This document shows, one piece after another, positions 1-64,000 of a stretch of 64,000 nucleotides of DNA. Source of the stretch: Candidatus Dormibacter sp. (GTDB lineage Bacteria; Chloroflexota; Dormibacteria; CF-121); the NCBI GenBank assembly GCA_039922495.1, contig JBDTEO010000017.1:84430-148429 (forward strand), written 5' to 3'. The notes beneath the pieces were generated by a model, which saw only the letters and a program-made list of their open reading frames with translations, had not been told where the DNA came from and searched no databases. Numbering within the stretch: the first letter of the stretch is position 1; the number at the start of each line of letters is the position of its first letter. A program made the translations under genes and the position numbers.

Positions 1-914
1 TCGCCGCGCTCTTCTTCCTGGTGATCACGGTGTCAGCGCTGCGATTCGGCGCCGTCGGCTCGGTGTTGTGCGCTGGACTCGTAGCGGTGCTGTACATCAC
101 GGCCGGCGCGGTCTCGCCACTCCAGAACGGGACCTACGTCGCCACGGTGACGTTTGACCGGATCATCATCCTCCAGCGGCTCTTCCTCTTCCTGGTCGTC
201 GCCGTCCTCGGATCGGTGATGGCCCGCGCGGTCTCATCGCACCAGGAACTCGTGACGCGCCGCGACGTCGAGGCCAAATTGATGACCGAAGTCAACATGG
301 CGCTGGCCAACGCGATCGAGGCCAAGGACAGCTACACGCGCGGCCATTCCGAGCGGCTCGCCAAGCTGGCCGGCGCATGCGCCGAGCGCATGGGCCTGTC
401 GCGCGACGAGGCAGCCGCCGTTCGCCTGGGGGCCATCCTTCACGACGTCGGCAAGATCGGGATTCCGGATCGTATCCTCCGGCAGGCGATGGCGCTGACC
501 GAGGACGAAATGGCCTGGATGCGCCGGCACCCGCAAATCGGGGCAGATATCATCGGTCCGGTCGAAGGGCTGCACCACGTCGCCCCGCTGATCCGGCACC
601 ACCACGAGAAATTCGACGGCACCGGCTACCCGAAAGGGCTGAAGGGGGAGGAGATTCCCCTTGGTTCGCGCATCATCGCCGTCGCCGACGCCTTCGAAGC
701 GATGGTGGCGGACCGGATCTATCGCCCATCGCTCGGCCTGGCCAAGGCGCTGGACGAGATCCGCGGAGGTCGGGGGACCCATTTCGACCCGCAGGTGGTC
801 GACACCTTCCTCGATTTGATCGCCACCGACACGGTGCACCTCCCGCTCCCGACCAAGGATCAGGGCCAGAAGCCCCTACCGGCCAGGCCGGAAGAAGCGC
901 AGAGCGCGGCCTAG
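1..914 (+). CDS. HD-GYP domain c-di-GMP phosphodiesterase with N-terminal transmembrane segments; reading frame is open to the window edge, so the 5' end may be truncated
   Basis: HDVGKIG ... HHHEKFDGTGYPKGL motifs (HD-GYP signature); two hydrophobic helices at the N-terminus; in-frame sequence with no stop upstream of the GTG at 21. Confidence 0.8.
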   Translation, partial: AALFFLVITVSALRFGAVGSVLCAGLVAVLYITAGAVSPLQNGTYVATVTFDRIIILQRLFLFLVVAVLGSVMARAVSSHQELVTRRDVEAKLMTEVNMALANAIEAKDSYTRGHSERLAKLAGACAERMGLSRDEAAAVRLGAILHDVGKIGIPDRILRQAMALTEDEMAWMRRHPQIGADIIGPVEGLHHVAPLIRHHHEKFDGTGYPKGLKGEEIPLGSRIIAVADAFEAMVADRIYRPSLGLAKALDEIRGGRGTHFDPQVVDTFLDLIATDTVHLPLPTKDQGQKPLPARPEEAQSAA

Positions 915-941
915 TCCGACCGCTCCGCTAACGTTAGCGCC

Positions 942-1910
942 GTGCAGGTCGCGGACGGCATTTACCGGCTCGAGCTGCCGATGCCATTCGAGCTCCGGCA
1001 CGTCAACGTCTACCTGATTCGTGATGGCGATGGCTTCACCCTGATCGACACCGGGTTGCAAACGGAGGAGTCGCGCCAGGCTCTTCACGCCAAGCTCGCC
1101 GAGCTCGAGGTTTCGCTCGATCGGATCCGACGCATCCTGATCACCCATATCCATCCGGATCACTTCGGCCTCGCGGCAGAACTGCGCGAGCAATCGAAGG
1201 CCGAGCTCGTGATCCATCGCCTGGAGGTCGCGTTGATGGAGCCGCGCTATGCGCGCGCCGAGGACCTGGTGCATGACGTCGCAGCCTGGTTGAGCAAGAA
1301 TGGCGTGCCGATCCAGGAGGCGGAGTTCCTGAAATCGGCGTCGATGGCGGCTCGCGAGTTCGTGTCCGTGGTTGAGCCGGACACCTTGCTGGAAGGCGCT
1401 GAGCGCCTCGCAGTTGCCGGCGGTGAGCTGCTGGCAGTCTGGACACCGGGCCATTCGCCCGGCCATTGCTGTTTTTACTGGCCGCAACGCCGCCTACTCT
1501 TTTCCGGTGATCACCTGCTGCCGAAGATCAGCCCGAACATTGGCCTGCATCCTCAGTCCGGCGCCGACCCGCTCGCGGACTACCTCGCGTCGCTGGAGCG
1601 GATCCGACGGCTCGACGTGAGTCAGGTGTTGCCGGCGCATGGCGACCCGTTTGCCGACCACGCGGGACGCATCGCCAGCATCGTGAGGCACCACCGGGAG
1701 CGCAAGGACGCGCTCGTACGGCTGGCGGCGGAGCGGTCGCAGTCAGGCTGGGAGCTGGCCAGTCGTCTGTTCCACGGCATTATGGAGCGCAATGTCTTCC
1801 AACAACGCCTCGCGCTCCAGGAAACCCTGGCCCATTGCCAGTCGCTCGCCGAAGAGGGCCGGATCCGCAAGGAACTGCGGGACGGCCTGGTCACGTGGGG
1901 CGAAGCCTAA
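942..1910 (+). CDS. MBL-fold metallo-hydrolase
   Basis: HIHPDHFG (HxHxDH) and downstream HSPGH metal-binding motifs. Confidence 0.75.
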   Translation: MQVADGIYRLELPMPFELRHVNVYLIRDGDGFTLIDTGLQTEESRQALHAKLAELEVSLDRIRRILITHIHPDHFGLAAELREQSKAELVIHRLEVALMEPRYARAEDLVHDVAAWLSKNGVPIQEAEFLKSASMAAREFVSVVEPDTLLEGAERLAVAGGELLAVWTPGHSPGHCCFYWPQRRLLFSGDHLLPKISPNIGLHPQSGADPLADYLASLERIRRLDVSQVLPAHGDPFADHAGRIASIVRHHRERKDALVRLAAERSQSGWELASRLFHGIMERNVFQQRLALQETLAHCQSLAEEGRIRKELRDGLVTWGEA

Positions 1911-2689
1911 CCACTCCTCGACTCGACGCGCTCGATGAATCGCAGCACGAGGTCCACCACCGTCGCGAACTGTTCCGAATGCACCTGGTGCCCGCCTGGG
2001 TCCAGGATGGCGAGCTCGGCATCGGGCAGGCCGGCCGCCAGTTCCTCAGCTCGCTGGACCGGTACCATGCGATCCTGCCGGCCGTGGATGAGGAGCACCG
2101 GTTGCGGGATTTCCCCCAGCCTCCGGCAGGTGTCGTGGTTGCGGACGGCCTGGTCTTGCCGGTGGATGGCATGCAACGGCATCTTTCCGAAGTGCCCCGC
2201 GTCCTCGGCGACCCAATCCGGGTTTTGCAGGATGAAGGCGGGATCGTAGAGATTCGCGTAGCGGGCGAGCGGATTGCCGGTAAGCTTCGCAGGCGGTTGC
2301 CGGCCGTCACCCGGAGCGGCCTTGCCGCAGTGGGTCGCGGCCAGGATCAGGCTCCGAACAGCATCCGGGTGGCTGAGGGCGAGTTGTTGGAGGATCATGC
2401 CCCCGAGTGAGATCCCGAACCAGTGGGCCGAGGTTTCGCCCGCCGCAAAAAGGACGGTGAGCGCATCCTCGGCCATCATCGCGGTGCTGTAATCGTGGTC
2501 CGGCTTGTCCGAGAGGCCGGCGCCCCGGCTGTCGAGGGCGATCACCCGCAGCTGCTTGGCCAGGACCGGAATGTAGCGCCACCAGGCGGCGTCGATGGTC
2601 GACGTCTTCCCGCCGACCAGCACCACCGGCGGCCCGGCGCCGTTAATCGTGTAGTGCAGGCGGGTGCCATCCCTGGCGGTGGCGATCAT
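1907..2689 (-). CDS. alpha/beta hydrolase fold protein
   Basis: GISLGGM nucleophile elbow (GxSxG), HGRQDRMVP near the C-terminus, length typical of the fold; 4-nt overlap with the upstream gene. Confidence 0.7.
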   Translation of the reverse strand: MIATARDGTRLHYTINGAGPPVVLVGGKTSTIDAAWWRYIPVLAKQLRVIALDSRGAGLSDKPDHDYSTAMMAEDALTVLFAAGETSAHWFGISLGGMILQQLALSHPDAVRSLILAATHCGKAAPGDGRQPPAKLTGNPLARYANLYDPAFILQNPDWVAEDAGHFGKMPLHAIHRQDQAVRNHDTCRRLGEIPQPVLLIHGRQDRMVPVQRAEELAAGLPDAELAILDPGGHQVHSEQFATVVDLVLRFIERVESRSG

Positions 2690-2710
2690 GGGCGTTTACG
2701 ATGATGACGC

Positions 2711-3022
2711 ATGCAAGACGACCCACCCAGCACCAGCGTCCCCGAACCAGCCTGGCGTGCGCTCCGCTCGCTCGATCCGCAGGCCGAGGCCGACGCCGTC
2801 AGCCTGGCGGGATGCCTGGCGCTCGCGGAACAGCGCTTTCGCATCCTCTTTTCCGACGTGCTGCCGCGCTTTGGCGGCGCGGCGCATGGTGACCTCAGTG
2901 GTGAGGCCGACGTCCTGGCTGACGCGCATCATGCCCTGACCCTGCTCCAGGAGAGCCTTCATGTCAGCGCGCGCCGGATGCTCGACGTGCTGGACCGCGT
3001 CAGTCGCGAGCTAGGGGAGTAG
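2711..3022 (+). CDS. hypothetical protein
   Basis: ORF with genome-typical codon bias, divergent from the hydrolase gene; no recognisable motif. Confidence 0.35.
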   Translation: MQDDPPSTSVPEPAWRALRSLDPQAEADAVSLAGCLALAEQRFRILFSDVLPRFGGAAHGDLSGEADVLADAHHALTLLQESLHVSARRMLDVLDRVSRELGE

Positions 3023-3033
3023 GCGTCCGGGGC

Positions 3034-3378
3034 CTAGAGGCCCTGCCGGTCGAGGCGCTCCCAGGGCTCATGCTCGCTTCCCAGCTCCCGCTTGATTTCG
3101 GTGGCTCGATCCACGTTGTCGAGGCTGTCCTCCGGGGAGCGCGGCCGGACACGCTGCCAGGGCGCTGGGTCATAGTGTGAGTGCTCGACCGGCGGCCGAA
3201 ACCCCCAGGCGCGACTCGGCATGACGCCCGAGGTTTGGCGCAGCGGCGTGGGCGCATCGCCGTCCGCGTAGACCAACTCGCCGCCCATGCCGGGCCGGAG
3301 GGTCATCAACAGCCCGGCGATCACGACCACCGCCGCCCAGCCTCCGAGGATGGCCACCGCCCAGTCGTTCAGGCTCAC
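3034..3378 (-). CDS. hypothetical membrane-anchored protein
   Basis: N-terminal hydrophobic helix (AVAILGGWAAVVVIAGLLM); stop/start overlap with the upstream TauE gene suggests co-transcription. Confidence 0.4.
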   Translation of the reverse strand: MSLNDWAVAILGGWAAVVVIAGLLMTLRPGMGGELVYADGDAPTPLRQTSGVMPSRAWGFRPPVEHSHYDPAPWQRVRPRSPEDSLDNVDRATEIKRELGSEHEPWERLDRQGL

Positions 3379-4202
3379 TGATCCGCCATTGTAGGCCGCG
3401 CTGGCGGGGCTGCTGCCTGCGGCCGCAACATGCGAACGCCGGTGAAGGCGAGGTACGCGCCGAAGAGGATCCGCAGCAGTTCGTCGGGCGCCGCCAGGGC
3501 GATCAGCGCACCGGCCACCGCCCCGACGATGCCGCCCAGTGACATCCAGGCGGCGGTGACAAATCGAAGATTGCCCATCCGACGATGCGTGACCGACCCG
3601 GCGATCGCGGTCGGGATGATGACCGCCAGCGATGTGCCCTGGGCAACGTGCTGGCTGAGTCCCAACAGGAGCACCATGGCCGGCACCATGATGGCGCCGC
3701 CGCCGATCCCGAGCAACCCGCTGCCGAGCCCCGCGACCAGGCCGATCGCCAACCCGATCACGACCAGCGCCACGCCGGTGGGCCGTAGCGCCGTTCCGTG
3801 GTGCAGGCCGGTGCCGATCGCGTGCACGATCGCATCGCCGACCATGATCGCGCCGACAACGGTGGCGACCAGGCCAAAGGCCTGCCGCAGCCGCGCCGCG
3901 GAGATTCGACGCGTCAGGCGGGCGCCGGCGACGGCGCCGAGGACCGCGCCGACCGCGAGCAGCAGTGCCGTCCCGGGATCGACGTCATGTCCCTTGCCGA
4001 GGATGATTGTTCCCACGACTGCCACTGGGATGATGACCGCCAGCGAGGTGCCGTGGGCTTCGTGCTGGCGGGCCTTCAGCCAGGACACCATGCTGGGAAC
4101 CATCACGAAGCCACCGCCGACGCCGAGCAAGCCGCTGGCCAGGCCGGTGGCGGCGCCGATAGCCAGCATGGCGGCGACCCGAGTCCGGCCCGCGGCGATC
4201 AC
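3375..4202 (-). CDS. sulfite exporter TauE/SafE family membrane protein (DUF81)
   Basis: Internally duplicated 4-TM halves, each with a GxGGGxxxVP-like motif, typical of TauE/SafE. Confidence 0.7.
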   Translation of the reverse strand: MIAAGRTRVAAMLAIGAATGLASGLLGVGGGFVMVPSMVSWLKARQHEAHGTSLAVIIPVAVVGTIILGKGHDVDPGTALLLAVGAVLGAVAGARLTRRISAARLRQAFGLVATVVGAIMVGDAIVHAIGTGLHHGTALRPTGVALVVIGLAIGLVAGLGSGLLGIGGGAIMVPAMVLLLGLSQHVAQGTSLAVIIPTAIAGSVTHRRMGNLRFVTAAWMSLGGIVGAVAGALIALAAPDELLRILFGAYLAFTGVRMLRPQAAAPPARPTMADQ

Positions 4203-4262
4203 CCTGCCAGTCTAGGCAGCCCGGCCAGCGTCCTACACTGAGGGAGCACGCAAAGGAGGAAA

Positions 4263-5339
4263 ATGGCCACCGCCACCGCGACGTCGCTCAGCAAGCTGGA
4301 ATCGATCCTCGGCGACGACGCCAAGAGCTTGCTCGAGCACGAGTGTAAAACGATCCACAAGTCGCAACTGCATCTTCCCGGCCCCACCTTCGTCACCAGC
4401 ATCTTTGCGACCAGCGATCGCCCGACCCGGGTGCTCCGTAGCCTCGAGTCGCTGTTCGATCACGGCCGTCTCGCAGGGACGGGGTACCTCTCGATCCTGC
4501 CCGTGGACCAGGGGGTCGAGCACTCCGCCGGCGCGTCGTTCGCCGCCAATCCAGCCTACTTCGACGGCGAAAGGATCGTCGAGCTGGCGATCGAGGGCGG
4601 CTGCAATGCCGTGGCCTCGACGTTCGGCGTGCTCGGCTCGGTGGCCCGAAAGTATGCCCACAAGATTCCCTTCATCTGCAAGCTCAATCACAATGAGCTG
4701 CTGACCTATCCGAACAGGTACGATCAGATCCGTTTCGGAACGGTTCGGGAGGCATGGGAGCTCGGCGCGGTGGCGTTGGGCGCGACGATCTACTTTGGCT
4801 CACCGGAATCCGACCGGCAGATCCAGGAAATCTCGGCCGCGTTTCACGAGGCCCACGAGCTTGGCCTGGCCACCGTGCTGTGGTGCTACGTCCGCAACCC
4901 CGCCTTCGAAAAGGACGGCGTGAATTATGAAGTCGCCGCCGATCTGACCGGGCAGGCCAACCATATGGGCGTGACGATCGAGGCCGACATCATCAAGCAG
5001 AAGCTGCCCGAAACCAACCGCGGCTTCGAGGCGCTCAAGTTCGGCAAGACGTCTCAGGCGGTCTACGAGAAGCTGACGACAGACCACCCGATCGATCTGA
5101 CCCGGTATCAGGTGGCGAATTGCTACATGGGCCGCAGCGGGCTCATCAATTCGGGTGGGGCCTCGTCGGGAGAGAGCGACCTCAAGGAGGCAGTCAAGAC
5201 GGCGGTGATCAACAAGCGCGCCGGTGGTACCGGCCTGATTACCGGGCGCAAGGCTTTCATGCGGCCGATGCGGGACGGTATTCAGCTGCTGAACGCGGTC
5301 CAGGATGTCTACCTGATGGACGAGGTCACGGTCGCCTGA
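4263..5339 (+). CDS. fbaB: class I fructose-bisphosphate aldolase (DhnA/FbaB type)
   Basis: Near-identical blocks to E. coli FbaB ([49 protein letters not shown]); AAAGGAGG RBS upstream. Confidence 0.85.
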
Positions 5340-5359
5340 GCCGCCGGTAGAATCGCCCC

Positions 5360-5557
5360 ATGGCACGCCTGCGGGCAACCGATTCGGGACAGGTCTACAA
5401 CATCGACCTCGCCGAGCTCAAGGTCAGCCGGGACGACGTCGACGGCATCTACGTCCTGCACGGCCGGGGGCATTTTCAGATCTTTCCCACCCGCGAGGAG
5501 GCCTTCGATCGCAAGAAGGAAATGGAATCCGCGAGCGGTAAGTACTGGATGAGGTAA
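5360..5557 (+). CDS. small hypothetical protein (65 aa)
   Basis: Short ORF 20 nt downstream of fbaB, converging on the HTH gene; no motif. Confidence 0.3.
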   Translation: MARLRATDSGQVYNIDLAELKVSRDDVDGIYVLHGRGHFQIFPTREEAFDRKKEMESASGKYWMR

Positions 5558-5564
5558 GGCGACG

Positions 5565-5852
5565 TCAGGGGTCGCCCACCCAGTCGGCGGCCGCTGGAAG
5601 GGGACGGTGGCCCCGGCTGGGCTCAACGCGCAGGACGCCCTGGAGGTCACGCCGGCGGTAGAGCCGCTGGCGCCGAATCCCCTGGCGGTAGCTCCGCAGC
5701 AGACCCCGGCTGACGTAGGCGTAGAGCGTCGCCGGCTTGACGCCGAGCAGCGCGCAGGCCTCGGAGGAGCTCAGGTAGTGCTCGCCGTGAATCTCGACCA
5801 TAATTCGGCTCCCAGCGTACGATGCCGGGCGCGGTTCAATCGTAACAGTCAA
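5565..5852 (-). CDS. helix-turn-helix DNA-binding protein (MerR/excisionase-like HTH)
   Basis: ACALLGVKPATLYAYVSRGLL is a typical HTH_17/MerR-type recognition helix; divergent from the synthase gene at 5893. Confidence 0.5.
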   Translation of the reverse strand: MTVTIEPRPASYAGSRIMVEIHGEHYLSSSEACALLGVKPATLYAYVSRGLLRSYRQGIRRQRLYRRRDLQGVLRVEPSRGHRPLPAAADWVGDP

Positions 5853-5892
5853 CTTATTGCAATGGAAATCAACATATGTATAGAATCGGGTC

Positions 5893-7215
5893 GTGGAGAT
5901 GACGGACCCGATCCAGCCGAACCTCCTGCGCGACGACTTTCCCTACACGCGGATTCCCCCGATCCGGCTGGAGGCGACTGGTGTGCCACTGGCGACGCCC
6001 GCCGACCTCTTCATCACCGATACGACGTTCCGCGACGGACAGCAGGCGCGGGCTCCCTACACGCCCGAGCAGATCGTGCATCTCTACGACCTGCTGGGGG
6101 CGATGGGCGGCCGCGTGGTTCGGCAGGCGGAGTTCTTCGCCTACACGCAAACCGATCGGGAGGCGATCGCCGCCTGCCAGCAGCGACCCGGCCCGGAGGT
6201 CACCACCTGGATGCGAGCCGCGCCGGACGACCTGCGCCAGGTCCGCGCCACCGGCGTCAAGGAGTCGGGCATCCTGCTCTCGGCCTCGGATTACCACATC
6301 TATCTCAAGATGAAGCGCACGCGCCGGCAGGCGGCGGAGGAGTATATCGCCGTCGTGCGCGCGGTCATCGAGGCCGGGATCCGTCCCCGCTGCCATCTCG
6401 AAGATCTGACCCGCGCCGATCTCGACGGGTTCGTCGCGCCCCTGGTCGACGCTCTGCAAGAACTTGGGCGGGAGGCAAACGTGCCCGTGAAATTCCGCCT
6501 CTGCGACACGATGGGCTTTGGCCTGCCGTGGCCCGAGGCGTCGCTGCCGCGCGGCGTGCCCCGACTGGTCCAGTTTTTCACCCGGACACTCAACGTCCCA
6601 TCCGAGCGGCTGGAATGGCATGGGCATAACGATTTCCACCGCGGCGAGGTCAACACCGTCGCCGCCTGGCTCTATGGCTGTTCCGCGGCCAACGGCTCAC
6701 TGTTCGGCTTTGGCGAGCGAACCGGGAACCCACCGCTGGAGGCGCTGCTGATCGACTACATCGGCCTCAAGGGGGACGAGGAGGGTATCGACACCACGGC
6801 GATCACGCGCGCCGCGGCCTATTTCCGCGATCAACTCGGTACGCCGCTGCCGGCCAACTATCCCTTTGCCGGGGCCGGCTTCAACGTCACCAGCGCCGGC
6901 ATCCACGCCGATGGCCTGATGAAGAATGAGGAGATCTACAACATCTTCGACACCGGACGCATCCTCGATCGCCCCCTCGGGATCACGGTCAACGATCGGT
7001 CTGGGTTGGCCGGCGTTGCCTACTGGGTCAACACGACCTTTGGGTTGCGTGAGAAGGACCAGATTCGAAAAGACGACCCGCGGACCATCGCCGTCCACGC
7101 CGAGGTCGAACGACAGTATGCGAGCGGGCGGACGACCGGATTTTCTCCGGACGAGATGCAAGCCCTCGCCCGGTTGCATTTCGGCAACGCCCTGGCAACG
7201 ACCGCGCGAAGCTAA
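5893..7215 (+). CDS. 2-isopropylmalate/(R)-citramalate/homocitrate synthase family enzyme (HMGL-like TIM barrel, short form)
   Basis: TTFRDGQQA substrate motif, HGHNDFHRGE ... GERTGN metal/catalytic motifs, LeuA-like PANYPFAGAGFNVTSAGIH subdomain II. Confidence 0.75.
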   Translation: MEMTDPIQPNLLRDDFPYTRIPPIRLEATGVPLATPADLFITDTTFRDGQQARAPYTPEQIVHLYDLLGAMGGRVVRQAEFFAYTQTDREAIAACQQRPGPEVTTWMRAAPDDLRQVRATGVKESGILLSASDYHIYLKMKRTRRQAAEEYIAVVRAVIEAGIRPRCHLEDLTRADLDGFVAPLVDALQELGREANVPVKFRLCDTMGFGLPWPEASLPRGVPRLVQFFTRTLNVPSERLEWHGHNDFHRGEVNTVAAWLYGCSAANGSLFGFGERTGNPPLEALLIDYIGLKGDEEGIDTTAITRAAAYFRDQLGTPLPANYPFAGAGFNVTSAGIHADGLMKNEEIYNIFDTGRILDRPLGITVNDRSGLAGVAYWVNTTFGLREKDQIRKDDPRTIAVHAEVERQYASGRTTGFSPDEMQALARLHFGNALATTARS

Positions 7216-7262
7216 CAGGTTGAGGTCGGCCTCGCCGTTGATGCAGCAGAGGCATCACGGCG

Positions 7263-8987
7263 ATGAACAACGCTGGCGCCCTGACGCCGCCCACGGTGCC
7301 ACCCGCGCCAACATGGTGGCGGCAGCACCGTGTCCCGGTGGTCGCAACCGGCCTCGCCATTGGGGTTGGTGCCCTCAGCGTATCCGCCGCCCTCGTCCTG
7401 CTGGCAAAACCCATGGCGACGGTCGAGACCATGGTGCCCGCGACCGCCGATGTCATGGTGCTGGCGAACCTCGACCCATCCGTCGCGCAAAAGGTGAACT
7501 TCGCGCGTGCCCTGCACCGGTTTCCCGATACGAAGACTGACCTCGCGATCACCAGCACCCTTGAGGATGCGCTCAAGGTGACCGGACTCAGCTATCGCGC
7601 CGACCTGCAGCCGTGGCTGGGTGGAGAGCTCGGAGCCAGCGCCAAGCTCAACGACGATAGCTCGGCCGACACGGCCGTCACGCTCTACTTCGTGTCGCGC
7701 GATGATGCCAAGGCCAAGGCCTTCCTCGCGAAGCTTCGGACGCTCGCACCCGGCAAGACGATGCAGTGGCAGGACGAGACCTACGGCGGCCTCACCATCT
7801 CGGTGGGCACGCCGAGCCAGAGTACCGGCAAGCCGGCTGCCTACACCTACGTGAACCACGTCGCGGTCATGGCGACCTCGAGGGCGATGGTCAAGGAAGC
7901 CATCGACACCGCGCAGGGTCGGACGCCTCGACTGATCGATTCGCCGGCATACAAGGCCACGATTGGCAGCCTCCCGAGCGACCGCGTCGGTCTCGCCTTT
8001 GTCAACGGAATCTCGCTGGTCGCCGGCATTAAGAAGCAGTTGGCGAAGGCACCGTCAGCGAGCAAGCCGATCGTGGGAAACGTGCGCGACCTCGACGCCT
8101 TCGTCGGGATTGGCGCGACCCTGTCCGCCGCCGGAAACGGCATCCAGGCCGATCTCGTGGTCAAGCTGGACCAGTCCAAGCTGTCGCCGGCCACGCGCGA
8201 GGCATTCAGCCACGCGGGGCACGCCGACGGCGTGATCAGCTGGATTCCAGGGCAAAGCGATGGCTTCGTCGCGGTCGGAGATCTCAATCGGACGATGCAA
8301 ACGCTGGTTGATGCCTCCACGTCGGACCCGTCGATTTCGGCCAGCACCAATGCCTTTGGGCTCACCGGCCCCGGCGGTGTGCTGCCGCACCTCACGGGCG
8401 ACGCCGCGCTCGAAGCGCAGGTCGGATCGAAGGCCGGGCCTGCGGGCGCCCTGCTGCTCCGGAGCGACGATGCCCGGAGCCTTAGCGCCTTCTTCAGTAA
8501 GCTCCTCACGCTCGCGTCGTCGAGCGGCAGCGTGCTCACCCCAGGCCTGAGTGCGACACAGCGCCAGCCCGCGATCGCGGCGGGGGCGACAACCACCTAC
8601 CGTGGCGTCCTGATCACCTCGCGGTCGGCGCTGCCGGGCCTGACCGGGCTTGCGCCCTCCTACGCCGTGCTCGATGGCATGGGCATTCTTGGCTCCAATC
8701 TGGCGGCCGTCGAGGCCGTGATCGATACCCACAAGGGAGGGCCCTCGATGGCCAACGAACCGACCTACAGGGCCGCTGCCGGCGCTTCGATCGCCAGGCC
8801 GAGCGCTGTGTTCTTTGTCAAAACGGGGAGCCTCCTGCAGGCGGCGCGCCAGCTCAAGGTGCCGGGCGCGACCAGAACGGTCGACGGCCAGACGGTGGCG
8901 ACGCTGGAACCGATCAAGGCGCTCAGCCTCACCTCGACCAGCCAGGCCGACCAGCTGGTGGAGCGCCTCTTCCTTCTCATCGAGTAG
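7263..8987 (+). CDS. membrane-anchored hypothetical protein (DUF3352-like)
   Basis: Single N-terminal TM, then a 530-aa Ala/Thr/Ser-rich extracytoplasmic domain; family assignment by recall only. Confidence 0.5.
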   Translation: MNNAGALTPPTVPPAPTWWRQHRVPVVATGLAIGVGALSVSAALVLLAKPMATVETMVPATADVMVLANLDPSVAQKVNFARALHRFPDTKTDLAITSTLEDALKVTGLSYRADLQPWLGGELGASAKLNDDSSADTAVTLYFVSRDDAKAKAFLAKLRTLAPGKTMQWQDETYGGLTISVGTPSQSTGKPAAYTYVNHVAVMATSRAMVKEAIDTAQGRTPRLIDSPAYKATIGSLPSDRVGLAFVNGISLVAGIKKQLAKAPSASKPIVGNVRDLDAFVGIGATLSAAGNGIQADLVVKLDQSKLSPATREAFSHAGHADGVISWIPGQSDGFVAVGDLNRTMQTLVDASTSDPSISASTNAFGLTGPGGVLPHLTGDAALEAQVGSKAGPAGALLLRSDDARSLSAFFSKLLTLASSSGSVLTPGLSATQRQPAIAAGATTTYRGVLITSRSALPGLTGLAPSYAVLDGMGILGSNLAAVEAVIDTHKGGPSMANEPTYRAAAGASIARPSAVFFVKTGSLLQAARQLKVPGATRTVDGQTVATLEPIKALSLTSTSQADQLVERLFLLIE

Positions 8988-8999
8988 TTCTGGTACGCT

Positions 9000-9021
9000 A
9001 CTGACTGACGTGTCAGTCAGT
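9000..9021. promoter_or_regulatory. palindromic operator-like site overlapping the TetR-family gene start
   Basis: CTGACTGAC-GT-GTCAGTCAG: perfect 9-bp inverted repeat with a 2-bp spacer. Confidence 0.5.
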
Positions 9022-9660
9022 GTAAAGCCGGTGCAAGCGGCGTCCGTGACCCAGCGACAGTGGGTCCGGCGGGGTGAGCTTCTCGAGGCCGCCCGGCGCG
9101 TATTCGAGCGCGACGGCTATCACGCCGCGGCCGTCAGCGCGATCGTGCAGGCAGCGGGCCTCTCGCAGGGCGCCTTTTATCTCTACTTCCCGGACAAGAA
9201 GGCCATCTTCGCGGCCCTGCAGGAGGAAATGGCGACGCTGCTTCGGCGGCGGATCTACTGGGCCACTCGCGACGAGGGCGATCCAGGTGCCCGCCTCGAG
9301 GCGGGATTGCGATCCTATTTCGAGTTCTACGCCGAGTACGCGGAATGGAATCGGCGTTTGCAGACCCAGGGGCTCGGCATCGATGCCAGCTTCGAGGCGC
9401 GCCAGGCCGACCTCAATCAGTCGCTCGTGCTGGCCTTTGGCCCGACATTTGTCGAGCTGGGGGTTGACGAGCCGGCCGTCGCCGGGTTCGCCTTGATCGG
9501 GATGGCGCAGCAACTGGCGTATGCGCAGCGGTTCGGCTCGTCGACCCCGCAGCTTTCCGCCGATGCTCTCGCCCAGGCGTGCGCCCGCCTGTTCCGTCAC
9601 GGCGCAGCCGGTATCACCGCACCAAGCATCACGACAAAAAGAGGAGAACACCATGCCTGA
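9010..9660 (+). CDS. TetR/AcrR family transcriptional regulator
   Basis: N-terminal HTH (GYHAAAVSAIVQAAGLSQGAFYLYFPDKKAIF); GTG start inside the palindrome; the ORF-track ORF runs further upstream only by read-through. Confidence 0.75.
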   Translation: MSVSVKPVQAASVTQRQWVRRGELLEAARRVFERDGYHAAAVSAIVQAAGLSQGAFYLYFPDKKAIFAALQEEMATLLRRRIYWATRDEGDPGARLEAGLRSYFEFYAEYAEWNRRLQTQGLGIDASFEARQADLNQSLVLAFGPTFVELGVDEPAVAGFALIGMAQQLAYAQRFGSSTPQLSADALAQACARLFRHGAAGITAPSITTKRGEHHA

Positions 9661-9967
9661 CGCCAAGGAAGTTTTCACCGAGATCGAGAACCGCATCCGG
9701 TCCAAGCCCGAGAAGGCGGCCGGGCTCAATGCCACCTACCAGTTCGACCTCAGCGGCGAGAGCTGGACCCTGCAGCTGAATAACGGCGTCCCGACGCTGA
9801 CGTCGGGGGCGGCCACCAGCCCGAACACCACCTTGATGGCGAGCACCGACGACTGGATGAACATCGCGACCGGCAAGCTCAATCCGGTCACGGCCTTCAT
9901 GCAGCAGAAGCTCAAGGTCAAAGGCGACATGGGCCTGGCCATGAAGCTGCAGGGGTTGCTGCAGTAG
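9653..9967 (+). CDS. SCP2 sterol-carrier-like domain protein
   Basis: LKVKGDMGLAMKL C-terminal SCP2 signature; AAAAGAGGAG RBS; ATG overlaps the TetR stop by 8 nt. Confidence 0.7.
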   Translation: MPDAKEVFTEIENRIRSKPEKAAGLNATYQFDLSGESWTLQLNNGVPTLTSGAATSPNTTLMASTDDWMNIATGKLNPVTAFMQQKLKVKGDMGLAMKLQGLLQ

Positions 9968-10368
9968 TGACGGACCAGCGGCTGGTCGGTCGGACCTATG
10001 AGACCCAGCCCTTTGACGTCACGGAGCAATCCATCCGGGCCTACATGGACGCGGTGGGCGACACGCGATCGTCCGATCCGCTCGAGGCGCCGCCCACCTA
10101 CGCCATGGTCTACGGCTATGACGCCTACTGGCAGCTGTGGTCCGACCATGAGGTCGCCATGGACGTGGCGCGCCTTGTCCACGGGGACCAGCGATTTACC
10201 TTTCATCGCCCGGTGCGCCCGGGAGACCGCATCCGGACAACGGGCCGGCTGGCGAACGTGACCGTGCGCGGCGAGATGGAGTTGGTAACGTTCGAGGCCA
10301 ACGCGAGGGACGATCAGGGACAGCCGGTGTCCGAGTCGACCTCTCTGTTCATCATCCGCAAGCCATGA
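9967..10368 (+). CDS. MaoC-like hotdog protein, non-catalytic partner subunit (HadA-like)
   Basis: Hotdog-fold length and pattern, lacks the hydratase-2 motif; start overlaps the SCP2 stop, and its own stop overlaps the next hotdog gene. Confidence 0.6.
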   Translation: MTDQRLVGRTYETQPFDVTEQSIRAYMDAVGDTRSSDPLEAPPTYAMVYGYDAYWQLWSDHEVAMDVARLVHGDQRFTFHRPVRPGDRIRTTGRLANVTVRGEMELVTFEANARDDQGQPVSESTSLFIIRKP

Positions 10369-10808
10369 GCACGACGGCGGCCCTCCTCTACGAGGCGGTC
10401 GAGGTCGGGCAGGCGCTGCCATCGCTGCGCAAACGCGTGACTGTCGAACAGATCCGGGCCTACGCGGAGGCCTCGGCTGACCGCAATCCGATTCACCTCG
10501 ATGAGGGCTTCGCGCGCTCGGTGGGCTTGCCCGGGGTCATCGCGCACGGGATGCTGACGATGGCGTTCGCGAACCAGATGGTGACCGATTGGCTTGGCGA
10601 TCGCTCGCGCCTGAAGCGGCTTGATGGCCGCTTCGGTGGGATGGTCCAGCCGGGCGACGAGGTCACCTGTACGGGCACCGTGGCCAGGAACGACGAGGCC
10701 GCGCGGCGGGTGATCGTCAACCTGGTCGTGACGAATCAGCGCGGTGAGAAAGTGTTGACCAAGGGCGTGGCCGAGGCCGAGTTCCCCAAGAACGAGCCTC
10801 TCAAGTAA
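10365..10808 (+). CDS. MaoC family (R)-specific enoyl-CoA hydratase/dehydratase, catalytic subunit (HadB-like)
   Basis: Hydratase-2 motif SADRNPIHLDEGFARSVG. Confidence 0.7.
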   Translation: MSTTAALLYEAVEVGQALPSLRKRVTVEQIRAYAEASADRNPIHLDEGFARSVGLPGVIAHGMLTMAFANQMVTDWLGDRSRLKRLDGRFGGMVQPGDEVTCTGTVARNDEAARRVIVNLVVTNQRGEKVLTKGVAEAEFPKNEPLK

Positions 10809-10821
10809 AGGAGTAATCGCA

Positions 10822-12048
10822 ATGCCGCTGGACTTTACCCTGACCCCCGAACAAGAAGACATCAAGGCGCTGGCACACGAGTTCGCCGAAAAGGAGATCC
10901 GGCCGGTCGCGGCCCACTACGACGAAACCGAAGAGTTTCCCTGGCCCGTCCTCAAGAAGGCGCACCAGGTCGGGTTGACGCCCGTTGCCGTGATGCCCGA
11001 GGAATACGGAGGTGGCGGGCTCGACGTGATCAGCAACATGCTAATTGCCGAGGAACTGCACTGGGGCTGCGCCGGGATCGCGGTGGCGATCACCGGGACG
11101 GGACTGGCGGCGGCGGCGATCCTCGCCATGGGCAACGAAAGACAAAAGAAACGCTGGATCGGTGACTTCTGCAATGCGACGACCCCGGTGGTCGGGGCCA
11201 TGGGCCTGACCGAGCCCAGCACCGGGTCGGACGCGATGGCGATCGCAACGACCGCGAAAAAGACAGACGGCGGCTATGTGATCAATGGCGCCAAGCAATT
11301 CATCACCAACGGCGGTATCGCCGACATCCACGTGATCTTCGCCAACACGGACCCGACGATTGGCGCCGCCGGGATCGCCGCCTTCGTCGTCGAGAAAGGC
11401 AATCCGGGGCTCACCATGGGTCGCAAGGAGAAGAAGCTCGGGGTACGGGCCTCGCATACGGCACAGGTCATCCTCCAGGACTGTCTTGTGCCAACCGAGA
11501 ATCGCCTCGGCGGCGAACCGGGCGATCCGGATGCCGGACCCGGGGCCCTTGGCGCGCTGCTGATGCTGGAACACTCCCGCCCCGCGGTCGCGGCCGGATC
11601 GATCGGCATCGCGCGGGCCGCGTACGAGTTTGCGCTCGATTACGCCATGCAGCGGGTCGCCTTCGGCAAGCCGATCATCAAGCACGAAGGCATCGGCTTC
11701 AAGCTCGCGGACATGGCCATGAACATCGATGCGGCGCGGCTCTTGACCTGGCGTGCCGGCTGGATGGCGCAAAACAACATGTTGTTCAAGCGTGCTGAAG
11801 GCAGCATGGCCAAGGCATTCTCGGCCGACATGGGGATGCAGGTGGCCCTGGACGCCGTCCAGATTCTGGGCGGGTACGGGTACATCCGCGAGTATCCCGT
11901 CGAGAAGTGGATGCGCGACGCGAAGATTTACCAGATCTGGGAAGGGACGTCGGAGATCCAACGTCTGGTCATTTCCCGGGCCATCTCGGGTGACCGCCGG
12001 CCGCTGACGCGCCAGGACGCCGCGCCGCAGATCCGGAAGGTCAGCTGA
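10822..12048 (+). CDS. acyl-CoA dehydrogenase
   Basis: ACAD fold hallmarks, including the C-terminal catalytic-base region YQIWEGTSEIQRLVISR. Confidence 0.85.
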   Translation: MPLDFTLTPEQEDIKALAHEFAEKEIRPVAAHYDETEEFPWPVLKKAHQVGLTPVAVMPEEYGGGGLDVISNMLIAEELHWGCAGIAVAITGTGLAAAAILAMGNERQKKRWIGDFCNATTPVVGAMGLTEPSTGSDAMAIATTAKKTDGGYVINGAKQFITNGGIADIHVIFANTDPTIGAAGIAAFVVEKGNPGLTMGRKEKKLGVRASHTAQVILQDCLVPTENRLGGEPGDPDAGPGALGALLMLEHSRPAVAAGSIGIARAAYEFALDYAMQRVAFGKPIIKHEGIGFKLADMAMNIDAARLLTWRAGWMAQNNMLFKRAEGSMAKAFSADMGMQVALDAVQILGGYGYIREYPVEKWMRDAKIYQIWEGTSEIQRLVISRAISGDRRPLTRQDAAPQIRKVS

Positions 12049-12881
12049 TGATCGATCTGAAGGGCAAGGTCGCCCTCGTTACCGGCGGCTCCCGCGGGCT
12101 CGGCCGGGCCGACTGCCTGGCGCTGGCGCGCGCCGGGGCCGACGTGGTCGTGACCGACATCTTGATCGAAAGCGATCCGGAGTTGGAGAAAACCGCCGAG
12201 GCTTCCGAGAGCGTCTTCTCGCAGGTGATGGCGTCGCAAAAGGCCGTCTACGCCGAGAAGACGTCGAACGAGATTCGCGCCATGGGCCGTCGGTCGGTGG
12301 CGGTCAAGATGGACGTCACCAATCGGGAACAGGTCAAGGCCGTCGTCGATCAGGCGGTCAAAGACTTCGGAAGCCTCGACATCCTGGTCAACAACGCCGG
12401 CACCCTGGACCACATGGCGACCATCGAGAACCAGAACGATACGCTCTGGGAGCGAGACCTCAAGGTCAACCTGACGGGCGCCTACAACTGCTCCAGGGCC
12501 GTCTGGCCGCACATGAAGGCGAACAACTGGGGCCGCATCATCATGATGTCGTCGATTGCCGGCAGCATGGGCGGGTTCGGCCAGGCGAGCTACTCCGTCA
12601 CGAAAGCCGGTCTGCAAGGGCTGGCTCGCACCCTGGCGCTGGAAGGTGCTCGCTACAACATCACCTGCAACGCCATCGTGCCCGGCGTGATCGCGACCGA
12701 GGCCTTCAAGATGGGCCGCGCCGACATGAACGAGCGGATGGTCAAGCGCATCGCCATGCGGCGCCCGGGGGAGCCGGAGGATATCGCCAATGCGATCACG
12801 TTCCTCTGCTCGCCGGCGGCCGGGTATATTACCGGCGTCGCGCTGCCGGTGATGGGCGGCATGGACCTGTTTACGTTCTGA
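12048..12881 (+). CDS. SDR family oxidoreductase (3-hydroxyacyl-CoA/3-oxoacyl reductase-like) with an insertion of about 40 aa
   Basis: TGGSRGLGRA Rossmann motif and catalytic YSVTKAG; extra segment ILIESDPELEKTAEASESVFSQVMASQKAVYAEKTSNEIRAMG between betaB and alphaC. Confidence 0.8.
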   Translation: MIDLKGKVALVTGGSRGLGRADCLALARAGADVVVTDILIESDPELEKTAEASESVFSQVMASQKAVYAEKTSNEIRAMGRRSVAVKMDVTNREQVKAVVDQAVKDFGSLDILVNNAGTLDHMATIENQNDTLWERDLKVNLTGAYNCSRAVWPHMKANNWGRIIMMSSIAGSMGGFGQASYSVTKAGLQGLARTLALEGARYNITCNAIVPGVIATEAFKMGRADMNERMVKRIAMRRPGEPEDIANAITFLCSPAAGYITGVALPVMGGMDLFTF

Positions 12882-13690
12882 TGGCCGGCTTGCTCGAGAC
12901 CTCGACCCAGGACCTCGTGACGACTCTCCGAATGAAGCGGCCGCCGGTCAACGCGCTGACGGCCGAGTTGCAGGAGGAGTTGGTCGAGCGGTTGGCCGAA
13001 CTTGCCGAGGACCCTGCGACCCGGGTGGTGGTCCTGACGAGCGCCATCGACCGGTATTTCATGGCCGGGGCGGACATCAAATTGATGGGTGGGGAAGACG
13101 GGTTCGACCGCGAAAACCCCGCGACCCTGGAACGCATCGCCCAGATGTCGCGCCGCAGCCAGGCCGCGTTCACCCGCGTCGAGCATTTCCCAAAGCCGTT
13201 GATCGCCGCCATCAATGGCCATGCGCTGGGCGGCGGATGCGAGCTGGCGCTCGTCTGCGATTACCGGCTGATGATCGACGACGGGCGCTCGACGATTGGC
13301 CTCACCGAAACGAGTCTCGGGCTCATCCCCGGCGCCGGCGGCACCCAGCGCCTGCCACGGTTGGTCGGCCAGGCTCGCGCCACGGAACTGATTTTTGAGG
13401 CCAAGCGGCTCAAGGCGCCGGAGGCGCTCGGCATCGGGCTGGTGCATGCCGCCATCCCGCCTGAGGCGTTCGAGGCAACGGTCAGGCAGCGGGCGGAGGC
13501 CCTGTCGCGTTCGGCGCCGATCGCGCTGCGCCTTGCCAAGGAAGCGATCATCGCCGGCATGGAGCGCGCCCCGGGCAAGGCCTATGAGGTCGAGGCGGAG
13601 AACTTCGGACGCACGGCGATGACCGAGGACGCGGCGATCGGCATCATGTCCTTCGTCAGCAAGCAGCAGCCTGAGTTCACGGGCAAGTAG
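12881..13690 (+). CDS. enoyl-CoA hydratase/isomerase (crotonase) family protein
   Basis: Crotonase oxyanion-hole blocks (AAINGHALGGGCELAL, TETSLGLIPGAGGTQRL). Confidence 0.85.
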   Translation: MAGLLETSTQDLVTTLRMKRPPVNALTAELQEELVERLAELAEDPATRVVVLTSAIDRYFMAGADIKLMGGEDGFDRENPATLERIAQMSRRSQAAFTRVEHFPKPLIAAINGHALGGGCELALVCDYRLMIDDGRSTIGLTETSLGLIPGAGGTQRLPRLVGQARATELIFEAKRLKAPEALGIGLVHAAIPPEAFEATVRQRAEALSRSAPIALRLAKEAIIAGMERAPGKAYEVEAENFGRTAMTEDAAIGIMSFVSKQQPEFTGK

Positions 13691-14464
13691 TCAGTCCACC
13701 GGGCGGTACTGGCTGACCCCGCCACGGATCGCCGTGAGCACGGCCTCGACCCGCTCCGCGGTGGGGCCATTGGCCCGCAGGATCAGTTCGCGGCTTTCCG
13801 TCTGCGGATAGGATCCTAACGACACGTCGGGAAACTCATGCTCGAGGGTCTGCATGATGTCGTGGAAGGCGCTTTCCGGCACGGCGCGATATCGCAACTC
13901 CCGAACGACGTCGCCCCGCTCGCCGAGCAGGTAGCGGCCCTGGATGGCATCGAACACGGCGCGAAGTTCTGCCGGAACGCCTGGGAGGGCGAACAGGGTG
14001 CGATCGGCGCCCAGCTCGAAGGCGAGGCCGGGGGCCATCCCGGCACCGTTGTGGACAAGGATGGCGCCTTCGGGCAAAAAGGCCATCTTCCGGTTCCCCG
14101 CATTGAGCTCGGCGGTACCGCGCCGAACGGCCATGTTGAACACGAACATGCGATTCTGCATCTCCCGGCCGACTTCCCGGTAATAGCGGAGCGGCCGATT
14201 GAGCGCGTGGGCGAGCGCGACGTAGGTTCGGTCATCCGGCGTGGGCCCGAGTCCACCGCAGACGAAGATGCGCGACAGGTCGGGCTGGGCGAGATGCTCT
14301 CGAATGGCGCGCACGATGTCATCATCGACATCGCCCACGGTCGTGATCAGGCGCGTTTCGAATCCACACTGAAAAAGCCGGGCGGCCAGCCAATTGGAAT
14401 TGGTGTCAACGGTGAACCCGCGCAGGATCTCATTGCCGACGACCACGATGCTGGAGCGCGGCAC
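13691..14464 (-). CDS. CinA-like molybdopterin-binding (MoCF) domain protein
   Basis: IVVVGNEILRGFTVDTNSNWLAARL matches the CinA/MoaB N-terminal domain signature; the C-terminal half is not the CinA deamidase. Confidence 0.6.
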   Translation of the reverse strand: MPRSSIVVVGNEILRGFTVDTNSNWLAARLFQCGFETRLITTVGDVDDDIVRAIREHLAQPDLSRIFVCGGLGPTPDDRTYVALAHALNRPLRYYREVGREMQNRMFVFNMAVRRGTAELNAGNRKMAFLPEGAILVHNGAGMAPGLAFELGADRTLFALPGVPAELRAVFDAIQGRYLLGERGDVVRELRYRAVPESAFHDIMQTLEHEFPDVSLGSYPQTESRELILRANGPTAERVEAVLTAIRGGVSQYRPVD

Positions 14465-14473
14465 GGTTCCATA

Positions 14474-15112
14474 ATGACAGGAGTGCCCAGATCCGCCTAC
14501 GAACGCAGCAAGGGCCTGGAAACCGTCACCTGGCGGCAGTTTCCCCTCGGACGGGGACTGGCGCTATCCCTGCTCGAACAGGAATCGGCCGCCGGTCGCC
14601 AGGCGGACGGGCAGGCCTTGCTCAACGCGCTAGACGAAGCGGCCGGCCTGCCGCCCTGCAAGCTGACCGTAGCGGATCGACCGCAGCGGCACCGGACGCG
14701 CGACGGCCGGTTGGCGCTCAAGACGTATGGCTATTACCGGATCGCCTGGGAGTCCGTCCCACGGCGGGGATCGATCCGGATCTACAACCTGACGGCCATT
14801 CGGCAGCAGGTGCTGGCGCCCAAGGTTTTTCTCGAGACGCTGCTGCACGAGTGGGTGCACCACTACGACTTCACCGGGCTGGAGCTGGATCGCTCGCCGC
14901 ACACGTCAGGCTTCTACGCCCGGATCCGCGACCTTGCGGAGACGCTCGGCGTTGGATTCGTCACACCACCCAAGCGCGAGATGGTCGGCGTTGCCAGCGT
15001 CGCGGACGATGTGACTGTGGCGACCCCCGACCGGTTACGGCCGGGCGGCGTCGCCCCACCGCAGTGGATCCGCGACCAGGTCATGGGCCTCTTTGGCCGG
15101 CCCGGCCGCTAG
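14474..15112 (+). CDS. putative zinc metalloprotease, SprT/DUF45-like (HExxH)
   Basis: LLHEWVHH HExxH motif preceded by a YYRIAW ... IRIY beta-strand pattern as in SprT-like domains; ATG 10 nt from the divergent CinA-like start. Confidence 0.5.
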   Translation: MTGVPRSAYERSKGLETVTWRQFPLGRGLALSLLEQESAAGRQADGQALLNALDEAAGLPPCKLTVADRPQRHRTRDGRLALKTYGYYRIAWESVPRRGSIRIYNLTAIRQQVLAPKVFLETLLHEWVHHYDFTGLELDRSPHTSGFYARIRDLAETLGVGFVTPPKREMVGVASVADDVTVATPDRLRPGGVAPPQWIRDQVMGLFGRPGR

Positions 15113-15242
15113 CTCAGGCTCAGCCTCGACCAGTACAATACGGCGGGCGTTTCCGTGCCCGATCACCTAGGAAGGGAGGCAACACCTGCTCGCGGCTGCC
15201 ATCGCGGTTGACGACGCTTCGGCGACGACAGTCCTGGCTCTC

Positions 15243-17237
15243 GTGAGCATCACGGCGATCCTCGCCCTGGCTTACGGCGGCCTGCTGACCCGCTGGGTGC
15301 TCGCCGCCGATGCGGGCGACGCCACCATGGCCCGCATCGCCAAAGCGATCCAGGAAGGCGCCGCCGCCTATCTCAATCGGCAATACGCGACGATCGCGAT
15401 CATCGGCCTGGTCCTGGCGGTGGTGATCACGCTCGTGATCAACGTCGAGACCGGAATCCTGTACGTCGTTGGCGCGGCCTGCTCGGCCCTGGCCGGCTAC
15501 GTCGGCATGAACGTCTCGGTCCGAGCCAATGTCAGGACCGCGCAGGCGGCGACGGGAGGCCTGGACCGGGCGCTGCGGCTGGCTTTTCGGGGTGGCGCCG
15601 TCACCGGCCTTTTCGTCGTCGGACTCGGGTTGCTCGGCGTGACGCTGTCCTACTGGGTCTTCAAGAAGCCGGAAGCGTTGGTCGGGCTCGCCTTCGGTGC
15701 CAGCCTGATCAGCGTTTTCGCCCGACTGGGCGGCGGGATTTTCACCAAGGCCGCCGATGTGGGGGCCGACCTGGTCGGCAAGGTGGAAGCCGGCATTCCC
15801 GAGGACGACCCGCGGAATCCCGCCGTGATCGCAGATAACGTCGGGGACAACGTGGGCGACTGCGCCGGCATGGCCGCCGACCTGTTCGAGACATACGCCG
15901 TCACCGCGATCGCGGCGATGCTGCTCGGGAGCCTCCTCTTCCCGGGCCAGTTGCGGTTCGTCCTCTTCCCGCTGATCCTGGGCGGGATCTCCATCATTGC
16001 CACGATCATCGGAACCCTCTTCGTCAGGCTCGGAAGCAGCACCTGGATCATGGGTGCGCTCTATCGCGGACTGGGCGTCAGCGCCGGGCTGGCGCTCCTG
16101 GGCTTTCTCGCGATCACGCTCGCGATGAATTTGAACTTCAATCTCTTCTGGGCGGCGGTCGTGGGCGTCATTGTGACGCTCGCGATCGTGGGCATCACGG
16201 AGTTCTTCACGAGCGCCAGTTACGCCCCGGTTCGCCTGATCGCGAGGGCGTCAACCACCGGCCACGCCACGAACATCATCGCCGGCCAGGCGATCGGCAT
16301 GCTCGGCACGGGACTTCCAGTCCTCGTCATCGGGGTCGGCATCCTGGTCTCCTTCTTCCTCAATCAAGAGCCGGGCGTCACGGGCGCTGGCCTCTATGGT
16401 GTGGCGATCGCGGCGATGGCGATGCTCTCCATGACCGGGATCATCGTCGCCATCGATGCCTACGGGCCAATCACGGACAACGCCGGCGGGATCGCCGAGA
16501 TGGCCAACCTCCCGGAGTCGGTGCGGAATATTACCGACCGCCTTGATGCCGTCGGTAATACGACCAAGGCCGTCACCAAAGGCTATGCGATCGGTTCCGC
16601 CGGCCTGGCCGCGCTGGTCCTGTTCTCCTCCTACACGCAGGAGGTGGGGAAGGGCAGGCACCTCCTCTTCGACCTGACGGATCCCCTGGTGATCGTGGGG
16701 CTCTTTTTTGGCGGCATTCTGCCCTTCCTGTTCGGGTCGCTGAGCATGCTGGCCGTCGGTCGTGCTGCAGGCCAGGTGGTCGTCGAGGTCCGGCGCCAGT
16801 TCCGCGAGATCAAGGGGCTCATGGAGGGCACGGCCCTGCCCGAATACGGCCGTGCGGTCGACCTGGTGACCAAGGCCGCCCAGCGCGAGATGATCGTGCC
16901 TGGGCTGATCCCGGTAGCGGCACCGCTTCTCGTCGGCTTCATCCTGGGCCCCAAGGCACTGGGCGGGATGCTGATCGGTGCGATCGTCACCGGCATCTTC
17001 CTGGCGATCCAGATGACCTCCGGGGGAGGCGCCTGGGATAATGCCAAGAAATACATCGAGGATGGTCACTACGGCGGCAAGGGCACCGAGACCCACGCGG
17101 CGGCCGTGACCGGCGATACCGTGGGCGACCCCAACAAGGACACCGCCGGGCCGGCGATCAACCCGATGATCAAGGTGATCAACATCATCGCCATCCTCAT
17201 CGCCCCCATGATCGCCACGAATTCACTGATTCACTAG
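15243..17237 (+). CDS. hppA: membrane-bound H+(or Na+)-translocating pyrophosphatase
   Basis: About 16 TM helices; [20 protein letters not shown] and [19 protein letters not shown] are hallmark H+-PPase motifs. Confidence 0.95.
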
Positions 17238-17272
17238 TTCCCAGGCGGCTGTGGCTCAAATACACTTGAGGC

Positions 17273-17614
17273 ATGGACGAATACCTGCTCGAGATCAACG
17301 AGTTGCACCGTCGCATCGCGAAGCTCAAGTTCGACCATGCCTCGACCGTCCTCATCGATGAGCTCGAAGCCCAACTCCGGATCCTCAAGGCCCTTTACGA
17401 TTCGGCGATCGGCCTGTACGCCATGGGCCAGGGTGACCCAGGCCTGCAGACCGCGTTCCGGGAACGGGATCTGGGTGATTGGACGGTCGAAAATGTCTAT
17501 TTCTTCGTGTACGAGCAGGCAATGGCATTGGAGCCAGAGGGCCACGACCTCGCGACCCTGATCTGGCACCAGGACTTTGCAGCGCCGCTGCGCACGGGGG
17601 TCCTGGCCAAATAG
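17273..17614 (+). CDS. hypothetical protein
   Basis: 113-aa ORF ending just before a perfect palindromic terminator; no motif. Confidence 0.4.
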   Translation: MDEYLLEINELHRRIAKLKFDHASTVLIDELEAQLRILKALYDSAIGLYAMGQGDPGLQTAFRERDLGDWTVENVYFFVYEQAMALEPEGHDLATLIWHQDFAAPLRTGVLAK

Positions 17615-17618
17615 AAAA

Positions 17619-17642
17619 CGAGGAGCCCGTACGGGCTCCTCG
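17619..17642. terminator. bidirectional intrinsic-terminator-like hairpin between convergent genes
   Basis: CGAGGAGCCCGTACGGGCTCCTCG is a perfect 24-nt palindrome (11-bp stem, 2-nt loop). Confidence 0.5.
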
Positions 17643-17661
17643 CTCAAACAATCGTTGTCAG

Positions 17662-18180
17662 TTAGTCGTTGCTATGGCCGCGGCCGTGGCCCTGTCCATG
17701 CGACTGGGCCGACTTGCCGTGAATCGCGCTGGTCGTATCGGTCGTATCGGTCGCGTCGGTCGCGTCCGTGGTCGCCGGTTCGGTCGCGTCCGGCGTTTCG
17801 GTGGCCTGCGTGTTCGCGCTGATCTTCGCCGTATTGAACTGCGCGCACCAAGTGTGAACCGTCGACATCAGCTTGCCGTGAAAGTTCTTCGAAATCTTGG
17901 TCGCACCGGCCGCCGGCGCCAGGGCGAGGTCCTTGTTCTGGGCGAACGTCGAGACGCACTCGCCCGGGTTCTTGAACGCCTTGAGTGTAAGGGCGTTCTG
18001 GCCGCTGAGCGAGATCAGGTTGAACGTCGGGGTCGTGGCGCCGGTCGGAAGGGTCAGCGTGACCGGCTTCGCGTTGGCAACCGAGACCGTGTTGTTGGCA
18101 GCGTAGGCACCGGCAACGCCGAGTGAGAGTGCGCCTGTCGCTAGTCCTGCCGCGATTTTCACCTTCGTACTACCGAACAT
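17662..18180 (-). CDS. secreted hypothetical protein with a Thr/Asp tripeptide-repeat linker and a His/Gly-rich C-terminal tail
   Basis: Signal peptide MFGSTKVKIAAGLATGALSLGVAGAYA; TDATDATDTTDTTS encoded by 9-bp tandem DNA repeats; tail HGKSAQSHGQGHGRGHSND. Confidence 0.55.
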   Translation of the reverse strand: MFGSTKVKIAAGLATGALSLGVAGAYAANNTVSVANAKPVTLTLPTGATTPTFNLISLSGQNALTLKAFKNPGECVSTFAQNKDLALAPAAGATKISKNFHGKLMSTVHTWCAQFNTAKISANTQATETPDATEPATTDATDATDTTDTTSAIHGKSAQSHGQGHGRGHSND

Positions 18181-18343
18181 GCTTTATCAATCCTCCTTGG
18201 ATGATTCCGATGATCTACAAGCTAAAACGGCTGATCGCACGGCCCGCATATGGGCGACCATGGCACCGTTACAGCGAACGAGAGGGCCGCCTCGGGACGG
18301 TGACCCGGTTGTAACGGGAGCGCGCGTATCCTGAAACGCGAAG

Positions 18344-19918
18344 ATGCGACAGGAGATCGGGACGCGCCCCAGGCCCGTCGACGAGGTCCCGGCTTCGCCG
18401 CTTGCCTCGTCCCTGCTGCTGCCGCTGGCGTTCATCGGCGGGCTGACGAGCCTCGGCATCGAATTCGCGGCCTCCAGGCTGCTGGCCCCGTTCTTCGGCC
18501 AGTCCCTGTTCATCTGGGGCACCTTGATCGGCCTGATCCTGATCTACCTGACGATCGGCTACTACGCCGGGGGACGGCTGGCGGACCGGTACCCCGACGC
18601 GCGCCTGCTGTTCCGGCTGACGGCCGCGGCCGCACTCGCCACGGCGCTCATCCCGGTGATCTCGCGTCCGATCCTGTCGCTGGCGCAGACGGGATTCGCC
18701 CAGCTCTCCGTGGGACTGGTGCTGGGCTCGCTGGCGTCGGTCATCGTGCTCTTTGCCCTGCCGGTGATCCTGCTCGGCATGGTGTCGCCGTTTATCATCC
18801 GCTTGCGCATCCAGCGCCTCGAGGCCGCGGGCAACGCGGCCGGCGCCGTTTATGCCCTCTCGACGCTGGGGAGCATCCTCGGAACATTCCTTCCGGTCTT
18901 CTGGTTCATCCCCACGTTTGGGACGCGACCCACCATCATCGGCCTGGCGCTCGTCCTGGGCCTGATCTCGGCGGCCGGGCTGTGGGCCACCCGCAGACGG
19001 TTGCGATACGTGCTGCTCCCGGTCGCGGTGCTGCTGCTAGGTCTGGCCTCGGGCGGCAGCATCCGGAGCGCCGCCTACGGCCAGCTGGTCTACGAAGCGG
19101 AATCCGGCTACAACTACATCCAGGTGGTGCGAGATGGCACCGAGACCGACCTCGTGCTCAACGAGGGTCAGGCGGTCCACTCGATCTACGATCCGACGAC
19201 GATTTACACGCACGGCTACTGGGATGAGGTCCTGTTGGCGCCGTACTTTTCCTCAGGCCAGGTGCCAGGGCGAGTGGCGCTCATTGGCCTGGCCGGAGGG
19301 ACGGTGGCGCGGCAGTTTACGGCGATCGACGGACCGATCCCGATCGATGGCGTCGAGCTCGACCCGAAAATCGTCGACGTCGGCCGACGGTTTTTTGGCA
19401 TGACGGAACCCAATCTCAAGGTCTCCGTGGCGGATGGTCGCTACTGGATGGCGACGCAAGCAAAAAAATACGACGTGATTCTTGTCGACGCCTATCGCCA
19501 GCCGTACATCCCCTTCTATCTGACCACGCGGGAGTTTTTCGAAAACGCGAAAGCGCACCTGAATCCGGGAGGCGTCCTGGCCATCAACGTCGGGCGAACA
19601 GCGACGGACTATCGGCTGGTCGATGCCCTCGGCGGGACGCTGACGGCGGTGTTTCCCCGGGTCTTTGCGCTCGACACCGCGCATCACTTCACGAACAGCC
19701 TGCTGTTTGCGACAACGGCGCCGACGACGGTCGATGGCTTCCGGACCGCCGCCGGGGCCCAGTCAAATCCTCTTTTGAAGCCGATCGTCGATGACGCCCT
19801 CGCCGCGGGCAATGTCCGAGTCATGCACCCCAATGGCATCGTGTTCACGGACGACCTCGCTCCCGTCGAGCAACTGATCGATGACATTATCCTGGGCTAC
19901 ATCCGCAAAGGCGGCTGA
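18344..19918 (+). CDS. fused membrane domain / spermidine synthase-like polyamine aminopropyltransferase
   Basis: N-terminal multi-TM domain of about 230 aa, then a SpeE-like methyltransferase fold (VALIGLAGGTVARQF ... YDVILVDAY). Confidence 0.6.
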   Translation: MRQEIGTRPRPVDEVPASPLASSLLLPLAFIGGLTSLGIEFAASRLLAPFFGQSLFIWGTLIGLILIYLTIGYYAGGRLADRYPDARLLFRLTAAAALATALIPVISRPILSLAQTGFAQLSVGLVLGSLASVIVLFALPVILLGMVSPFIIRLRIQRLEAAGNAAGAVYALSTLGSILGTFLPVFWFIPTFGTRPTIIGLALVLGLISAAGLWATRRRLRYVLLPVAVLLLGLASGGSIRSAAYGQLVYEAESGYNYIQVVRDGTETDLVLNEGQAVHSIYDPTTIYTHGYWDEVLLAPYFSSGQVPGRVALIGLAGGTVARQFTAIDGPIPIDGVELDPKIVDVGRRFFGMTEPNLKVSVADGRYWMATQAKKYDVILVDAYRQPYIPFYLTTREFFENAKAHLNPGGVLAINVGRTATDYRLVDALGGTLTAVFPRVFALDTAHHFTNSLLFATTAPTTVDGFRTAAGAQSNPLLKPIVDDALAAGNVRVMHPNGIVFTDDLAPVEQLIDDIILGYIRKGG

Positions 19919-19934
19919 TCGATAGAATTGACTC

Positions 19935-21026
19935 ATGACGGTAGCGCAGCTAACTGAAGAGGGCGTCCTTGAGGCGCTCAGCACGGTGAAGGACCCGGAG
20001 CTTCACAAGGGCATGCTCGAGCTGAAGATGCTCCAGGACGTCGTGGTCCTCGATCCGGAGACCATCGGCATGCGCGTCGTCCTGACGACGCCCGCCTGTC
20101 CCCTCAAGAACCGGATCCACGACGACATCGACGCCGCACTGGCCATGCTGCCGGGATCGCCGAAGGCCAAGATCACCTGGGACGCCCAGGTCTCACGGAC
20201 CGGCGGCATCCCGCAGAAGCAGCAGGTCGAGGGCGTCAAGAACATCGTCTCGGTTGGGGCCGGCAAAGGTGGCGTCGGCAAATCCACCTGCGCCGTTAAC
20301 ATCGCGATCGCCCTATCGCAGCTTGGTGCGCGGACCGGCGTGCTGGACGCCGACGTCTACGGGCCGAACGTGCATATTCTCCTCGGTGCCGAACACGAAA
20401 AACCCTATGCGCAGGATGAAAAAATCATTCCGATCCAGCGCTACGGGATCAAAATTATTTCGATCGGCTTCTTTATTGAGCCCGACAAGCCGGCGATCTG
20501 GCGCGGGCCAATGCTGTCCGGTGCGGTGCGCCAATTTCTTTTCGACGTCAATTGGGGTGAGCTGGACTATCTTGTCGTCGACCTGCCGCCCGGCACCGGG
20601 GACGTGCAGTTGACCATGTCGCAGAGCATCCCGATGACCGGCGCTGTCGTCGTCTCGACGCCGCAGGATGTCTCGACCGCCGATGTCGGCCGCGCCATCC
20701 AAATGTTCAATACCTTGAAAGTGCCAAACCTGGGCCTGGTCGAGAACATGAGCTTCCACATCTGCCCGCATTGCGGCGAACGCAGCGATATCTTCGGGCA
20801 CGGTGGTGCCCGCGCCCTGGCCGAACGGATGCAGATCCCGTTCCTTGGCGAGATCCCGTTGGACCAACGGATTCGCGAAGGCGGCGGTCCGGGTGTCCCC
20901 CTGATGATCAGCGATCCCGATTCGCCGCTCGCATCCGTCTATCGGGATGTCGCCTCCCATCTGGCCGCCCAGGTCAGCATCCGCAACTTCAAGCAATCGA
21001 GCTTCATTCCCCTGCGTACGATCTAG
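19935..21026 (+). CDS. Mrp/ApbC/NBP35 iron-sulfur cluster carrier ATPase with N-terminal DUF59 (MIP18) domain
   Basis: Walker A GKGGVGKST; CPHC metal site; conserved ApbC blocks. Confidence 0.9.
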   Translation: MTVAQLTEEGVLEALSTVKDPELHKGMLELKMLQDVVVLDPETIGMRVVLTTPACPLKNRIHDDIDAALAMLPGSPKAKITWDAQVSRTGGIPQKQQVEGVKNIVSVGAGKGGVGKSTCAVNIAIALSQLGARTGVLDADVYGPNVHILLGAEHEKPYAQDEKIIPIQRYGIKIISIGFFIEPDKPAIWRGPMLSGAVRQFLFDVNWGELDYLVVDLPPGTGDVQLTMSQSIPMTGAVVVSTPQDVSTADVGRAIQMFNTLKVPNLGLVENMSFHICPHCGERSDIFGHGGARALAERMQIPFLGEIPLDQRIREGGGPGVPLMISDPDSPLASVYRDVASHLAAQVSIRNFKQSSFIPLRTI

Positions 21027-21063
21027 TTCTCGACCGCCGGACGCCAACGGACGGCCTTCTGCC

Positions 21064-22212
21064 ATGAGCGCCGCGCACCAACTGGATGCTCGTGCCCGGC
21101 AGCTATTCGGCGAAGTCTGCGGCTATCCACCCGCCGCCGTGGCGATCGCCCCGGGTCGCATGAACATCATCGGGGAACACACGGATTACAACCAGGGTTG
21201 GGTCTTGCCGGCCGCCATTGACCGGTTCGTCGGTGTGGCCTTCCGCCCGCGTCGTGATGCCCAGATCGTACTGCAAAGCGATCGCTATCCGACCCCGGTT
21301 CGGCTTCCGCGCCTACCCGATCGCAAGCAGGAAGCCTGGTACGACTACGTGGTAGGGGTCGCGCACCAGATCGATGCGCGCCGGGGTTCCACCACCGGAT
21401 TCGATGCCGTGGTGGTCGCCGATCTCCCGGCCGGCTCCGGCCTGAGCTCGTCCGGGGCCCTGGAGGTCGCTTTTGCGGTTGCTTCCACCGCCGCGCGAGG
21501 CCTGGCGCTGCCGCCCGCCGAGCTGGCGGCCCTCTGTCAACAGGCCGAAAACGAGTTTATTGGCGCGCGCACCGGCATCATGGATCAGTACACGGCCCTG
21601 CTGGCCCGCGCCGGGAACGCGATGCTGCTGGACTGCCGCAGCCTGGCGCACGAAGATGTTGCACTTCCAGATGTCCGATTCGCCTGGTTGCTCGCCGACA
21701 CGCGGATTCGGCACGAACTTGCCGCGTCCGCGTACAACGAGCGGCGTGCCCAATGTGAGGCAGCGGCCGCCGTCCTCGGCTTCACCAGTCTTCGGGACGC
21801 CTCGGAGGCCGACCTCGATCGGATCCAGGATCCGCTGCTCCGGCGCCGAGCCCGGCACGTCGTCATGGAGAACGCCCGGGTCCTTGCCGCCGCCGGCGCC
21901 CTGCGACGGCGCGAGACGCGTGCGCTTGGGCCGCTCCTCGATGCCTCGCATGCCAGCCTTCAGCGTGATTTCGCCGTCAGTAGTCCGGAGCTGGATGCCC
22001 TGGTCGACCTCGCCCACGGGGTGCCGCAGGTCATCGGGGCCCGGATGATGGGGGGCGGCTTCGGTGGCTGCGCGATCGTGCTCCTGGAGGCAACCGGGCT
22101 CGATGATCTCGAGCAACATCTGCAGATCGGGTACACGGACATGTTCCATCGTTCGGCCGAGTTTTACCGCGTTCGCTCCGTAGACGGTACGATGCCGGCA
22201 AGGTCCCACTGA
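21064..22212 (+). CDS. galK: galactokinase
   Basis: Galactokinase signature GRMNIIGEHTDYN and GHMP-kinase motif PAGSGLSSSGA. Confidence 0.85.
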   Translation: MSAAHQLDARARQLFGEVCGYPPAAVAIAPGRMNIIGEHTDYNQGWVLPAAIDRFVGVAFRPRRDAQIVLQSDRYPTPVRLPRLPDRKQEAWYDYVVGVAHQIDARRGSTTGFDAVVVADLPAGSGLSSSGALEVAFAVASTAARGLALPPAELAALCQQAENEFIGARTGIMDQYTALLARAGNAMLLDCRSLAHEDVALPDVRFAWLLADTRIRHELAASAYNERRAQCEAAAAVLGFTSLRDASEADLDRIQDPLLRRRARHVVMENARVLAAAGALRRRETRALGPLLDASHASLQRDFAVSSPELDALVDLAHGVPQVIGARMMGGGFGGCAIVLLEATGLDDLEQHLQIGYTDMFHRSAEFYRVRSVDGTMPARSH

Positions 22213-22214
22213 CG

Positions 22215-24560
22215 ATGTCACTCAATGACTGCCTGTCGCTGATGCCGGTTCAGGCGCTGAACCGCCAGGACCTGACCGCCGGTTGGCGGATGGCGATCGC
22301 CACCCTCGGCGAGGGCGAAGACCGCGGGTTCGCCCACCTCGATTTCGACGACGACGCCTGGGCGCCCGTCGCGGTACCGCGCTTGCACGGTGCCACGGCG
22401 GGCAACGAGGCGATCTGGTACCGGCGGCGGTTCCCCCGACCCAAGCATCGCCAACGAACACTCCTGCGATTCGAGGGGGCGTTCCTGGTTGCGAACGTCT
22501 GGCTGAACGGCCGCTTGCTGGGCAGCCACTACGGCTACTTCGCGCCGTTCAGCTTCGACGTGTCGTCGTTCCTGCTCGATGAGAACGTGCTAGCCGTCTG
22601 CATCGAGGCCCCGGTTGAGATGGACCTGGCCGGCAAGCGGCACGTGATGGGAATCTTCAACGACTCGGACTTCAAGCCCTACCCGAGCCGCGAGATCGGC
22701 CAGCTGAGCGAGCAGTTCGTCTGGCACGTCCCGATGGGCCTCTGGCGGCCGGTCCTGATCGAACAGGTCGGCCACGTCGTCGCTGAGTGGCTGCACTGCG
22801 AAACGCGGGTTGAAGACGGCGACCTGGCGCGTCTCGCGCTTCGGACTCGACTGCGCAATCTGGACGGGCGCATCATGACCGGCGAGCTGAGCATCCGGGT
22901 GAGTCCCGAAAACTTCCAGGGGGGGCCGCCCCTGGAAATGAAACGGGCGCTGCGCCTCGCCGGCCACGAGGTCCAAGACGTCGCGGTGAAACTGGCCCTT
23001 CCGCACCCACGGCTCTGGTCTCCCTGGGCACACGGTGAGCCGGCGCTCTACCGGGCGGAGGTCGACGTCACGGCGGATGAGCGTCGCAGCGCCGCCCTCA
23101 GCGAGACCTTCGGGATTCGTGACGTGGCCCTCCAAACGCGAGCCGAGGGCTGGACCTTCCGGGTCAATGGCAGCCGCATGTTCATCCGCGGGGCCAACTA
23201 TGTGAGCGAGTACTTCCTGGACGGCGCCACCGACGAACGGGTGCATGGCGATCTGGATCTCGCTCGCCAGGCCAATATGGACATGCTCCGGATCCCCGGA
23301 CACCTGGAGCCGCCGGCGCTGTACGACGGCGCCGACCGGCGCGGCCTGCTGCTCTGGCAGGACATGCCCCTGGTGGGGTCGTACGTCCACCGGGGCGACC
23401 CGCGGTCGCTGGCGTTCTTTCGGGAGGCGGTCGTGGCCCAGATCGAGGAGGCGGTTCACCTCCTGTTTAATCACCCGTCCGTCGTGGCCTACGCGGTCCA
23501 TGCGGATCCGCCCTGGTGCCGGGGGCAGAGCTGGCTGGGAGAACGGCACACGGAGCAGCTCAACCGCGACGTCGACGATGACGGCCTGGCGCTGATCAAG
23601 GAGCTCGATCCGTCGCGTCCGGCGATCGCGGCGTCGGGCGACGCCGATGCGCACATGTCACTGACGTCTCGACCCGGGCGGGAGCAGGCCATGGAGGACC
23701 CCGCCTTCGTCAGCGAGATCGGAGTCCAGTCACTGCCGAATATGAATTCCCCGGTCTGGCGAAGCCTGAACCGAAACTGGCCGGTGGCCGACGATGATGA
23801 GGGGTGGCGCTACGCCGGCTACCATCCTGACGAGTGGATCCGCAGCGGCGTCGGCCCGCCCTCCGCCCATCCCAGTAGAGACGCGTATATCCGCGCCGGC
23901 CAGGAGTTTCAGGCGAATTTCTTGCGCTCCAGCGTGCTTCGATCGCGGCGGCGGAAGTTTGCGCCCTGTGGGGGCATCCTCATCGCCCGGCTGGTCGACG
24001 CCTACCCGGCGATTTCTTCAGCAGTCGTCGACCACGCGCGCCGGCCAAAGCGCGCCTATCGAGCCGTGACCGACGCCTTCGCGCCACTCTTGCTGACGGT
24101 GGATCTTCCCCAGGACGGGTTCTTCACCGACGGTTTGCTCGCGCAGCTGGGTCGCGGGCGGCCCTATCGGCTGCGACTGGTCATCGTGAACGATGATCCC
24201 GAGCAACGCGGCATTGCGCGCTTGCGCTGGCGTGTCGACCGGGAGCGCGGACCGCAGGCCGACTGGTGGCGTGCCATGCGCGGTTGGTTCGCCCGGCGTC
24301 GCTTCCGCGGACAGGACTGGGTTACGATTCCCGATGCGCTCGATCCAGCGACGGTGGTCGCGGAGCCGTTGGTTCGCCTCCATGCCGATGGTCTCTACCG
24401 GCTTGCCGCTGAACTTGAGGTCAACGGCCGCACCGTTGCCACGATGGACGAGCGCTTCCTGGTTGCCGATCCACCGACTCGCGCCGAGGGGTTCAGCGCA
24501 GATCGGGCGGCCCGCCGGGCTCCAAGCGGCCAGCCGGCTCCGGTGACGAGCCGGCGTTAG
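22215..24560 (+). CDS. glycoside hydrolase family 2 protein (beta-mannosidase/beta-galactosidase-like)
   Basis: GH2 sugar-binding and TIM-barrel blocks (WLNGRLLGSHYGYFAPFSFDVS, WQDMP, NHPSVVAY); start 3 nt after the galK stop. Confidence 0.7.
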   Translation: MSLNDCLSLMPVQALNRQDLTAGWRMAIATLGEGEDRGFAHLDFDDDAWAPVAVPRLHGATAGNEAIWYRRRFPRPKHRQRTLLRFEGAFLVANVWLNGRLLGSHYGYFAPFSFDVSSFLLDENVLAVCIEAPVEMDLAGKRHVMGIFNDSDFKPYPSREIGQLSEQFVWHVPMGLWRPVLIEQVGHVVAEWLHCETRVEDGDLARLALRTRLRNLDGRIMTGELSIRVSPENFQGGPPLEMKRALRLAGHEVQDVAVKLALPHPRLWSPWAHGEPALYRAEVDVTADERRSAALSETFGIRDVALQTRAEGWTFRVNGSRMFIRGANYVSEYFLDGATDERVHGDLDLARQANMDMLRIPGHLEPPALYDGADRRGLLLWQDMPLVGSYVHRGDPRSLAFFREAVVAQIEEAVHLLFNHPSVVAYAVHADPPWCRGQSWLGERHTEQLNRDVDDDGLALIKELDPSRPAIAASGDADAHMSLTSRPGREQAMEDPAFVSEIGVQSLPNMNSPVWRSLNRNWPVADDDEGWRYAGYHPDEWIRSGVGPPSAHPSRDAYIRAGQEFQANFLRSSVLRSRRRKFAPCGGILIARLVDAYPAISSAVVDHARRPKRAYRAVTDAFAPLLLTVDLPQDGFFTDGLLAQLGRGRPYRLRLVIVNDDPEQRGIARLRWRVDRERGPQADWWRAMRGWFARRRFRGQDWVTIPDALDPATVVAEPLVRLHADGLYRLAAELEVNGRTVATMDERFLVADPPTRAEGFSADRAARRAPSGQPAPVTSRR

Positions 24561-25827
24561 CCGGGACCCGACCGGTGCGACACAACTCGGCATAGACCCG
24601 TGCGCTGGGCCGCAGGGTCCGTTCCTGCGTCGCCAGGTCGTTGGCGATCAAGCCGAATTTCGCGCGATAGCCTTCGGCCCACTCGAAGTTATCGAAACAG
24701 GTCCAGTGAAAATAGCCCTGCAGCGGCACCCCGGCGTTGAGCGCCCGCAGCATCGCCTGGGCGTGCGTCAGAACGAAGTTTGCTCTTAGCCGGTCGGCCC
24801 GGTCCGCGATGCCGTTTTCGAGAACCAGGATCGGCAACCGCTCGCGGCGCAGCCAGCGAAGGGTTCGATATAAGCCCTCGGGGTAGATTTCCCAATCCAG
24901 GTCGGATCGCATGACATCACGTTTTAGCACGCGTTGGCCGAAGAGCTCGGTCCGGTAACGGCGATTGAACTTGACCAGTTCGCGCGTGTAGTAGTTCAGG
25001 CCGAAGAAGTCCTGGCTGTGGTGAGGGCCGAAGGCTCTGCCGGCGCGGGTCAGGGGAAACGCCAGGCGGCCTTCGCGCAGCGACCGCAGAACGGTCTCGT
25101 TGAAAATGCGCTGGAAGATCGCGGCCACGGCGCGGTCCTGGGGCGCCAGCCGCCTGGCCGGGTCGAAGACCCGCAGGTGGTGCGCCAACCCGACACGGGC
25201 ACCGGGCCTCCGTGCCTTGATGCGTTCGTAGGCCAGCCAGTGTCCGCGAAGCAGGGTGACCAGGACGTGGGAGGCGGCTCCCAGGTCACCACGATGGCCC
25301 GGGGGCCACTCGCCCTGGACAAAGCCCTGGTAAGCGAGCACCGTCGGCTCGTTAATCGTCACCCAGTCGTCGGCCAGCTCGCCCAGCTCCAGCATGACCC
25401 GGTCGACAAAGCTTGCAAACCGTTCGGCGGTCTCCGGCGAGTCCCAGCCGCCGGCCTGGACGACCCAGCTCGGAATCGTGAAGTGATGCAGCGTCACGAC
25501 TGGCTTGAGGCCGGAGGTCCGAAGCGCCCGTAGCACCTCGGCATAATGGCCGATCGCTGCGGCGGAGAATTCGCCCGGGCTGGGCTCGATCCGGCTCCAT
25601 TCCAGCGACAGCCGGTGCGCGTTCTGATGGAGCCCGGCGAGCAAGGCAAAGTCCTCGCGGAAGCGCTCGAAGTGCTGACAAGCCGGATCGGACCGATCGC
25701 CGTTCTTGATATGCCCCGGAACAGCTTCCCAGGCCCACCAATCGTTGGCATGGTTGCCACCTTCGACCTGGTGGGCGGCGGTGGCCGTCCCCCAGAGAAA
25801 GTCGGCTGGAAATCGATCCAGGGTCAC
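24493..25827 (-). CDS. GH1 family beta-glucosidase
   Basis: TINEPTV (acid/base Glu) and LENG (nucleophile Glu) motifs; probable GTG start at 25827 overlapping the upstream stop (GTGA). Confidence 0.8.
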   Translation of the reverse strand: MTLDRFPADFLWGTATAAHQVEGGNHANDWWAWEAVPGHIKNGDRSDPACQHFERFREDFALLAGLHQNAHRLSLEWSRIEPSPGEFSAAAIGHYAEVLRALRTSGLKPVVTLHHFTIPSWVVQAGGWDSPETAERFASFVDRVMLELGELADDWVTINEPTVLAYQGFVQGEWPPGHRGDLGAASHVLVTLLRGHWLAYERIKARRPGARVGLAHHLRVFDPARRLAPQDRAVAAIFQRIFNETVLRSLREGRLAFPLTRAGRAFGPHHSQDFFGLNYYTRELVKFNRRYRTELFGQRVLKRDVMRSDLDWEIYPEGLYRTLRWLRRERLPILVLENGIADRADRLRANFVLTHAQAMLRALNAGVPLQGYFHWTCFDNFEWAEGYRAKFGLIANDLATQERTLRPSARVYAELCRTGRVPANAGSSPEPAGRLEPGGPPDLR

Positions 25828-26564
25828 AAGGCTCCAGCCGGCCGCGCCAGCGCGGCCGCGATGACGACGAGAGCGAGCAGGGCGAGACCGAGGACCAGCA
25901 GGCAACCGATCGGGCCCAGGACGGCGGTGACCGCTCGGCCCGTCGACAAGCCGTAGTGGGCCTGGGCGGCCATCACGAGCAGGACGTTCTGCCAGACAAA
26001 GATGGTGAGCCCGAGCGTGCCAGTCAGCGAGTCGATCGAGTGTTGGGCTTGCCCACTTGACGAGAGGCGGGCAACCGTGTCAAGCACCGTCACGGGGGTG
26101 GCGACCAGTCCCACCAGGGCGACGAATCCAATCAGCTTGAGAAAATTCATCAGGTCCCCGCGGCCATGCAGGGCGCGAGCGCCGGCGTGGATCACCAGCC
26201 CGGCGACGATCCAGAGCAGCAGGCTCCCCAGCAGCGTGACGACCGGGACGCGGAACCGGTGCTGGTAGACCCAACGCGCATAAATATCCAGGCCCTGCGC
26301 GCTGAGCGACGGCAGGGAGCCGAGACTGGCGGGCGGGCGGTACGGGCCGAGCGCAGCCAGCTCGGCCAGGATCGCCGGGACCAGCACCGACAACCCGAGC
26401 GCGAGCGCGCCGTGGGCCGGGTGCCGGCGGCGGTCGATCTCTGGAAGCGCTCGGAACGGATGCAGCGTGAGTGCCAGTAAATCCGTCCAGAGGAACATCG
26501 CGGCGCATTGTAGCGTGCCACGGCTCGGATCGTGCTTATAATCCCGCGAGCGATGGCACGTCAT
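25824..26564 (-). CDS. YIP1-family-like multi-TM membrane protein
   Basis: Five predicted TM helices; family call tentative; an internal start at about 26498 is equally plausible. Confidence 0.4.
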   Translation of the reverse strand: MTCHRSRDYKHDPSRGTLQCAAMFLWTDLLALTLHPFRALPEIDRRRHPAHGALALGLSVLVPAILAELAALGPYRPPASLGSLPSLSAQGLDIYARWVYQHRFRVPVVTLLGSLLLWIVAGLVIHAGARALHGRGDLMNFLKLIGFVALVGLVATPVTVLDTVARLSSSGQAQHSIDSLTGTLGLTIFVWQNVLLVMAAQAHYGLSTGRAVTAVLGPIGCLLVLGLALLALVVIAAALARPAGAL

Positions 26565-28100
26565 GAATCTGCGGGCGCTGCTCGGCCAGGGCTGGCCGAC
26601 CGGACGACGGCGCTGGTTGGCTGGACCATTGCCTGGCGAGCCACCAGCGCGATCGCCACCCTGGGCCTGGGCGCCGTGCTCGTCCGGCAGTTGCCGACCA
26701 GCGAGTACGGCCGGTACACGCTCGTTCTCAGCGTGCTGGTCTACATCGCCCTGCTGGCGACCTTCGGCCAGGACCAGGGATTACTGCGCTACCTGCCGGA
26801 GGTCCTGGCTCGCGGCGATCGTCCCGCGGCCAACGACCTGGTGCGCAAGAGCGCGATTGCCGTCATCACGGTGTGGCTGCTGACCAGCCTGACGGTCTGG
26901 ATCTTGCGGCCCGCCATTGATAGCGCGCTGCATGCCCACGTCGCCGATCTGCTGGCGCTCGGGACGGTGCTGCTGCTCGGCGGGATCGCGGCCGGTGTGC
27001 TGTCGTTCGCGCTGGTAGCGATCTACGACATGCGAAGCCAGGCGATCGCGACGCCAATCGCGGGTGCCTTGACGCTCGCCCTCGCGATTTTCTTTCTGCG
27101 ACATAGCGGGCACCTGGGCAGCGTGCTCGTCGCGGGCGCTGTGGGGCAGTCTGCCCTGGCCGGATTTTATTTCTTTGTCTTGCTGCGCCGCATCCGGCGC
27201 GCCGAGGGCATCCCCGGAGACCGGGTTGGCTGGCGCCGATTGCTCACGTACGCCAGCGGCTGGCTGCCAAGCTTGTTGATCGCCTCGGCCGTTGGCCTCC
27301 AGTTCGAGAGCCTGTTCTTGCTGCGCTTCAGCGGCGCCAGCACCGTCGCGTTCTACGACACGGGCTACAACATTCCCCAGCGACTCGTTGCCTTGATCCC
27401 GAGCCTGCTAACCGGGGCATGGGTCGTCGGCACGCTCGAGGGCGGTCGCGGCGAACTGGGCCGCCTGCGGTCCGCGGTCGTCGCATTCTACAAGGGCATT
27501 TTTCTGGTCGCGTTCCCGTTATTGATCGGCGGCGTTGCGCTACTGGGCCCGCTGGTGCTCGCCGTCTATACCCTGGCCCCTGCCGCCCGGATCGCGCCGC
27601 TGTTGCTGGCGTTTTTCATCGCGGCCCTGCTCGCCACCCCCTGGGGACTCGTCGTCCGTGTCCGCGAGCTGGCCTGGCTGAATGCGCTGATCAGCATCGT
27701 CCAGGTGGGATTCGCCGCGGTCGCCGACTTCTGGCTGATCCAGCGTTTCGGGCTGTCCGGCGCGGTCGCCGCGGTGGGCCTGACGACCGTGATGACATTG
27801 ATCTTGACGTTCCTGGCCTGGCGGCGGTTCGATCGTGGCTCGCTCGCGATCCCCTGGGCATATGCGGCCCGCTGCCTGGTTGCCGCGCTGCCCTACGCGC
27901 TACTGCTGCCACTGGCGGCCGCGCACCTGCGGCTACGCAGCCTGTTCGTCATCGCGTTTTTTGTGTCCGCCCTGGCAACCGCCGGCTGGCTGTACTTGAT
28001 TCGCCGGCTGAAATTGCTGTCACGCGACGAAGTGCCACTCTTGCATGAAAGCCGGCAGGCGCCAGTTCGGATCGCCCTGCGATACCTCGCGCCGGACTAG
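26532..28100 (+). CDS. oligosaccharide/polysaccharide flippase (Wzx-like, MOP superfamily)
   Basis: About 14 TM helices and an N-terminal pattern typical of polysaccharide biosynthesis exporters. Confidence 0.65.
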   Translation: MLIIPRAMARHESAGAARPGLADRTTALVGWTIAWRATSAIATLGLGAVLVRQLPTSEYGRYTLVLSVLVYIALLATFGQDQGLLRYLPEVLARGDRPAANDLVRKSAIAVITVWLLTSLTVWILRPAIDSALHAHVADLLALGTVLLLGGIAAGVLSFALVAIYDMRSQAIATPIAGALTLALAIFFLRHSGHLGSVLVAGAVGQSALAGFYFFVLLRRIRRAEGIPGDRVGWRRLLTYASGWLPSLLIASAVGLQFESLFLLRFSGASTVAFYDTGYNIPQRLVALIPSLLTGAWVVGTLEGGRGELGRLRSAVVAFYKGIFLVAFPLLIGGVALLGPLVLAVYTLAPAARIAPLLLAFFIAALLATPWGLVVRVRELAWLNALISIVQVGFAAVADFWLIQRFGLSGAVAAVGLTTVMTLILTFLAWRRFDRGSLAIPWAYAARCLVAALPYALLLPLAAAHLRLRSLFVIAFFVSALATAGWLYLIRRLKLLSRDEVPLLHESRQAPVRIALRYLAPD

Positions 28101-28111
28101 AAATTGCGCAA

Positions 28112-29023
28112 TTAGAAAATCACGGCCATATTGTTGAAGTCGCGCCAGTTGGCCTCAAAGAGCGATTTATTTACCCAGTACTGCGTACCGTGCAGCGGAT
28201 CGTTGACACGGACCTGGGTGGCGTTGACGCCGCTAAGGGTCACCGCGTGCTCGACGAACGAATACCGGACCTGCCGGCCGTCCCAGGCGGTCCAGGTGCG
28301 CACCGTGGGCCGGGCCCAGTTGGTCTCGACCCAGACTTCGACCGGATGCCCCGAGGAGAGCGCCGTATAGATCACGCTCGGCGCAAAGCCCTCGCCGCCG
28401 CGAGCCTTCGGGTCGCCATGCGACTGCGCGATGGACAGGATCACCGGCCAGTAGACGCCATATCCAGTCGGGGTCGTGTCGCTGCCGTTGACCTTGCCGA
28501 CAAAGTTCGTGTAGGGATCACCCCACTGGACGATCGTGTGATTGGGCCCCATGACCGGTGGCCGGGTGTCCGGATTCTCCAGCGCGTAGAGTTGCGCGTC
28601 GCTATAGAAATGCCCGTAGGTCGCGAGGCCCATGCGGAGCGCGCCGGTCTCGCAATCCAGGGTCATCGTTTGCTTGTAAATTGGCACGTTGATGGTCACG
28701 TACCCGGGCGGCGGCGACCAGGCCCGAAGGGGAGCTTTCGCTGCCGGCTTCGGTGGCGCCGGGGTTGGCGCGGGCGTGGGGGCCGGTTCGACGTACTGGA
28801 CATAGACCTCGGCCGGGCTCTCCGGCGCTTTCTCCGGCTGGCTGAAGGTGCGCCGCGCTCCGGTCGATGGCAGGCTGGACGCAGGCACAAGCTCGGCCCT
28901 GGCCGGCTGGGCCGGCTGGGCCGGCTGGGCCGGCTGGGCGTCGCGCGTCGGGCCCAGCGCATAACTGGTAACCAGTGTTCCGGCGATGACGCCGCCGCAG
29001 GCGACGGTCATCAGGCGGTTCAT
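28112..29023 (-). CDS. secreted protein with (AQP)n and PAPT proline-rich linker and a C-terminal papain/C39-like peptidase-like domain
   Basis: Signal peptide MNRLMTVACGGVIAGTLVTSYALG; DAQPAQPAQPAQPA from a 9-bp DNA tandem repeat; C-terminal domain with conserved HAVTLSG; the ORF-track start at 29200 is probably too far upstream. Confidence 0.5.
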   Translation of the reverse strand: MNRLMTVACGGVIAGTLVTSYALGPTRDAQPAQPAQPAQPARAELVPASSLPSTGARRTFSQPEKAPESPAEVYVQYVEPAPTPAPTPAPPKPAAKAPLRAWSPPPGYVTINVPIYKQTMTLDCETGALRMGLATYGHFYSDAQLYALENPDTRPPVMGPNHTIVQWGDPYTNFVGKVNGSDTTPTGYGVYWPVILSIAQSHGDPKARGGEGFAPSVIYTALSSGHPVEVWVETNWARPTVRTWTAWDGRQVRYSFVEHAVTLSGVNATQVRVNDPLHGTQYWVNKSLFEANWRDFNNMAVIF

Positions 29024-29105
29024 GGCAGTGTTGCAGATAACGTAACCCGGCAGCCTTGCGCGGCCGCTTTCGAGCAAGAGCTCGTGTACAGCTTGTGACC
29101 TGGCC

Positions 29106-29858
29106 GTGTTCCGCCTTAGTATTTGTGCACTGAAACTCGAAGGACGGATCGCGATCGTAACGGGAGCCGGACGCGGGATCGGCGAAGGCATCGCCCGCAA
29201 GCTGGCTCACGAAGGCGCAAGCGTCGTCTGCGCCGACGTCAATCAGGCCGACGCCAGCCGCGTGGCCCAGGAGTGTGGTCGTGGCGCGGTCAGTCTGGCC
29301 CTCGATGTCACGAACTCCGGTCAATGCGATGCCCTGGTCAGCCGCGTTCACGAACAATTTGGCCGGCTCGACATCCTGGTGAACAATGCCGGGATCAACC
29401 GCGACGCGATGCTGCACAAGATGACCGATGACCAGTGGGCCCAGGTGCTTGCCGTGGATTTGAGTGGCGTTTTCTACATGACCCGCGCGGCGAGCCGGAT
29501 CATGCGCACGGCCGGCTCCGGCCGGATCGTCAACATCGCGTCGGCCAGCTGGATGGGCAATATCGGCCAGGCCAACTACGCGGCGGCCAAGGCCGGTGTC
29601 GTCGGGCTGACCAGGACGGCGGCGAAAGAGCTCGCCCGATCCCAGGTAACGGCGAATGCCATCTGCCCGGGGTTCATCGACACGGCGATGACGCAAGGCA
29701 TCCCGGAGGCGATCCGCGAGCAGCAGGTGGCGAAGATCCCGCTGGGGCGCATGGGCCAGCCCGCCGACGTCGCGGCCGTGGTCGCCTTTCTGGCCTCGGA
29801 CGACGCTGGGTATGTCACCGGCGAAGTGATCAACGTCGGCGGCGGATATATTTTGTGA
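29106..29858 (+). CDS. fabG: 3-oxoacyl-ACP reductase-like SDR
   Basis: TGAGRGIGEGIA Rossmann motif, NNAG, catalytic YAAAKAG. Confidence 0.8.
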   Translation: MFRLSICALKLEGRIAIVTGAGRGIGEGIARKLAHEGASVVCADVNQADASRVAQECGRGAVSLALDVTNSGQCDALVSRVHEQFGRLDILVNNAGINRDAMLHKMTDDQWAQVLAVDLSGVFYMTRAASRIMRTAGSGRIVNIASASWMGNIGQANYAAAKAGVVGLTRTAAKELARSQVTANAICPGFIDTAMTQGIPEAIREQQVAKIPLGRMGQPADVAAVVAFLASDDAGYVTGEVINVGGGYIL

Positions 29859-31384
29859 AGCTGGTCGGCGTCGCCGAGGCCGTCGCCGCGGTCCGCGACG
29901 GCGCGACGATCGCTGTTGACGGCTTCACGCTCATGGGCGTCGCCGAGGCGCTCTACGAAGGCATAGAACAATCGTTTCGCAAAACTGGCCATCCCCGGGA
30001 CCTGACGATCGTTCATGCCGCTGGCCAGTCGAACAGAAAAATTGGCTTCGAGCATTTCGCCGTCGAGGGCCTCGCCAAGCGCATCGTCGGTTCCCACTGG
30101 GGCCTGATGCCCAGGATGTCCAAGTTTCTTGGCGATGGCCTGGCCGAGGCCGTGTGCCTGCCGCAGGGACAGATCGCGACGCTGTATCGGGCGATCGCGG
30201 CCGGCCGGCCCGGAAACCTGACGCGGGTCGGACTACGGACCTTCGTCGATCCGCGGATCGAAGGCGGAAAAGTCAATCAGCCGGCGAAAGATCACGCGCC
30301 CGACTACGTGACGATCGAGCGCATCGACGACCAGGATTTCATGTTCTACAAGAGCTTCAAGATTGACGTGGGCATTTTTCGCGCCAGCGCTGTTGATCAA
30401 GCTGGCAATTGCTCGCATGATGACGAAGCCGTCTGGCTCGACGCGCTGGCGATCGCCCAGGCGGCGCATAACTCGGGAGGCATCGTCATCTGCCAGGCCA
30501 AGCGCCTTGTCCCACGCGGCACGATTCCGCCAAGGCAGGTGACCGTGCCGGGGGCACTGGTGGATCTCGTCGTCGAGGCGCCCGAGCCAGAACGCCAGCA
30601 CCGCCAGACCGACGGGAGCTACTTCAACGAGATCTATGTCTCGCCGGCGGCCGGCGATGCGCTCCCGCGCGCGCCGTACTCGACCCGGCTTGCAATTGGC
30701 CGCCGGGCAATTAGATTCTTACATCGCGGCGATGTCGTGAACATCGGGACCGGCATCCCGGGAGACACGGTCGGCCCTGCCCTCGCCGAAGCCGGCCTGT
30801 CAGACGCAATCACGCTGACCGTCGAGTCGGGCGTCTACGGCGGCGTGCCGGCGGGCGGCGTGGACTTCGGGATTACGGCCCATCCGACGGCGATCATCCC
30901 GCATGCCAGCCAGTTTGATTTTTACAACGGCGGCGGGCTCGACGCGACCTTTATGGGTGCCGGCCAGATTGACCAGCATGGCAACGTCAATGTCAGCCGG
31001 CTCGGCGGCCGCGTGATCGGCGCCGGCGGCTTTATCGATATCACGCAAAGCGCCAGACTCGTCTGCTTTTGCTTCACGCTGGAAGGCCGCAATGAAAAAT
31101 TCGTGCAGTCTGTCGATCACCTGACGTTCAGCGCCCAGCAAGCCCGAGAAAATAATCAGCAAGTCCTGTATGTCACTGAGCGCGCCGTCTTCCGGCTGGT
31201 CGCCACCGGCCTGGAACTGATCGAGATCGCGCCAGGTATCTTCGTAGAGCATGTCCTCAAGCAGGTGCCATTTCCGGTCCACCTTCGCGAGCCGCTGACC
31301 CGGATGCCGGCCGATATCTTTCGGGAGGCGATTGAGCCTTTCGAACTGCCGACGCGCCCGACAGGCAAAATAGGACTGTCTTAG
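29855..31384 (+). CDS. acyl-CoA:acetate/3-ketoacid CoA-transferase, fused alpha-beta (YdiF type)
   Basis: Collinear similarity to E. coli YdiF blocks (GTFVDPR, SQFDFYNGGGLD, HGNVNVS, ITERAVF); GTG start overlaps the fabG stop (GTGA). Confidence 0.75.
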   Translation: MKLVGVAEAVAAVRDGATIAVDGFTLMGVAEALYEGIEQSFRKTGHPRDLTIVHAAGQSNRKIGFEHFAVEGLAKRIVGSHWGLMPRMSKFLGDGLAEAVCLPQGQIATLYRAIAAGRPGNLTRVGLRTFVDPRIEGGKVNQPAKDHAPDYVTIERIDDQDFMFYKSFKIDVGIFRASAVDQAGNCSHDDEAVWLDALAIAQAAHNSGGIVICQAKRLVPRGTIPPRQVTVPGALVDLVVEAPEPERQHRQTDGSYFNEIYVSPAAGDALPRAPYSTRLAIGRRAIRFLHRGDVVNIGTGIPGDTVGPALAEAGLSDAITLTVESGVYGGVPAGGVDFGITAHPTAIIPHASQFDFYNGGGLDATFMGAGQIDQHGNVNVSRLGGRVIGAGGFIDITQSARLVCFCFTLEGRNEKFVQSVDHLTFSAQQARENNQQVLYVTERAVFRLVATGLELIEIAPGIFVEHVLKQVPFPVHLREPLTRMPADIFREAIEPFELPTRPTGKIGLS

Positions 31385-31458
31385 GGGCCGTTAGCTCAGG
31401 TGGTTAGAGCGGCCGGCTCATAACCGGTTGGTCGAAGGTCCGAGTCCTTCACGGCCCA
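31385..31458 (+). tRNA. tRNA-Met, anticodon CAT (elongator-type; a lysidine tRNA-Ile2 cannot be excluded)
   Basis: Cloverleaf folds manually: acceptor GGGCCGT/ACGGCCC, anticodon loop CTCATAA, T-arm GAAGG-TCCGAGT-CCTTC, discriminator A, no encoded CCA; G1-C72 pair, so not initiator-like. Confidence 0.85.
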
Positions 31459-31713
31459 GACCCTTAGTTTGCTGTTCGCGCACAGTCGCAGGCATCCTCC
31501 GAACTTACTTTCAGCCCATCAAGGTGAATCTCGGCCTCTTAGGCAATGCCGACCCGCATTTGCATACGCACATCACGCTTCGCTTCCAAGATGACGCATG
31601 GCCCGGTCAGCCGATGTCGCTTGGCCCGTACGCGAATTGCTACACCGGCGACAGCTATCACGAACACGTCACCGCGCTTCGACGCCTTCTTAGCCCAGTC
31701 TGACTTGGCCCGA

Positions 31714-32928
31714 TCAGGCCGATCGCGCGTGCGCGGTGACCGGCCGGCTGAGCGCCCACCTGCCATTGCCGGACCGGCGTGGCGTGCAGCCGTCTTCGTG
31801 CACCATCCGGTGATGCCGGCGGCAAAGGAGTACCAGGTTTGCCATGGTGGTCTCGCCGCCGTGGACCCAGTGCTTGAGGTGATGCGCGTCAGTCCAGTCC
31901 GGCGGCCGGGCACAACCCTCGGCAACGCAGCCGTGATCGCGAGCGGCGAGCGCCCGTCGCGTCGCCGGTGGGATGGTCCTCGTCGCCCGACTGACCTCGA
32001 CGTCGAGCTCGCCCTGGCCGGTGATCTTGGTCAGGGCCGCATCGCAGGCCAGCCGCCGAACCGTCTCGCCTGGGACCGAGCCGCCCCGCTCGATCTGACC
32101 GGCAGGCGCCCCCGGAGTTCCGGCGAGGGTTTCGACGCTGGCGCGAACCACCAGATGAGGTCGCGCTCCCGAGCCAGGGTTCCCCTCGTCGCTCTCCTGC
32201 CTGCCGAGGTCGACCAGCGCGTCCGCGCGCCGCTGGCCCCCTGTGCGATCGTCGTCCTTGTCCGGCGGCGGCATCAGGCGATTGAGTGCCGTGGTCAGAA
32301 TTGCTCCGCCTTCGGCGTCCAGCATGCCGTCCAGACGCACGAGACCATCGGCCGGTTCTGAGACGTGAAAGTAGCGCCGCTCATAGCCGTGGTTTGCCTC
32401 TGTCAGCGCCCGGTGGGCATCAACCTGGTGCTCGTAACTCTTCAAGAAGCCGATGAAGTGGCCCGGGTCCATTGTCCCCGCCGTCTTCACCAACGTCGCC
32501 TCGGACTTACGCACCTCGGCGGCCCCGACCTGCTCGGCGGTCCGGGCGATCCCGGCCACATGTTGGTAGCCGATGTCCCCATTGGCAAAAGCCTTCTGCG
32601 TCTCCGGGAGCTTTTCCAATTGGCGGCTGATGGTCACCCGCTCGGCCGCCGCGCTTCCCGAAAGCTTGCATTTCCAGCGCAGCCAGGCCACGATCCCTAG
32701 GGCGCCATCGGCCGCGTACTTGCCGGATTTATCAAAACGGTGCACCCCATCGGCAAAGGCCGCCTCCAGCCGATCCTCTGCCTCGCGTGCGGTGATGAGT
32801 CCCTGGCCCAGCGCCTCACCATTTGCCTGGCGCAACTCGCCGGCATAATCGCCGATGGCTTGCATCAATCGTCTTCCGGAAGACTCGAGTCGATCGCCTG
32901 TCGCGGCCATGCTTTCATCCTGAGGCAC
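31714..32928 (-). CDS. DUF222 domain / HNH endonuclease protein (13E12-repeat family type)
   Basis: C-terminal HNH motif DAHHLKHWVHGGETTMANLVLLCRRHHRMVHEDG; long N-terminal DUF222-like region; sits next to the tRNA after a lower-GC spacer. Confidence 0.8.
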   Translation of the reverse strand: MPQDESMAATGDRLESSGRRLMQAIGDYAGELRQANGEALGQGLITAREAEDRLEAAFADGVHRFDKSGKYAADGALGIVAWLRWKCKLSGSAAAERVTISRQLEKLPETQKAFANGDIGYQHVAGIARTAEQVGAAEVRKSEATLVKTAGTMDPGHFIGFLKSYEHQVDAHRALTEANHGYERRYFHVSEPADGLVRLDGMLDAEGGAILTTALNRLMPPPDKDDDRTGGQRRADALVDLGRQESDEGNPGSGARPHLVVRASVETLAGTPGAPAGQIERGGSVPGETVRRLACDAALTKITGQGELDVEVSRATRTIPPATRRALAARDHGCVAEGCARPPDWTDAHHLKHWVHGGETTMANLVLLCRRHHRMVHEDGCTPRRSGNGRWALSRPVTAHARSA

Positions 32929-33040
32929 GGCTGCGACAGCTGTCTGTCAATAACCGGATGACCACTGCCCATCACCCTCCGTCGCGCGAGCGTGGGTTCC
33001 TGCCGAACCACCGGCTGTTCATCGCTGAACCGCGCCTCAG

Positions 33041-34072
33041 CTACATATGCTCGCCGAGCTTGCTCCCGATGCCGACCTCGTCGAGAGGCCCGTAGTTATT
33101 CGTCACGTCGCTCGCGTTGATCACCTTGGGGCCGCGCCATCTCTGGACGCGGCCGCCCATCTTCAAGACCCAAACCTCAAGTTTGCCCTCGGGTAGAACC
33201 TGGCCCACCCGCGCGAACGATCGCCCGCGGTCCTTCAACCGGATCACGTCCTTGATCGCGAAACGCTCCGGGGGTCGCGCGCCGACGGCGCCGTTGGATT
33301 CCGCCGTCCCGTCAAGGCCGCCCCGGCCGTCGCCCTTTGGGCGCACCTTGCGCATCAGCCGGGCGACGGGATCGTACACATCCGTGGCCATGCGTTCCTT
33401 CAGCGGGATGATGGCGTTGTCGGTGATCTTAATGTGTTCCGGACAGACTTCCTGGCAGCACTTGGTAATGTTGCACATCCCGACGCCGGCCTTTCCATGG
33501 AGGAGACCTGTGCGTCGCAGCGTATCGAGTGGATGCATCTCGAGGCCGGCGATCCGAACCATATAGCGGGGGCCGTAGTAGGCGGACTTGTCGTCGTGGT
33601 TGCGCAGTACGTGGCAGACGTCCTGGCAAAGAAAGCACTCGATGCACCTGCGGTACTCGTAAACCCGCTCAGTGTCCTGCGGCAGCATCTTGTACGGCAC
33701 CGGCTCGTTGGCCGGCGGCGTGAACGGGGGAATCTCCTGGTTGACCTTGTAGTTCCACGACACGTCCGTGACCAGGTCCTTGATCAATGGGAACGTCCGC
33801 ATCGGGGCGACGTGAATATCCCCTTCCGGGAACTCGTCGACGCGCGTCTTGCACATCAGGCGCGGCCGGCCATTGATTTCGGCGCTGCAGGAGCCGCATT
33901 TGGCGGCTTTGCAATTCCAGCGGCAGGCGAGGTCGTTGGCCAGGTTGGCCTGCACGTAGTGAATGGCGTCGAGGACAACCATGCCTTCCAGCGCCGGGAC
34001 CTCAAAGCGCTCCTCCCGGCCGCCCGTTTCGTCTCCGCGAAAGACCTGGAGAACGATCGACGCTTGCTTCAC
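33041..34072 (-). CDS. sdhB: succinate dehydrogenase/fumarate reductase iron-sulfur subunit with a C-terminal extension of about 95 aa
   Basis: 2Fe-2S CRWNCKAAKCGSCS, 4Fe-4S CIECFLCQDVC and 3Fe-4S CNITKCCQEVCP motifs; 343 aa against a typical 250. Confidence 0.85.
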   Translation of the reverse strand: MKQASIVLQVFRGDETGGREERFEVPALEGMVVLDAIHYVQANLANDLACRWNCKAAKCGSCSAEINGRPRLMCKTRVDEFPEGDIHVAPMRTFPLIKDLVTDVSWNYKVNQEIPPFTPPANEPVPYKMLPQDTERVYEYRRCIECFLCQDVCHVLRNHDDKSAYYGPRYMVRIAGLEMHPLDTLRRTGLLHGKAGVGMCNITKCCQEVCPEHIKITDNAIIPLKERMATDVYDPVARLMRKVRPKGDGRGGLDGTAESNGAVGARPPERFAIKDVIRLKDRGRSFARVGQVLPEGKLEVWVLKMGGRVQRWRGPKVINASDVTNNYGPLDEVGIGSKLGEHM

Positions 34073-35802
34073 GCGGGGACGCCCTGGGCCGCCTTCTCCT
34101 CGAACAGGCGGGCGAGTTCGGGCGGCATCTCGGGCACCGGCTTTCGTTTCAGCTTCATCGTTCCGTGGTCGTCATACGCGATCAGGTTGATCCGCCCGAA
34201 TGCGGGGTCCTTCTCGAGGTGGTCGAGGCGCCAGTGGGCTCCTCGGCTTTCGTTCCGTTCCAGCGCGGCCCGGACAATCGCCTCGGCGATGGTCAGCATG
34301 AAGCGCAGGTCCCGCGCGGTGTGCCAGCCAGGGTTGTAGCGGCGCGATCCCGGCGCATGAATCCCGGCCGTCCGCGCCTGCAGCTCGAGAACCTTGTTGA
34401 GACAGGTCCGCAGCCCCTCTTCCGTTCTGGCCAGGCCGGCGCCGTCCTGCATCGCCTGTTGCAATTCCTGCTGGAGGTGGTAGACGTTTTCTTTGCCGGC
34501 CGCTTGCAGGGGCCGCAGCAGAAGGTCCTGCTCAGCCGCCACCTGCCGATCATCGATGCTGCCGGGCGCAACGTCGCGCTGGTACGCGGCGGCCCCCGCG
34601 CCGGCTCGCCGGCCGAACACGAGCAGATCTGACAGGGAATTCCCCCCGAGCCGATTCGATCCGTGCAAACCGGCCGCTGCCTCGCCGGCCGCATAAAGGC
34701 CGGGCAGCGTCGTCGCCCCGGTTTCCGCGTCGACCCAGAGCCCGCCCATCGCATAGTGGATGGTCGGGGCCACCTCCATCGGTTGCTTGGTGATGTCGAC
34801 GTCGGCCAGTCGCAGGAACTGCTCGTACATCGACGGCAGTTTCTTTTTGATTTGCTCGGCACCCAGGTGCCGCACATCGAGGTTGGCGCCGCCATGCTCG
34901 GTTCCGCGTCCAGCCTGGACTTCTTTGTAAATCGATCTCGCGACGATATCGCGCGACGAGAGCTCTTTTTTCTTGGGGTCGTACTCGAGCATGAAGCGCT
35001 TGCCGTCCTTGTTGGTGAGGTACCCGCCCTCGCCGCGAACGGCCTCGGTAACCAGGATGCCCTTGACGCCGGGCGGCCAGACCATGCCGGTCGGATGGAA
35101 CTGGACCATCTCGGGATCGAGGACGTCAGCGCCGGCTTCGTAGCCCATGCCGACGCCATCGCCCGTTCCTTCCCACGAGTTCGATGTCACTTTGAAGAGG
35201 CGTCCCCAGCCACCGGTGGCGAGGATCACGGCTTTAGTCTTGAAGGCGAGGAAGCGCCCATCGACCCGGTTGTAGCCAAAGGCGCCCGTGACGCGGTTGC
35301 CATCCTTGAGGAGCCTGGTGAGCGTCCATTCCATGTGGACCTCGATGCCGAGGGCCACCACGCGATCCTGCAGCGTGCGGATGATCTCGAGGCCCGTTCG
35401 ATCGCCGACGTGGCAGAGGCGCCGGTACGTGTGGGCGCCGAAGGCCCGCTGGAGAATGCGGCCATCCGGCGTGCGATCGAAGATGGCCCCCCAGGTCTCG
35501 AGCTCGTAGACCCGGTCTGGAGATTCCTTGGCATGGATCTCCGCCATGCGCCAGTTGTTGATCATCTGGCCGCCCCGCATCGTGTCCTGGAAATGCACCT
35601 GCCACCTGTCGGCGGGGTCGACATTGCCGAGGGCAGCCGCGACACCACCTTCGGCCATGACGGTATGGGCTTTGCCGAGCAGCGACTTGCACACGATCGT
35701 GACGCGCGCGCCCGAGGCAGCCGCCTCGATCGCCGCCCGCATGCCTGCGCCGCCGGCCCCGATGACCAGGACGTCTGTCGTCAGCGTCTCAAAGGCTTCC
35801 AT
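34069..35802 (-). CDS. sdhA: succinate dehydrogenase/fumarate reductase flavoprotein subunit
   Basis: FAD-binding VLVIGAGGAGMRAAIEAA, histidine ligand region, HPTG and HGANRLGGNSLSDLLVFG blocks. Confidence 0.9.
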   Translation of the reverse strand: MEAFETLTTDVLVIGAGGAGMRAAIEAAASGARVTIVCKSLLGKAHTVMAEGGVAAALGNVDPADRWQVHFQDTMRGGQMINNWRMAEIHAKESPDRVYELETWGAIFDRTPDGRILQRAFGAHTYRRLCHVGDRTGLEIIRTLQDRVVALGIEVHMEWTLTRLLKDGNRVTGAFGYNRVDGRFLAFKTKAVILATGGWGRLFKVTSNSWEGTGDGVGMGYEAGADVLDPEMVQFHPTGMVWPPGVKGILVTEAVRGEGGYLTNKDGKRFMLEYDPKKKELSSRDIVARSIYKEVQAGRGTEHGGANLDVRHLGAEQIKKKLPSMYEQFLRLADVDITKQPMEVAPTIHYAMGGLWVDAETGATTLPGLYAAGEAAAGLHGSNRLGGNSLSDLLVFGRRAGAGAAAYQRDVAPGSIDDRQVAAEQDLLLRPLQAAGKENVYHLQQELQQAMQDGAGLARTEEGLRTCLNKVLELQARTAGIHAPGSRRYNPGWHTARDLRFMLTIAEAIVRAALERNESRGAHWRLDHLEKDPAFGRINLIAYDDHGTMKLKRKPVPEMPPELARLFEEKAAQGVPA

Positions 35803-36572
35803 CAGAAGATCAACCGCGGCTCATGGAAGAACCCCGCCATTAGCAGCCGGATATACACGTCTGTCAGCGCGACGGAGAACATGCTGTACCAGGCAAAGGC
35901 GCCATGCGACGGGTTCAACCGGTTGAGCGTCATGGTGACCCGCTCCCAGATCCGGCCGCCTCGGGCGCGCGAGAAGGCGTCGATCCGGCCGCCCATCAGA
36001 TACCGGAATGAATGACAGGTCCCGCTGTAGAGCGTCAGAAGGATCACGTTGACCAGCATCACCAGGGATCCCAGCCCGATAAAGACGTGCCCATGGTAGG
36101 TGAAGGCGCGAACCACGTCGACCCAGAGGAAGACGATGACGACCAGGCTCAGCAATAAGAAATATCGATGGTAGTTATTGAGCACCCAGGGAAACCGGGT
36201 CTCCCCGCGATACTTGCCGCGCTTGAGTTCCTGGATGGCGCAGGCCGGCGGGTCCCAGAAGAACGAACGGAAGTATGACTTCCGGTAGTAGTAACAGCTG
36301 CCGCGAAGCCCGAGCGGGATCACGGCGAGAAACGGGATCAGGAGACCGATGATCGGCACGTGGATGAGCCCGAACCCGAGCCAGGTCGAGAAAAATGGCG
36401 AGACATACGGGTCAACAAAGACAACGGTCCCGGAGAACACGGACCATGTCGCATAGACGACGAAGGCGGTGTAGCAGAGGACGGTGAGCGCCGGTTCGAT
36501 CCACCAGGCCCGGCCCGGTGACGCCTCTTTGGCCGACGGCGGCCGGACGGGCATTACCGCCTCAAGCGCCAA
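35802..36572 (-). CDS. sdhC: succinate dehydrogenase cytochrome b membrane anchor subunit
   Basis: Five TM helices, immediately upstream of sdhA-sdhB in the same orientation (sdhCAB order). Confidence 0.65.
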   Translation of the reverse strand: MALEAVMPVRPPSAKEASPGRAWWIEPALTVLCYTAFVVYATWSVFSGTVVFVDPYVSPFFSTWLGFGLIHVPIIGLLIPFLAVIPLGLRGSCYYYRKSYFRSFFWDPPACAIQELKRGKYRGETRFPWVLNNYHRYFLLLSLVVIVFLWVDVVRAFTYHGHVFIGLGSLVMLVNVILLTLYSGTCHSFRYLMGGRIDAFSRARGGRIWERVTMTLNRLNPSHGAFAWYSMFSVALTDVYIRLLMAGFFHEPRLIF

Positions 36573-36611
36573 CTCGTCCTCCTGACTTCGGGGTTGCCGA
36601 CGAGAACTAGT

Positions 36612-37670
36612 TTAGTCGGTGCCCGCGCTGCGGCGGCCCAGGACCACGCCAACCAGTGAGGCTCCCAGCGCCATCAAGACCGCCGTGCGCGCACGCACCC
36701 CGGTCCGCACGGGCCCATGGCTCCCATTGGCCGATCGCTCGAGCTGTGGGGCGCCCCGTCGATCAGCCTCGCCCGCGGTCTTCGGGGCGGCGGCGATCAC
36801 GTCACCGCGCGCCGGCTGTTCGATCGGGACGGGATAGAGCACGCTGTTGAACTCCACGCCGATCATCGTGATCAGGCCGAAGAAGAAGAAAAATGTCAGG
36901 ACCACGAAAAAGAGGCCGAAGGTCTTGCCGTAGATGACCGCGCTGTTGGTCAGGCTGATGTAGATGGGGAAGACGAGGCTCACGAGTTCGAACAGGGTTC
37001 CTGCGAGCAGCGCACCGGACCAGACCTGGCTGAACTTCTGCGGTCGATTCGGGACCACGTAGTAAATGGCGAGGAAGAGCAAAGTACCGGAGACGAGACC
37101 GATGACCACCTGGACGAGCAGCGAGAGGCCGCCTTTGAGTGCGTCCGGGGCGCCCGGGATTTCCGGCACGGCCGGAAGCGCGAGCGAGCTGGCGATGGCG
37201 ATGCCGCCGAACACCGTGAACAGGAAAATCATGGCGATGCTCATGACCTTTTGGGGCAGAAACTCGCGGGGCTTGGCGTGATAGATCACGGCAAAGGCCT
37301 GCTCCACCGCGCCGAAGAGCGCCGACCCACCCCACAGCAGGCCGAGCACACCGACGACGATCAGCAAGCCCTTCTGCGCCTCGAAGTGCTTGATGGCTTG
37401 GAAGGCGCCGCTGACCGTCTGCGAGGGGAGGGCCGTCAGCAGCGTGCAGTCAAGGGCGGAGAGTTGCGCCCCGCCGACAGCATGGCACGCCACTTGCTTG
37501 GTTTCGCCGATCAGGCTGGCGACGATGCCGAGCACGGCGGCGAGAAAGACTACGATGGGGAACACGGCGAACAACGTGTTCCAGGCAATCAGAACGGCCC
37601 AGTTCGGCGCCTGGTCTTCAAGGAATTTTTGGATGACCCTTCCCGGTAGGCTACTCATGAGCGCGTGCAT
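36612..37670 (-). CDS. YihY/BrkB family inner-membrane protein
   Basis: Six TM helices with the YihY N-terminal pattern WAVLIAWNTLFAVFPIVVF. Confidence 0.6.
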   Translation of the reverse strand: MHALMSSLPGRVIQKFLEDQAPNWAVLIAWNTLFAVFPIVVFLAAVLGIVASLIGETKQVACHAVGGAQLSALDCTLLTALPSQTVSGAFQAIKHFEAQKGLLIVVGVLGLLWGGSALFGAVEQAFAVIYHAKPREFLPQKVMSIAMIFLFTVFGGIAIASSLALPAVPEIPGAPDALKGGLSLLVQVVIGLVSGTLLFLAIYYVVPNRPQKFSQVWSGALLAGTLFELVSLVFPIYISLTNSAVIYGKTFGLFFVVLTFFFFFGLITMIGVEFNSVLYPVPIEQPARGDVIAAAPKTAGEADRRGAPQLERSANGSHGPVRTGVRARTAVLMALGASLVGVVLGRRSAGTD

Positions 37671-37708
37671 TCGTTTCTATTCTACCTGACATCGGCACTA
37701 TCACGTAA

Positions 37709-38395
37709 ATGGTGACCCAGGGAACGGCGGCCGAGGCGCAGAAGCAATCTGCCGCCGAGCGCGCACTGGGCCTGGTGCGGTCCGGAATGGTGATCGGCCT
37801 CGGCACCGGAACGACGGCCCGCTACTTCATCGAAGGCCTCGGGCGGCTGGTCGCCAATGGCCTCCAGGTCCAGGCGATCGTGACGTCCACCGACAGCCGC
37901 CGGCGCGCGATCGCCTCCGGGATTCCGCTTCGCGAACAGATCGACAGCCAGATCGACCTGACGGTCGACGGGGCGGATGAGATCGATCCGGCGATCGATT
38001 GCATCAAGGGACGCGGGGGGGCGCTGCTGCGGGAAAAGATCGTGGCCCACGCCAGCCGGCGCTTCGTCCTGATCGCCGACGATTCGAAGGTCGTCGACCG
38101 GCTCGGCCGTGGGCCGGTGCCGGTAGAGATCCTGCCGTTCCTCTGGGAGCGGACCAGCTATGGGATCGCCCAGCTGGGCGGGGATCCGGTGCTCCGGGCG
38201 GGCCCGGACGGCCCGTACCGAACCGATAACGGCAACCTGGTCCTCGACGTCCGCTTCGAGGGGATCGACCGCGACCTCGATGCGCGGCTGCACGCGATTC
38301 CGGGTGTGATCGAGCACGGTCTCTTCTTCGGCGTAGCTCACGCCGCCATCGTCGGCGGACCCTCGGGCATTCGCGTGCTGGGCGAGCTCGGCTGA
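37709..38395 (+). CDS. rpiA: ribose-5-phosphate isomerase A
   Basis: GMVIGLGTGTTARYFIEGL and DGADEID RpiA motifs. Confidence 0.9.
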   Translation: MVTQGTAAEAQKQSAAERALGLVRSGMVIGLGTGTTARYFIEGLGRLVANGLQVQAIVTSTDSRRRAIASGIPLREQIDSQIDLTVDGADEIDPAIDCIKGRGGALLREKIVAHASRRFVLIADDSKVVDRLGRGPVPVEILPFLWERTSYGIAQLGGDPVLRAGPDGPYRTDNGNLVLDVRFEGIDRDLDARLHAIPGVIEHGLFFGVAHAAIVGGPSGIRVLGELG

Positions 38396-38409
38396 CCTCG
38401 CGCTATGCT

Positions 38410-38598
38410 ATGCGACTGATGTCGTTCGAATACAAGGTGGTCGATAGCGTCGAGGAAGCCAACCGGCTTTCCGACCAGGGCTTCGAACTCTTCACCATCC
38501 TGCCGCCCGGACCGGCTGGCGGGGCGGACCGACTGTACCTGCGCAGGGAAAAACCTCGCGGTCAGACGCCGGGGTTTGTCCGGGAGTCCAAATCCTAG
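38410..38598 (+). CDS. DUF4177 domain protein
   Basis: YKVV ... GFELFTILP pattern typical of DUF4177. Confidence 0.5.
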   Translation: MRLMSFEYKVVDSVEEANRLSDQGFELFTILPPGPAGGADRLYLRREKPRGQTPGFVRESKS

Positions 38599-38611
38599 GG
38601 CGCCGACCCGA

Positions 38612-38640
38612 TTGACGCGATCGGCAATCTAGCCTACAAT
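38612..38640 (+). promoter_or_regulatory. sigma-70-like promoter (TTGACG-17-TACAAT) followed by a structured leader of about 100 nt
   Basis: Near-consensus -35/-10 hexamers with a 17-nt spacer; the leader contains a GCCC-GCAA-GGGC GNRA hairpin and AGAGGAG RBS. Confidence 0.5.
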
Positions 38641-38741
38641 TTGCGTATCACGATTTCGACAGCCCACCGGGCGATGTTCGCCCCGTGGAGTGTCTGTCGG
38701 GTATTGGGAATGGGCCCGCAAGGGCGTTCAGAGGAGTAAGT

Positions 38742-39155
38742 GTGCTGCAGCGAATGACCGCAACCATGGAACCGGCGCGCCACTACGAGGCGGCCATTCG
38801 GGCCATGTCCGAAGCCGCGGCGACCGCCGAAGCGACCCACGCGCCGATCCGGCTTGCCTACTGGCGGATGGCAGCGCTCGATACGCTGCTGGCTCGTCTC
38901 GAAGAACTGCGCCTGGCGGCCGAGCGGGAACTTCCCGACGACACGCTGGAACTGGTGGTGACCTTCGCCCAGCGTCACGACCACGAGCTCCGCGACCGGC
39001 TGCAGGAGATCAATGGGGAAGACGTCAACGCCGTCCATGACGCCGTGTTCGAGGCGCAGGGCCGCGTGATGCTCCAGCTCGCCGGGCTGCGGCGCGTGCC
39101 CAACTGGCAGGATCTCGACCTGGTGCTCGAGCCGGGGGGCGAAGAAGCCGCCTGA
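38742..39155 (+). CDS. hypothetical protein
   Basis: GTG start 6 nt after an AGAGGAG RBS; alpha-helical, Ala/Leu/Glu-rich; no motif. Confidence 0.45.
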   Translation: MLQRMTATMEPARHYEAAIRAMSEAAATAEATHAPIRLAYWRMAALDTLLARLEELRLAAERELPDDTLELVVTFAQRHDHELRDRLQEINGEDVNAVHDAVFEAQGRVMLQLAGLRRVPNWQDLDLVLEPGGEEAA

Positions 39156-39526
39156 CCGACGACCTCGGCGAGCGCGAGCGGCCGCTCGACATCGTCGCCG
39201 ATCGGCCGCGCCAACTGCTGACCGTCGCCTGGGCCGACGGGCACAACTCGAGGTACCACTTCGAGTTGCTCCGCTGGAACTGCCCTTGTGCCGAGTGCGC
39301 CGGGGAAGGGGGCCTGCCCGGCAAGCTGGCCAGCACCAGGGAACTCGGTGACGACCAGGTGATCCTCGATAGCATCGAGCCCGTCGGGCTCTTTGGGTTA
39401 CGCCCCTACTGGCACGACGGGCACAGCACCGGTATTTACGGCCTCAGGCTACTCCGGGCCCTGTGTCCCTGCGAGACCTGCGGTCCGGTTCGATCCGGCC
39501 GGCCCTCGGGCCTCGGCCGAGCTTAG
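39152..39526 (+). CDS. DUF971 (gamma-butyrobetaine hydroxylase N-terminal-like) protein; start codon unresolved
   Basis: Conserved DUF971 block LTVAWADGHNSRYHFELLRWNCPCAEC and a second CPCETC; this block lies upstream of the first canonical start (TTG 39266), with only CTG candidates in frame. Confidence 0.45.
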   Translation: MTDDLGERERPLDIVADRPRQLLTVAWADGHNSRYHFELLRWNCPCAECAGEGGLPGKLASTRELGDDQVILDSIEPVGLFGLRPYWHDGHSTGIYGLRLLRALCPCETCGPVRSGRPSGLGRA

Positions 39527-39852
39527 GCCCGGATTCCGGTCAGGCCGAGGTTCGCCTCGAGGGCAGCCTTCGGCTGGTAGCCCACGACCTGCTTGGCGAT
39601 CTTGCCGTCTCGGAACATGGCGACGTACGGGATGCCACGCACGCGGTAGCGCTCCGCGAGGGCCGGCTCCTCGTCAACGTTGACCTTGGCGATCTTGACG
39701 TCGGTGTGCTCGTTACCGATCTGGTCGAGTAGCGGGGCAAGCATCTTGCACGGTCCACACCAATCGGCGTAGAAGTCGACGATGACCGGCTGGTCGGACA
39801 GGAGCACTTGCTCCTCGAACGTGGCGGTGGTGACGTGAACTGGCTTGCTCAT
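39523..39852 (-). CDS. trxA: thioredoxin
   Basis: WCGPC active site, 109 aa. Confidence 0.95.
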   Translation of the reverse strand: MSKPVHVTTATFEEQVLLSDQPVIVDFYADWCGPCKMLAPLLDQIGNEHTDVKIAKVNVDEEPALAERYRVRGIPYVAMFRDGKIAKQVVGYQPKAALEANLGLTGIRA

Positions 39853-39935
39853 GACTCTCCTTGAGGGTTTGGTGTCTACAAAGAGAGTAACCCAGGAGCC
39901 GGTCCGGACATTCCGTCCCGGCTCCGGGATGCCGC

Positions 39936-40658
39936 CTAGTTGCTGAAGACCTCGACCACCATCGTTTTGGCGCCGTTCGAGGCGACCCCGATCCCGACCC
40001 GGTGGTAGGCGCCTTTGAGGATATTCGCCCGGTGCTCCGGCGAGTTCATGAACATCACGTTGATCTGGGCCATCGAGGGGTTGGTCGACCAGGCGATGTT
40101 CTCCCCGGCCGTGGTGTAGCCGATGCCCCAGAGATGGAAGAGCTCAAGAAAGGCCAGCTGGCCCGTGCTGGGGTCGTAGTGGGAGAAGTAGTTGCGATTG
40201 AGCATGTCCTGCGCCCGGTATTGCGCAACGCGGGCCAGGGTCCCGCTATAGGTCAGCGCCGCGACACCGTTGGCGGCCCGATCCTGGTTGACGAGCGCGA
40301 ACTGCACTCCGGCGGCGCCACCGACCGCGGAAACGGGCGGGCGAGGCGGAACTGGAGGAGCGTGGTAGACGGGAGCGGGCCTGGCTGCCGGCCGGGCCGC
40401 AACCGGGCCGGTACTTGCGGGCGGCGCGGCCGCCATGGCTGCCGGAGCCGGCGTCGCCGCCGCCAGGTCGTCGACGAATCGATTCAGATCGTTCACCCCG
40501 GCGTGACGCACGCGGGTAAACGCGACGTTCACCGGGTGCAGCTTGACCACGTGGGCCTCGGTGCTGGCGTGACCTGAGACGAGGACACCGACCGAGGCCA
40601 GAACGGCCAATGGCACTCCCACCGTGATGAAGACCGACTTCGTAACTGAGCGTGACAT
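39936..40658 (-). CDS. CAP (SCP/PR-1-like, YkwD-type) domain secreted or membrane-anchored protein
   Basis: N-terminal TM/signal, Pro/Ala-rich linker, C-terminal CAP block GENIAWS ... HRANIL. Confidence 0.7.
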   Translation of the reverse strand: MSRSVTKSVFITVGVPLAVLASVGVLVSGHASTEAHVVKLHPVNVAFTRVRHAGVNDLNRFVDDLAAATPAPAAMAAAPPASTGPVAARPAARPAPVYHAPPVPPRPPVSAVGGAAGVQFALVNQDRAANGVAALTYSGTLARVAQYRAQDMLNRNYFSHYDPSTGQLAFLELFHLWGIGYTTAGENIAWSTNPSMAQINVMFMNSPEHRANILKGAYHRVGIGVASNGAKTMVVEVFSN

Positions 40659-40786
40659 AGAGATACCCCCTTGTGCGATTTCTCGCCGATCCGGGGGATT
40701 CTAGGGGCTCAGCCGGGTCGGCGCCAAACCATCCGCCGTCCGAGAAACCGCTCCGCACGGATGGTCCCTAGCTGATAGTCCGTCTG

Positions 40787-41659
40787 TCAGGCGGTCGCCG
40801 CCACGAAAAAGAGCAGCTGACCGACCAGCTGGCCGGGCAAAAGGGCGATCATCGCCAGGTAGAGCAGCCCGGTGGTCGAGGTGAAAGAGCGAAGCCGGCA
40901 GGTTGGCCAGGCGAGCCCGGCGGCCACCAAGGGTAAGGCGACCGCCCCGAGGACCCAGAGGATCGAGAGGGGAGGGCTGAGGGCGAGGGGATGGGTGAGG
41001 GAGCCCGAACCGTGCGCCAGTCCGCGCAACATCAGCGGGTAGGTAAGCGCCTGGAGGACAAGTCCGACCAGCAGAACGCCGATGGCCCGAAGTAACGGCC
41101 GGTTTGTCAGGGCCGGCGTGACCAGGTACCAGTGCCCGAGGAGCATGCCGGTGGTGGCGGCGCCGAGCACGGTCGCCGAGAGGAAGATGGCCAGGCCGAT
41201 CGCGGCGCCATCCAGCGGCGACCCGGCAAGGGGCGCCAGGGCGAGGGCGATGCCCAACAGCAGGAGCACTGAAGCGGCAAGGGTCAGGACCCAGCTGGCG
41301 GGAGAGGTCGACCGCTGCCGAAAAATGATCACGACGTGGACCAACAGGGTGACCAGGACGAGAGCCTGAAGGTAGAGCAGCACGCGCGCCACCGCTGGGT
41401 CGATGCCAAGCAGTTGTTGGTAGGCGCCAGACGGAATGTCAAGCACCGTGAGAAACGCCAGGGAACCCACAATCGCGTAGGTCACCGCGATGAACTTGAG
41501 GAACCCGGTCGTTAGTCCGCCGGTGTAGCGGAGATAGGTGACGGTGGCCGCTCCGCCGACCGCGGTCTCGGCCAGCAGCAGGAACAGCGCGAGGGGGACG
41601 GTGACCGCCGCGACGCACTCGTGGCACGACGCGCTGGGAACGGCGGCTGACATAAGCAT
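40787..41659 (-). CDS. hypothetical polytopic membrane protein
   Basis: About 8 TM helices; the internal ATG at 41659 was chosen because the upstream ORF extension is Arg-rich, non-membrane junk. Confidence 0.5.
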   Translation of the reverse strand: MLMSAAVPSASCHECVAAVTVPLALFLLLAETAVGGAATVTYLRYTGGLTTGFLKFIAVTYAIVGSLAFLTVLDIPSGAYQQLLGIDPAVARVLLYLQALVLVTLLVHVVIIFRQRSTSPASWVLTLAASVLLLLGIALALAPLAGSPLDGAAIGLAIFLSATVLGAATTGMLLGHWYLVTPALTNRPLLRAIGVLLVGLVLQALTYPLMLRGLAHGSGSLTHPLALSPPLSILWVLGAVALPLVAAGLAWPTCRLRSFTSTTGLLYLAMIALLPGQLVGQLLFFVAATA

Positions 41660-41933
41660 CCCTGGGCAGTCTAAATTAGACAGATCAGCGAACCGTCGGC
41701 GGATGATCAGCATGGTTTTGTCCCGGTCACCCTCAACGAGGGGACCTGGAAAACGGCCGAAGGCGCGGTGATTCCGTGGTACGAGGTCCAGACCGACCTG
41801 GTGCCGGAAGCCCACGTCGAGGGGGCGGTTGAGCGCGTGCTGAGTGTCTATGGGGTCAGCGACGTCGTCGTCGACGCCTTCGACCAGTTTCGGAAGGAAT
41901 TGAAGCGACCGTCGTCGGCGGAGGAGTAATCGC

Positions 41934-42536
41934 GTGCTGTTTCCCCCACGCCACGAGCAGGATCCGCGCGTGCTCAAGGATCCGCGCCGGCTTCCACCTG
42001 GCCAGGTGCTGACACAGAAATGGCCGGTACTGTCCTATGGAGGCCCACCCCGGTATGACATGGCTGCCTGGCGGCTTCGTCTCTACGGTGAGGTCGCGGC
42101 GCCGGCCACGCTGAGCTGGACCCAGGTCAAGACCCTGTCGCCCTCCGGGGTCACGGCCGACATGCATTGCGTCACCACCTGGAGCCGGCTCGACAATCAC
42201 TGGGAGGGCGTCGCCTTCAAGGACCTGGCTGACCTGGTCAAGCCACGAAGCAGCGCGAAATACGTGATCGCGCATTGCGCCTCGAACTACACGACCAGCC
42301 TTCCGGTCGAGGTCCTGGCTGATGACGATGTCCTGATCGCCGATCGCCACGACGGTGAGGACCTGACCGCCGATCATGGCGGCCCACTGCGGCTGGTGGT
42401 GCCGAAGAAGTACGCCTGGAAAAGCGCCAAATGGCTGGAGGCGCTCGAATGGGTCGAGAATGATCGGCTCGGCTTCTGGGAGCGAAACGGCTACAACAAC
42501 TCGGCGGATCCCTGGCTCGAAGAGCGCTACTGGTAG
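41934..42536 (+). CDS. sulfite-oxidase-like molybdopterin-dependent oxidoreductase domain protein
   Basis: MHCVTTWSRLDNHWEGVAF resembles the Oxidored_molyb hCVegWS motif; about 200 aa, typical of YuiH/MsrP-like catalytic domains. Confidence 0.6.
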   Translation: MLFPPRHEQDPRVLKDPRRLPPGQVLTQKWPVLSYGGPPRYDMAAWRLRLYGEVAAPATLSWTQVKTLSPSGVTADMHCVTTWSRLDNHWEGVAFKDLADLVKPRSSAKYVIAHCASNYTTSLPVEVLADDDVLIADRHDGEDLTADHGGPLRLVVPKKYAWKSAKWLEALEWVENDRLGFWERNGYNNSADPWLEERYW

Positions 42537-42551
42537 GGCCGCCGAGACTCT

Positions 42552-42648
42552 ATACTCGATTCAGTTAGGGGTGCGTTTGGAACGCTGAGAGGTGGATCGC
42601 TCCGCCAACCCGTAGAACCTGATCTGGGTAATGCCAGCGGAGGGAAGC
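42552..42648 (+). promoter_or_regulatory. TPP (THI-box) riboswitch
   Basis: GGGGTGC ... CTGAGA ... ACCC ... GAACCTGATCTGGGTAATGCCAGCGGAGGGAA matches the TPP aptamer consensus nearly base for base; the ATG follows immediately. Confidence 0.85.
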
Positions 42649-44013
42649 ATGAGCGTCGCCGACCGACCGGTCGTCCCGACTGTCGAGGCGGACGCCTTCC
42701 TCAAGGTCGAGGCCCACGGCATCGAGGAGATCCCGGTCGCGGAGCGGACCGGCCGGCCGCGGGAGGTCGCCCTGCTCTGGGTGGCGGCCTTCGCCAACTT
42801 CGTGTCGCTGATCACGGGCGCCCTCCTGGTTGCCCTGGGTCTGGGCGTTGCCGAAGCCATCCTCGCGGTCTGGGTCGGGAGCATCCTGGCCGGTACGCTC
42901 CACGGGCTGCTCAGCGCCGCCGGCCCGCGGTTTGGGACGACCCAGGTCGTCGCTGCGCGTCACACCTTTGGCACGCGCGGTGCGGCCGGAGGCGCGTTCT
43001 TCACGCTCTTTCTTGCCATCGGGTGGTTTGCCGTTGACTGCGTCATCGCGACCCAGGCACTCGTCCAGGTTTGCCACCTGGCCGGGCTTCCAACGGGGCG
43101 CCTGACCAACGCCCTCGTCCTGCTCGTCGTGGTGGCCCTGTCCGTTATCGTCGCGGTCTATGGCCATAGCACCATCCAGGTTTTCGAACGCTACGGCGCA
43201 ATCCTGTTCGTCGCCTTCTGTGCGGTGCTGTTCGTGTCGCTGTTGCCACGCGTGAACTGGGGGCTGCCGCCCAGCGTGGCCGGCGCCGATCATGTCGCCG
43301 CGTGGATCCTCGGAACGAGCGTGATCTTCGCGCTGGTCGCGTCCTGGTTCAGCTTTGCGTCGGATTATTCGCGCTATCTCCCGCGCGAGGTGCGCCTGTC
43401 GTCGGTCGCCGGCTGGATTGGAGCCGGCACGTCACTCTCGATGGGACTCTTCGGCAGCGCCGGCGTTGTTTTGGCCAGTATCAAGCCGGCCAGCGCCGGC
43501 AATCTCCTGGGCCTCATCACCGACAGCGCGCCCGGGGCGATTGTCGTGCCGTTTCTTCTCTTTATCGCGATCGGGGAGATCTGGGCAAACTACCTCGACG
43601 TCTACACCGCAGGGCTCTCCGGGCTGGCTCTCAATCTGCGGCTGCGCCGCTGGACCGCCGCCCTTGCCTGCGGCCTGCTCGGCGGAGTCCTCGCCTACCT
43701 GGCGCTTTTTGTCTCGAACTTCAAGGACCAATACACGAACTTTCTCTTGATCACGTACCTCTGGGTCCCATCGTGGGCCGCGGTGGTCCTGGTCGATCTA
43801 TTCGTCTTTGGACGACGCGCCGGGACGCTCCCCGCTGTCCGCCCCGCCGCGGTGGCCGCCTGGCTCACCGGGCTGGTCGTAGCCATCCCCTTCGTCGACT
43901 CGACCTTATGGCAGAGTCCGCTTGCGATTGGCCTCCTGCACGGCACCGACATCTCGGGCTATGTCGGTGCCATGGTCGGCGGTGGCCTGTACCTGGTGAT
44001 TGGCCGGCGATGA
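42649..44013 (+). CDS. NCS1/purine-cytosine permease family transporter, probable hydroxymethylpyrimidine transporter (CytX-like)
   Basis: 12-TM permease with Transp_cyt_pur-like N-terminal pattern; directly riboswitch-controlled and coupled to thiD (ATGA overlap); the ORF-track start 42631 lies inside the aptamer, so 42649 is preferred. Confidence 0.7.
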   Translation: MSVADRPVVPTVEADAFLKVEAHGIEEIPVAERTGRPREVALLWVAAFANFVSLITGALLVALGLGVAEAILAVWVGSILAGTLHGLLSAAGPRFGTTQVVAARHTFGTRGAAGGAFFTLFLAIGWFAVDCVIATQALVQVCHLAGLPTGRLTNALVLLVVVALSVIVAVYGHSTIQVFERYGAILFVAFCAVLFVSLLPRVNWGLPPSVAGADHVAAWILGTSVIFALVASWFSFASDYSRYLPREVRLSSVAGWIGAGTSLSMGLFGSAGVVLASIKPASAGNLLGLITDSAPGAIVVPFLLFIAIGEIWANYLDVYTAGLSGLALNLRLRRWTAALACGLLGGVLAYLALFVSNFKDQYTNFLLITYLWVPSWAAVVLVDLFVFGRRAGTLPAVRPAAVAAWLTGLVVAIPFVDSTLWQSPLAIGLLHGTDISGYVGAMVGGGLYLVIGRR

Positions 44014-44819
44014 GCCAGGCTGTCGCGCTCACGATTGCCGGCTCGGATTCCGGCGCCGGCGCGGGGATCCAGGCGGACCTTAAGACGTTGGCCGCGCTCG
44101 GAATCTACGGTGTCAGCGTCGTCACCGCCGTGACGGCGCAGAACACGCTGGGAGTCCGCGCCGTGCAGGAGATCGAGCCGGCGCTGGTGACCGCCCAGCT
44201 CGACGCGGTGGCGGAGGATTTTTCCATCAGCGCGCTGAAGACGGGGATGCTCGCCAGCGCTCCGGTCATCGAACAGGTGGTTGCCGGAATCCGGCGGCAC
44301 CGGCTCCAACACCTGGTGGTCGACCCCGTGATGGTCGCGAAAAGTGGCGACCGGCTGTTGCGTGAAGACGCGGTCAATGCTCTTCGGACGCTGCTGCTGC
44401 CCCTTGCCGAGCTTGTCACCCCGAACCTTCCCGAGGCCGAGGTCCTCGCAGGACAGGCCATCCACTCAATGGCCGACCGGGTAAGCGCGGCCCGCGCCCT
44501 CCTCGCGCTAGGCGCCCAGGCGGTGGTCATCAAAGGCGGCCATGCCGACCAGGACCCGGTGGTCGATTTGCTGGTGGACCAGGACGGGGTCGAGGAGTTC
44601 CGAGCGCCGCGAATCCACACCACGAGTACGCATGGCACCGGGTGCACCTTCTCTGCGGCGATCGTCGCCGGGCTGGCCCGCGGGCTCGACCATGCCGCCG
44701 CGGTTGGCCTCGCGCGAGAATACGTGTCGGCGGCGCTGCAGCGGGCCGAGCCCCTTGGGCACGGACACGGTCCACTTGGTCATTTCGCCGCAAAGGAGGC
44801 AGCCGATGCCATTCGCTGA
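44010..44819 (+). CDS. thiD: hydroxymethylpyrimidine/phosphomethylpyrimidine kinase
   Basis: LTIAGSDSGAGAGIQADLKT N-terminal ThiD signature; ribokinase-fold C-terminal GTGCT. Confidence 0.9.
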   Translation: MSQAVALTIAGSDSGAGAGIQADLKTLAALGIYGVSVVTAVTAQNTLGVRAVQEIEPALVTAQLDAVAEDFSISALKTGMLASAPVIEQVVAGIRRHRLQHLVVDPVMVAKSGDRLLREDAVNALRTLLLPLAELVTPNLPEAEVLAGQAIHSMADRVSAARALLALGAQAVVIKGGHADQDPVVDLLVDQDGVEEFRAPRIHTTSTHGTGCTFSAAIVAGLARGLDHAAAVGLAREYVSAALQRAEPLGHGHGPLGHFAAKEAADAIR

Positions 44820-45438
44820 TCGCGACCTCGAATATCTCGAAGGCGTGCACGCACCGATGGGGCCGGTCCTCACGGAAATGCTCGAGGTGGGCCGGGCGGA
44901 GAAGATCCCGATCCTGCAGCCGTCCGCGGGACGATTCCTTCGCGTGCTTGTGATGGCGGTCGCGCCCAAACGCGTCCTCGAGATCGGTACGGCGATCGGG
45001 TTCTCCACCCTCTGGATAGCCGGCGCGCTCGCCGAGGGGGCACGGATCGATACCATCGACCCCGATCGCGCGCGAACCGATCGCGCCCGCCGCTATTGGT
45101 TGCGGGCCGGCGTCACCGACAAGATCCGCGTCATCAACGAACCGGCGCTGCGGGTGCTGCCTCGATTGGCTCCGGGAATCGAGTTTGCGTTCATCGATGC
45201 CATCAAGACGGAGTACATCGCTTACCTGGATGGGCTGCTGCCCAAGATGGCAGCCGGCGGGGTGATCACCGCCGACAACGTCCTTTGGAGCGGGCGAATC
45301 GCCGCCGGCGACCGGGACGAGGACAGCGCGGCGCTTCGGGCCTTCAACGAATACTTCCTGCATCACGACCAACTCGAGGCAACCGTTCTTCCCGTGGGCG
45401 ACGGCCTGGCCGTCGGCGTCGTCCGCCCGCACGCCTGA
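44806..45438 (+). CDS. class I SAM-dependent O-methyltransferase, family 3 (caffeoyl-CoA/catechol OMT-like)
   Basis: VLEIGTAIGFSTLW SAM motif I and FAFIDAIKTEY / DNVLWSG blocks typical of OMT family 3; AAAGGAGG RBS; overlaps the thiD 3' end by 14 nt. Confidence 0.7.
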   Translation: MPFADRDLEYLEGVHAPMGPVLTEMLEVGRAEKIPILQPSAGRFLRVLVMAVAPKRVLEIGTAIGFSTLWIAGALAEGARIDTIDPDRARTDRARRYWLRAGVTDKIRVINEPALRVLPRLAPGIEFAFIDAIKTEYIAYLDGLLPKMAAGGVITADNVLWSGRIAAGDRDEDSAALRAFNEYFLHHDQLEATVLPVGDGLAVGVVRPHA

Positions 45439-45460
45439 GATTCCCGGTACAGTACGTCGG

Positions 45461-46447
45461 TTGCCGCCTGAACCGCCTCCGCCGACCCGGGAACGGGTGC
45501 TGGATGCGTACCGCACCATCCTGCTGGCCCGCGCCCTCGACGATCGTCGCTTTCTCCTGAACCGCGTCGGCAAGCTGGCCTTCATCATCTCGCCGCGGGG
45601 ACACGAGGTCGCGCAGGTGGCGGCCATCACGGCGCTGGAACCCGGCCGCGATCGATTCTGTCTTTACTACCGGGACTTTGCCGCCGCCCTCGCGTGTGGC
45701 TTTACGCCTCGCGAGCTGATGCTCGGCGCGTTTGCGCGGGCGGGCGATCCGTCGAGTGGCGGCCGGCAGACACCTGGGAATTTCGGCAGCCGGCGTCGGG
45801 GGGTGGTGATCGGGTCCAGCACCGTCGGACCGCAGATCCCCAAGGCCGCGGGGATCGCGCTGGCGCTCAAATGGCGGGGCGATGGCGCGTTGTGTTTCGT
45901 GAGCTTTGGCGAAGGTGCCACCAGCCAGGGCGACTTTCATGAAGGCCTGAATTTCGCCGCGATTCACCGCTGTCCGGTGATCTTTTTTTGCGAGAACAAT
46001 CACTGGGCTATTTCCGTGCCGCAGCCCTTGCAGGTGGCTGGCCCCGGCGTGGCTGAGCGCGCCGCTGCCTACGGCATCCCGGGGGTGCGCGTTCGCGGCG
46101 ATGACTTTTTCGGGGTTCACGCCGCCGTCAGCCACGCGGCCCGGCGGGCCCGCGCCGGCGAGGGGCCCACCCTGATCGAGGCTGAGGTCGTTCGGCTGCA
46201 GTCCCATTCCACCGACGACGACCAGCGGGCCTATCGCGAGGCGTCTGACCTCTCGGCGGAAGCGACCAAGGATCCGATTCCGCGTCTGCGCGAGACCCTG
46301 ATCAGCCGCGGCTGGCTGACGGTCGACACTGATCGCGAAATGACCAATCGGCTCACGGTGGAAGTGGAACGAGCGACCGACGAGGCTGAAGTGGCCCCGG
46401 ACCCTGATCCGGCGACGCTGGCCCGCCACGTGTACGCCGATGCCTGA
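45461..46447 (+). CDS. 2-oxoacid dehydrogenase E1 component alpha subunit (TPP-dependent)
   Basis: TPP-binding GEGATSQGDFHEGLNFAAIHRCPVIFFCENNHWAIS. Confidence 0.85.
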   Translation: MPPEPPPPTRERVLDAYRTILLARALDDRRFLLNRVGKLAFIISPRGHEVAQVAAITALEPGRDRFCLYYRDFAAALACGFTPRELMLGAFARAGDPSSGGRQTPGNFGSRRRGVVIGSSTVGPQIPKAAGIALALKWRGDGALCFVSFGEGATSQGDFHEGLNFAAIHRCPVIFFCENNHWAISVPQPLQVAGPGVAERAAAYGIPGVRVRGDDFFGVHAAVSHAARRARAGEGPTLIEAEVVRLQSHSTDDDQRAYREASDLSAEATKDPIPRLRETLISRGWLTVDTDREMTNRLTVEVERATDEAEVAPDPDPATLARHVYADA

Positions 46448-47426
46448 GCGCACCCTGGTGCAGGCGGTTCGGGATGCCCTGGCGGAAGAGATGGAACGGG
46501 ACGAGCGTGTCTGTGTGCTGGGTGAGGACGTCGGCCTGAAGGGCGGCGTGTTCAAAGCGACCGAGGGGCTGCAACGACGGTTCGGAGCGCAACGCGTGCT
46601 CGACACGCCACTCGCCGAGTCCAGTATCGCGGCCGTGGCCCAGGGCCTGGCGCTCGAGGGCTATCGCCCGGTCGCGGAGATGCAATTTGCCGATTACAGC
46701 TTCCCGGCGTTCAACCAGATCGTCAACGAGATCGCCAAGATTCGCTATCGGTCGAACGGCGATTTCTCCTGCCCGCTGGTGATCCGGGCTCCGACCGGCG
46801 GTGGCGTTCGCGGCGCCCTGTATCACTCGCAATCCGTCGAGGCCTACTACTGTCATGTGCCGGGCCTCAAGGTTCTTCTGCCCTCAACCGCCGCCGACGC
46901 CAAAGGCCTGCTCAAGGCCGCCATCCGCGACCCTGATCCGGTCATCTTCCTCGAGCCCAAGAAGCTATACCGCGCCGAGCGGGGTGAGGTGGCCGACGGC
47001 GACGCCGCCTTGCGACCGATCGGCGAGGCCCTCGTGGTTCGACCCGGCTCGGCCCTGACGGTGATCACCTATGGCTTCATGCGCGCCGTGTCGCTGGAGG
47101 CGGCGGGGATCCTGGCGCGGGAAAATATCGACGTTGAGGTGATCGACTTACGTACGCTTCGGCCCTGGGACGTCGAGGCGTGCGTGCGTTCGGTGCGACA
47201 GACCGGGCGGGTGGCCGTGGTCTACGAGGCCAACCGCACCGGTGGGTTCGGGGCCGAGGTCGCGGCGGAGCTCGCCGAACGTTGCTTTGCCGACCTCGAT
47301 GCGCCCGTGACGCGTATCGCCAGCCCGGATGTCCCCGCGATGCCCTTCAATCCCGGGCTCGAGGACGCCTATATGCTCAATCCGGAAAAAATCGCCGACC
47401 GGCTCGGGGCCCTGGCGCGCTACTAG
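46440..47426 (+). CDS. 2-oxoacid dehydrogenase E1 component beta subunit
   Basis: Transketolase-like pyrimidine-binding and C-terminal domains (LGEDVGLKGGVFKATEGLQ); overlaps E1 alpha by 8 nt. Confidence 0.85.
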   Translation: MPERTLVQAVRDALAEEMERDERVCVLGEDVGLKGGVFKATEGLQRRFGAQRVLDTPLAESSIAAVAQGLALEGYRPVAEMQFADYSFPAFNQIVNEIAKIRYRSNGDFSCPLVIRAPTGGGVRGALYHSQSVEAYYCHVPGLKVLLPSTAADAKGLLKAAIRDPDPVIFLEPKKLYRAERGEVADGDAALRPIGEALVVRPGSALTVITYGFMRAVSLEAAGILARENIDVEVIDLRTLRPWDVEACVRSVRQTGRVAVVYEANRTGGFGAEVAAELAERCFADLDAPVTRIASPDVPAMPFNPGLEDAYMLNPEKIADRLGALARY

Positions 47427-47518
47427 CACCCGGCATGAGGGCGTCCCATCTCCACAAGAGATGGGAGTGGGGTCCTGGTTCCGGGGGGCTTGGAACAAGG
47501 AACCCCACGGCAAGTATA

Positions 47519-47538
47519 GGGGCTGGCCGCCCCCTTTT
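47519..47538 (+). terminator. candidate intrinsic terminator after the E1 beta gene
   Basis: GGGGC-TGGCC-GCCCC hairpin followed by CTTTTCC; a further hairpin CCCATCTC-CACAA-GAGATGGG lies at 47445-47465. Confidence 0.35.
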
Positions 47539-47561
47539 CCATCCACGACATCGAGGTTCCG

Positions 47562-47951
47562 TTAGCGCGACGCCGACCGTGAGTCGGGCAGATCGATCCA
47601 CTGGATGAACTCGAGCCGGTTTCCGAAGGGGTCCTGCGCATAGAACCGGCGGTACCCGGGAATTTGCCGGTCGTCTTCCGTGGCGAACCCAGCCCCGACC
47701 AGCCGGGCTCGCATCGCCTCGAGGTCGTCGATGAGCAGGGCCGGGTGGCGACGGCTCGGAGTCACGTCGGACTCGACCCCGCAGTGCAGCTGCTGCTCGC
47801 CGCAGGCAAACCACAGGCCTCCGCGGCCGGCAAGGCTGTTTGGCTTCTCGAGCTCGGCCAGCCCGAGGAGGTCGCCATAGAACTGGCGAGCGGCCGCCTC
47901 GCTACCCGGCGTGATGGCCACCTGCACGTGATGGAGCCCGGTGATGCGCAT
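47562..47951 (-). CDS. VOC (glyoxalase/bleomycin-resistance/dioxygenase) family protein
   Basis: LHHVQVAI start of the first beta-alpha-beta-beta-beta module; 129 aa. Confidence 0.7.
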   Translation of the reverse strand: MRITGLHHVQVAITPGSEAAARQFYGDLLGLAELEKPNSLAGRGGLWFACGEQQLHCGVESDVTPSRRHPALLIDDLEAMRARLVGAGFATEDDRQIPGYRRFYAQDPFGNRLEFIQWIDLPDSRSASR

Positions 47952-47986
47952 CTGGCGAGTCTAATCGGGAGGTCACCCTAGAATTT

Positions 47987-48871
47987 GTGGGCACGGTGGC
48001 GAAAGAACTGCGACCCCGATCGAGCGCGCGGAACGGCGTCTTCATCTCCGTCGATATGGAGGGGATGGCGGGGGTGGTGCACCTCCACCAGGTGATGCGT
48101 GGGACGCCGGAGTATGCGAGCTCCTGCCGTTTGATGACGGCGGAGACCAACGCCGCGGTGGCCGGCGCGCGTCGAGCGGGGGCGACCCGATTCGTGGTCA
48201 ACGATTCGCATGGCGATATGCGCAACCTTGTCCTCGACGAGCTCGACGCCGGCGTCGAGGTGATCACCGGCGCCGATAAGCCGTACTCGATGGGCGCCGG
48301 CCTGGACCCGACGTTCGAGGTCGCCTTCTTTGTCGGGTACCACGGTTCGGCCGGCACCGAACGGGCCGTCATGGACCACACCTACGGCGGCCGGACCATC
48401 TACGCGCTGCGGATCAATGGGCGAGAGCAGAGCGAGGCGACGCTGAACGCCGCGCTCGCCGGGACTTTCGGCGTGCGGACCGGGCTGATCACGGGAGATC
48501 GGGCCACGATCGACGAGGCGACAGCGGAGCTGCCGGGGATCGAGGGGATCGTCGTCAAAGAGGCCCTCGGCCGGCAAGCCGCGCGGTCAGTGCACCCGGT
48601 CGAGGCCTGCCGCCAGATCGAGGAGGGCGCCCACCGCGCTTACTCCGACTGGGCTCGCCGTCCCCTCTACCAGCCGAAGGGACCGTTCACCCTCGAGATC
48701 GACTGGATGAATACCAGTATGGCGGACCTCTGCGTGCAACTCCCGGACGTGGAGCGTACCGGCGGCCGGACCGTCCGCTACCGGACGGCCGATTTTCAGA
48801 CCTGCTACCGGATGCTGCTCGCCCTGATGGTGATGGCAATCCCGGCCGCCTACCAGTACCCGCGGCCTTGA
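47987..48871 (+). CDS. dppA: D-aminopeptidase DppA (peptidase M55)
   Basis: ISVDMEGMAGV and VNDSHG blocks collinear with B. subtilis DppA. Confidence 0.75.
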   Translation: MGTVAKELRPRSSARNGVFISVDMEGMAGVVHLHQVMRGTPEYASSCRLMTAETNAAVAGARRAGATRFVVNDSHGDMRNLVLDELDAGVEVITGADKPYSMGAGLDPTFEVAFFVGYHGSAGTERAVMDHTYGGRTIYALRINGREQSEATLNAALAGTFGVRTGLITGDRATIDEATAELPGIEGIVVKEALGRQAARSVHPVEACRQIEEGAHRAYSDWARRPLYQPKGPFTLEIDWMNTSMADLCVQLPDVERTGGRTVRYRTADFQTCYRMLLALMVMAIPAAYQYPRP

Positions 48872-49890
48872 CGCCCGCCGAAGCGATCGAGCAACTCCTG
48901 CAGGGCACGCCGCTGAGCCGGGAGCAGGCGCGCGGGGTCATGGACCAGGTGATGGCGGGCGAGTCGACGCCGGTCCAGATCGCCGGGGTGGTGATCGCGT
49001 TACGCGCGAAGGGAGAGACGGTCGAGGAGATGGCGGGCTTCGTCGACTCGATGCGGGCCCACGCGACCCCCCTGCAAGCGCCGGACGGTGCCATCGATAC
49101 CTGCGGGACCGGTGGGGATCGTGCCGGGACGTTCAACATTTCCACCGCCGCCGCCATGGTGGCCGCCGGCGCTGGCGTGCCCGTGGCCAAGCACGGCAAT
49201 CGGGCGGCCTCCAGCCGCTGTGGCAGCGCCGATGTTCTGGAAGCGCTTGGCGTCGACATCACGCTCGGGCCTCACGGGGTCGAGTCGTGTCTTCAGGCGG
49301 CTGGGATGGGCTTCTGTTTCGCTCCCACGTTCCATCCAGCGATGCGGCACGCGGGACCGACCCGACGCGAGCTCGGCGTGCGCACGGTCTTCAACGTCCT
49401 GGGCCCGCTGGCAAACCCCGCTCACGTCCGCCACCAGGCGCTTGGTGTTGGCGCGCGCGGGCTGGCCCCATTGATGATTCGCGTGCTGAGGGACCTCGGC
49501 CATGAGCGGGCGCTGGTCTTCTACGGCGAGGACGGCCTGGACGAGCTCACCACGACCGGGCCATCCCATGTCTTTCAATTGATCGACAGCGAGCTCAGCG
49601 ATTACGAGCTCGATCCGCAGGACCTCGGGATCAAGCGGGCCTCGGCCGCGGACCTCCTCGGGGGAACGCCCGCCGAGAATGCCCGCCTGATCACGGATGT
49701 CCTGAATGGCGAGGCCGGGCCCAGGCGCGACGTCGTGCTTCTCAACGGCGCCGCGGCGCTGATCGCGGCGGGCCGGGCGAATGATTGGCGTCAGGCGCTC
49801 GCACAGGCCGCCGACTCCCTTGATTCGCGGCAGGCCGCGGCTGTACTCGAGAAGTTGGTCAAGACGTCACAGTCCGCGACCGGAACGTAA
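48868..49890 (+). CDS. trpD: anthranilate phosphoribosyltransferase
   Basis: CGTGGDRAGTFNISTAAA and KHGNRAASSRCGSADVLEALG TrpD signatures. Confidence 0.9.
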   Translation: MTPAEAIEQLLQGTPLSREQARGVMDQVMAGESTPVQIAGVVIALRAKGETVEEMAGFVDSMRAHATPLQAPDGAIDTCGTGGDRAGTFNISTAAAMVAAGAGVPVAKHGNRAASSRCGSADVLEALGVDITLGPHGVESCLQAAGMGFCFAPTFHPAMRHAGPTRRELGVRTVFNVLGPLANPAHVRHQALGVGARGLAPLMIRVLRDLGHERALVFYGEDGLDELTTTGPSHVFQLIDSELSDYELDPQDLGIKRASAADLLGGTPAENARLITDVLNGEAGPRRDVVLLNGAAALIAAGRANDWRQALAQAADSLDSRQAAAVLEKLVKTSQSATGT

Positions 49891-49902
49891 TGCGGCGGTC
49901 GC

Positions 49903-50025
49903 CTAGCCGGCAGCCAGGCCGACGACGGCACTGGCCAGGAGGAGCATGCAGAGCATGCCGGCAACAGCCCAGACGGCCCAGTAGGTGACCCCGGACAACC
50001 TGCGGTTGCGACGAAGTCGTCGCAT
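49903..50025 (-). CDS. possible small membrane peptide (40 aa) between trpD and the dehydrogenase gene
   Basis: Arg-rich N-terminus then one hydrophobic helix (MRRLRRNRRLSGVTYWAVWAVAGMLCMLLLASAVVGLAAG); may be spurious. Confidence 0.2.
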   Translation of the reverse strand: MRRLRRNRRLSGVTYWAVWAVAGMLCMLLLASAVVGLAAG

Positions 50026-50132
50026 CTTGCCCAAGGTCCGGCTCGCTGTCTGCTGTTCGGTAAGCATCCTCTAGGGTATCGCGGGAATGGGCCGAATCTT
50101 TCTCTCGAAAGCGGCTCGATATGCTGTAGTCG

Positions 50133-51206
50133 ATGCCGCTGCGGATCGCCGTCGTCCCGGGTGATGGCATTGGGCCCGAGGTCATCGAGCCGGGCGTTCG
50201 CGTTCTCCAGGCGGCCACGTCAGGCCAATCGACGTCGTTGCAATTTACGTTCTATGACATCGGAGCCGACCGATATCTTCGGACCGGCGAGATCCTGCCG
50301 GAGAGCGTGTTCACTGAGCTGGCAGCGGCGGATGCGATCTACCTCGGCGCCATCGGCGACCCTCGGGTCAAGAATCCGCAGTACGCGGCCGGCATTTTGT
50401 TACGTCTGCGATTTGAGCTCGACCTCTGGGCCAACCTGCGTCCCTCAACGCTGCTTGCCCCGGCGCTGACACCGTTGCGAGACGCCCCGCACATCGATCT
50501 GATCGTGGTGCGCGAAAACACCGAGGGCGCCTACGTCGGCATCGGTGGACAGTTCAAGCGCGGGACGATGGAGGAGGTCGCGATCCAGGAAGACATCAAC
50601 ACACGAATCGGGGTCGAGCGGGTGCTGCGCTTCGCGTTTGCCCTGGCGCATGAACGCCGGGCGGCAGGGCACTCGGGACGACTCACGATGGTCGACAAGA
50701 GCAATGCGATGTATCACGCCCATGACCTCTGGCAGCGAGTCTTCGCGCTCGAGCGTGAGCGCGCACCCGACATCGAGGCGCAGCACCTCTACGTCGACGT
50801 CGCGGCGATGCAGCTGGTCCGGCGACCGGCCGACTTTGATGTCCTCGTAACGTCCAACATGTTTGGCGACATCCTCAGCGATCTGGCATCGGAGCTTGTC
50901 GGCGGCCTCGGCCAGGCGCCCTCGGCGAACATCAACCCCGACACGCGCCGCGGGCTCTTCGAGCCGGTGCACGGATCCGCTCCGAAGCATGCAGGGAAAG
51001 GCACCGCCAACCCGGTCGGGGCGATTCTCTCGGGCGCCATGATGCTGCGTCACCTTGGGGCAACCGAGAGCGCCGACCGGATCGAGCGCGCCGTCGCGGC
51101 GGCCGTGCGCGAGGGAGCGGCGACGAAGGATCTTGGCGGCTCGCTGACGACGCAGGCTGCGGCTGAGGCCATCCTCGACAGGCTCGAGCCATTGCGCTCC
51201 GGGTGA
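50133..51206 (+). CDS. isocitrate/isopropylmalate dehydrogenase family protein (3-isopropylmalate, homoisocitrate or tartrate dehydrogenase-like)
   Basis: RIAVVPGDGIGPEV N-terminus and NMFGDILSD signature. Confidence 0.8.
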   Translation: MPLRIAVVPGDGIGPEVIEPGVRVLQAATSGQSTSLQFTFYDIGADRYLRTGEILPESVFTELAAADAIYLGAIGDPRVKNPQYAAGILLRLRFELDLWANLRPSTLLAPALTPLRDAPHIDLIVVRENTEGAYVGIGGQFKRGTMEEVAIQEDINTRIGVERVLRFAFALAHERRAAGHSGRLTMVDKSNAMYHAHDLWQRVFALERERAPDIEAQHLYVDVAAMQLVRRPADFDVLVTSNMFGDILSDLASELVGGLGQAPSANINPDTRRGLFEPVHGSAPKHAGKGTANPVGAILSGAMMLRHLGATESADRIERAVAAAVREGAATKDLGGSLTTQAAAEAILDRLEPLRSG

Positions 51207-51255
51207 GAGAATCGTTGGTATCGACGCCCTGCTGAACACCATCCAGCCCGCACGG

Positions 51256-53271
51256 GTGAAGCCGAACGCTCCGCCCTCACCGCGACCCGCCGCCAAACGC
51301 CCTGGTAGTGCCGGGAGCACCGACCACACGATTCGGGGAAGCGCGCTGATCTTCTGGGATCGGAAGATCCCAGGCAAGAAGCTCGATGCCATCGATACCG
51401 ACCAGATCACGCCGGCCGACGATTGCGTGTCGGAGAGCCTGGACCGGCTCGACGAGCGGTGGAAGGCCGGGTCATTTCGGTATCTCATGCCCGACTTCCG
51501 GCAGCGCGTCCATCGGGGTGAGAACTTCGTCATCGCCGGAGAGCGCTTCGGCATCGGCTCATCGCGGGAGATGAGTCCGGCCGGTCTCAAGGCGGTTGCC
51601 GAAGAGGTGGGCTCGGAGCTCGTGATTGTCTGTGGCGATGGAGTGGGGGACATCTTTCGTCGAAACGCCCTCAACCTCGGGCTCACGGTCGTCCAGAGCC
51701 GCGACGCGGTCGAAGACTCGCAGGAAGGCGATCAGTTCTCCCTCGACCTGTCCACTCGGCGGCTGACCAACGAGACACGACACAAGACCTACGAGCCGGT
51801 ACCGCTGACTCCAAAGGAGGAGGACATTCGTCGCTCGGGCGGCATCATCGCGATCGGCCGTCGGGAGTTTAGCGAGTCGGTCGAGCGCAAGCCCGCCGTG
51901 GAGTGGGCCAGCGCGACAACGGCGCGGACGCTGAGTACCTCAGAGCAGATTGTCTGGGCGCACCGGGTCGACAAGGATGCCGAGGTGCGGCCGGGCGCAA
52001 CGCTCCGCGTCTGGTGCGACCTGTTGCCGGCGTCGGACGGGACCGCGCCCTTCTCGATCCACACCTTCAACCAGATCAGCGGTGGGAACACGATCTTTCC
52101 GCGCCAGGCTGCAATCGCGAACGATCACTTCGTCTTCTCCGGCCGCAATGCCGATGACAAGCAGACGTCGATCGGGCGCGACTTCGCCCGGCTGCAGGGG
52201 ATCGGCAAGCCGTACTACGCGACCCCCGGCGATGGCATTTTTCATTTTTATTTTCCCGAGCAGGGCCTGGTCATCCCGGGCGCGTTCATCCCGGGAGCCG
52301 ACTCGCACAGCCGCGCCTACGGCGCCTACGGGGCGATCGGCGTTGGCGTGGGCAGCACGCAGCTCGGGTTCGGCTGGTCGACCGGTTACATCTATTTCAC
52401 GCCGGCCAGACGCCGCCGCGTGGTCTTTACCGGCCGGCTGAGGCCCTGGGTCAGCGGCAAGGACGTGGTCCTGGCCCTGCTGCGACGGTGGGGCAAGGGG
52501 CAAGCACAGGGCATGAGCGTGGAGTTCGTGGACGCCGAGCGGCAGCTGCCAATTCCATACCGGAACACGATCGCCAACATGATGGCGGAGGCCGAGGCCC
52601 AGAACGGCATCTTCGCGTCGGACGAAATTACGCTCGACTGGTACCGGCGTAAAGGCATCACGAACCTGCCCTATCCGACCATCAAGCCTGGAGACGATAT
52701 CGCCTGGGACATCGACGAAACGCTGGATCTTTCTGAACTCGTGCCATACGTGGCCAAGCCGTTCGCACCCGGGAACGCCTTTCCTGCTGACGAGATCGCC
52801 CAGGAAAAGCTGCGCTTCGACAAGGCCTTCATCGGCTCCTGCACCAACGGGGGCTACGACGATCTGCTCGAAGCCGCGCTCGTCCTCCGCGCCGGTCGTG
52901 AAAAGGGTTTCGAAAAGGCGCCGCAGCAGTTCGTCGTCTTTCCTGGTTCGGGCAGCGTCAAACGGGATATCGAAAACCCGGAGCCCCGGCTCGGCGGTGA
53001 ATCGATCGCCGCGACGCTCCGGTCCGCCGGGGCCGAGATCCGCGATTCGTGGTGCGGGCCCTGCTTCGGCCAGGGCCCCGATGCACTGAAGAAGGGCGAG
53101 GTCGCGATCACCTCGTTCAATCGCAACTGGCAGAACCGGATGGGCGTCGGTGGCCTTGGCTACCTCGCGAGCCCGGCGGTCGTCGCCTCATCGGCGCTGC
53201 TGGGCTACATGGCCGGGCCATCGTCCCTCGGGATCGAGTGGGATCCCGAGCGCTTCGACGTCTCTGTCTAG
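51256..53271 (+). CDS. aconitase-family dehydratase with permuted fusion: LeuD-like swivel domain N-terminal, LeuC-like catalytic domains C-terminal
   Basis: N-terminal ENFVIAGERFGIGSSREMSPAGL and DIFRRNALNLGL (LeuD-like); C-terminal PGADSHSRAYGAYGAIGVGVGST and FIGSCTNGG (LeuC Fe-S ligand regions). Confidence 0.75.
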   Translation: MKPNAPPSPRPAAKRPGSAGSTDHTIRGSALIFWDRKIPGKKLDAIDTDQITPADDCVSESLDRLDERWKAGSFRYLMPDFRQRVHRGENFVIAGERFGIGSSREMSPAGLKAVAEEVGSELVIVCGDGVGDIFRRNALNLGLTVVQSRDAVEDSQEGDQFSLDLSTRRLTNETRHKTYEPVPLTPKEEDIRRSGGIIAIGRREFSESVERKPAVEWASATTARTLSTSEQIVWAHRVDKDAEVRPGATLRVWCDLLPASDGTAPFSIHTFNQISGGNTIFPRQAAIANDHFVFSGRNADDKQTSIGRDFARLQGIGKPYYATPGDGIFHFYFPEQGLVIPGAFIPGADSHSRAYGAYGAIGVGVGSTQLGFGWSTGYIYFTPARRRRVVFTGRLRPWVSGKDVVLALLRRWGKGQAQGMSVEFVDAERQLPIPYRNTIANMMAEAEAQNGIFASDEITLDWYRRKGITNLPYPTIKPGDDIAWDIDETLDLSELVPYVAKPFAPGNAFPADEIAQEKLRFDKAFIGSCTNGGYDDLLEAALVLRAGREKGFEKAPQQFVVFPGSGSVKRDIENPEPRLGGESIAATLRSAGAEIRDSWCGPCFGQGPDALKKGEVAITSFNRNWQNRMGVGGLGYLASPAVVASSALLGYMAGPSSLGIEWDPERFDVSV

Positions 53272-53530
53272 AAGTCCTCGGCTCAGAAGCTACGCAAGAA
53301 GGCCGGCCTTCCTGAGCGCGTACGCCGATTCGGCGCCCTTCGAGACTGTTTCGGGAATCAATGTCCGCCTTGTGGGCGCAGGATGACGACCCGAGGCCAT
53401 CCCATCGCTGACTTGCGCGACCTGGAAGACCCTCGTGCCGGTGGCCCCACCCAGAATTGCCGAATGCGTTGACTGGTCCTCGCGCCGATAGGCGCGAACA
53501 TGCGCCTCAGCGTTGGATCCTTCCGCGAAG

Positions 53531-54772
53531 TCAGGTGAGCGCCCTCGTTGATCGCGTCTTGACAATCGCATGCACCTCCGCCTCATGCAGTAGATGATTG
53601 CCCTGCTTGGCGTGCTCGACAATCGCGCGGACCAGGTCTGGATTGGGCGCGATGCCGCGCTGCTCGAGCCAGTAGATGACGTTCGATTCGCCGCTCATCG
53701 GGCCGATCTCGATCACCTGCTGGCAACCGAACAGGTCCGCCGGGACACCTGAGTAAACCCGGTTGGCGAGCCAGTCGTCACCCTTGCGCATGGCCTTGAT
53801 CACGGCGGCCGCATGGACGCCGGTGGCTGTCCGAAACGCATCGGCACCGAGGACGGGATAGTTCGCCGGGATGGCCATCCCGGTTCCCTCGGCGATGATC
53901 TCACCCATCTCCTTCAGCTTGCTCAGGTCGGTGTCGATCCAACCGAGCAGCCTGAAGTTGACGAGCAGCAGGTCGAGGTGCGTGTTGCCGACGCGCTCGC
54001 CGAGACCAAGGGCGCAGCCATGGATTCGGTCGGCGCCAGCGTTGGCCGCCTCGATGGCGTTGATCAAGCCCAGGCCGCGGTCGCTGTGCCCGTGCCAGTC
54101 CAGGCCTACGTTTGGATTCATCTCATCGAGCATCGTTCGGACGTGTTTGATGATGGCGCGGACGCCGTCAGGCGTGGAGTGGCCGACGGTGTCGCAGACG
54201 GCGACGCGCTGCGCGCCCTCCTCGATGGCCGTACCAAAGAGCCGTTTCAGCGTGTCGGGATGGGCGCGGGTGGTGTCCTCCGTCACGAACATCACCGGCA
54301 ACTGGTGTTCGCGCGCGAACCGGACGGCCTTGCGCGTGTTCTCGACCATCTGGTCGATCGTCCAGCCCTCGGCGTACTGGCGGATGGGGCTCGATCCGAT
54401 GAAGGCCGCGACCTCGATCGGGATTCCGACTCGCTGCGAGATCTCGACGACAGGGCGAATATCCACCTCCAGCGTTCGGGCGGCGCAAAGCGGCTTGATG
54501 CCGAGCCGCTCGTCGCGGATCTCTTCGGCGAGCCGCCCGACGTGCGCGACGGCGCGCGGGCCGGAGCCGGGGAGCCCCAAATCGATGGAGCCGACGCCGA
54601 GCTGGTCGGCGAGATGGAGAAAGCGCAGCTTGACGTCGATCTCCGGGTCGCGGACCGACGGGCCCTGAATGCCGTCGCGCAAGGTCTCGTCGTGGACCGA
54701 TACTCGGTGGGCCGGCGGTGGCGGCGCGTCGACGGTGTTCCAGTCGTAGATCAGGTCGTGCTGCTCAGGCAT
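53531..54772 (-). CDS. 2-isopropylmalate/citramalate/homocitrate synthase family enzyme (short form, no regulatory domain)
   Basis: HDETLRDGIQ, WHGHSDRGLGLINAIEAANAGADRIHGCALGLGERVGN, PANYPVLGADAFRTATGVH; start overlaps the E2 gene end by 8 nt. Confidence 0.75.
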   Translation of the reverse strand: MPEQHDLIYDWNTVDAPPPPAHRVSVHDETLRDGIQGPSVRDPEIDVKLRFLHLADQLGVGSIDLGLPGSGPRAVAHVGRLAEEIRDERLGIKPLCAARTLEVDIRPVVEISQRVGIPIEVAAFIGSSPIRQYAEGWTIDQMVENTRKAVRFAREHQLPVMFVTEDTTRAHPDTLKRLFGTAIEEGAQRVAVCDTVGHSTPDGVRAIIKHVRTMLDEMNPNVGLDWHGHSDRGLGLINAIEAANAGADRIHGCALGLGERVGNTHLDLLLVNFRLLGWIDTDLSKLKEMGEIIAEGTGMAIPANYPVLGADAFRTATGVHAAAVIKAMRKGDDWLANRVYSGVPADLFGCQQVIEIGPMSGESNVIYWLEQRGIAPNPDLVRAIVEHAKQGNHLLHEAEVHAIVKTRSTRALT

Positions 54773-55955
54773 CCGCCCGCTCCAGGCGCTGCACCAGGTC
54801 GGTCAAGAATTCCGTGGCCATCGCGCCGTCGACGATCCGGTGGTCGACGGAGATCGAGATCCATGCCCCGGGGCACGCCACGACCTGCCCATCAACCACC
54901 ATCGGCCGCGGCTTGATGGCGCCGAACCCGACCACGCAACACTCCGGCGGGTTGATGATGGGCGTGCCGGTCTCGATCGGCCCGCTGGCGCCGACGTTGG
55001 TAATCGTGATCGTCCCACCGGTCATCTCCGCCGGCGTCAGCGTCCCGGCCCGAGCCCCTTCGATCAGCCGGCCGCTGTGCTCGGAGATGGCGCGAAGATC
55101 GAGATCGTCGGCGTTCCGGATGACCGGGACCAGCAAACCCTTGTCGGTGTTGACGGCGATCCCGACGTTGACGGCCTCCTTGACGATGATCTCGTCTTTG
55201 GCGTCATCCCACGAGCTATTGAGCATCGGGTATTTGCGGACCGACGCGGCGACGGCGGCAATGAAGTAGGGCAGGGGAGTCATCGAGGCGCCTCCCGCCT
55301 TTGCGGCGGCCCGCTTCTCTCCGAGGGTCGTCGCATCGAAGATGGCGAACTCGGTGAACTGCGGGATGGTCGAGACGGAGCGCACCATCTGCCGCGCGAT
55401 CGCTTTGCGCAGGCCAACGACGCTGACCCGTCGCTCGCCCTCAACCGGCGCGGCGGCTGCCGGCTGCGCGGCGGTGGGGCCGCTGTCGGCGGCGGCCTCG
55501 ACGTCGCCACGCGTGATCCGGCCGCCAGGACCGGTCCCGGTAATCGTCGCGAGATCGACCCCTTTCTCTTTGGCGAGCTGGCGGACGAAAGGCGCCGCCC
55601 GCACGTCTGATGCTGATTCCGGCTGGGGGCTTGGACGTGCACGCCGGCGAACCCCGGTCTCCGGGCCGGCGCCCGGTCCATACCCGACCAGGGTGCTGGG
55701 TGCCGCCTCTTCAACTTCGGAAGCGATCGTGACCAGGGGCGCCCCGACCTCGACCGACTCACCCGGCTTCGCGTGCAGCTTCCGGATCGTCCCACGCCAG
55801 GGCGAAGGGATGACCACGACCGCCTTTGCCGTCTCGACCTCGCAGAGCGGCGCGTTGACGTCAACCTCGGCGCCTTCCTCCACCCGCCAGCTCATCAGCT
55901 GCGCCTCGGTCAGCCCTTCACCGAGGTCGGGAAGGTTGAAGGTCTGGTCAGCCAT
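54765..55955 (-). CDS. 2-oxoacid dehydrogenase E2 component (dihydrolipoamide acyltransferase)
   Basis: Lipoyl domain (LPDLGEGLTEAQLMSWRVEEG ... VETAKA), Ala/Pro linker, catalytic DHRIVDGA; internal ATG at 55955 chosen (upstream ORF extension is junk). Confidence 0.85.
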   Translation of the reverse strand: MADQTFNLPDLGEGLTEAQLMSWRVEEGAEVDVNAPLCEVETAKAVVVIPSPWRGTIRKLHAKPGESVEVGAPLVTIASEVEEAAPSTLVGYGPGAGPETGVRRRARPSPQPESASDVRAAPFVRQLAKEKGVDLATITGTGPGGRITRGDVEAAADSGPTAAQPAAAAPVEGERRVSVVGLRKAIARQMVRSVSTIPQFTEFAIFDATTLGEKRAAAKAGGASMTPLPYFIAAVAASVRKYPMLNSSWDDAKDEIIVKEAVNVGIAVNTDKGLLVPVIRNADDLDLRAISEHSGRLIEGARAGTLTPAEMTGGTITITNVGASGPIETGTPIINPPECCVVGFGAIKPRPMVVDGQVVACPGAWISISVDHRIVDGAMATEFLTDLVQRLERADA

Positions 55956-56913
55956 AGGCGATGACGGTGTCGATGGCCTCGAGAATCCGGTCGACGTCCG
56001 GCAGATAGAGCTTCTCGAAGCGCGATGGGGGATAGGGCACATTGAGGCCGGCGACCCGCTGGACGGGTGCCTCGAGGAGGTCGAAGGCGTCGTGGCTGAT
56101 GCGGGCCGCAATCTCGGCGCCGAAGCCACAGAAGACCGGCGCCTCGTGGACGATGACGGCGCGATGCGTCTTAGTAACCGAGGTCATCACGGCATCCATG
56201 TCGAGCGGGGAGAGGCTGCGCAGGTCGATGACTTCGACGGAGGTGCCGTCTTCGGCGGCAGCCTTGGCCGCCTGCAGTGCCGTCTGCACCGTCGGCCCGT
56301 AGCCGATCACCGTCACCGCCGTCCCCGCCTGCCGCACACAGGCCTTGCCGATCGGGATGCGGGCGGCCGGGTCGACCTCTGCCTTGAGGTAATAGCGGGC
56401 CTTCGGTTCGAAGAAGACGACCGGATCGTCGTCGGCGATCGCGGCGCGGAGCAGCCCATAGGCATCGCCAGGGGTCGAGGGCGCTACCACCTTGAGGCCG
56501 GCCGTGTGGGCGAAGTACGCCTCGGGGCTCTCGGAGTGATGCTCGACCGCGCCGATGTTGCCACCAAATGGGACTCGGATGGTGATCGGCAGCGAGATGC
56601 CCGAGCGGTTTCGATACTTGGCGACGTGGCTGACGATCTGCTCGAAGGCGGGATAGATGAAGCCATCGAACTGGATCTCCGGAATCGGGCGGAATCCCCG
56701 CAGGGCGAGACCGATGGCGACCCCGATGATGGCCGACTCCGCCAGCGGCGTATCGAAGACGCGCTCCTCGCCGAACTCTTTCTGCAGGCCGTCAGTGATC
56801 CGGAAAACGCCCCCCAGCGCGCCGACGTCCTCGCCAAAAATCAGGGTGTCCGGGTCGGCGCTCAGTGAGTCGCGCAGGGCCTGGTTGAGCGCCTTGGCCA
56901 TGGTGGCTTCCAT
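55948..56913 (-). CDS. 2-oxoacid dehydrogenase E1 beta subunit
   Basis: Transketolase-like beta-subunit blocks (FGEDVGALGGVFRITDGL, FEPKARY). Confidence 0.85.
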   Translation of the reverse strand: MEATMAKALNQALRDSLSADPDTLIFGEDVGALGGVFRITDGLQKEFGEERVFDTPLAESAIIGVAIGLALRGFRPIPEIQFDGFIYPAFEQIVSHVAKYRNRSGISLPITIRVPFGGNIGAVEHHSESPEAYFAHTAGLKVVAPSTPGDAYGLLRAAIADDDPVVFFEPKARYYLKAEVDPAARIPIGKACVRQAGTAVTVIGYGPTVQTALQAAKAAAEDGTSVEVIDLRSLSPLDMDAVMTSVTKTHRAVIVHEAPVFCGFGAEIAARISHDAFDLLEAPVQRVAGLNVPYPPSRFEKLYLPDVDRILEAIDTVIAYG

Positions 56914-57998
56914 CAGGGTTGCTCTAGCGAGGCTTCGAACTCCTCGCGTTCCTTGACGAACGGCTCGGGTGGTGACTGGTAAACGCCGCCGTAGACGGCC
57001 TCGCCGGCTGGAGGCATCGGCGCGTTGAGGAGCTTCTCGCGCATCTCTCTGGCAATACCTTCCGCCTCCTCGATCACGGCCCGATCCGCCGCCTCGTCGA
57101 GCACCCCGGCTGCCGTCAGGGTCGTCTTGAAGCGGGCGATCGGGTCCTTTGCCGACCAGGCGTCGACATCAGCGGCGAGACGGTAGCGTGTCGGGTCGTC
57201 GGAGCTGGTGTGGGCGCCCATGCGGTACGTGACGGCCTCGATCAGATACGGCCCTTCGCCGCTTCGCGCGCGGTCGGCCGCGACCTTGACGGCGCCGTAA
57301 ACCGCGAGGATGTCGTTGCCATCGATCCGGATGCCTGGAAAGCCGTAGCCCGGGGCACGTTCGGCGATCGACCCCGCCGTCTGCTTGTTGAGGGGCACCG
57401 AGATCGCCCAGTAGTTGTTCTGGCAGAGGAAGACCACCGGCGAGCGAAAAACGCCGGCAAAATTCATCGCCTCGTGCCAGTCGCCTTCGGAAGTCGCCCC
57501 ATCGCCGAAGGTCACGAGGACGGCTTCGTCAGTCTTCTTCAGCCGGCAGCCCATGGCAAAGCCGACGGCGTGTGGAATCTGCGTTGCCACGGGAATCGCG
57601 AGCGGGGCAAAGTGATACCGTTGCGGATCCCAGGCGCCGTGGGTCAGGCCTTTGAAGAGGGTGAGCATCGCGGCCGGGTCGACGCCGCGGCACATCGCCA
57701 TGCCGAATTCCCGGTAGCTCGGAAAGATCCAGTCCGTCTCGCGCAGGGCTATCGTCGCGCCGACGTGGACCGCCTCCTGCCCGAGGAATTGGCCCCACAA
57801 GCCGAGCTGCCCCTGGCGCTGCAGGTTCAGGGCCTCCTGGTCGGCTCGACGGATGACGACCATCCATCGATAGAGGTCGCGGAGCGCCTCTGGGTCCAAT
57901 CCCAGGGATTGCCGAGCCTCGTTCGACAGCGTTCCGTCGGGTGCGAACAGGCGACGAACGGGGTCCGCGGCGCGTATCACCTCGACGACGTCTGCCAC
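56913..57998 (-). CDS. 2-oxoacid dehydrogenase E1 alpha subunit (TPP-dependent)
   Basis: FGDGATSEGDWHEAMNFAGVFRSPVVFLCQNNYWAIS TPP motif; GTG start at 57998 chosen because the first 99 codons of the ORF-track ORF are non-homologous read-through. Confidence 0.8.
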   Translation of the reverse strand: MADVVEVIRAADPVRRLFAPDGTLSNEARQSLGLDPEALRDLYRWMVVIRRADQEALNLQRQGQLGLWGQFLGQEAVHVGATIALRETDWIFPSYREFGMAMCRGVDPAAMLTLFKGLTHGAWDPQRYHFAPLAIPVATQIPHAVGFAMGCRLKKTDEAVLVTFGDGATSEGDWHEAMNFAGVFRSPVVFLCQNNYWAISVPLNKQTAGSIAERAPGYGFPGIRIDGNDILAVYGAVKVAADRARSGEGPYLIEAVTYRMGAHTSSDDPTRYRLAADVDAWSAKDPIARFKTTLTAAGVLDEAADRAVIEEAEGIAREMREKLLNAPMPPAGEAVYGGVYQSPPEPFVKEREEFEASLEQP

Positions 57999-58034
57999 CG
58001 GTGACAATCGTATACCCGGGTATCGTAGAGCTAG

Positions 58035-58709
58035 ATGGCAGACGACCCGGTCGCCGCGCTCGCTGAGCTCTATCAGGTCGAGCAGCGCCTGGCGGAAATC
58101 CGTCAGGACACGGCTCGCCTCCACCAAACGCTGGACGGCGATCCGGCGATCGGGGATGGCCGGGCGCGCCTGGTGGTGGCCGAGACGAGGCGAGCGGATC
58201 TCCAGCGGCGGCTTCGCGATGCCGAAGCGCAGGAGCGCACCGAGCGGGCCCGGGCGCGGACGCACGAGCAACAGCTCTACTCCGGAACCATCCACAATCC
58301 GCGCGAGCTCTCGCAGCTGGCCGGTGAACTTGAACAGCTCAAGGGCCGCCTCGCGCTGGAAGAAGTCACCGAGATGGAGCTGTTGGCGGAACTCGACGAG
58401 GCGGACGCCGAACTCCGCGCCGCCACTGACGAAGCCAGGGAGGCGCGGCTGGCCCTACCCGATCTGGAGAATGCCGAGCGACGGGCCCTGGCGGAGATTG
58501 CGGAGCAGCGAGGCCACATTCCGGCCAGCCGGTTACATCTATACGACCGGGTCGAGGCTCATCGGCCGCCACCGCCGATCGTCGAGGTGCGAGGCGGGAC
58601 CTGCACGGGATGCCGGCTGCCGCTCTCCACGAGCCAGGTCCGGGCGCTGCGCATGGCTACGGAGCCGATTACCTGCGAGACCTGCGGGCGGATCCAGCGG
58701 TTGGCATGA
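58035..58709 (+). CDS. C4-type zinc-ribbon domain protein (COG1579-like), coiled-coil
   Basis: Long Arg/Glu/Ala/Leu coiled coil, then CTGCRLPLS ... CETCGRI zinc ribbon; ATGA-coupled to rnhA. Confidence 0.6.
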   Translation: MADDPVAALAELYQVEQRLAEIRQDTARLHQTLDGDPAIGDGRARLVVAETRRADLQRRLRDAEAQERTERARARTHEQQLYSGTIHNPRELSQLAGELEQLKGRLALEEVTEMELLAELDEADAELRAATDEAREARLALPDLENAERRALAEIAEQRGHIPASRLHLYDRVEAHRPPPPIVEVRGGTCTGCRLPLSTSQVRALRMATEPITCETCGRIQRLA

Positions 58710-59443
58710 CCAATACCGAAAGCGTGGTCGTTCACACCGATGGGGCATCCCGCGGCAACCCCGGCCCGGCATCGATCGGCATCGTGATTGCGCGCACGGA
58801 CGGCAAGGTCCTCCTCGAGCTCGGTGAGGCGCTGGGGACGACAACGAATAATGTCGCCGAGTACACGGCCGTCATCCGGGCGCTCGAGCAGGCCGTGAAG
58901 CTAGGGGCCAAGCGCGCGCGGGTCATGATGGATAGCCAACTCGTGGTCAGGCAGCTCAATGGCAGCTACCGCGTCAAGCACGCGGAGATGATTCCGCTCT
59001 ACCGGCGGGTGCTGGAATTGATCCAGCGGTTCGAGGCGGTGACCTTCGAGCACGTCCCGCGCGAAGAGAACGTCGAGGCCGATCGGCTTGCGAATCAGGC
59101 CCTCGACGGGGGAGGGGTGCCGGCGGAGCTTGCGCCGCACACCAATGAGTCAATCGTGGCCCGCCTCTTCAAATCACTGATCGACGATAGCCCGGATCAG
59201 GGCGGCGATCTTCTCGGCGACGCCTTTGCCTATCAGCGGGTGAACGGCCCCGAGAAGGATGCCAGGGAGTTCCTGTCCGAGTGGCCGGGAAGGGGCAAGC
59301 CATGGAGCGTCAGTTCGGTTCGCGTCGTTGACGCCGAAACGATCCTCGAGGCCAGGCTCGTCAACACGGCAATCATCTGGCTCTGCATGGTCGCTGACGG
59401 GAGAGTGGAACGCATCGTCGAATATCGCGACACGGGAGCCTGA
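58706..59443 (+). CDS. rnhA: ribonuclease HI with a C-terminal extension of about 100 aa
   Basis: VHTDGASRGNPGPASIG ... NNVAEYTAVIRALE ... DSQLVVRQ RNase H catalytic blocks. Confidence 0.8.
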   Translation: MTNTESVVVHTDGASRGNPGPASIGIVIARTDGKVLLELGEALGTTTNNVAEYTAVIRALEQAVKLGAKRARVMMDSQLVVRQLNGSYRVKHAEMIPLYRRVLELIQRFEAVTFEHVPREENVEADRLANQALDGGGVPAELAPHTNESIVARLFKSLIDDSPDQGGDLLGDAFAYQRVNGPEKDAREFLSEWPGRGKPWSVSSVRVVDAETILEARLVNTAIIWLCMVADGRVERIVEYRDTGA

Positions 59444-59467
59444 CAACCGGCTCTACGCTTTCGCTTC

Positions 59468-60766
59468 ATGCCCGCTAACGCATCAACCACCTATCCGGAT
59501 CTGTTCCGGATCCCGACCTTCCCGCGACTGGCCGGGGGCGTGATCCTGGCGCGGACGGCATCTCAGATGATGCAGCTCGCGCTCGTGCTCTTCGTCTTGC
59601 AGCGGTTTCATTCCCCGACCCTGGCCGGCATCACAGTATTCTTGGCAATCGCGCCCGGCATCGCGACCAGCCCGATCGCCGGCGCGCTGCTGGACCGGCA
59701 TGGGCGCGTCCGACTGATCACGCTCGACTACCTGATTGGCGCCGCCAGCCTCCTGTCGATTGCGGGCCTCGACGCGGCCGGCCGGTTGGGGCCGCCGGCC
59801 CTCTTGCCGATCGTGGCGATCAGCTCGCTGACGTACTCGCTGAGCAACAGTGGGGCGCGATCACTGTTGCCGTTGATCGTGCCCAAGCGGCTCTGGGATC
59901 GGGCCAACGCGCTCGACAGCATCGCCTACGCCCTGACGATCGGGGCCGGTCCCGCGCTCGCCGGCGCCTTAACCGCCGTCGCGAGTTCTCGCGCGGCGTT
60001 ACTCGCCACCGCGCTCGTGTACATGGTCGCGGCCGCCCTGATGTCCGGCCTGCGCGAGCCGGTCGTCGAGCGCCGGCCGACGGGCGTGGTCGCCGAGGCC
60101 TGGGCCGGTCTCAACCATGTTCTGGTTCACAACCGGACGCTTCGCGGCGTCGCCCTCGTCGTCTCGTTGATGAATGTGGGCCTCGGCGTCCTGGTGGTGG
60201 CCGTGCCGGTAATGGCCTTCCAGCGCCTGCAGACCAACGCCGTCTTCGTCGGCGAGCTCTGGGCGATCTATGGCCTGGCGTCCGTTCCGTCGGCGCTCGC
60301 CTTCGGCCGAGTCAACACCGAGGGTCGCGAGCGACTGGTCATGTCGCTGACTGCGCTGGCCGCCGGACTGGGTGTCCTCCTCCTCGCCGTCGCCAACGAA
60401 GCATGGGTCGCCGTGGCGGCCATGTTGATCGCCGGGCTCGCGAACGGGCCATTCGACGTCAGCATGTTCTCGCTTCGCCAGCGCCGAACCGACCCTGCCT
60501 GGTTCGGCCGCGCCTTTGCGATCTCGATGGGGGTCAATTGGGCTGGCACCCCGATCGGGTCCGCGCTCTCGGGACCCCTGATCCATGTGGGCCTGAGCGT
60601 CACCTTCATCGTGGCGTCCGCGTTCATCGTGCTCGGGGCCGGCCTGACCCGGTTCGTTGTTCCCGGAGAATCCGCGGGTAAAATGACTGGCGAGTCCGCC
60701 AGGCAGCCGCGCCGGGGAGATCCCGTCGAGGAAAGTCCGAGCTCCGCAGAGCAGGGTGCCGGGTAA
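59468..60766 (+). CDS. MFS transporter
   Basis: 12 TM helices; the last 80 nt of the ORF overlap the 5' part of rnpB, so the true C-terminus is uncertain. Confidence 0.7.
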   Translation: MPANASTTYPDLFRIPTFPRLAGGVILARTASQMMQLALVLFVLQRFHSPTLAGITVFLAIAPGIATSPIAGALLDRHGRVRLITLDYLIGAASLLSIAGLDAAGRLGPPALLPIVAISSLTYSLSNSGARSLLPLIVPKRLWDRANALDSIAYALTIGAGPALAGALTAVASSRAALLATALVYMVAAALMSGLREPVVERRPTGVVAEAWAGLNHVLVHNRTLRGVALVVSLMNVGLGVLVVAVPVMAFQRLQTNAVFVGELWAIYGLASVPSALAFGRVNTEGRERLVMSLTALAAGLGVLLLAVANEAWVAVAAMLIAGLANGPFDVSMFSLRQRRTDPAWFGRAFAISMGVNWAGTPIGSALSGPLIHVGLSVTFIVASAFIVLGAGLTRFVVPGESAGKMTGESARQPRRGDPVEESPSSAEQGAG

Positions 60767-61068
60767 CGCCCGGTCGGGGTGACCCGAAGGAGAGTGCCAC
60801 AGAAAATACACAGCCGCGGCGCGAGCCTCGGCGAAGGTGAAATGGTGAGGTAAGAGCCCACCAGCAGCCGGGAGACCGGCTGGCTCGGTAAACCCCACCT
60901 GGAGCAAGACCAAATAGGAGGACACCAGGGCTGGCTCGGCCCGTCCTCGGGTACGGTCGCTAGAATCGCCGGGCAACCGGCGATCGAGACGGATGGCTGC
61001 CGCCCCGCATCGTGTCGCTTCGGCGGCTGACGCGGGGTACAGAACTCGGCTTATCGGCGGACTCAACT
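60686..61068 (+). ncRNA. rnpB: RNase P RNA (bacterial type A)
   Basis: GAGGAAAGTCCG (P4), GGGTAACGCC, ACAGAAA, GGTGAAA, GGTAAGAGCCCACCAG, GGTAAACCCCACCTGGAGCAAG, ACAGAACTCGGCTTATCGG; P1 pairing GGCGAGTCCGCC / GGCGGACTC. Confidence 0.85.
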
Positions 61069-61405
61069 ATCACGCACGACGTTGCGCACCAACGGCTCAT
61101 GGGCGGCTCGGGCAAAATCAATCGGCCCTCGCCGTGCCCGACGACCCTGGTGCGCACCGCGTGCTCTCCGCGCGAAGGCGCGGTTCGGCCTACGGCCTCA
61201 CCCCTGCTAAGGCATGGCGCTGCTCTGCAACGCGTGTCGGTCTGCAGCAGAGCCGCAGCCCGACAGAAGTACGAAACCTGCTTAGGTCGGGCCAGGGCGC
61301 AGACCCGCACGGAGTCCCGGCCCGACCGATGCGAATACGAGGACACAACATCTAGGGGGTTGTTCTTTGGGTTTCCACCAGTACACAAGATTTGCCCGTA
61401 GATCG

Positions 61406-61475
61406 TTGACAGGCAGCTGTCGCGGTGGTAACTTCCAGCGTGTCGGTGGCATCAAGTGGGGAGAAGTGGGGAGAA
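61406..61475 (+). promoter_or_regulatory. Pmra promoter (TTGACA-17-TAACTT) and MraZ-box direct repeats
   Basis: -35 TTGACA and -10 TAACTT with a 17-nt spacer; GTGGC, GTGGGGAGAA, GTGGGGAGAA at 10-bp periodicity immediately downstream. Confidence 0.6.
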
Positions 61476-61499
61476 TGAGACAGCTGGTGGTTCGCGCTG

Positions 61500-61943
61500 A
61501 TGTTTCTCGGGACCTACCGCCACTCGGTGGACCAGAAGGGGCGGGTCGCAATCCCGGCCCGGTTTCGGGAGCAGCTGCCGACTGGCACCATCATTTCCAA
61601 GGGAGCCGAGGGCTGTTTGCAGGTCTATCCGCCGGAGGAATGGGCCAAGGAGCAGGGCGTCCAGCGGCTTGGGTCGATGACGCCGGCCGAGGAACGTCGC
61701 CTCGCCCGCATGATGTTCGGCGCCGCCCGCGAGTGCGAGTTCGACGCCCAGGGACGCATCGTCCTCACGCAGGACCAGCGGGACTACGCCGGGATCTCAG
61801 GCCAGGCCTGGATCGTCGGCGTCAACAACCTGATCGAGATCTGGAACGACGAGGCCTGGCGGCGCATCGGCGGAGCCACGCCCGAGGAATACACGCGAAT
61901 TCAGGACCAGGTGGCCGAACGGCGGCGAGCCAGTGGCAAATGA
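61500..61943 (+). CDS. mraZ: transcriptional regulator MraZ
   Basis: MFLGTYRHSVDQKGRVAIPARFR and duplicated DQKGR/DAQGR motifs. Confidence 0.9.
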   Translation: MFLGTYRHSVDQKGRVAIPARFREQLPTGTIISKGAEGCLQVYPPEEWAKEQGVQRLGSMTPAEERRLARMMFGAARECEFDAQGRIVLTQDQRDYAGISGQAWIVGVNNLIEIWNDEAWRRIGGATPEEYTRIQDQVAERRRASGK

Positions 61944-62907
61944 TTCGGGTGACCAACACGCTTTCGACCGTCAGTCCGGGACGTCCGGGCACCGACCTGT
62001 ACTTTTACAAGAACTCATAACGAGCCTTCGACCAGCCCCCGGGCAGGCGTTCGTGGACGCCACGCTGGGCGGTGGAGGATATGCGCGGGCGCTGATCGAG
62101 CGCTTGCGACCGGGTGGGACCCTCTTGGGGATCGACCGGGACGCCTCCGCCATCGAGCGATTCGCTCGGGAGCCCGTGCCGCCAGACGTCACCGTGACCC
62201 TGGCGCACAGCAACTTCGATCGACTTGCAGAAGTCGCCGCCGGCCTGCCGCCGGTGCGTGGGATCGTCTTCGATCTCGGCATCTCGTCCGACCAGCTCGA
62301 CGATCCGGAGCGCGGCTTCAGTTTTCAGCGCGAAGGGCCGCTTGACATGCGGCTCGACCAGACGGAGTCGCGGACCGCCGCGGATCTTGTGAACCGAGAA
62401 TCCGCCAGCGAGTTGCGGCGCATCTTGATGGAATTCGGGCAGGAGCGCTGGGCCGCCCGGATCGCGCAACGGATCGTGGACCAGCGCAAGCGGCAGCCAC
62501 TACAAACCACGAAAGATCTCGCCGACCTGGTGGCCGGAGCCATACCGCGGGGGGCCTGGCCGAAAGACATTCATGTCGCAACCAGGACGTTCATGGCGGT
62601 GCGCATCGCGGTCAACCGCGAGCTCGAGGCGATCGAAACCGGGTTGAAGGCTGCTATCCAGGTGCTCGCAAGCGGTGGGCGCATAGGGGTCGTCTCCTTT
62701 CACTCTCTCGAGGACAAGATTGCAAAGAACCTATTCAACGTCGAAGCAACAGACTGTATTTGTCCGCCCCAAGCGCCCGTTTGCATCTGCGGGCACCATC
62801 GCTCCGTGCGCGTCGTGACGCGCAAACCCATCACAGCGTCGGAGGCCGAGGTCCGTGACAATCCCCGGTCCCGGTCGGCGAAATTACGAGTCGCGGAGAA
62901 GTTATGA
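61933..62907 (+). CDS. rsmH: 16S rRNA (cytosine1402-N4)-methyltransferase
   Basis: HRPVLLQE, VDATLGGGGY, FDLGISSDQLD signatures. Confidence 0.9.
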   Translation: MANDSGDQHAFDRQSGTSGHRPVLLQELITSLRPAPGQAFVDATLGGGGYARALIERLRPGGTLLGIDRDASAIERFAREPVPPDVTVTLAHSNFDRLAEVAAGLPPVRGIVFDLGISSDQLDDPERGFSFQREGPLDMRLDQTESRTAADLVNRESASELRRILMEFGQERWAARIAQRIVDQRKRQPLQTTKDLADLVAGAIPRGAWPKDIHVATRTFMAVRIAVNRELEAIETGLKAAIQVLASGGRIGVVSFHSLEDKIAKNLFNVEATDCICPPQAPVCICGHHRSVRVVTRKPITASEAEVRDNPRSRSAKLRVAEKL

Positions 62908-62950
62908 ACCCTGTCTATGTCATTTCACAAGTCAATACCTGAGCGGCCGC

Positions 62951-63442
62951 ATGGTGGAACCCGTCCCTCCTGGGCATCTACTAGTTTTGCGGCCCCGCCG
63001 GCCCGATCCGACCCCTCCGGCGCGCGCGGTACCCCCTTCCCGCGCGCGCCGGAGTCGCGGCCGGCCTTCGATGACACCGCTCATCGGGGCGGCCACGCTG
63101 GTGACCGGGGCGCTGCTGCTCGTAGCCCAGTCGGCTGCGGCGACGCAGGCCAGCTATCAGATCGCCACCCTGAAGCAGGAGCAGGCGCACCTGTCCGCAT
63201 TCCAGGACCAGCTGCAATCGCAGCTTGCGCGAGACCAGGCGGCCAACCGGGTCGCGATCGCCGCCCAGCAACTCGGCATGGCGCATCCGTCCCGTTGGCA
63301 GTATGTCAACGGCGCGCCTTCACCGATCGCGCTCCGCTCTGGCCCGGTCGACGGCGGTCGCCCGGGTGTCGTCAATGGTGTCCTCGCCGCGCTGAGCGCC
63401 GTCATCGGCCGGCCGGCGGATCCAGCCAGCCCAACCCGCTAG
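62951..63442 (+). CDS. ftsL: cell division protein FtsL-like (single TM plus coiled coil); start uncertain (62951 or 63071)
   Basis: Position between rsmH and ftsI; TM LIGAATLVTGALLLVAQ followed by coiled coil QIATLKQEQAHLSAFQDQLQSQLARDQ. Confidence 0.55.
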   Translation: MVEPVPPGHLLVLRPRRPDPTPPARAVPPSRARRSRGRPSMTPLIGAATLVTGALLLVAQSAAATQASYQIATLKQEQAHLSAFQDQLQSQLARDQAANRVAIAAQQLGMAHPSRWQYVNGAPSPIALRSGPVDGGRPGVVNGVLAALSAVIGRPADPASPTR

Positions 63443-63458
63443 CCGCTTCGCGGTCGGC

Positions 63459-64000
63459 GTGAGGGCTTCCCAGGATCTCGAACCGCGCAGTCGCATCCTG
63501 ACGTTGATGGCCGTCGTGCTGGCCGCGTATCTCGTGCTCTTTGGCCGGCTCGTCTACTGGCAAGCATGGCGGCACGCGGACATGGTGACGCTCGCCGCCA
63601 GCTACCACAACGACACCCTGACCCTCCCCGCTGTGCGCGGCCGGATCATCGACCGCAACGGGGCCCTGCTGGCGAGCAACACCGCGGTCTACTCCATCTT
63701 CGCCTCGCCGGACCAGATCTCGGCAAAGGATCGGCAGACGATCGGAGAACAGCTTGGTCCTGTGCTCGGCATGACCCCGGACGAGGTGGTCGTCAAGCTC
63801 GCAACCACCAAGAAATTTGTGTACCTCGCCCGACGGGTCCCCGCGACGGTTGCGCGTGAGCTCGACTCGATGCAGCTGCCGGGGATCGGCAAGATCGCTG
63901 AGACACAGCGAATCTACGTCGACGGCGCCATGCCGGGTACGAGCCTGGCTGCCAACCTGCTTGGTTTCACCAATGATGCGGGGACCGGCAACTACGGCGT
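63459..64000 (+). CDS. ftsI: peptidoglycan D,D-transpeptidase FtsI / penicillin-binding protein 2, N-terminal part (3' truncated by the window edge)
   Basis: N-terminal TM then PBP dimerisation-domain pattern (LPAVRGRIIDRNGALLASN ... LLGFTNDAGTG). Confidence 0.75.
   Translation, partial: MRASQDLEPRSRILTLMAVVLAAYLVLFGRLVYWQAWRHADMVTLAASYHNDTLTLPAVRGRIIDRNGALLASNTAVYSIFASPDQISAKDRQTIGEQLGPVLGMTPDEVVVKLATTKKFVYLARRVPATVARELDSMQLPGIGKIAETQRIYVDGAMPGTSLAANLLGFTNDAGTGNYG

Follow-up and report, generated by a model that had tools for sequence, protein, structure and literature searches.

A TPP riboswitch heads a compact string of five genes

The window analysed here is a 64,000-nucleotide stretch of a Candidatus Dormibacter sp. 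contig (JBDTEO010000017.1). We focused on five tightly packed genes on one strand: an NCS1-family permease, thiD, a family-3 O-methyltransferase (OMT), and the E1 alpha and E1 beta subunits of a TPP-dependent 2-oxoacid dehydrogenase. Genes were called from Pfam and NCBIfam profile matches, and the junctions were read off the sequence. Adjacent genes overlap by 4 nt (permease/thiD, an ATGA), 14 nt (thiD/OMT) and 8 nt (E1 alpha/E1 beta), and 22 nt separate the OMT from E1 alpha. A preliminary description of this DNA had counted five further genes after the permease and a 23-nt gap before E1 alpha; the string and the 14-nt and 8-nt overlaps stood, but four genes follow the permease and the gap is 22 nt.

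The aptamer claimed in that description was confirmed. The TPP riboswitch aptamer (THI element; 42557..42662, plus strand) matched RF00059 over its full length with 68.3 bits (E = 2.6e-11), above the Rfam gathering score of 54.3. Orthologous aptamers scored 59.8-72.7 bits in 8/8 syntenic Dormibacterota loci scanned, and blastn found the aptamer at all syntenic loci. TATACT, a -10-like promoter hexamer of the riboswitch-led transcript (42551..42556, plus strand), ends 1 nt before the aptamer match, and TANNNT occupies this column at 15 of 17 Dormibacterota loci. A Shine-Dalgarno, GGAGGGA (42639-42645), and the permease ATG (42649-42651) make up a translational expression platform (42639..42651, plus strand), with GGAGGGA falling within the aptamer's conserved 3' segment. 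Within this segment, GCGGAGGGA is invariant in 19/19 aligned leaders and is followed 3-6 nt downstream by ATG, GTG or TTG; no terminator is present in the aligned leaders. Because the invariant 3' segment of the aptamer is itself the Shine-Dalgarno, TPP binding would sequester the ribosome-binding site. This anatomy suggests that the transcript starts a few bases ahead of the aptamer and that, with TPP bound, the ribosome-binding site would be folded away and permease translation turned off. An ATG at 42631 was rejected as the permease start, as it lies inside the aptamer; the likely start is the ATG at 42649 behind GGAGGGA.

The permease (42649..44013, plus strand; PF02133, 110.8 bits) is presumed to transport HMP or a related pyrimidine. 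It had been called CytX-like, which holds for NCS1 family membership only, because it scored 72.9 bits against the CytX model TIGR02358, far under the cut-off of 309.85. At L009, L012, L016, L017 and L018, it is replaced by an NCS1 paralogue that is 45-48% identical. The next gene, thiD (44010..44819, plus strand), codes for an HMP/HMP-P kinase and matched TIGR00097 with 338.5 bits against a cut-off of 204.95. The ribosome-binding site of thiD is weak, and the thiD start and permease stop share the ATGA, an overlap of 4 nt at every locus, so translation of thiD is predicted to be coupled to that of the permease, which would tie its expression to that gene. The proposal that the permease and ThiD are an HMP salvage pair agrees with our results, as the two resemble a TPP-controlled pyrimidine salvage unit; they look to be the only thiamine-related genes in the string. 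As in TPP-riboswitch cytX-thiD salvage operons, the aptamer stands straight before an NCS1-family permease that is followed by thiD. The locus differs from these operons in that its permease falls far below the CytX cut-off, its Shine-Dalgarno lies inside the aptamer 3' segment with no separate expression platform, and the OMT and E1 alpha/beta are added in a compact string.

The O-methyltransferase and the E1 pair

The OMT (44806..45438, plus strand; PF01596, 123.8 bits) is a cation-dependent family-3 enzyme in which D131, K134, D157 and N158 are invariant. It shares the PF01596 fold family and these four residues with family-3 class I OMTs (CCoAOMT/catechol OMT-like, TrmR/YrrM), and the solved structures nearest to it are those of generic bacterial catechol/CCoA-type OMTs, with 95-71 bits to several bacterial OMT structures, YrrM (5ZW3) among them. 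None of the characterised family-3 members is close, however (45-95 bits), and no NCBIfam equivalog matched. thiD and the OMT overlap by either 14 or 17 nt in every genome and in 49/49 evaluable contigs. The operon alignment contains no conserved promoter-like or terminator-like element between these two genes. In the 5.6-kb alignment, TANNNT is conserved at three columns only, which precede the aptamer, precede E1 alpha and follow E1 beta. With no promoter of its own, the OMT would be co-transcribed with the genes before it, and, on sequence grounds, it alone among the non-thiamine genes is firmly assigned to the riboswitch-led transcript. Because it has a GGAGG-type ribosome-binding site of its own (AAGGAGG, within the 3' end of thiD), any effect of TPP on it would be indirect, by way of polarity or mRNA decay.

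E1 alpha (45461..46447, plus strand; TTG start; PF00676, 264.5 bits) is a BCKDH-type subunit that falls under the PDH-E1 alpha equivalog cut-off (284 vs 411). E1 beta (46440..47426, plus strand) matched PF02779 and PF02780, and passed NF006667 with 325 bits against a cut-off of 321. Among solved structures, both subunits are closest to BCKDH E1 (230 and 334 bits, the latter against 1UM9_B), for E1 alpha that of T. thermophilus (2-oxoacid dehydrogenase E1, 1UM9) and of humans. Along its full length, E1 beta is at least 60% alike to T. thermophilus BCKDH E1 beta. Motifs for TPP binding and catalysis are kept, namely the GEG...NN TPP motif and HS loop of E1 alpha and the YHSQS motif of E1 beta. 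Judged from these matches and motifs, the pair is an ordinary BCKDH-type E1 whose catalytic motifs are intact. It departs from BCKDH E1 in an alpha subunit shorter by about 35-45 N-terminal residues, and the nearest cluster representative is just 50% identical. BCKDH E1 is normally encoded in (E3)-E1 alpha-E1 beta-E2 operons, whereas here the pair is flanked by the OMT and a peptidase gene and follows a thiamine cassette. In none of the Dormibacterota genomes or contigs examined does an E2 or E3 gene adjoin it.

The earlier statement that no E2 lies nearby is correct for the plus strand. On the minus strand, 7.3 kb from the string, is a complete PDH-type operon, E1 alpha'/E1 beta'/E2 (54765..58295), recognised by tblastn and domain content, and thus the pair is E2-less on its own strand only. 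The E1 alpha' ORF (56913-58295) passes TIGR03181 (421 vs 411); Geobacillus PDH E1 (1W85) comes closest to it. E1 beta' (55948-56913) was located by tblastn, and the E2 ORF (54765-56129; true start probably near 55950) has lipoyl, E3-binding and catalytic domains. In tblastn, E1 alpha' and E1 beta' are 40% and 46% identical to E1 alpha and E1 beta of the riboswitch string. The string's pair is probably a normal lipoyl-E2-dependent E1 that would obtain its E2 from elsewhere, for example from this PDH operon as a possible partner in trans.

Upstream of E1 alpha we found a candidate internal -10 of the leaderless type, TACAGT (45448..45453, plus strand), 7 nt from the start codon. TAnAGT is present at this column in 13/17 genomes and 56/64 metagenomic contigs, and there is no Shine-Dalgarno at the E1 alpha start. 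The same layout, a -10-like hexamer near the start, recurs at no fewer than 11 of 51 window genes, including M55, the glyoxalase gene and leuB, against a chance expectation that we roughly estimate at ~1.7 of 51. Because the hexamer is close to the start, a Shine-Dalgarno is missing and the layout is common in the window, a separate promoter for E1 alpha and E1 beta is probable, and the two may be expressed additionally or mainly from it as leaderless mRNA. TTG is an unusual start codon for leaderless mRNA, going by the leaderless genes of actinobacteria; TAnAGT might therefore be a motif of another kind than a promoter. The motif is missing in 4 of the 17 genomes, and in L017, which has no internal -10, the OMT runs 11 nt into E1 alpha. 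From these exceptions it appears that E1 alpha and E1 beta must rely on upstream read-through in at least some genomes.

Conservation of the string within one clade

Besides 17 species-level genomes of Dormibacterota, about 59 metagenomic contigs carry the same gene string; all belong to one clade of soil Dormibacterota. Gene order is strictly conserved over divergence down to about 70% protein identity, and the junctions (-4, -14 or -17, about +22, and -8 nt) are kept across the genomes and likewise in the contigs. Protein conservation within the string is highest for E1 alpha and E1 beta (77-88% identity). Throughout the clade, synteny covers the full 15-kb neighbourhood, flanking genes included, and because of this, conservation alone shows no functional link. 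Gene overlap is also no evidence of a shared pathway, since M55 and trpD, which are functionally unrelated neighbours, overlap by 4 nt at every locus of the clade. The strict thiD/OMT overlap and the five-gene order would also be expected under selection for togetherness, a point against reading the string as a composite.

The gene-neighbourhood comparison proposed earlier showed that the linkage is not unique to one genome, but that it is lost outside the clade. OMT orthologues of the sister lineage (45-50% identity) have a different gene context, a recurrent [278-aa unknown]-OMT-MoaD/E-M55 block on four independent contigs, from which thiD and E1 are absent. In an exhaustive search, the nearest outside relatives of E1 alpha were at most 50% identical, and the closest of them are encoded in (E3)-E1-E1-E2 operons, for example in Sphaerobacter. 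All sister-lineage OMT loci and closest-E1-alpha-relative loci examined lack thiD, and Rfam detected no TPP aptamer in the outside OMT and E1 loci that were scanned.

Origin and function of the string

We observed directly which parts are present, how far they are conserved, how the genes adjoin and what surrounds them, and from this we infer how the string would be transcribed and translated and which partners its enzymes would have. We favour, with somewhat better than even confidence, the view that this is a composite, lineage-specific gene string and not a new thiamine pathway. The OMT and the E1 pair appear to be neighbours joined by genome rearrangement. A standard pyrimidine-salvage cassette under TPP control, consisting of promoter, aptamer, NCS1 permease and thiD, would sit immediately upstream of an older OMT and M55 block, and a BCKDH-type E1 pair, derived from an ordinary E3-E1-E1-E2 operon, would have been inserted between the OMT and M55.

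We also considered a true TPP regulon, in which low TPP opens the switch and raises precursor uptake along with ThiD and a second BCKDH-type E1. That additional E1 would sustain flux on little cofactor or give this enzyme first call on TPP, and the OMT would be part of the same response in an unspecified role. Several observations are consistent with such a regulon: one conserved promoter and one aptamer head the compact string, no conserved terminator occurs ahead of the E1 beta end, the order is kept in all sampled clade members, E1 alpha and E1 beta are the best conserved members, and L017 has an OMT/E1 alpha overlap and no internal -10. However, with no leader terminator the switch would govern translation of the first gene only, E1 alpha has a candidate promoter of its own in most genomes, the linkage is missing in the closest relatives of the OMT and of E1 alpha, and neighbourhood-wide synteny makes the conservation uninformative. 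A full-text literature search also returned no described TPP riboswitch controlling a TPP-dependent E1. We therefore consider a TPP regulon unlikely.

Some secondary-metabolite pathways use E1-like pairs that lack an E2. By this precedent, and given that no Dormibacterota genome or contig examined has an adjacent E2 or E3, the pair could act alone as a TPP-dependent decarboxylase or carboligase, yielding an aldehyde or acyloin that the OMT or other enzymes process. The HS loop and YHSQS, which we take to be the histidine motifs for reductive acylation of lipoyl-E2, are kept, however, and the full-length similarity of E1 beta to its T. thermophilus BCKDH counterpart also argues against this idea. 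In addition, all relatives looked up belong to complete complexes, and the PDH operon 7.3 kb away encodes an E2 that has a subunit-binding domain. An E2-independent function is thus improbable to a marked degree.

Metal-dependent catechol-type OMTs transfer a methyl group to one oxygen of an adjacent pair, which HMP lacks. This, together with the Asp/Lys/Asp/Asn set of the OMT, speaks against modified-pyrimidine chemistry, in which an imported HMP-like or cytosine-like pyrimidine would be methylated by the OMT and phosphorylated by ThiD, either for salvage or repair of a damaged precursor or for bacimethrin-type antivitamin synthesis or detoxification. In favour of such chemistry, the OMT is alone among the non-thiamine genes in being firmly co-transcribed, as inferred above, and in overlapping thiD, and bacimethrin operons of Clostridium botulinum and Paenibacillus likewise combine a TPP riboswitch, a SAM-dependent methyltransferase and a ThiD-family kinase on one transcript (PMC5627462). 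The methyltransferase here differs in being a metal-dependent family-3 OMT, and the other bacimethrin-defining genes, for a thymidylate-synthase-like hydroxymethylase, a nucleoside 2-deoxyribosyltransferase and thiaminase I (PMC5627462), are absent from the string and from all annotated window ORFs, which weakens the earlier suggestion of bacimethrin-type chemistry. With sister-lineage OMT orthologues adjoining no thiamine gene and E1 alpha/beta left unexplained, we find modified-pyrimidine chemistry very improbable.

The 3' boundary of the string

A candidate terminator had been described after E1 beta. A terminator-like hairpin, GGGGCTGGCCGCCCC followed by CTTTTCC (47519..47540, plus strand; hairpin 47519-47533 and T run), does exist there in a consensus scan, but the scan gave 4 sites in the region against 3.2 expected by chance, two of them within coding sequence, and the hairpin is unconserved in related loci. 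It overlaps the spacer of a conserved minus-strand promoter, TGGAAA-17 nt-TATACT (47541..47513), which belongs to a predicted small hairpin RNA gene (47464..47541, minus strand) that marks the 3' boundary of the string. The hairpin, with loop AAGCCCCCC (about 47505..47464), folds at -40 kcal/mol (z = -5.4). The gene matched no Rfam family, 6C included; it is single-copy and comes directly after E1 beta in each of the 19 loci and 116 metagenomic contigs compared. Like actinobacterial 6C RNA and 3'-UTR-derived small RNAs, it has its own predicted -35/-10 promoter, and its CCCCCC loop is invariant; as with the latter the hairpin lies within the 3' region of the predicted E1 beta transcript in most genomes. 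In contrast to these RNAs, the predicted RNA is a single hairpin of about 42 nt and is inverted in some genomes, including this one, where its orientation is opposite to that in most related genomes.

The TPP aptamer and its predicted switch

A search against Rfam confirmed the TPP aptamer that a preliminary description of this DNA had placed ahead of the permease gene. RF00059 matched positions 42557-42662 (+ strand) with 68.3 bits, above its gathering score of 54.3, covering model positions 1-105, and this was the only TPP aptamer that Rfam found in the window. Orthologous aptamers scored 59.8-72.7 bits (Rfam, eight syntenic loci), and an aptamer lies 5' of the permease gene in every syntenic locus, as determined by Rfam for eight of them and by blastn for all. 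In an alignment of 19 leaders, TATACT was conserved 5-8 nt ahead of the aptamer, the 3' segment of the aptamer, GCGGAGGGA, was invariant, and the permease start codon followed 3-6 nt past that segment, abutting P1. The permease Shine-Dalgarno sequence (GGAGGGA, at the aptamer 3' end) is thus the aptamer's own 3' strand. No leader terminator was present in the same alignment. Folding the leader as a single sequence told us nothing (z = -0.06), so we relied on covariance-model alignment instead.

The aptamer sits in the 5' leader of a transport gene together with an expression platform, and thiD comes next. We infer a translational OFF switch acting on the permease; thiD would follow the permease through translational coupling at their ATGA overlap. 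An in-frame ATG lies within the aptamer (42631-42633, in the conserved UAAUGCC), and mechanical ORF calling begins the permease 18 nt too early; we placed the start behind the Shine-Dalgarno sequence, at 42649. The locus documents a very compact TPP switch in which the ribosome-binding site is part of the aptamer. It also offers an initial look at the salvage of thiamine precursors in Dormibacterota, an uncultured soil phylum on whose thiamine metabolism our literature search found nothing relevant.

The permease and thiD as a cassette

The permease (42649-44013, +) belongs to the NCS1 family (PF02133, 110.8 bits against 23.5). It had been called CytX-like; its score to the CytX model TIGR02358 is 72.9 bits against a cut-off of 309.85, so that membership of the NCS1 family is all that is established. 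The next gene, thiD (44010-44819, +), encodes an HMP/HMP-P kinase that matches TIGR00097 over its full length with 338.5 bits, against an equivalog cut-off of 204.95. We found no other thiamine genes within the window.

In five related loci (L009, L012, L016, L017 and L018) the permease position is occupied by a 45-48% identical NCS1 paralogue (for example, L012 7835-9202), likewise below the CytX cut-off, while the aptamer, thiD and all flanks are 70-85% identical. The start of thiD is preceded by AAGGTGA in genomes with the paralogous permease and by no more than a G-rich stretch in the window and its closest relatives. The permease replacement suggests that two lineages of permease have been exchanged at a single locus. 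That the permease was swapped while the aptamer and thiD stayed put fits the three as a functional unit, and permease and thiD would form a normal TPP-controlled cassette.

Conservation of the gene string and internal promoter signals

Behind the permease lie thiD, a family-3 O-methyltransferase gene (OMT; 44806-45438, +), E1 alpha (45461-46447, +; E1_dh domain) and E1 beta (46440-47426, +; transketolase Pyr and C domains), which makes four genes and not the five first counted. Permease and thiD overlap by 4 nt, thiD and OMT by 14 nt, and E1 alpha and E1 beta by 8 nt; the gap between OMT and E1 alpha measures 22 nt rather than 23. To learn how widely the string occurs, we scanned one genome per species with two OMT peptide patterns as seeds, a scan that covers only OMT orthologues with those motifs. 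The closest OMT sequences bear Candidatus Dormibacterota names, and at least 17 genomes of this phylum carry the string (L007-L021 and L048, minus one that is truncated). The gene order MoOx-permease-thiD-OMT-E1 alpha-E1 beta-(glyoxalase)-M55-trpD-leuB is the same in all of them. Among the Dormibacterota genomes listed, protein identity to the window is 69-88% for OMT, 70-79% for ThiD, 77-85% for E1 alpha and 80-88% for E1 beta, and the junctions are nearly invariant (-4; -14 or -17; -11 to +29; -8). A metagenome scan returned 116 contigs. All four of thiD, OMT, E1 alpha and E1 beta are present on 59 of them, and thiD overlaps OMT by -14 or -17 nt in all 49 contigs that could be evaluated. The linkage therefore extends beyond this genome.

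We considered this conservation as evidence of shared function and rejected it: wherever the linkage occurs among the listed genomes, synteny extends over the whole CAP-MoOx-...-trpD-leuB neighbourhood, so that conservation of the string is uninformative. Further, each genome examined has a 4-nt overlap between the genes for the M55 peptidase and trpD, which have no known pathway in common, so that an overlap is no sign of shared function in this clade.

To look for internal promoters, we counted TANNNT hexamers per column across a 5.6-kb region aligned from 17 Dormibacterota genomes. The hexamer was conserved in at least 9 of the 17 at three columns only: ahead of the aptamer (window 42551; 15/17), in the OMT/E1 alpha spacer (window 45448; 13/17, as TACAGT, TAAAGT or TAGAGT) and 3' of E1 beta (13/17). 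A strict TATACT-like filter, applied from the aptamer to the 3' end of E1 beta, found no internal promoter; the relaxed column count exposed the E1 alpha site that this filter had missed. The spacer hexamer lies exactly 7 nt 5' of the start codon of E1 alpha, a gene that lacks a Shine-Dalgarno sequence. Of 64 metagenomic contigs, 56 contain the motif.

The same layout recurs across the window, where -10 hexamers are distinct against the GC-rich background. Of 51 genes, 11 or more combine a TANNNT 6-9 nt 5' of the start codon with the lack of a Shine-Dalgarno sequence, compared with about 1.7 expected by chance on a rough estimate; examples are the gene starts at 3378, 4202, 5893, 19935, 37670, 47951, 50133 and 59468. 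The glyoxalase gene and leuB show it, and M55 has TAGAAT just ahead of its start. This Dormibacterota genome thus seems to make many leaderless mRNAs, a pattern into which E1 alpha fits. The OMT has no -10-like element upstream in the 17-genome alignment, and its GGAGG-type ribosome-binding site lies inside the 3' end of thiD. Judged from the sequence, no non-thiamine gene other than the OMT can be firmly assigned to the riboswitch transcript.

Taken together, we consider it probable that this is a composite, lineage-specific string. The permease-thiD cassette would carry a passively co-transcribed OMT, and a BCKDH-type E1 pair would be expressed largely from its own leaderless promoter. If so, the value of the case is cautionary: where a genome is compact, high in GC and rich in leaderless genes, start/stop overlaps behind a riboswitch define no regulon, and conserved -10 hexamers can reveal hidden internal promoters.

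Two points qualify the leaderless reading of E1 alpha. Its start codon is TTG, unusual for a leaderless gene, and the spacer motif is missing in 4 of the 17 genomes, with OMT and E1 alpha overlapping in L017. In view of the leaderless layout of the other 13 and the synteny of the whole neighbourhood, we regard a real five-gene TPP regulon serving cofactor economy as unlikely. Slightly more doubtful is the fuller proposal that the OMT truly belongs to a Dormibacterota TPP-starvation response, as would, via read-through, the second BCKDH-type E1. Here a shortage of TPP would turn on the uptake of precursor together with ThiD, OMT and a spare E1; the OMT would modify or repair the salvaged precursor, and the spare TPP-dependent E1 would compete well for the scarce cofactor. 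Our literature search turned up no TPP riboswitch reported to control an E1, an O-methyltransferase or a TPP-dependent enzyme. If true, the proposal would provide the first example of an enzyme that consumes TPP being governed by a TPP riboswitch. It would also extend vitamin B1 salvage by a new methyltransferase step, and would bear on the way in which soil bacteria of oligotrophic habit ration a cofactor in short supply.

The E1 pair and the PDH operon

The two E1 genes have the domains, TPP motif and catalytic histidines of a heterotetrameric alpha/beta E1. The GEG...NN TPP motif and the HS loop are kept in alpha and YHSQS in beta, and the kept histidines include what we take to be those acting in reductive acylation of lipoyl-E2. 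E1 alpha scores 284 against a cut-off of 411 for the PDH equivalog TIGR03181, and the closest structures are of BCKDH type, namely the Thermus thermophilus 2-oxoacid dehydrogenase E1 and the human BCKDH E1. An exhaustive search of 50%-identity cluster representatives placed the nearest relatives of E1 alpha at 50% identity or less. For three relatives, one from Sphaerobacter thermophilus, gene context was obtained through a profile search and contig look-ups; each lies in an (E3)-E1 alpha-E1 beta-E2 operon that lacks both OMT and thiD.

No E2 or E3 gene adjoins the E1 pair in any Dormibacterota locus examined, and no E3 was found within the window. To this extent the pair is E2-less, as first described. 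The window does contain an E2, in a complete PDH-type operon on the opposite strand (E1 alpha'/E1 beta'/E2, 54765-58295, -), 7.3 kb from the pair; in this E2 a lipoyl, an E3-binding and a catalytic domain are present. E1 alpha' scores 421 to the PDH equivalog, above the cut-off of 411, and has the Geobacillus PDH E1 as its closest match. The riboswitch-string E1 is a distant paralogue of the E1 of this operon (40% identity in alpha, 46% in beta). A leuA/homocitrate-synthase-like gene adjoins this operon (53531-54772, -), and a fused LeuD-LeuC-type dehydratase with its small-subunit domain N-terminal (51256-53271) and leuB (50133-51206) lie near it.

The missing neighbours had suggested unusual chemistry, a suggestion weakened by the E2 of the PDH operon and the intact E1 motifs. 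An E1 that works independently of E2 would account for the lack of an adjacent E2, and is very improbable given those motifs and the operons of the three relatives. With both in mind, the pair looks like an ordinary E1 parted from its E2, which would then be encoded elsewhere.

The O-methyltransferase

The OMT is a family-3 cation-dependent enzyme (PF01596, 123.8 bits against 22). Residues D131, K134, D157 and N158, presumably the metal-binding Asp/Asp/Asn and the catalytic base Lys of catechol-type OMTs (COMT/CCoAOMT), are invariant in 21 orthologues and kept in a four-sequence alignment with sister-lineage OMTs. The protein matched no NCBIfam equivalog and is roughly equidistant to several bacterial OMT structures (71-95 bits). 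Compared with the tRNA ho5U methyltransferase TrmR/YrrM, it scores 71 bits to 5ZW3 and 45 to 8K1F, and several uncharacterised OMTs score higher. Firmicute homologues are 28-40% identical among the matches listed; among these, no thiD was found near the OMT, and the E1-like matches were two weak E1 beta hits (23-29%; L064 and L078), several kb away from it.

The next-closest orthologues (45-50% identical) come from a sister lineage, on contigs L023, L090, L091 and L092, the last labelled Limnocylindrales. There the block [278-aa unknown]-OMT-MoaD/MoaE-M55-lysine-aminomutase-like recurs, and its flanks hold no thiD, E1 or TPP aptamer. The OMT...M55 adjacency therefore predates the association with thiamine genes, and the Dormibacterota OMT has the thiamine cassette to one side and the E1 pair to the other. 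The proposed linkage of OMT and E1 to thiamine genes thus holds within Dormibacterota and fails for the sister-lineage OMTs and the three E1 relatives, which are without thiD. A few kb 5' of the sister-lineage block, and unrelated to this finding, are c-di-GMP-I-GGC aptamers (RF03167, 66-71 bits; L023 98-187, L090 224-304 and L091 3090-3173, all minus strand).

Published bacimethrin operons comprise a thymidylate-synthase-like CMP hydroxymethylase, a nucleoside 2-deoxyribosyltransferase-type glycosidase, a methyltransferase, thiaminase I and a ThiD-type kinase (PMC5627462). A methyltransferase and a ThiD-type kinase stand behind a TPP riboswitch here too, a feature that alone does not define the family. 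Neither the string nor its flanks nor any annotated ORF of the window contains a CMP hydroxymethylase domain of that type, and the glycosidase and thiaminase I were likewise missing among the annotated ORFs. We rejected the bacimethrin-type chemistry put forward earlier because these defining genes are absent from the annotated ORFs, and pyrimidine-modifying chemistry by the OMT, which the shared methyltransferase and kinase might suggest, is very improbable.

A conserved hairpin and other RNA features

Directly 3' of E1 beta we found a 42-nt hairpin with its own TGGAAA-17 nt-TATACT promoter (47464-47541, -). It has the form GTGGGGTTCnTGTTCC-AAGCCCCCC-GGAACCAGGACCCCAC, with AAGCCCCCC as its loop, and is single-copy and highly conserved. 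It occupies this position in the window, in L001 (10660-10740), in 18 other loci and in the 116 metagenomic contigs (L094 onward). An Rfam search 3' of E1 beta, carried down to E = 10, gave no family for it, and it looks like a candidate small RNA gene with a C-rich loop, of the 6C-like or 3'-UTR type. Most genomes have the hairpin on the same strand as the operon, where it probably also ends the E1 beta transcript and may serve as operon terminator; the window, L007, L008, L011 and a few contigs have it in inverted orientation. The candidate terminator reported after E1 beta is indeed present, as one of four terminator-like sites in the region against 3.2 expected by chance.

Elsewhere in the window, a tRNA gene (31385-31458, +) adjoins a DUF222/HNH endonuclease gene (31714-32928, -), a pairing characteristic of small mobile or selfish elements next to tRNAs. 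The window also encodes a bacterial class A RNase P RNA (60691-61069, +; 278.6 bits).

Follow-up and report, generated by a model that had tools for sequence, protein, structure and literature searches.

A LeuA/HCS-family synthase gene overlap-coupled to an E1alpha-E1beta-E2 operon in Candidatus Dormibacter

Results

Gene content and coupling at the locus

The locus comes from the uncultured soil bacterium Candidatus Dormibacter and was analysed in its window, the whole 64,000-nucleotide stretch of DNA under study. A sequence-only reading had placed seven genes between 48868 and 57998, and our reading of the window together with profile matches found all seven at those coordinates and bore out each assignment at the family level. 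They are listed here with three further features of the window.

5565-5852, minus strand: MerR/HTH_17 gene
5893-7215, plus strand: second HMGL-like gene
45461-47426, plus strand: second E1alpha/E1beta pair, BCKDH-like, without an E2 of its own (Pfam)
48868-49890, plus strand: trpD (anthranilate phosphoribosyltransferase), outside the module (TIGR01245, 401 against a cut-off of 199)
50133-51206, plus strand: LeuB-like beta-decarboxylating dehydrogenase (Iso_dh; NF002898, 404.1 against a cut-off of 393)
51256-53271, plus strand: fused, circularly permuted LeuD-LeuC-like Fe-S dehydratase with the small-subunit domain at the N-terminus; gene convergent with that of the synthase
53531-54772, minus strand: short-form synthase of the LeuA/HCS family, 413 aa, closing the operon (PF00682, HMGL-like)
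54765-55955, minus strand: E2 dihydrolipoyl acyltransferase, 396 aa (Pfam lipoyl, E3-binding and catalytic domains)
55948-56913, minus strand: E1beta (Pfam Transket_pyr and Transketolase_C)
56913-57998, minus strand: E1alpha, PdhA/BkdA type, of a heterotetrameric 2-oxoacid dehydrogenase, opening the operon (PF00676)

The four minus-strand genes are coupled by overlaps, which we read directly from the sequence. E1alpha starts with GTG at 57998 (an alternative in-frame TTG lies at 58007), 36 nt from a divergent gene, and its stop shares 1 nt with the E1beta start in TGATG. The E1beta stop and the E2 start (ATG at 55955) overlap by 8 nt in ATGGCTGA, and the E2 stop and the synthase start overlap by 8 nt in ATGCCTGA, just as the sequence-only reading had described. 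No terminator-like site was found at any junction of the four genes, which are probably co-transcribed. The operon contains no E3 (lpd) gene, and no trp gene besides trpD was identified within the window.

The order of E1alpha, E1beta and E2 and the coupling of their cistrons are shared with pdhABCD of Bacillus and Geobacillus (heterotetrameric E1alpha2beta2, E2, E3), from which the operon differs in lacking E3 and in having a LeuA-family synthase as its fourth gene, in the slot that lpd holds in Bacillus. Overlap alone, however, is not proof of a shared pathway, because the window has many short overlaps (1-8 nt), some of them between unrelated genes, such as trpD and the M55 peptidase gene upstream of it (4 nt).

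PDH, not BCKDH, is the nearer relative of E1alpha and E2

On the PdhA-type model TIGR03181, E1alpha scores 421.1 and so clears the cut-off of 411.35; its best solved relative is the Geobacillus PDH E1alpha (1w85, 235.6 bits), with human and Thermus BCKDH at ~216, so that the gap between the two types is only about 20 bits. The best solved relative of E2 is likewise Geobacillus PDH E2 (3duf_I, 252.9 bits), and its catalytic domain alone scores 179 bits with Geobacillus 1b5s, against 139 with Mtb BkdC (3l60) and 128 with Listeria BCKDH E2 (3mae). E1beta and E2 do not reach the curated cut-offs. The PdhA/BkdA clade also includes M. tuberculosis BkdA, and the bkdABC operon of that organism encodes a BCKDH. 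Since E1alpha and E2 are both nearer to Geobacillus PDH than to BCKDH, the predicted product of the complex is most likely acetyl-CoA, made from pyruvate. Acetyl-CoA is the donor of the synthase, and the mismatch perceived by the sequence-only reading, in which the elongation chemistry "does not need this acyl-CoA", therefore disappears.

The second E1 pair (45461-47426), which follows an O-methyltransferase gene, has as its best solved relative the Thermus 2-oxoacid (branched-chain) dehydrogenase 1um9 (229.7 bits, against 162 for PDH) and scores 284 on TIGR03181, under the cut-off. It is kept in the related loci L004, L086, L089 and L090, and may be a further client of the operon's E2. The presence of this BCKDH-like pair without its own E2 only 6 kb away fits a dedicated acyl-CoA-forming pathway, in which a branched-chain or broad-range E1/E2 complex would convert an elongated hydrophobic 2-oxoacid into an acyl-CoA for use as a fatty-acid starter unit (e.g. 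isovaleryl-CoA) or as a beta-oxidation substrate. We consider such a pathway unlikely: for E1alpha and E2, PDH is the nearer relative, and no acyl-CoA-consuming enzyme (FabH, acyl-CoA dehydrogenase) is encoded in or beside the operon.

A short-form synthase with intact catalytic residues and a hydrophobic pocket

PF00682 is the only domain of the 413-aa synthase, and a regulatory domain is absent; in the acyl-CoA-forming pathway, doubtful as it is, this absence would release flux from amino-acid feedback. Like the short-form homocitrate synthases of Thermus and Sulfolobus, Sulfolobus IPMS and Leptospira LeuA2, none of which has a regulatory domain, the enzyme consists of a DRE-TIM barrel with two small C-terminal subdomains. 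It scores below half the cut-off on every equivalog model, falling far short on those for IPMS, CimA, HCS and NifV (best 195 against 517), although the poor sampling of its phyla may by itself account for low curated-model scores. The catalytic motifs DETLRDG, HGHxD, GERxGN and TGVH are kept, with the catalytic Arg/Asp, the metal-binding HxH, the Glu-Asp pair and His320, and Thermus HCS aligns end to end (residues 26-389) with all catalytic residues shared, including the TGVH His.

The substrate pocket reads A97/M161/V163/A191/H251. It is hydrophobic (Ala/Met/Val/Ala) and lacks the His/Arg with which HCS, reading His/Arg/Thr(Ser)/Ser/His at these five positions, binds the distal carboxylate. 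The pocket has no residue in common with the five-residue fingerprint of IPMS (Leu/Glu/Ser/Asn/Glu; PMC12961565 Table 1), and the Leu/Tyr of Leptospira CimA is missing too. The gatekeeper Ala is that of the benzylmalate synthase HphA, an enzyme for bulky substrates, where this residue (Ala73) is important for substrate specificity (PMC12961565); the other four pocket residues differ, and the fingerprint as a whole matches none of IPMS, HCS, Leptospira CimA and HphA. Judged by sequence, the enzyme is a member of a large uncharacterised short-form clade, named 2-isopropylmalate synthase or LeuA family protein by the JGI and NCBI pipelines and marked by an invariant N-terminal (Y/F)DW motif. The clade-wide fingerprint, Ala/Met/Val/(Cys,Val,Ala)/His, shows little or no variation across phyla at four of the five positions; this suggests a single specificity, conserved and distinct, and to that extent favours the acyl-CoA-forming pathway.

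The MerR/HTH_17 and HMGL-like genes at 5565-7215 are present as the sequence-only reading had it, but the pocket of this second paralogue is basic (Trp/Arg/His/Arg/Asn) and not LeuA/CimA-like. Its 81-83% identical homologues are labelled 'citrate (Re)-synthase' by JGI/IMG, and at the distal-carboxylate positions it has Arg/His/Arg where the 413-aa synthase is hydrophobic.

A fused dehydratase and a LeuB-like dehydrogenase depart from canonical leucine enzymes

The fused dehydratase, which is 100% identical to an NCBI 671-aa 'aconitase family protein [Candidatus Dormibacter sp.]', is indeed a permuted LeuD-LeuC fusion. Residues 44-201 match LEUD_arch (under cut-off), residues 229-655 match the aconitase large subunit, and residues 229-657 match PRK00402/LEU2 (under cut-off). 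The motifs GSSRE, DSH, GSCTNG and CGPC are present, and the specificity loop reads PADDCVSES where canonical enzymes have YLV/YLRT. Aconitase B also carries a swivel (small-subunit) domain ahead of the catalytic domains in one polypeptide, but the fused dehydratase is IPMI/homoaconitase-like, scores 44-72 bits on AcnB models, lacks the HEAT-like domain and has just 671 aa. Among solved structures the LeuB-like enzyme comes closest to M. tuberculosis LeuB (1w0d, 281.6 bits) and next to tartrate dehydrogenase (253), and in it the IPMDH motif LERGLLL reads YAAGILL, a Glu-to-Ala change.

Synthase, isomerase and oxidative decarboxylase are thus all present, as proposed, and the three chemistries are those of canonical leuABCD and cimA. 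The enzymes are nonetheless not generic leuABCD: the synthase lacks the feedback domain and the IPMS and CimA residues, the LeuB Glu is lost, and LeuD and LeuC are fused in reverse order with a different specificity loop. The module of synthase, LeuB-like dehydrogenase and LeuD-LeuC fusion is, on its sequences, not canonical, and the non-canonical residues at substrate-contacting positions of all three enzymes also fit the acyl-CoA-forming pathway. A comparable trio of LeuA-, LeuCD- and LeuB-like enzymes with a remodelled pocket is found in cyanobacterial HphA/HphCD/HphB (Phe/Tyr homologation; cf. plant MAM/IBMS), from which the present clade differs in being near-universal in whole phyla and in lying in core-genome contexts, not natural-product clusters.

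A disguised oxidative TCA branch, in which PDH would feed a Re-citrate synthase while the fused dehydratase served as aconitase and the LeuB-like enzyme as isocitrate dehydrogenase, would be a logical gene set, and Re-citrate synthases reportedly fall in the LeuA/HCS family. We regard this as highly improbable. The synthase offers the C4 carboxylate no basic residue (Met161 and Val163 stand where HCS has Arg and Thr/Ser), and both the Arg/His/Arg and the IMG label belong to the other paralogue. The dehydrogenase motif is hydrophobic (AAGILL), with scores of 146-256 bits on full-length IDH models whose cut-offs are 432-567, and relatives have a canonical AcnA and a Citrate_synt gene.

The coupling is conserved within one lineage

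The order E1alpha-E1beta-E2-synthase recurs in 10 further Dormibacteraeota-like loci (L001-L006, L086, L088, L089 and L090), where the gene calls give an E2/synthase overlap of 1-8 nt. The flanks vary, yet every sampled member, to about 80% identity, retains both order and overlap, and the arrangement exceeds chance. Wherever the flank suffices, the operon has the leuB-like gene and the fused dehydratase gene beside it in convergent orientation.

Among the 77 loci from other phyla, none has E1/E2 beside the orthologous synthase (54-61% identity). There the synthase fills the leuA slot in Syn-leuC-leuD(-leuB) or leuB-Syn operons (Syn, synthase), and its neighbours are leuB, leuCD, genes for thiolase, hydroxyacyl-CoA dehydrogenase and enoyl-CoA hydratase, or an M20 peptidase gene, with an ADP-forming acyl-CoA ligase also recurrent. 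In several deeply branching parts of the synthase tree it shares operons with genes for thiolase, hydroxyacyl-CoA dehydrogenase, enoyl-CoA hydratase and acyl-CoA dehydrogenase, and in five loci leuB/leuCD share a gene string with the synthase and acyl-CoA enzymes. The Syn-linked LeuC/LeuD of other phyla score at or just under the LEU2/leud cut-offs. A long-form LeuA was found neither in 91 loci (L001-L086, L088-L092) nor in the window. In one Terriglobia locus the synthase has a canonical type-1 leuCD at a distance of 7 kb, a hint that this clade may in some cases be an additional paralogue.

The co-operons with acyl-CoA enzymes and the non-canonical enzymes are what stands of the dedicated pathway proposed by the sequence-only reading, an interpretation that is as a whole partly supported. 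The E1/E2 linkage, by contrast, is limited to one clade, and with 0/77 loci outside it cross-phylum conservation gives a dedicated dehydrogenase-synthase pathway no support. Acetyl-CoA supply, moreover, explains the beta-oxidation neighbours equally well: thiolase, hydroxyacyl-CoA dehydrogenase, enoyl-CoA hydratase and the ADP-forming ligase fit a theme of donor supply to the acetyl-CoA pool.

The same distribution bears on whether there is any functional link, or simply housekeeping genes compacted next to the dcw cluster, with the 8-nt overlap as the genome's usual packing. The frequent overlaps and the linkage being absent beyond the lineage would agree with mere packing, as would the core-chromosome setting (SDH, H+-PPase, ribose-5-phosphate isomerase and MraZ), the unrelated genes that separate the operon from the leuB/dehydratase pair in L001-L003 and L090 (ABC transporter and GNAT in some), and the solitary fused dehydratase of L084 and L085. 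Constancy of the four-gene order and overlap despite varying flanks, the place of the synthase in the lpd slot and the independent ties of its clade, in other phyla, to further genes that generate acetyl-CoA make this explanation improbable.

Discussion

We tentatively favour, at somewhat under even confidence, an elongation of hydrophobic 2-oxoacids of the Leu/Ile type with acetyl-CoA from a PDH-type complex. A PdhABC-type core (E1alpha, E1beta and E2) would oxidise pyruvate to acetyl-CoA, and the translationally coupled last cistron, a Claisen-condensing LeuA/HCS-family enzyme without regulatory domain, would join it to what we infer to be a hydrophobic monocarboxylic 2-oxoacid. The LeuD-LeuC fusion would isomerise the 2-alkylmalate and the LeuB-like dehydrogenase would decarboxylate the isomer oxidatively. 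The 2-oxoacid would thereby be lengthened by one carbon, as in leucine or isoleucine synthesis (by way of isopropylmalate or citramalate).

In weighing the elongation, we counted for it the overlaps, the lack of terminator-like sites, the 10-locus conservation, the PDH affinity of E1alpha and E2, the intact catalytic residues and hydrophobic pocket of the synthase, the leuA slot elsewhere and the LeuB-like enzyme passing NF002898. Counted against it were the lack of a curated-model match, the 0/5 IPMS fingerprint, the HphA-type gatekeeper Ala, the lost LeuB Glu and YLV loop, the Terriglobia leuCD, the ~20-bit PDH/BCKDH gap and the near-cut-off scores of the Syn-linked LeuC/LeuD. The TCA branch was already disfavoured on the pocket, the dehydrogenase motif and scores, and the relatives' AcnA and Citrate_synt.

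Rather than a proven new pathway, the locus probably brings together, in a compact arrangement, genes of central metabolism and of branched-chain amino-acid metabolism. Under the favoured elongation, what links complex and synthase would be their common pyruvate/acetyl-CoA node, and the operon fusion, specific to this lineage, would have originated inside the Dormibacteraeota.

Gene organisation and conservation of the locus

All the genes listed in the sequence-only reading were recovered in place, as two convergent sets, with the dehydrogenase complex and the synthase on the minus strand and their presumptive partners, together with trpD, on the plus strand:

48868-49890, plus strand: trpD
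50133-51206, plus strand: LeuB-like dehydrogenase
51256-53271, plus strand: fused dehydratase (671 aa), LeuD-like over residues 44-201, then LeuC-like over 229-657
53531-54772, minus strand: HMGL-like synthase (413 aa)
54765-55955, minus strand: E2
55948-56913, minus strand: E1beta
56913-57998, minus strand: E1alpha

Direct inspection of the sequence gave TGATG at the E1alpha/E1beta junction, ATGGCTGA at the E1beta/E2 junction and ATGCCTGA at the E2/synthase junction, so that the 8-nt overlap claimed between E2 and the synthase is real. A promoter and terminator scan, in which regional counts were at chance level, found no terminator-like sites at the operon junctions. The E1alpha start lies 36 nt from a divergent CT398/Zn-ribbon gene, and the spacer (57999-58034) holds a perfect 12-nt palindrome, ATACCCGGGTAT, which could be an operator or a hint of leaderless transcripts. 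The operon is set among core chromosomal genes, which encode succinate dehydrogenase, H+-pyrophosphatase, ribose-5-phosphate isomerase and, where the dcw cluster begins, MraZ; the G+C content of the window is 63-70%, and close homologues of the synthase carry the label Candidatus Dormibacteraeota.

The trpD gene is solitary, with no further trp gene identified within the window, and a 4-nt overlap joins its start to the end of an M55 D-aminopeptidase gene (47987-49890, plus strand), a pair retained in two related loci (L004 and L090). Because such unrelated genes also overlap in the same window, pure gene packing, by which the coupling of E2 to the synthase would have no functional meaning, keeps some weight as an explanation, and we consider it quite improbable.

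The E1alpha-E1beta-E2-synthase order was found again in 10 further loci of the same Dormibacteraeota-like lineage (L001-L006, L086, L088, L089 and L090), with synthase identities of ~80-92% and E2/synthase overlaps of 1-8 nt in the gene calls. In every one of these with enough flank, the leuB-like gene and the fused dehydratase converge on the operon, with an ABC transporter and two other genes inserted between the two sets in L001-L003, and a GNAT gene in L090. The layout is a stable feature of the lineage and no single-genome accident. In the window the convergent synthase and fused-dehydratase genes are 259 nt apart. In L089 the convergent synthase and fused-dehydratase stop codons overlap by 4 nt (11227-11230), leaving no space for terminators.

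The operon ends in a LeuA/HCS-family synthase with a distinct pocket

The synthase retains the DRE-TIM Claisen-condensing apparatus, namely DETLRDG (residues 28-34), HGHxD, E165/D166, GERxGN and TGVH320, and DETLRDG, H227/H229, E165/D166 and H320 are each at least 90% conserved across its clade. It therefore has the D-x-T-L-R-D-G motif, metal-binding HxH, Glu/Asp pair and catalytic His of (S/T)G(V/I)H that define membership of the LeuA/HCS superfamily. Its short architecture is that of Thermus homocitrate synthase (HCS), to which it aligns over residues 26-389, while E. coli LeuA aligns to it through LeuA residues 2-306 only; PF00682 is the sole domain in the 413-aa protein, which has no LeuA_dimer regulatory domain.

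On every curated model for isopropylmalate synthase (IPMS), citramalate synthase (CimA), HCS or NifV, the protein scores less than half of the cut-off. With TIGR00973, NF002086-8, NF041069 and TIGR00970 as IPMS equivalog models, the best IPMS-type score was 195 bits against 517 (NF002085), and TIGR00973 gave 149 against 599. The corresponding values were 178 against 414 (TIGR02146) and 160 against 463 (TIGR02660) for HCS/NifV, and 123 against 450 (TIGR00977) and 72.5 against 950 (NF042433) for CimA. An HMG-CoA lyase, suggested by analogy with leucine catabolism beside bkd genes, was rejected, since the lyase model gave E = 8.6e-6 compared with 1e-57 for synthase models. A literature search on Dormibacterota leucine/PDH metabolism or a Chloracidobacterium leuA-like gene returned nothing usable.

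Five pocket positions are highly conserved within HCS and IPMS (PMC12961565, Table 1), and we transferred these to other family members by HMMER alignments, with N. meningitidis 3rmj as the IPMS reference.

Residues at the five pocket positions
HCS: His/Arg/Thr/Ser/His
IPMS: Leu/Glu/Ser/Asn/Glu
HphA (benzylmalate synthase): Ala/Asp/Ala/Met/Ser
Leptospira CimA (3ble): Leu/Asn/Tyr/Phe/His
Operon synthase: Ala97/Met161/Val163/Ala191/His251

The IPMS fingerprint is absent from the synthase, and Ala97 and Met161 replace the His/Arg pair that reads the distal carboxylate in HCS (Thermus His72, Arg133). Leptospira CimA (mapped onto chain 3ble) has Leu81 and Tyr144 where the synthase has Ala97 and Val163. 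Because CimA evolved several times, the synthase may nonetheless have CimA activity. Judged by pocket and label, the synthase does not look like a Re-citrate synthase, its pocket being hydrophobic and without basic residues for the C4 carboxylate of oxaloacetate. Ala97, Val163 and His251 are invariant in the 86 clade members, in all contexts; 81 of the 86 have Met161, and Cys, Val or Ala occupies the fourth position. As judged from these alignments, the clade has one conserved, fully hydrophobic pocket, which is predicted to exclude 2-oxoglutarate and oxaloacetate and fits no characterised specificity. The synthase shares with HphA the gatekeeper Ala that was tied to acceptance of bulky side chains in the HphA study (PMC12961565).

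The partner enzymes also depart from canonical motifs

The LeuB-like protein narrowly exceeds the cut-off of an actinobacterial LeuB model (NF002898, 404.1 against 393), scores 282 against 353 on TIGR00169, and has M. tuberculosis LeuB as its best solved relative. It lacks the Glu conserved in the E-x-G-L-L loop for substrate and NAD (Thermus Glu87/88): M. tuberculosis LeuB reads LERGLLL there, and this protein YAAGILL. In other phyla, eight loci have a synthase-adjoining leuB-like gene with the same replacement of Glu by Ala (HAADILL/HAKDILL); in L015, L021 and L075 that gene retains the Glu.

All three cluster cysteines are present in the fused dehydratase, as are DSH and GSSRE, and the protein falls under every cut-off (286 against 385 for PRK00402; 68 against 246 for TIGR02084). 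Its specificity loop is PADDCVSES, with DDCVSES in place of YLV(Y). In other operons with the synthase, where LeuD is a separate protein, its loop reads GRYCH, GRWCH or ARHCT, with a common Cys at the position of the Leu in the YLV/YLRT motifs of archaeal and type-2 isomerases; these synthase-linked LeuC and LeuD proteins score at or just below the LEU2/leud cut-offs. Among MAGs labelled Dormibacteraeota or Limnocylindria the fusion keeps 73-86% identity, and in two loci of other MAG lineages (L084:10001-12040 and L085:10001-12040, 75-76% identical) it stands alone, with neither a leu-like gene nor a synthase nearby; both have a classical aconitase A gene 4-8 kb upstream of it.

A homocitrate/alpha-aminoadipate route, suggested by the HCS-like architecture and by M20 peptidase neighbours in other phyla, was rejected: the synthase has no His/Arg pair, no Arg loop is present in LeuD, and LeuB has a hydrophobic loop.

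The dehydrogenase complex is probably of pyruvate dehydrogenase type

E1alpha exceeds the trusted cut-off of the PdhA-type model TIGR03181 by a small margin (421.1 against 411.35), and E1beta and E2 fall under curated cut-offs. Among solved relatives of E1alpha, Geobacillus pyruvate dehydrogenase (PDH) gave 236 bits, and the human and Thermus branched-chain 2-oxoacid dehydrogenases (BCKDH) ~216 bits. For E2 the Geobacillus PDH gave 253 bits; its catalytic domain by itself scored 179 with Geobacillus, 139 with M. tuberculosis BkdC and 128 with the Listeria BCKDH E2. No lpd (E3) gene was found within 10 kb in any locus examined. Because E1alpha passes TIGR03181, and because Geobacillus PDH outranks the BCKDHs for both E1alpha and E2, these scores favour a PDH, which we consider the probable identity of the complex. 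The assignment is insecure because the margins are small, no E3 gene lies nearby and M. tuberculosis BkdA presumably belongs to the same E1alpha clade (TIGR03181). The sequence-only reading had seen a mismatch between the acyl-CoA made by the complex and the donor used by the synthase; if the complex is a PDH, this disappears, because its product, acetyl-CoA, is the donor of every LeuA-family synthase.

A second E1alpha/E1beta pair lies at 45461-47426 (plus strand), its genes overlapping by 8 nt, with an O-methyltransferase gene (Methyltransf_3) 5' of it (44542-47426 for the trio). This pair is BCKDH-like (230 bits with Thermus BCKDH, 1um9, against 162 with PDH), has no E2 of its own alongside, and the E2 at 54765-55955 may serve it as well. 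L004, L086, L089 and L090 all retain the trio.

The synthase belongs to a large family found in other gene contexts

An exhaustive search of cluster representatives (50% identity clusters) placed the synthase in a large family of ~400-430-aa proteins, with more than 150 clusters aligned over their full length (33-57% identity, 230-485 bits), as against 124 bits for the nearest solved homologue. Their source names are '2-isopropylmalate synthase' or 'LeuA family protein' (NC10, Myxococcota, Patescibacteria and others). Two closed chromosomes, OY969474.1 and OZ245024.1, also bear a synthase of this clade. Fusions of the synthase to E2 or to enoyl-CoA hydratase (ECH) were sought among these representatives and not found. 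Fusions present instead (P0189, P0199, P0224 and P0229) include some with an N-terminal GNAT/FeeM-like (N-acyl amino acid synthase) domain; one member has a C-terminal 2Fe-2S domain, and P0133, P0147 and P0162 have ~220-aa extensions without a Pfam match.

A scan with one genome per species gave 586 relatives, and gene contexts were counted in the best 80 loci of these, of which 3 are Dormibacteraeota-like and 77, at 54-61% identity, come from other phyla (Acidobacteriota, Planctomycetota, Gemmatimonadota, Zixibacteria, Eisenbacteria, Chloroflexota and others). E1 or E2 adjoins the synthase in none of these 77. Of the recurrent neighbours, an M20 peptidase gene lies 3' of the synthase in 34 loci, which together form one acidobacterial clade; a leuB-like gene adjoins in ~11 and leuC-leuD in 4; and same-strand genes for thiolase, 3-hydroxyacyl-CoA dehydrogenase (HADH), enoyl-CoA hydratase or acyl-CoA dehydrogenase (ACAD) accompany it in ~13, 2 of which have an ADP-forming acyl-CoA ligase. 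The acidobacterial neighbours (within L007-L080) are M20/M28-family peptidases or deacylases on the same strand, mostly at ~0.4 kb or less (for example L023:2665-3768), and one Terriglobia locus has canonical type-1 leuCD 7 kb from the synthase-M20 pair.

The association with leuCD and leuB typical of LeuA is thus present, here through the convergent leuB-like and leuDC-like genes, and elsewhere as Syn-leuC-leuD(-leuB) or leuB-Syn strings (L013, L015, L020, L022, L026, L030, L043, L067, L074, L078 and L081). With E. coli LeuA as query, no long-form LeuA was found in 91 loci (L001-L086 and L088-L092) or in the window, so the clade fills the leuA slot in these operons. When the synthases were placed on a neighbour-joining tree, those in the dehydrogenase-complex context formed a single clade, and the leu and acyl-CoA contexts were mixed across several deep branches; the two occur within one gene string in L015, L021, L043, L075 and L078. 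Two of these are long same-strand strings (L043:3909-14248 and L078:2948-11230) in which the synthase, leuC and leuD stand with an ADP-forming acyl-CoA ligase and with hydroxyacyl-CoA dehydrogenase and/or enoyl-CoA hydratase; L043 has two MetE-like genes and a zinc alcohol dehydrogenase in addition, and L078 has leuB.

The second paralogue is of another type

The window does hold a second HMGL-like gene with a small HTH regulator (5565-7215), as had been described, but the description of its product as LeuA/CimA-like did not survive closer analysis. The product of 5893-7215 (438 aa in the NCBI call) is merely 27% identical to the operon synthase, has a basic pocket (Trp/Arg/His/Arg/Asn at the five positions), and has many homologues at 81-83% identity that JGI/IMG labels 'citrate (Re)-synthase'. 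The divergent MerR/HTH_17 gene (5565-5852, minus strand) is conserved in relatives, as are the 3' neighbours of the paralogue (DUF3352, SCP2, two hot-dog hydratases, acyl-CoA dehydrogenase, SDR and enoyl-CoA hydratase), and in L093 and L094 a classical Citrate_synt gene lies 8 kb upstream. Because of this pocket, identity, labelling, conserved neighbourhood and the Citrate_synt gene of relatives, the paralogue is, as far as sequence comparison can tell, no LeuA/CimA duplicate.

Six packed beta-oxidation-like genes with 1-4-nt overlaps follow at 9521-13690 (plus strand), encoding SCP2, two hot-dog (FAS1_DH/MaoC) hydratase subunits, acyl-CoA dehydrogenase, SDR and enoyl-CoA hydratase; L093 and L094 keep the string downstream of the paralogue, there with a TetR gene in front of it. 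A TCA branch of Re-citrate synthase, aconitase and isocitrate dehydrogenase (IDH) at the operon was rejected on the pocket residues, the IDH model scores and the Re-citrate synthase label falling on this other paralogue.

Possible roles and significance of the synthase clade

The most economical reading, which we hold as plausible if just short of probable, is of Leu/Ile type, with acetyl-CoA from a PDH-type complex. The complex would supply acetyl-CoA, with which a feedback-free LeuA-family synthase would elongate a hydrophobic 2-oxoacid, and the convergent dehydratase and dehydrogenase would complete the elongation cycle. Were the acceptor pyruvate, as in the citramalate route to 2-oxobutyrate, the synthase would use as its two substrates the substrate and the product of the complex; were it 2-oxoisovalerate, the outcome would be leucine synthesis.

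The sequence-only reading had favoured a dedicated pathway, here one in which the elongated 2-oxoacid is converted to an acyl-CoA. All three elongation enzymes depart systematically from canonical pocket residues, and the synthase clade is repeatedly linked to acyl-CoA enzymes, which speaks for such a pathway; we nonetheless think it rather unlikely. The observation and arrangement behind that reading were correct and are conserved, its pathway interpretation is partly supported, and the layout amounts to a variant, specific to this lineage, of systems already known. What is truly new is the uncharacterised synthase clade with its matched partners.

A wider proposal, which we rate as unlikely, is that the synthase clade and the LeuB-like and LeuD variants form a distinct, widespread 2-oxoacid elongation system, separate from Leu/Ile/Lys biosynthesis and wired to acyl-CoA metabolism. 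Its marks would be a synthase with Ala/Met/Val/x/His and an N-terminal YDW, the Glu to Ala LeuB-like protein and a Cys-loop LeuD, which is a separate gene in some phyla and LeuC-fused in Dormibacteraeota. In Dormibacteraeota the 2-oxoacid dehydrogenase complex would provide the wiring; in the loci from Zixibacteria, Eisenbacteria, Gemmatimonadota, Acidobacteriota and Chloroflexota, thiolase/HADH/ECH/ACAD would do so. A possible role is one-carbon lengthening of 2-oxobutyrate or branched 2-oxoacids to an acyl-CoA that is beta-oxidised to acetyl-CoA without propionyl-CoA or B12; another is a supply of starter acyl-CoA free of feedback.

Dormibacteraeota, Acidobacteriota and their neighbours are abundant, mostly uncultured soil phyla, and metabolic reconstructions of them now file this synthase as '2-isopropylmalate synthase'. 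Its conserved active-site fingerprint fits no characterised family member. The members of the clade are small soluble targets for biochemistry, and the operon fusion with a PDH-type complex offers a concrete handle, with expression coupled to the acetyl-CoA source. If the synthase makes isopropylmalate or citramalate, it would represent a fourth solution to the pocket and a natural feedback-free enzyme of use in engineering branched-chain products. If it makes neither, calls of leucine/isoleucine prototrophy would be wrong in thousands of MAGs, and there would be an elongation pathway, tied to acyl-CoA metabolism, that has gone unrecognised.

What the first reader, a model, noticed from the sequence alone, without database searches (positions are those of the whole stretch)
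51256..53271. Single-chain aconitase-family dehydratase with permuted domain order (LeuD-like swivel first, LeuC-like catalytic domains second)
LeuCD and homoaconitase are normally two polypeptides (large subunit, then small). Fungal fusions run large to small. Here one 671-aa ORF begins with an unmistakable LeuD-like block (ENFVIAGERFGIGSSRE..., DIFRRNALNLGL) and continues into LeuC-like catalytic domains with the Fe-S cysteine regions (GADSHS..., FIGSCTNGG). This swivel-first topology is the AcnB arrangement, but without the AcnB HEAT domain, and it appears in a LeuC/LeuD-like sequence context. It sits right after a LeuB-like dehydrogenase and converges on a LeuA/CimA-like synthase.
Basis: seen in the sequence. 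Interest (0 to 1): 0.55.

Follow-up and report, generated by a model that had tools for sequence, protein, structure and literature searches.

The report
Swivel-first fused aconitase-family dehydratase
This is a real, strongly conserved single-chain iron-sulfur dehydratase whose small "swivel" part comes before its catalytic part; it marks an unstudied branch of the isopropylmalate-isomerase group that is common in uncultured soil bacteria, and its substrate is still unknown.

Summary
A LeuD-type swivel domain (about residues 25-205) comes first, then a roughly 25-residue linker, then LeuC/HacA-type catalytic domains (229-655). All aconitase-family catalytic residues checked are present.

It is not an assembly artefact. 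The same architecture occurs at 71-91% identity in at least 561 species-level genomes, and the best 80 loci are all MAGs from several phyla.

A confident AlphaFold model (pLDDT 92.7) aligns over the most residues with E. coli AcnB. Domain by domain it is closest to archaeal IPMI/homoaconitase subunits. It is therefore an independent, HEAT-less version of the AcnB domain order.

This order is not unique to the clade. Other small-to-large fusions arose separately, one inside a textbook leuA-fusion-leuB operon.

The window's clade is distinct in three ways: both halves fall below every NCBIfam cutoff, it has its own recognition loop (P-A/S-x-x-C-V/I-S), and it coexists with canonical LeuCD and with AcnA.

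Linkage to a short, unusual LeuA-like synthase and a LeuB-like dehydrogenase, plus non-Arg specificity residues, favour a 2-alkylmalate isomerase (isopropylmalate/citramalate class). The substrate remains unproven. I rate it a new variant of a known kind, of moderate interest.

The parts
51256..53271 (+). Fused swivel-first aconitase-family protein ('FUS'), 671 aa. It equals NCBI MEO6796574.1 / MEO9007891.1, 'MAG: aconitase family protein [Candidatus Dormibacter sp.]'.
   Evidence: The ORF is listed. Domains are mapped. The true start may lie slightly upstream.
51328..51870 (+). Domain 4 (swivel; LeuD/HacB-like), about residues 25-205.
51412..51438 (+). Substrate-recognition loop, residues 53-61 (PADDCVSES). 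D56-C57-V58-S59 align with Y-L-V-Y of the M. jannaschii IPMI small subunit and with Y24-L25-R26-T27 of HacB.
   Evidence: The alignments to 3vba and 2pkp are. The C-[VI]-S motif is conserved across the clade, including the 41-46% identical members P0123 and P0127. The role of this loop in specificity is stated in PMC7308503, citing Jeyakanthan 2010.
51556..51570 (+). GSSRE substrate-binding and catalytic-serine motif, residues 101-105 (aconitase Ser642/Arg644 equivalents).
   Evidence: The motif is invariant in A1 and in every swivel-bearing row of the A2 alignment. Its role is described in PMC7308503 and PMC8184944.
51871..51939 (+). Inter-domain linker, about residues 206-228, joining the C-terminus of domain 4 to the N-terminus of domain 1. 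P213 and W217 are conserved.
   Evidence: The alignment is shown. The region is modelled with pLDDT above 90 and is partly helical. Its length is specific to this clade; independent fusions have different linkers.
51940..53220 (+). Domains 1-3 (LeuC/HacA-like catalytic core), residues 229-655. Includes D290-H291, D349-S350-H351, N622-R623-N624 and R628.
52840..52842 (+). Cys529, the first [4Fe-4S] ligand (aconitase Cys358 equivalent, motif IGSCTNG).
   Evidence: Invariant in A2. Aligned to the HacA large subunit.
53053..53064 (+). Cys600 and Cys603, the second and third cluster ligands (motif CGPCFGQ; aconitase Cys421/Cys424 equivalents).
   Evidence: Invariant in A2. Aligned to 4kp2.
50133..51206 (+). 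LeuB-like beta-decarboxylating dehydrogenase, 357 aa. It ends 49 bp upstream on the same strand and is probably co-transcribed with the fusion.
   Evidence: Pfam Iso_dh is. NCBIfam NF002898 (3-isopropylmalate dehydrogenase) scores 404 bits against a cutoff of 393. The best PDB match is M. tuberculosis LeuB 1w0d at 281 bits. The LeuB-like-then-FUS order is conserved in 16 Dormibacterota-type loci.
53531..54772 (-). 'HMGL1', a short (413 aa) LeuA/HCS-family synthase without a regulatory domain, convergent on the fusion. Its motifs are RDG[IL]Q and V[ML][FY]VTED.
   Evidence: Pfam and NCBIfam results are; all models fall below their cutoffs. Orthologues (51-57% identity) lie upstream of FUS on the same strand, directly adjacent in about half, in roughly 17 Limnocylindria-type loci.
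54765..58040 (-). Pyruvate-dehydrogenase-type E1alpha (56913 to about 58040, start uncertain), E1beta (55948-56913) and E2 (54765-55955). The E2 stop overlaps the HMGL1 start by 8 nt, so this is probably one operon with HMGL1.
   Evidence: ORF coordinates are and gene calls. TIGR03181 PDH E1alpha scores 422 bits against a cutoff of 411. The order is conserved in Dormibacterota loci.

Best explanation
SHOWN. The gene encodes a functional-looking [4Fe-4S] hydro-lyase of the aconitase superfamily, belonging to the archaeal-type IPMI/homoaconitase group. The small (swivel, domain 4) subunit has been fused in front of the large subunit (domains 1-3) through a conserved linker of about 25 residues. 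This gives a 4-1-2-3 single chain that folds like AcnB without its HEAT-like domain. It arose independently of AcnB. The protein belongs to a tight, slowly evolving clade found in Dormibacterota, Limnocylindria (Chloroflexota), Acidobacteriota, Eisenbacteria, Latescibacteria and others.

INFERRED. It works like isopropylmalate isomerase. The cluster's free iron binds the hydroxyl and carboxylate of a 2-substituted malate. The GSSRE serine abstracts the proton, giving the cis-unsaturated intermediate, which flips and is rehydrated to the 3-substituted malate. The substituent is probably small or hydrophobic (isopropyl or methyl class, meaning 2-isopropylmalate and/or citramalate), not a carboxyalkyl group.

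In this Dormibacter genome it would be the middle step of a 2-oxoacid elongation module:
- PDH supplies acetyl-CoA.
- The short LeuA-like synthase HMGL1 condenses acetyl-CoA with a monocarboxylic 2-oxoacid.
- The fusion isomerises the product.
- The adjacent LeuB-like dehydrogenase oxidatively decarboxylates it.

Fusing the two subunits fixes their stoichiometry and removes the need for the two to assemble.
For: Architecture and catalytic competence:
- Domain mapping supports the architecture.
- The three Cys ligands, the Asp-His and Asp-Ser-His motifs, NRN...R and GSSRE are invariant across a 42-sequence alignment reaching down to 29% identity.
- The model has pLDDT 92.7 and pTM 0.92.

The fusion is real:
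- At least 561 genomes carry it and 80 loci were inspected.
- All 120 listed proteins have the same architecture.

Independent origin:
- In the NJ tree the clade sits on its own long branch, while other small-to-large fusions are scattered among unfused forms.

Fusions of this order probably act as IPMI elsewhere:
- The Gottesmanbacteria fusion lies in a leuA-fusion-leuB operon beside ilvE, ilvC, ilvN and ilvB.

Pathway linkage:
- LeuB-like followed by FUS occurs in 16 Dormibacterota-type loci, and HMGL1 converges on FUS in 13 of them.
- An HMGL1 orthologue lies upstream of FUS on the same strand, directly adjacent in about half, in roughly 17 Limnocylindria-type loci.
- HMGL1 overlaps the PDH E2 gene.

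Specificity:
- The recognition loop has Val58 where HacB has Arg26 and IPMI has Val28.
- HMGL1 has Met/Leu where homocitrate synthases have Arg133 and LeuAs have Glu. This holds in both lineages.
- The LeuB-like protein passes the LeuB equivalog cutoff and is closest to M. tuberculosis LeuB. By my own reading of the alignment against remembered family motifs, it also lacks the IDH Ser-x-Asn and the HICDH Arg.

Constraint:
- In nine Limnocylindria genomes FUS is as conserved as canonical LeuC (mean 83% against 81%) and tracks the same divergence pattern.
Against: - No IPMI, HACN or aconitase NCBIfam model reaches its cutoff for either half. For example, PRK00402 scores 286 against 385, TIGR02083 scores 250 against 611, and TIGR02087 scores 79 against 109. 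The independent fusions clear the PRK00402 and LEUD_arch subfamily cutoffs.
- The recognition loop (ADDCVSE) is acidic and carries an invariant Cys. Apart from the Val it is unlike any characterised IPMI loop.
- In Limnocylindria a bona fide LeuC/LeuD pair (TIGR00170 690 against 560; TIGR00171 180 against 116) lies 2-7 kb away. The fusion is therefore not needed for leucine synthesis there.
- In Acidobacteriota, Eisenbacteria, Latescibacteria and others the gene stands alone with unrelated neighbours.
- The 46%-identical sister P0123 has no synthase or dehydrogenase nearby.
- HMGL1 is itself atypical (RDG[IL]Q instead of RDGEQ), so its substrate is also unknown.
- I could not determine whether the Dormibacter genome has canonical leuCD elsewhere.
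- No biochemical data exist.
Confidence: 0.5

Rival explanations
1. The clade acts on a substrate that is not one of the classical four (isopropylmalate/citramalate, homocitrate, citrate, methylcitrate). It would be a new hydro-lyase or dehydratase specificity, possibly forming a previously unrecognised pathway with the unusual RDG[IL]Q synthase, or acting alone in most phyla.
For: - Both halves score below every curated family cutoff.
- The clade has its own recognition loop, P-[AS]-x-x-C-[VI]-S-E, with an invariant Cys and acidic residues.
- It coexists with canonical LeuCD and with AcnA.
- It is a stand-alone gene in most phyla.
- Its partner synthase is also atypical.
- The superfamily has precedents for unexpected substrates: AcnX acts as a hydroxyproline dehydratase and as a phosphomevalonate dehydratase (PMC8184944).
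- Another small-to-large fusion sits next to a PEP-mutase/ICL-family gene, so these fusions are not all IPMIs.
Against: - In the two lineages with conserved synteny, the partners are exactly the LeuA-like and LeuB-like enzymes expected for alkylmalate chemistry.
- Val at the key specificity position matches IPMI.
- The full aconitase/IPMI catalytic residue set is retained. This argues for the standard 2-hydroxy-dicarboxylate chemistry.
Confidence: 0.28
2. It is a true aconitase (citrate to isocitrate). With PDH, HMGL1 acting as a Re-citrate synthase and the LeuB-like enzyme acting as an isocitrate dehydrogenase, the locus would convert pyruvate to 2-oxoglutarate.
For: - The gene order PDH E1alpha-E1beta-E2-HMGL1, converging on FUS and an Iso_dh-family enzyme, reads naturally as this pathway.
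- Re-citrate synthases belong to the HCS/IPMS family and are often mis-annotated as IPMS or HCS, including in Chloroflexota (PMC12016533).
- The PRK07229 'aconitate hydratase' model scores 239 bits on the large domain, similar to the IPMI models.
Against: - HMGL1 has Met/Leu at the position of the Arg present in both solved homocitrate synthases (Thermus Arg133, which from memory contacts the distal carboxylate of 2-oxoglutarate).
- A second synthase in the window (5893-7215) does have that Arg and is the better candidate for a citrate or homocitrate synthase.
- The FUS loop has Val, not Arg.
- The LeuB-like protein passes the LeuB equivalog cutoff; its best IDH model scores 256 against a cutoff of 510. 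By my reading it also lacks the IDH Ser-x-Asn motif.
- Related genomes carry an ordinary AcnA (903 aa) a few kb from FUS.
- From the cited paper, Re-citrate synthase is oxygen-sensitive and known from anaerobes.
Confidence: 0.1
3. It is a homoaconitase of an alpha-aminoadipate lysine pathway (homocitrate synthase, homoaconitase, homoisocitrate dehydrogenase).
For: - The closest solved large subunit is M. jannaschii homoaconitase 4kp2.
- The best PDB hit for HMGL1 is a Sulfolobus homocitrate synthase at 124 bits.
- The hacA_fam model scores 249 bits.
Against: - The loop has Val58 at the position of HacB Arg26, which I recall from Jeyakanthan 2010 as the residue that defines HACN specificity.
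- HMGL1 lacks the homocitrate-synthase Arg133 and Ser135.
- hacA_fam scores 249 against a cutoff of 386.
- No lysW/X/Y/Z/J/K-type genes were found among the window genes I annotated.
Confidence: 0.05
4. It is an artefact: a mis-assembly or frameshift that joins separate leuD and leuC genes, or a decaying pseudogene.
For: None was found. The only irregularity is the uncertain start codon.
Against: - The ORF is uninterrupted.
- The same fusion, with a conserved linker, appears in at least 561 species genomes from many assemblers and projects, including long-read chromosomes (L034, L077).
- Catalytic residues are invariant.
- It is as conserved as LeuC.
- The fold is confident.
Confidence: 0.01

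Closest known systems
Archaeal-type isopropylmalate isomerase / homoaconitase (M. jannaschii MJ0499+MJ1277 and MJ1003+MJ1271; P. horikoshii LeuD)
   Same: - The Fe-S ligands, catalytic residues and GSSRE motif are the same.
- The recognition loop occupies the same place, and FUS has the IPMI-type Val at the key position.
   Different: - Those enzymes are two polypeptides, large and small; here the two are one chain with the small part first.
- Both halves fall below the family cutoffs.
- The loop reads ADDCVSE instead of ARYLVYT or GPYLRTT.
- The motif is GIGSSREM instead of GCGSSRE[HQ].
Aconitase B (E. coli AcnB, 1l5j)
   Same: - It has the same order of the shared domains (4, then 1-2-3) and the same overall spatial arrangement.
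   Different: - AcnB has an extra N-terminal HEAT-like domain 5, which FUS lacks.
- Identity is only 18-19%. The AcnB models score 44-72 bits against cutoffs of 782-1287, and only over the C-terminal region.
- FUS is nested among LeuC-like proteins, so the permutation arose independently.
Independent small-to-large fusions of ordinary IPMI/HACN-family enzymes (for example Candidatus Gottesmanbacteria KKS46717.1 = P0272; also P0204, P0207, P0234, P0250)
   Same: - The gene order within the polypeptide is the same.
- The Gottesmanbacteria example sits in a leuA-fusion-leuB operon, which makes it very likely that this order is compatible with IPMI function.
   Different: - They are 29-36% identical to FUS and scattered in the tree among unfused forms.
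- They clear the PRK00402 and LEUD_arch subfamily cutoffs.
- They have shorter, unrelated linkers and different recognition loops.
- They are rare, whereas the FUS clade is large and spans phyla.
Large-to-small fused putative aconitases (NCBIfam PRK07229 / TIGR01342), and fungal homoaconitase (model TIGR00139) and, from memory, fungal Leu1
   Same: They are single-chain members of the same LeuCD-like branch. FUS's large domain scores 239 bits on PRK07229.
   Different: The domain order is the opposite (1-2-3-4). The FUS catalytic region aligns to the N-terminal part of those models: profile positions 3-418 of 647, and 51-456 of 709.
[quoted passage not shown]
   Different: It is about 11-13% identical. 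According to the paper it has a different cluster type and different chemistry. FUS gives no AcnX Pfam or NCBIfam match.

Membership tests
Aconitase superfamily (Fe-S hydro-lyases) | Three Cys ligands for a [4Fe-4S] cluster in domain 3 (aconitase Cys358, Cys421, Cys424) | tested here: met
   C529, C600 and C603 are invariant in the 42-sequence alignment and align to HacA.
Aconitase superfamily (Fe-S hydro-lyases) | A catalytic Ser/Arg motif (GSSRE) in the swivel domain, plus the Asp-His, Asp-Ser-His and Asn-Arg...Arg substrate-binding residues | tested here: met
   S102-S103-R104-E105, D290-H291, D349-S350-H351, N622-R623-N624 and R628 are conserved.
Aconitase superfamily (Fe-S hydro-lyases) | A four-domain fold (three alpha/beta/alpha domains plus a beta-barrel swivel) enclosing the active site | tested here: met
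   [not shown]
Aconitase superfamily (Fe-S hydro-lyases) | Bound Fe-S cluster and hydro-lyase activity | not testable with these tools
   This requires anaerobic purification or reconstitution, followed by spectroscopy and enzyme assays.
Isopropylmalate isomerase (LeuCD, EC 4.2.1.33) | Sequence membership: the equivalog or subfamily models for the large and small subunits reach their curated cutoffs | tested here: not met
   TIGR02083 scores 250 against 611, TIGR00170 scores 148 against 560, PRK00402 scores 286 against 385, TIGR02084 scores 68 against 246, and TIGR02087 scores 79 against 109.
Isopropylmalate isomerase (LeuCD, EC 4.2.1.33) | A hydrophobic, non-Arg residue at the specificity position of the small-subunit recognition loop | tested here: met
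   Val58 aligns with IPMI Val28 and HacB Arg26. V or I is conserved across the clade. The rest of the loop differs from IPMI.
Isopropylmalate isomerase (LeuCD, EC 4.2.1.33) | Genomic association with leuA and leuB, and being the genome's leucine-pathway isomerase | tested here: inconclusive
   The gene is adjacent to LeuB-like and LeuA-like genes in Dormibacterota. However, canonical LeuCD coexists with it in Limnocylindria, and there is no linkage in other phyla.
Isopropylmalate isomerase (LeuCD, EC 4.2.1.33) | Interconversion of 2- and 3-isopropylmalate | not testable with these tools
   This requires an enzyme assay or complementation.
Homoaconitase (HacAB / LysTU) | Arg (with Thr) in the small-subunit recognition loop, to bind the distal carboxylate | tested here: not met
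   The loop has D56-C57-V58-S59 where HacB has Y24-L25-R26-T27.
Homoaconitase (HacAB / LysTU) | A partner homocitrate synthase with the Arg that binds 2-oxoglutarate | tested here: not met
   HMGL1 has Met/Leu and Val where Thermus HCS has Arg133 and Ser135.
Aconitase B | An N-terminal HEAT-like domain 5 preceding the swivel domain | tested here: not met
   Only a disordered 22-residue tail precedes the swivel domain. No Aconitase_B_N or Aconitase_2_N Pfam hit was found.
Aconitase B | The domain order swivel, then domains 1-2-3 | tested here: met
Aconitase B | Sequence membership (TIGR00117 / NF006690) | tested here: not met
   The scores are 44 and 72 bits against cutoffs of 1287 and 782.
AcnA / mitochondrial aconitase / IRP | The 1-2-3-linker-4 order in a chain of roughly 750-900 aa | tested here: not met
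   The order is the opposite, the chain is 671 aa, and AcnA models score 44-66 bits against cutoffs of 686 or more.

The most novel reading that the evidence does not exclude
The FUS clade, together with the RDG[IL]Q short synthase, constitutes a previously unrecognised hydroxy-acid / 2-oxoacid pathway. Its substrate would lie outside the classical set, recognised by the invariant Cys-Val-Ser-Glu loop. The pathway would be a conserved housekeeping function in several major uncultured soil phyla (Dormibacterota, Limnocylindria, Vicinamibacteria, Thermoanaerobaculia, Eisenbacteria, Latescibacteria), running in parallel with ordinary LeuCD and AcnA.
Probability: 0.25. Interest if true: 0.7.

Novelty: new variant of a known kind. 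Interest (0 to 1): 0.45.

Why it matters
Reviews of the aconitase superfamily list three domain layouts and a handful of subfamilies. This clade adds a populous, cross-phylum subfamily: an IPMI/HACN-type enzyme in the AcnB-like 4-1-2-3 order without the HEAT domain.

It also shows that the small-first fusion has evolved repeatedly. That makes the superfamily a clean natural example of convergent domain re-ordering around an interface active site.

There are practical consequences:
- Annotation pipelines call these proteins 'aconitase family protein' or 'isopropylmalate dehydratase large subunit'. Pathway reconstructions for Dormibacterota, Limnocylindria and Acidobacteriota MAGs may therefore miscount leucine/isoleucine or TCA steps.
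- If the substrate proves to be citramalate or isopropylmalate, the protein is a compact single-gene isomerase that could be useful for engineering 2-oxoacid elongation.
- If the substrate is something else, it reveals a new conserved reaction in abundant uncultured soil bacteria.

Tried and rejected
Approaches that led nowhere:
- The first AlphaFold run used 15 close homologues and gave pLDDT 63.5. I discarded it. A 42-sequence diverse alignment fixed the problem.
- The homologue search with HMGL1 was saturated by Dormibacterota sequences at 79-92% identity. It gave no information on whether other phyla have the synthase.
- I looked for conserved neighbours in Acidobacteriota, Eisenbacteria, Latescibacteria and others by clustering all flanking ORFs and running Pfam on the immediate neighbours. 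Nothing recurred; the neighbours were VIT1, LMF1, HAD, a sigma factor, M48 and M16 peptidases, ETF-QO and RecQ.
- The context of the 46% sister P0123 was uninformative.
- The promoter and terminator scan of the locus showed nothing above the shuffled background.
- The afdb50 fold library was unavailable.
- Seven literature searches found no description of a small-first IPMI/HACN fusion or of this clade.

Readings I considered and rejected:
- An AcnB relative that has lost its HEAT domain. Sequence affinity is to LeuCD/HacAB.
- The genome's only aconitase. AcnA lies nearby in related genomes.
- The only IPMI. Canonical LeuCD lies nearby in Limnocylindria.
- Homoaconitase. The specificity residues do not fit.
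- An assembly artefact.


Full report
**1. Observation**

The ORF at 51256-53271 (+) is present.

Three sources map the domains:
- Pfam places Aconitase_C at residues 83-144 and Aconitase at 321-650.
- NCBIfam small-subunit models (LeuD/HacB types) align to residues 44-201. Large-subunit models (LeuC/HacA types) align to 229-655.
- PDB sequence searches give the same split. Small subunits 3vba, 1v7l and 2pkp match residues 44-208, and large subunits 4kp2 and 4kp1 match 241-657.

The neighbours are as described:
- An Iso_dh-family gene at 50133-51206 (+) ends 49 bp upstream.
- A 413-aa HMGL-like (LeuA-family) gene at 53531-54772 (-) converges on the ORF.

One detail concerns the start codon. 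Homologues begin with a conserved peptide, and the window encodes that peptide (..ALLNTIQPAR..) in frame upstream of the called GTG, where no canonical start codon exists. The N-terminus is therefore uncertain by about 8-15 residues. Residues 1-22 are predicted to be disordered, so the architecture is unaffected.

**2. The fusion is real and widespread**

- The protein is identical to NCBI MEO6796574.1 / MEO9007891.1, 'MAG: aconitase family protein [Candidatus Dormibacter sp.]'.
- The best 120 database hits are all 594-705 aa, 73-100% identical, and have the same architecture.
- The best 80 loci are 71-91% identical. They come from Dormibacterota, Limnocylindria/Chloroflexota, Acidobacteriota (Vicinamibacteria, Thermoanaerobaculia), Eisenbacteria, Latescibacteria, Krumholzibacteriia and others. 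They include long-read complete chromosomes, and every one is a MAG.
- The linker (about residues 206-228) is conserved, with invariant P213 and W217.

An assembly or frameshift artefact is excluded.

**3. Catalytic competence and fold**

I aligned 42 sequences reaching down to 29% identity: the clade, its divergent members, independent fusions and unfused LeuC-like proteins. The following stay invariant or nearly so:
- the three cluster cysteines C529, C600 and C603;
- D290-H291;
- D349-S350-H351;
- N622-R623-N624 and R628.

The swivel GSSRE motif is invariant in the 15 clade sequences of A1 and in all 23 swivel-bearing rows of A2.

AlphaFold with a shallow alignment failed (pLDDT 63.5). With the diverse alignment it gave pLDDT 92.7 and pTM 0.92.

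| Search | Target | Result |
|---|---|---|
| Foldseek | E. coli AcnB 1l5j | rank 1, TMq 0.75, 748 columns |
| Foldseek | HacA / IPMI large subunits | TMt 0.90 |
| Foldseek | IPMI small subunit | TMt 0.86 |

The 435 residues aligned to mitochondrial aconitase are about the length of the catalytic region. AcnB gives by far the longest alignment, long enough to need both the swivel and the catalytic parts.

The predicted protein therefore has the AcnB domain order and spatial arrangement. It has no HEAT-like domain, and its individual domains are of the IPMI/HACN type.

**4. Evolutionary placement**

- AcnB models score only 44-72 bits against cutoffs of 782-1287, so the protein is not a trimmed AcnB.
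- In the library of representatives clustered at 50% identity, the clade collapses to three groups: one main cluster (P0121) and two divergent full-length members with the same order (P0123 at 46% and P0127 at 43%).
- In a neighbour-joining tree of the large domain, these form one long-branched group apart from all other LeuC-like proteins.
- Other small-to-large fusions (P0204/P0207, P0226, P0234, P0250) are scattered among unfused and large-to-small forms. They clear the PRK00402 and LEUD_arch subfamily cutoffs.

The small-first fusion has therefore arisen several times independently.

The contexts of those independent fusions differ:
- The Candidatus Gottesmanbacteria protein KKS46717.1 lies in a leuA (with regulatory domain)-fusion-leuB operon next to ilvE, ilvC, ilvN and ilvB. 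This order is therefore very likely compatible with ordinary IPMI function.
- P0250 is followed by a PEP-mutase/isocitrate-lyase-family gene.
- P0234 has a tandem paralogue upstream.

The published classification already lists 4-linker-1-2-3 for AcnB and AcnX type I (PMC8184944). I found no paper describing it for an IPMI/HACN-type enzyme, or describing this clade.

**5. What the clade is not**

- *Not the only IPMI.* In Limnocylindria locus L085, a canonical LeuC (TIGR00170, 690 bits against a cutoff of 560) and LeuD (TIGR00171, 180 against 116) lie about 7 kb from the fusion. Ten such loci show canonical leuDC 2-7 kb downstream.
- *Not the only aconitase.* In Acidobacteriota- and Eisenbacteria-type loci, an AcnA-type gene (903 aa in L082) lies a few kb upstream.
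- *Not claimed by any curated family.* Neither half reaches any NCBIfam cutoff.

**6. Functional inference**

*Conserved synteny exists in two lineages only.*
- In 16 Dormibacterota-type loci the order is trpD, LeuB-like, FUS. In 13 of them HMGL1 converges on FUS.
- In the window, the HMGL1 start overlaps the stop of a PDH-type E2 gene by 8 nt. The E2 gene follows E1alpha and E1beta. E1alpha passes TIGR03181 with 422 bits against a cutoff of 411.
- In roughly 17 Limnocylindria-type loci an HMGL1 orthologue (51-57% identity) lies upstream of FUS on the same strand, directly adjacent in about half.
- Elsewhere the gene stands alone.

*Specificity positions.*
- FUS. The small-subunit recognition loop sets substrate preference in IPMI and HACN (PMC7308503, citing Jeyakanthan 2010). 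In FUS it reads 53-PADDCVSES-61. D56-C57-V58-S59 align with HacB Y24-L25-R26-T27 and with IPMI Y26-L27-V28-Y29. The key position is therefore the IPMI-type Val, not the HACN Arg. The C-[VI]-S motif is conserved even in P0123 and P0127.
- HMGL1. It has Met/Leu where the two solved homocitrate synthases (Thermus Arg133 and Sulfolobus) have Arg and the two LeuAs compared have Glu. It has Ile/Leu in place of the Glu of RDGEQ. The His-x-His motif is intact (from memory, these are the metal ligands). All of this holds in both lineages.
- LeuB-like. It passes the LeuB equivalog NF002898 and is closest to M. tuberculosis LeuB. Its segment reads AAGILLR. By my reading against remembered family motifs, it lacks the IDH Ser-x-Asn and the HICDH Arg.

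Together these favour a substrate with a small or hydrophobic substituent, meaning the isopropylmalate/citramalate class. They fit a module of PDH (acetyl-CoA supply), HMGL1 (condensation), FUS (isomerisation) and the LeuB-like enzyme (oxidative decarboxylation).

Because canonical LeuCD coexists in Limnocylindria, a parallel route such as a citramalate-type route to 2-oxobutyrate and isoleucine is as plausible as leucine synthesis. I cannot choose between the two.

The steps from 'aconitase-family hydro-lyase' onward are inference.

**7. Rivals**

- *PDH, Re-citrate synthase, aconitase, IDH.* This reading fits the gene order well, and Re-citrate synthases are HCS/IPMS relatives that are often mis-annotated (PMC12016533). 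The specificity residues argue against it. In addition, a second synthase in the window (5893-7215) carries the Arg and is the better dicarboxylate-synthase candidate.
- *Homoaconitase.* This is disfavoured by the same residues.
- *A novel substrate.* This remains a serious possibility, for four reasons: both halves and the partner synthase are atypical; the loop is acidic with an invariant Cys; the gene is solitary in most phyla; and the superfamily has produced surprises before (AcnX).

**8. Constraint**

In nine Limnocylindria genomes carrying both genes, FUS is on average as conserved as LeuC (83% against 81%). Its swivel half is much more conserved than LeuD (82% against 69%). The same genome pairs are divergent for both genes, which indicates vertical inheritance under housekeeping-level constraint.

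Cross-phylum identity (71-77%) is about the same as the within-class minimum. This is unexplained: it could reflect a strong constraint or old horizontal transfer.

**9. Verdict**

The permuted order itself is a recurrent theme rather than a first. What is new is a large, divergent, uncharacterised IPMI/HACN-type clade that carries this order, with its own recognition loop and an unusual partner synthase. I class it as a new variant of a known kind and rate interest at about 0.45.

Noticed in passing
window:5893-7215 (+): There is a second HMGL-like synthase ('HMGL2', 440 aa, motif DTTFRDGQQA). Its best NCBIfam hit is nifV-type homocitrate synthase at 134 bits, far below the cutoff. Unlike HMGL1, it has an Arg at the position of Thermus HCS Arg133 (IRPRCHLED). 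It is a candidate Re-citrate or homocitrate synthase and is only 27% identical to HMGL1.
   Followed up: partly
window:51208-51255 (+), immediately upstream of the called GTG start: The in-frame translation RIVGIDALLNTIQPAR matches the conserved N-terminal peptide of homologues (for example P0045, MAALLNTVQPARRKPG). This stretch contains no ATG, GTG or TTG. The real start may be a CTG (51229 or 51232) or an ATC codon, or the peptide may be a remnant.
   Followed up: partly
window:45461-47426 (+) and 54765-58040 (-): There are two paralogous PDH-type E1alpha/E1beta pairs within 13 kb (about 39-50% identical to each other). The plus-strand pair has no E2 next to it and scores below the E1alpha equivalog cutoff (284 against 411). 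This arrangement is conserved in Dormibacterota loci.
   Followed up: partly
L087:5988-9785 (contig CAYJGZ010000013.1): Two different small-to-large fused aconitase-family genes (589 and 594 aa) lie in tandem, next to IMPDH and a phosphoribosyltransferase gene. They form a duplicated fused pair of unknown function.
   Followed up: no
L088:8001-10687: A small-to-large fusion (P0250, 604 aa) overlaps the start of a PEP-mutase/isocitrate-lyase-family gene. An isochorismatase and a hydrolase follow. From memory, this is reminiscent of dimethylmalate dehydratase plus lyase in nicotinate fermentation. It may be a fused DmdBA-like catabolic enzyme.
   Followed up: no
FUS clade across loci L002-L085: Cross-phylum identity of the fusion (71-77%) is no lower than the lowest identity within Limnocylindria (74%). 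Over the same comparison, the neighbouring HMGL1 and LeuB-like proteins drop to 51-57% and 43-48%. This is either an identity floor caused by very strong constraint or a sign of inter-phylum transfer.
   Followed up: partly
L085:12390-14435; also window:18344-19918 (+): In L085 a large (681 aa) spermine/spermidine-synthase-domain protein is encoded directly downstream of the fusion. A 729-aa ORF cluster recurs at that position in six other Limnocylindria loci, but I did not annotate it. The window has a 524-aa protein with the same domain about 31 kb away from FUS.
   Followed up: no
window:31714-32928 (-): There is a DUF222 + HNH endonuclease gene. From memory, this type is often multi-copy or mobile in Actinobacteria. 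It lies next to the succinate dehydrogenase/fumarate reductase genes (33041-35802).
   Followed up: no
window:58610-59443 (+): A 277-aa protein gives both RVT_3 (reverse-transcriptase-like) and RNase H hits over the same stretch (residues 37-165). It is conserved downstream of the PDH operon in several Dormibacterota loci.
   Followed up: no
Literature: PMC8184944, Introduction: That paper lists fungal IPMI among the 4-linker-1-2-3 enzymes. The only related evidence here is that FUS's catalytic region aligns to the N-terminal part of the fungal homoaconitase model (profile positions 51-456 of 709). I did not check fungal IPMI itself.
   Followed up: no
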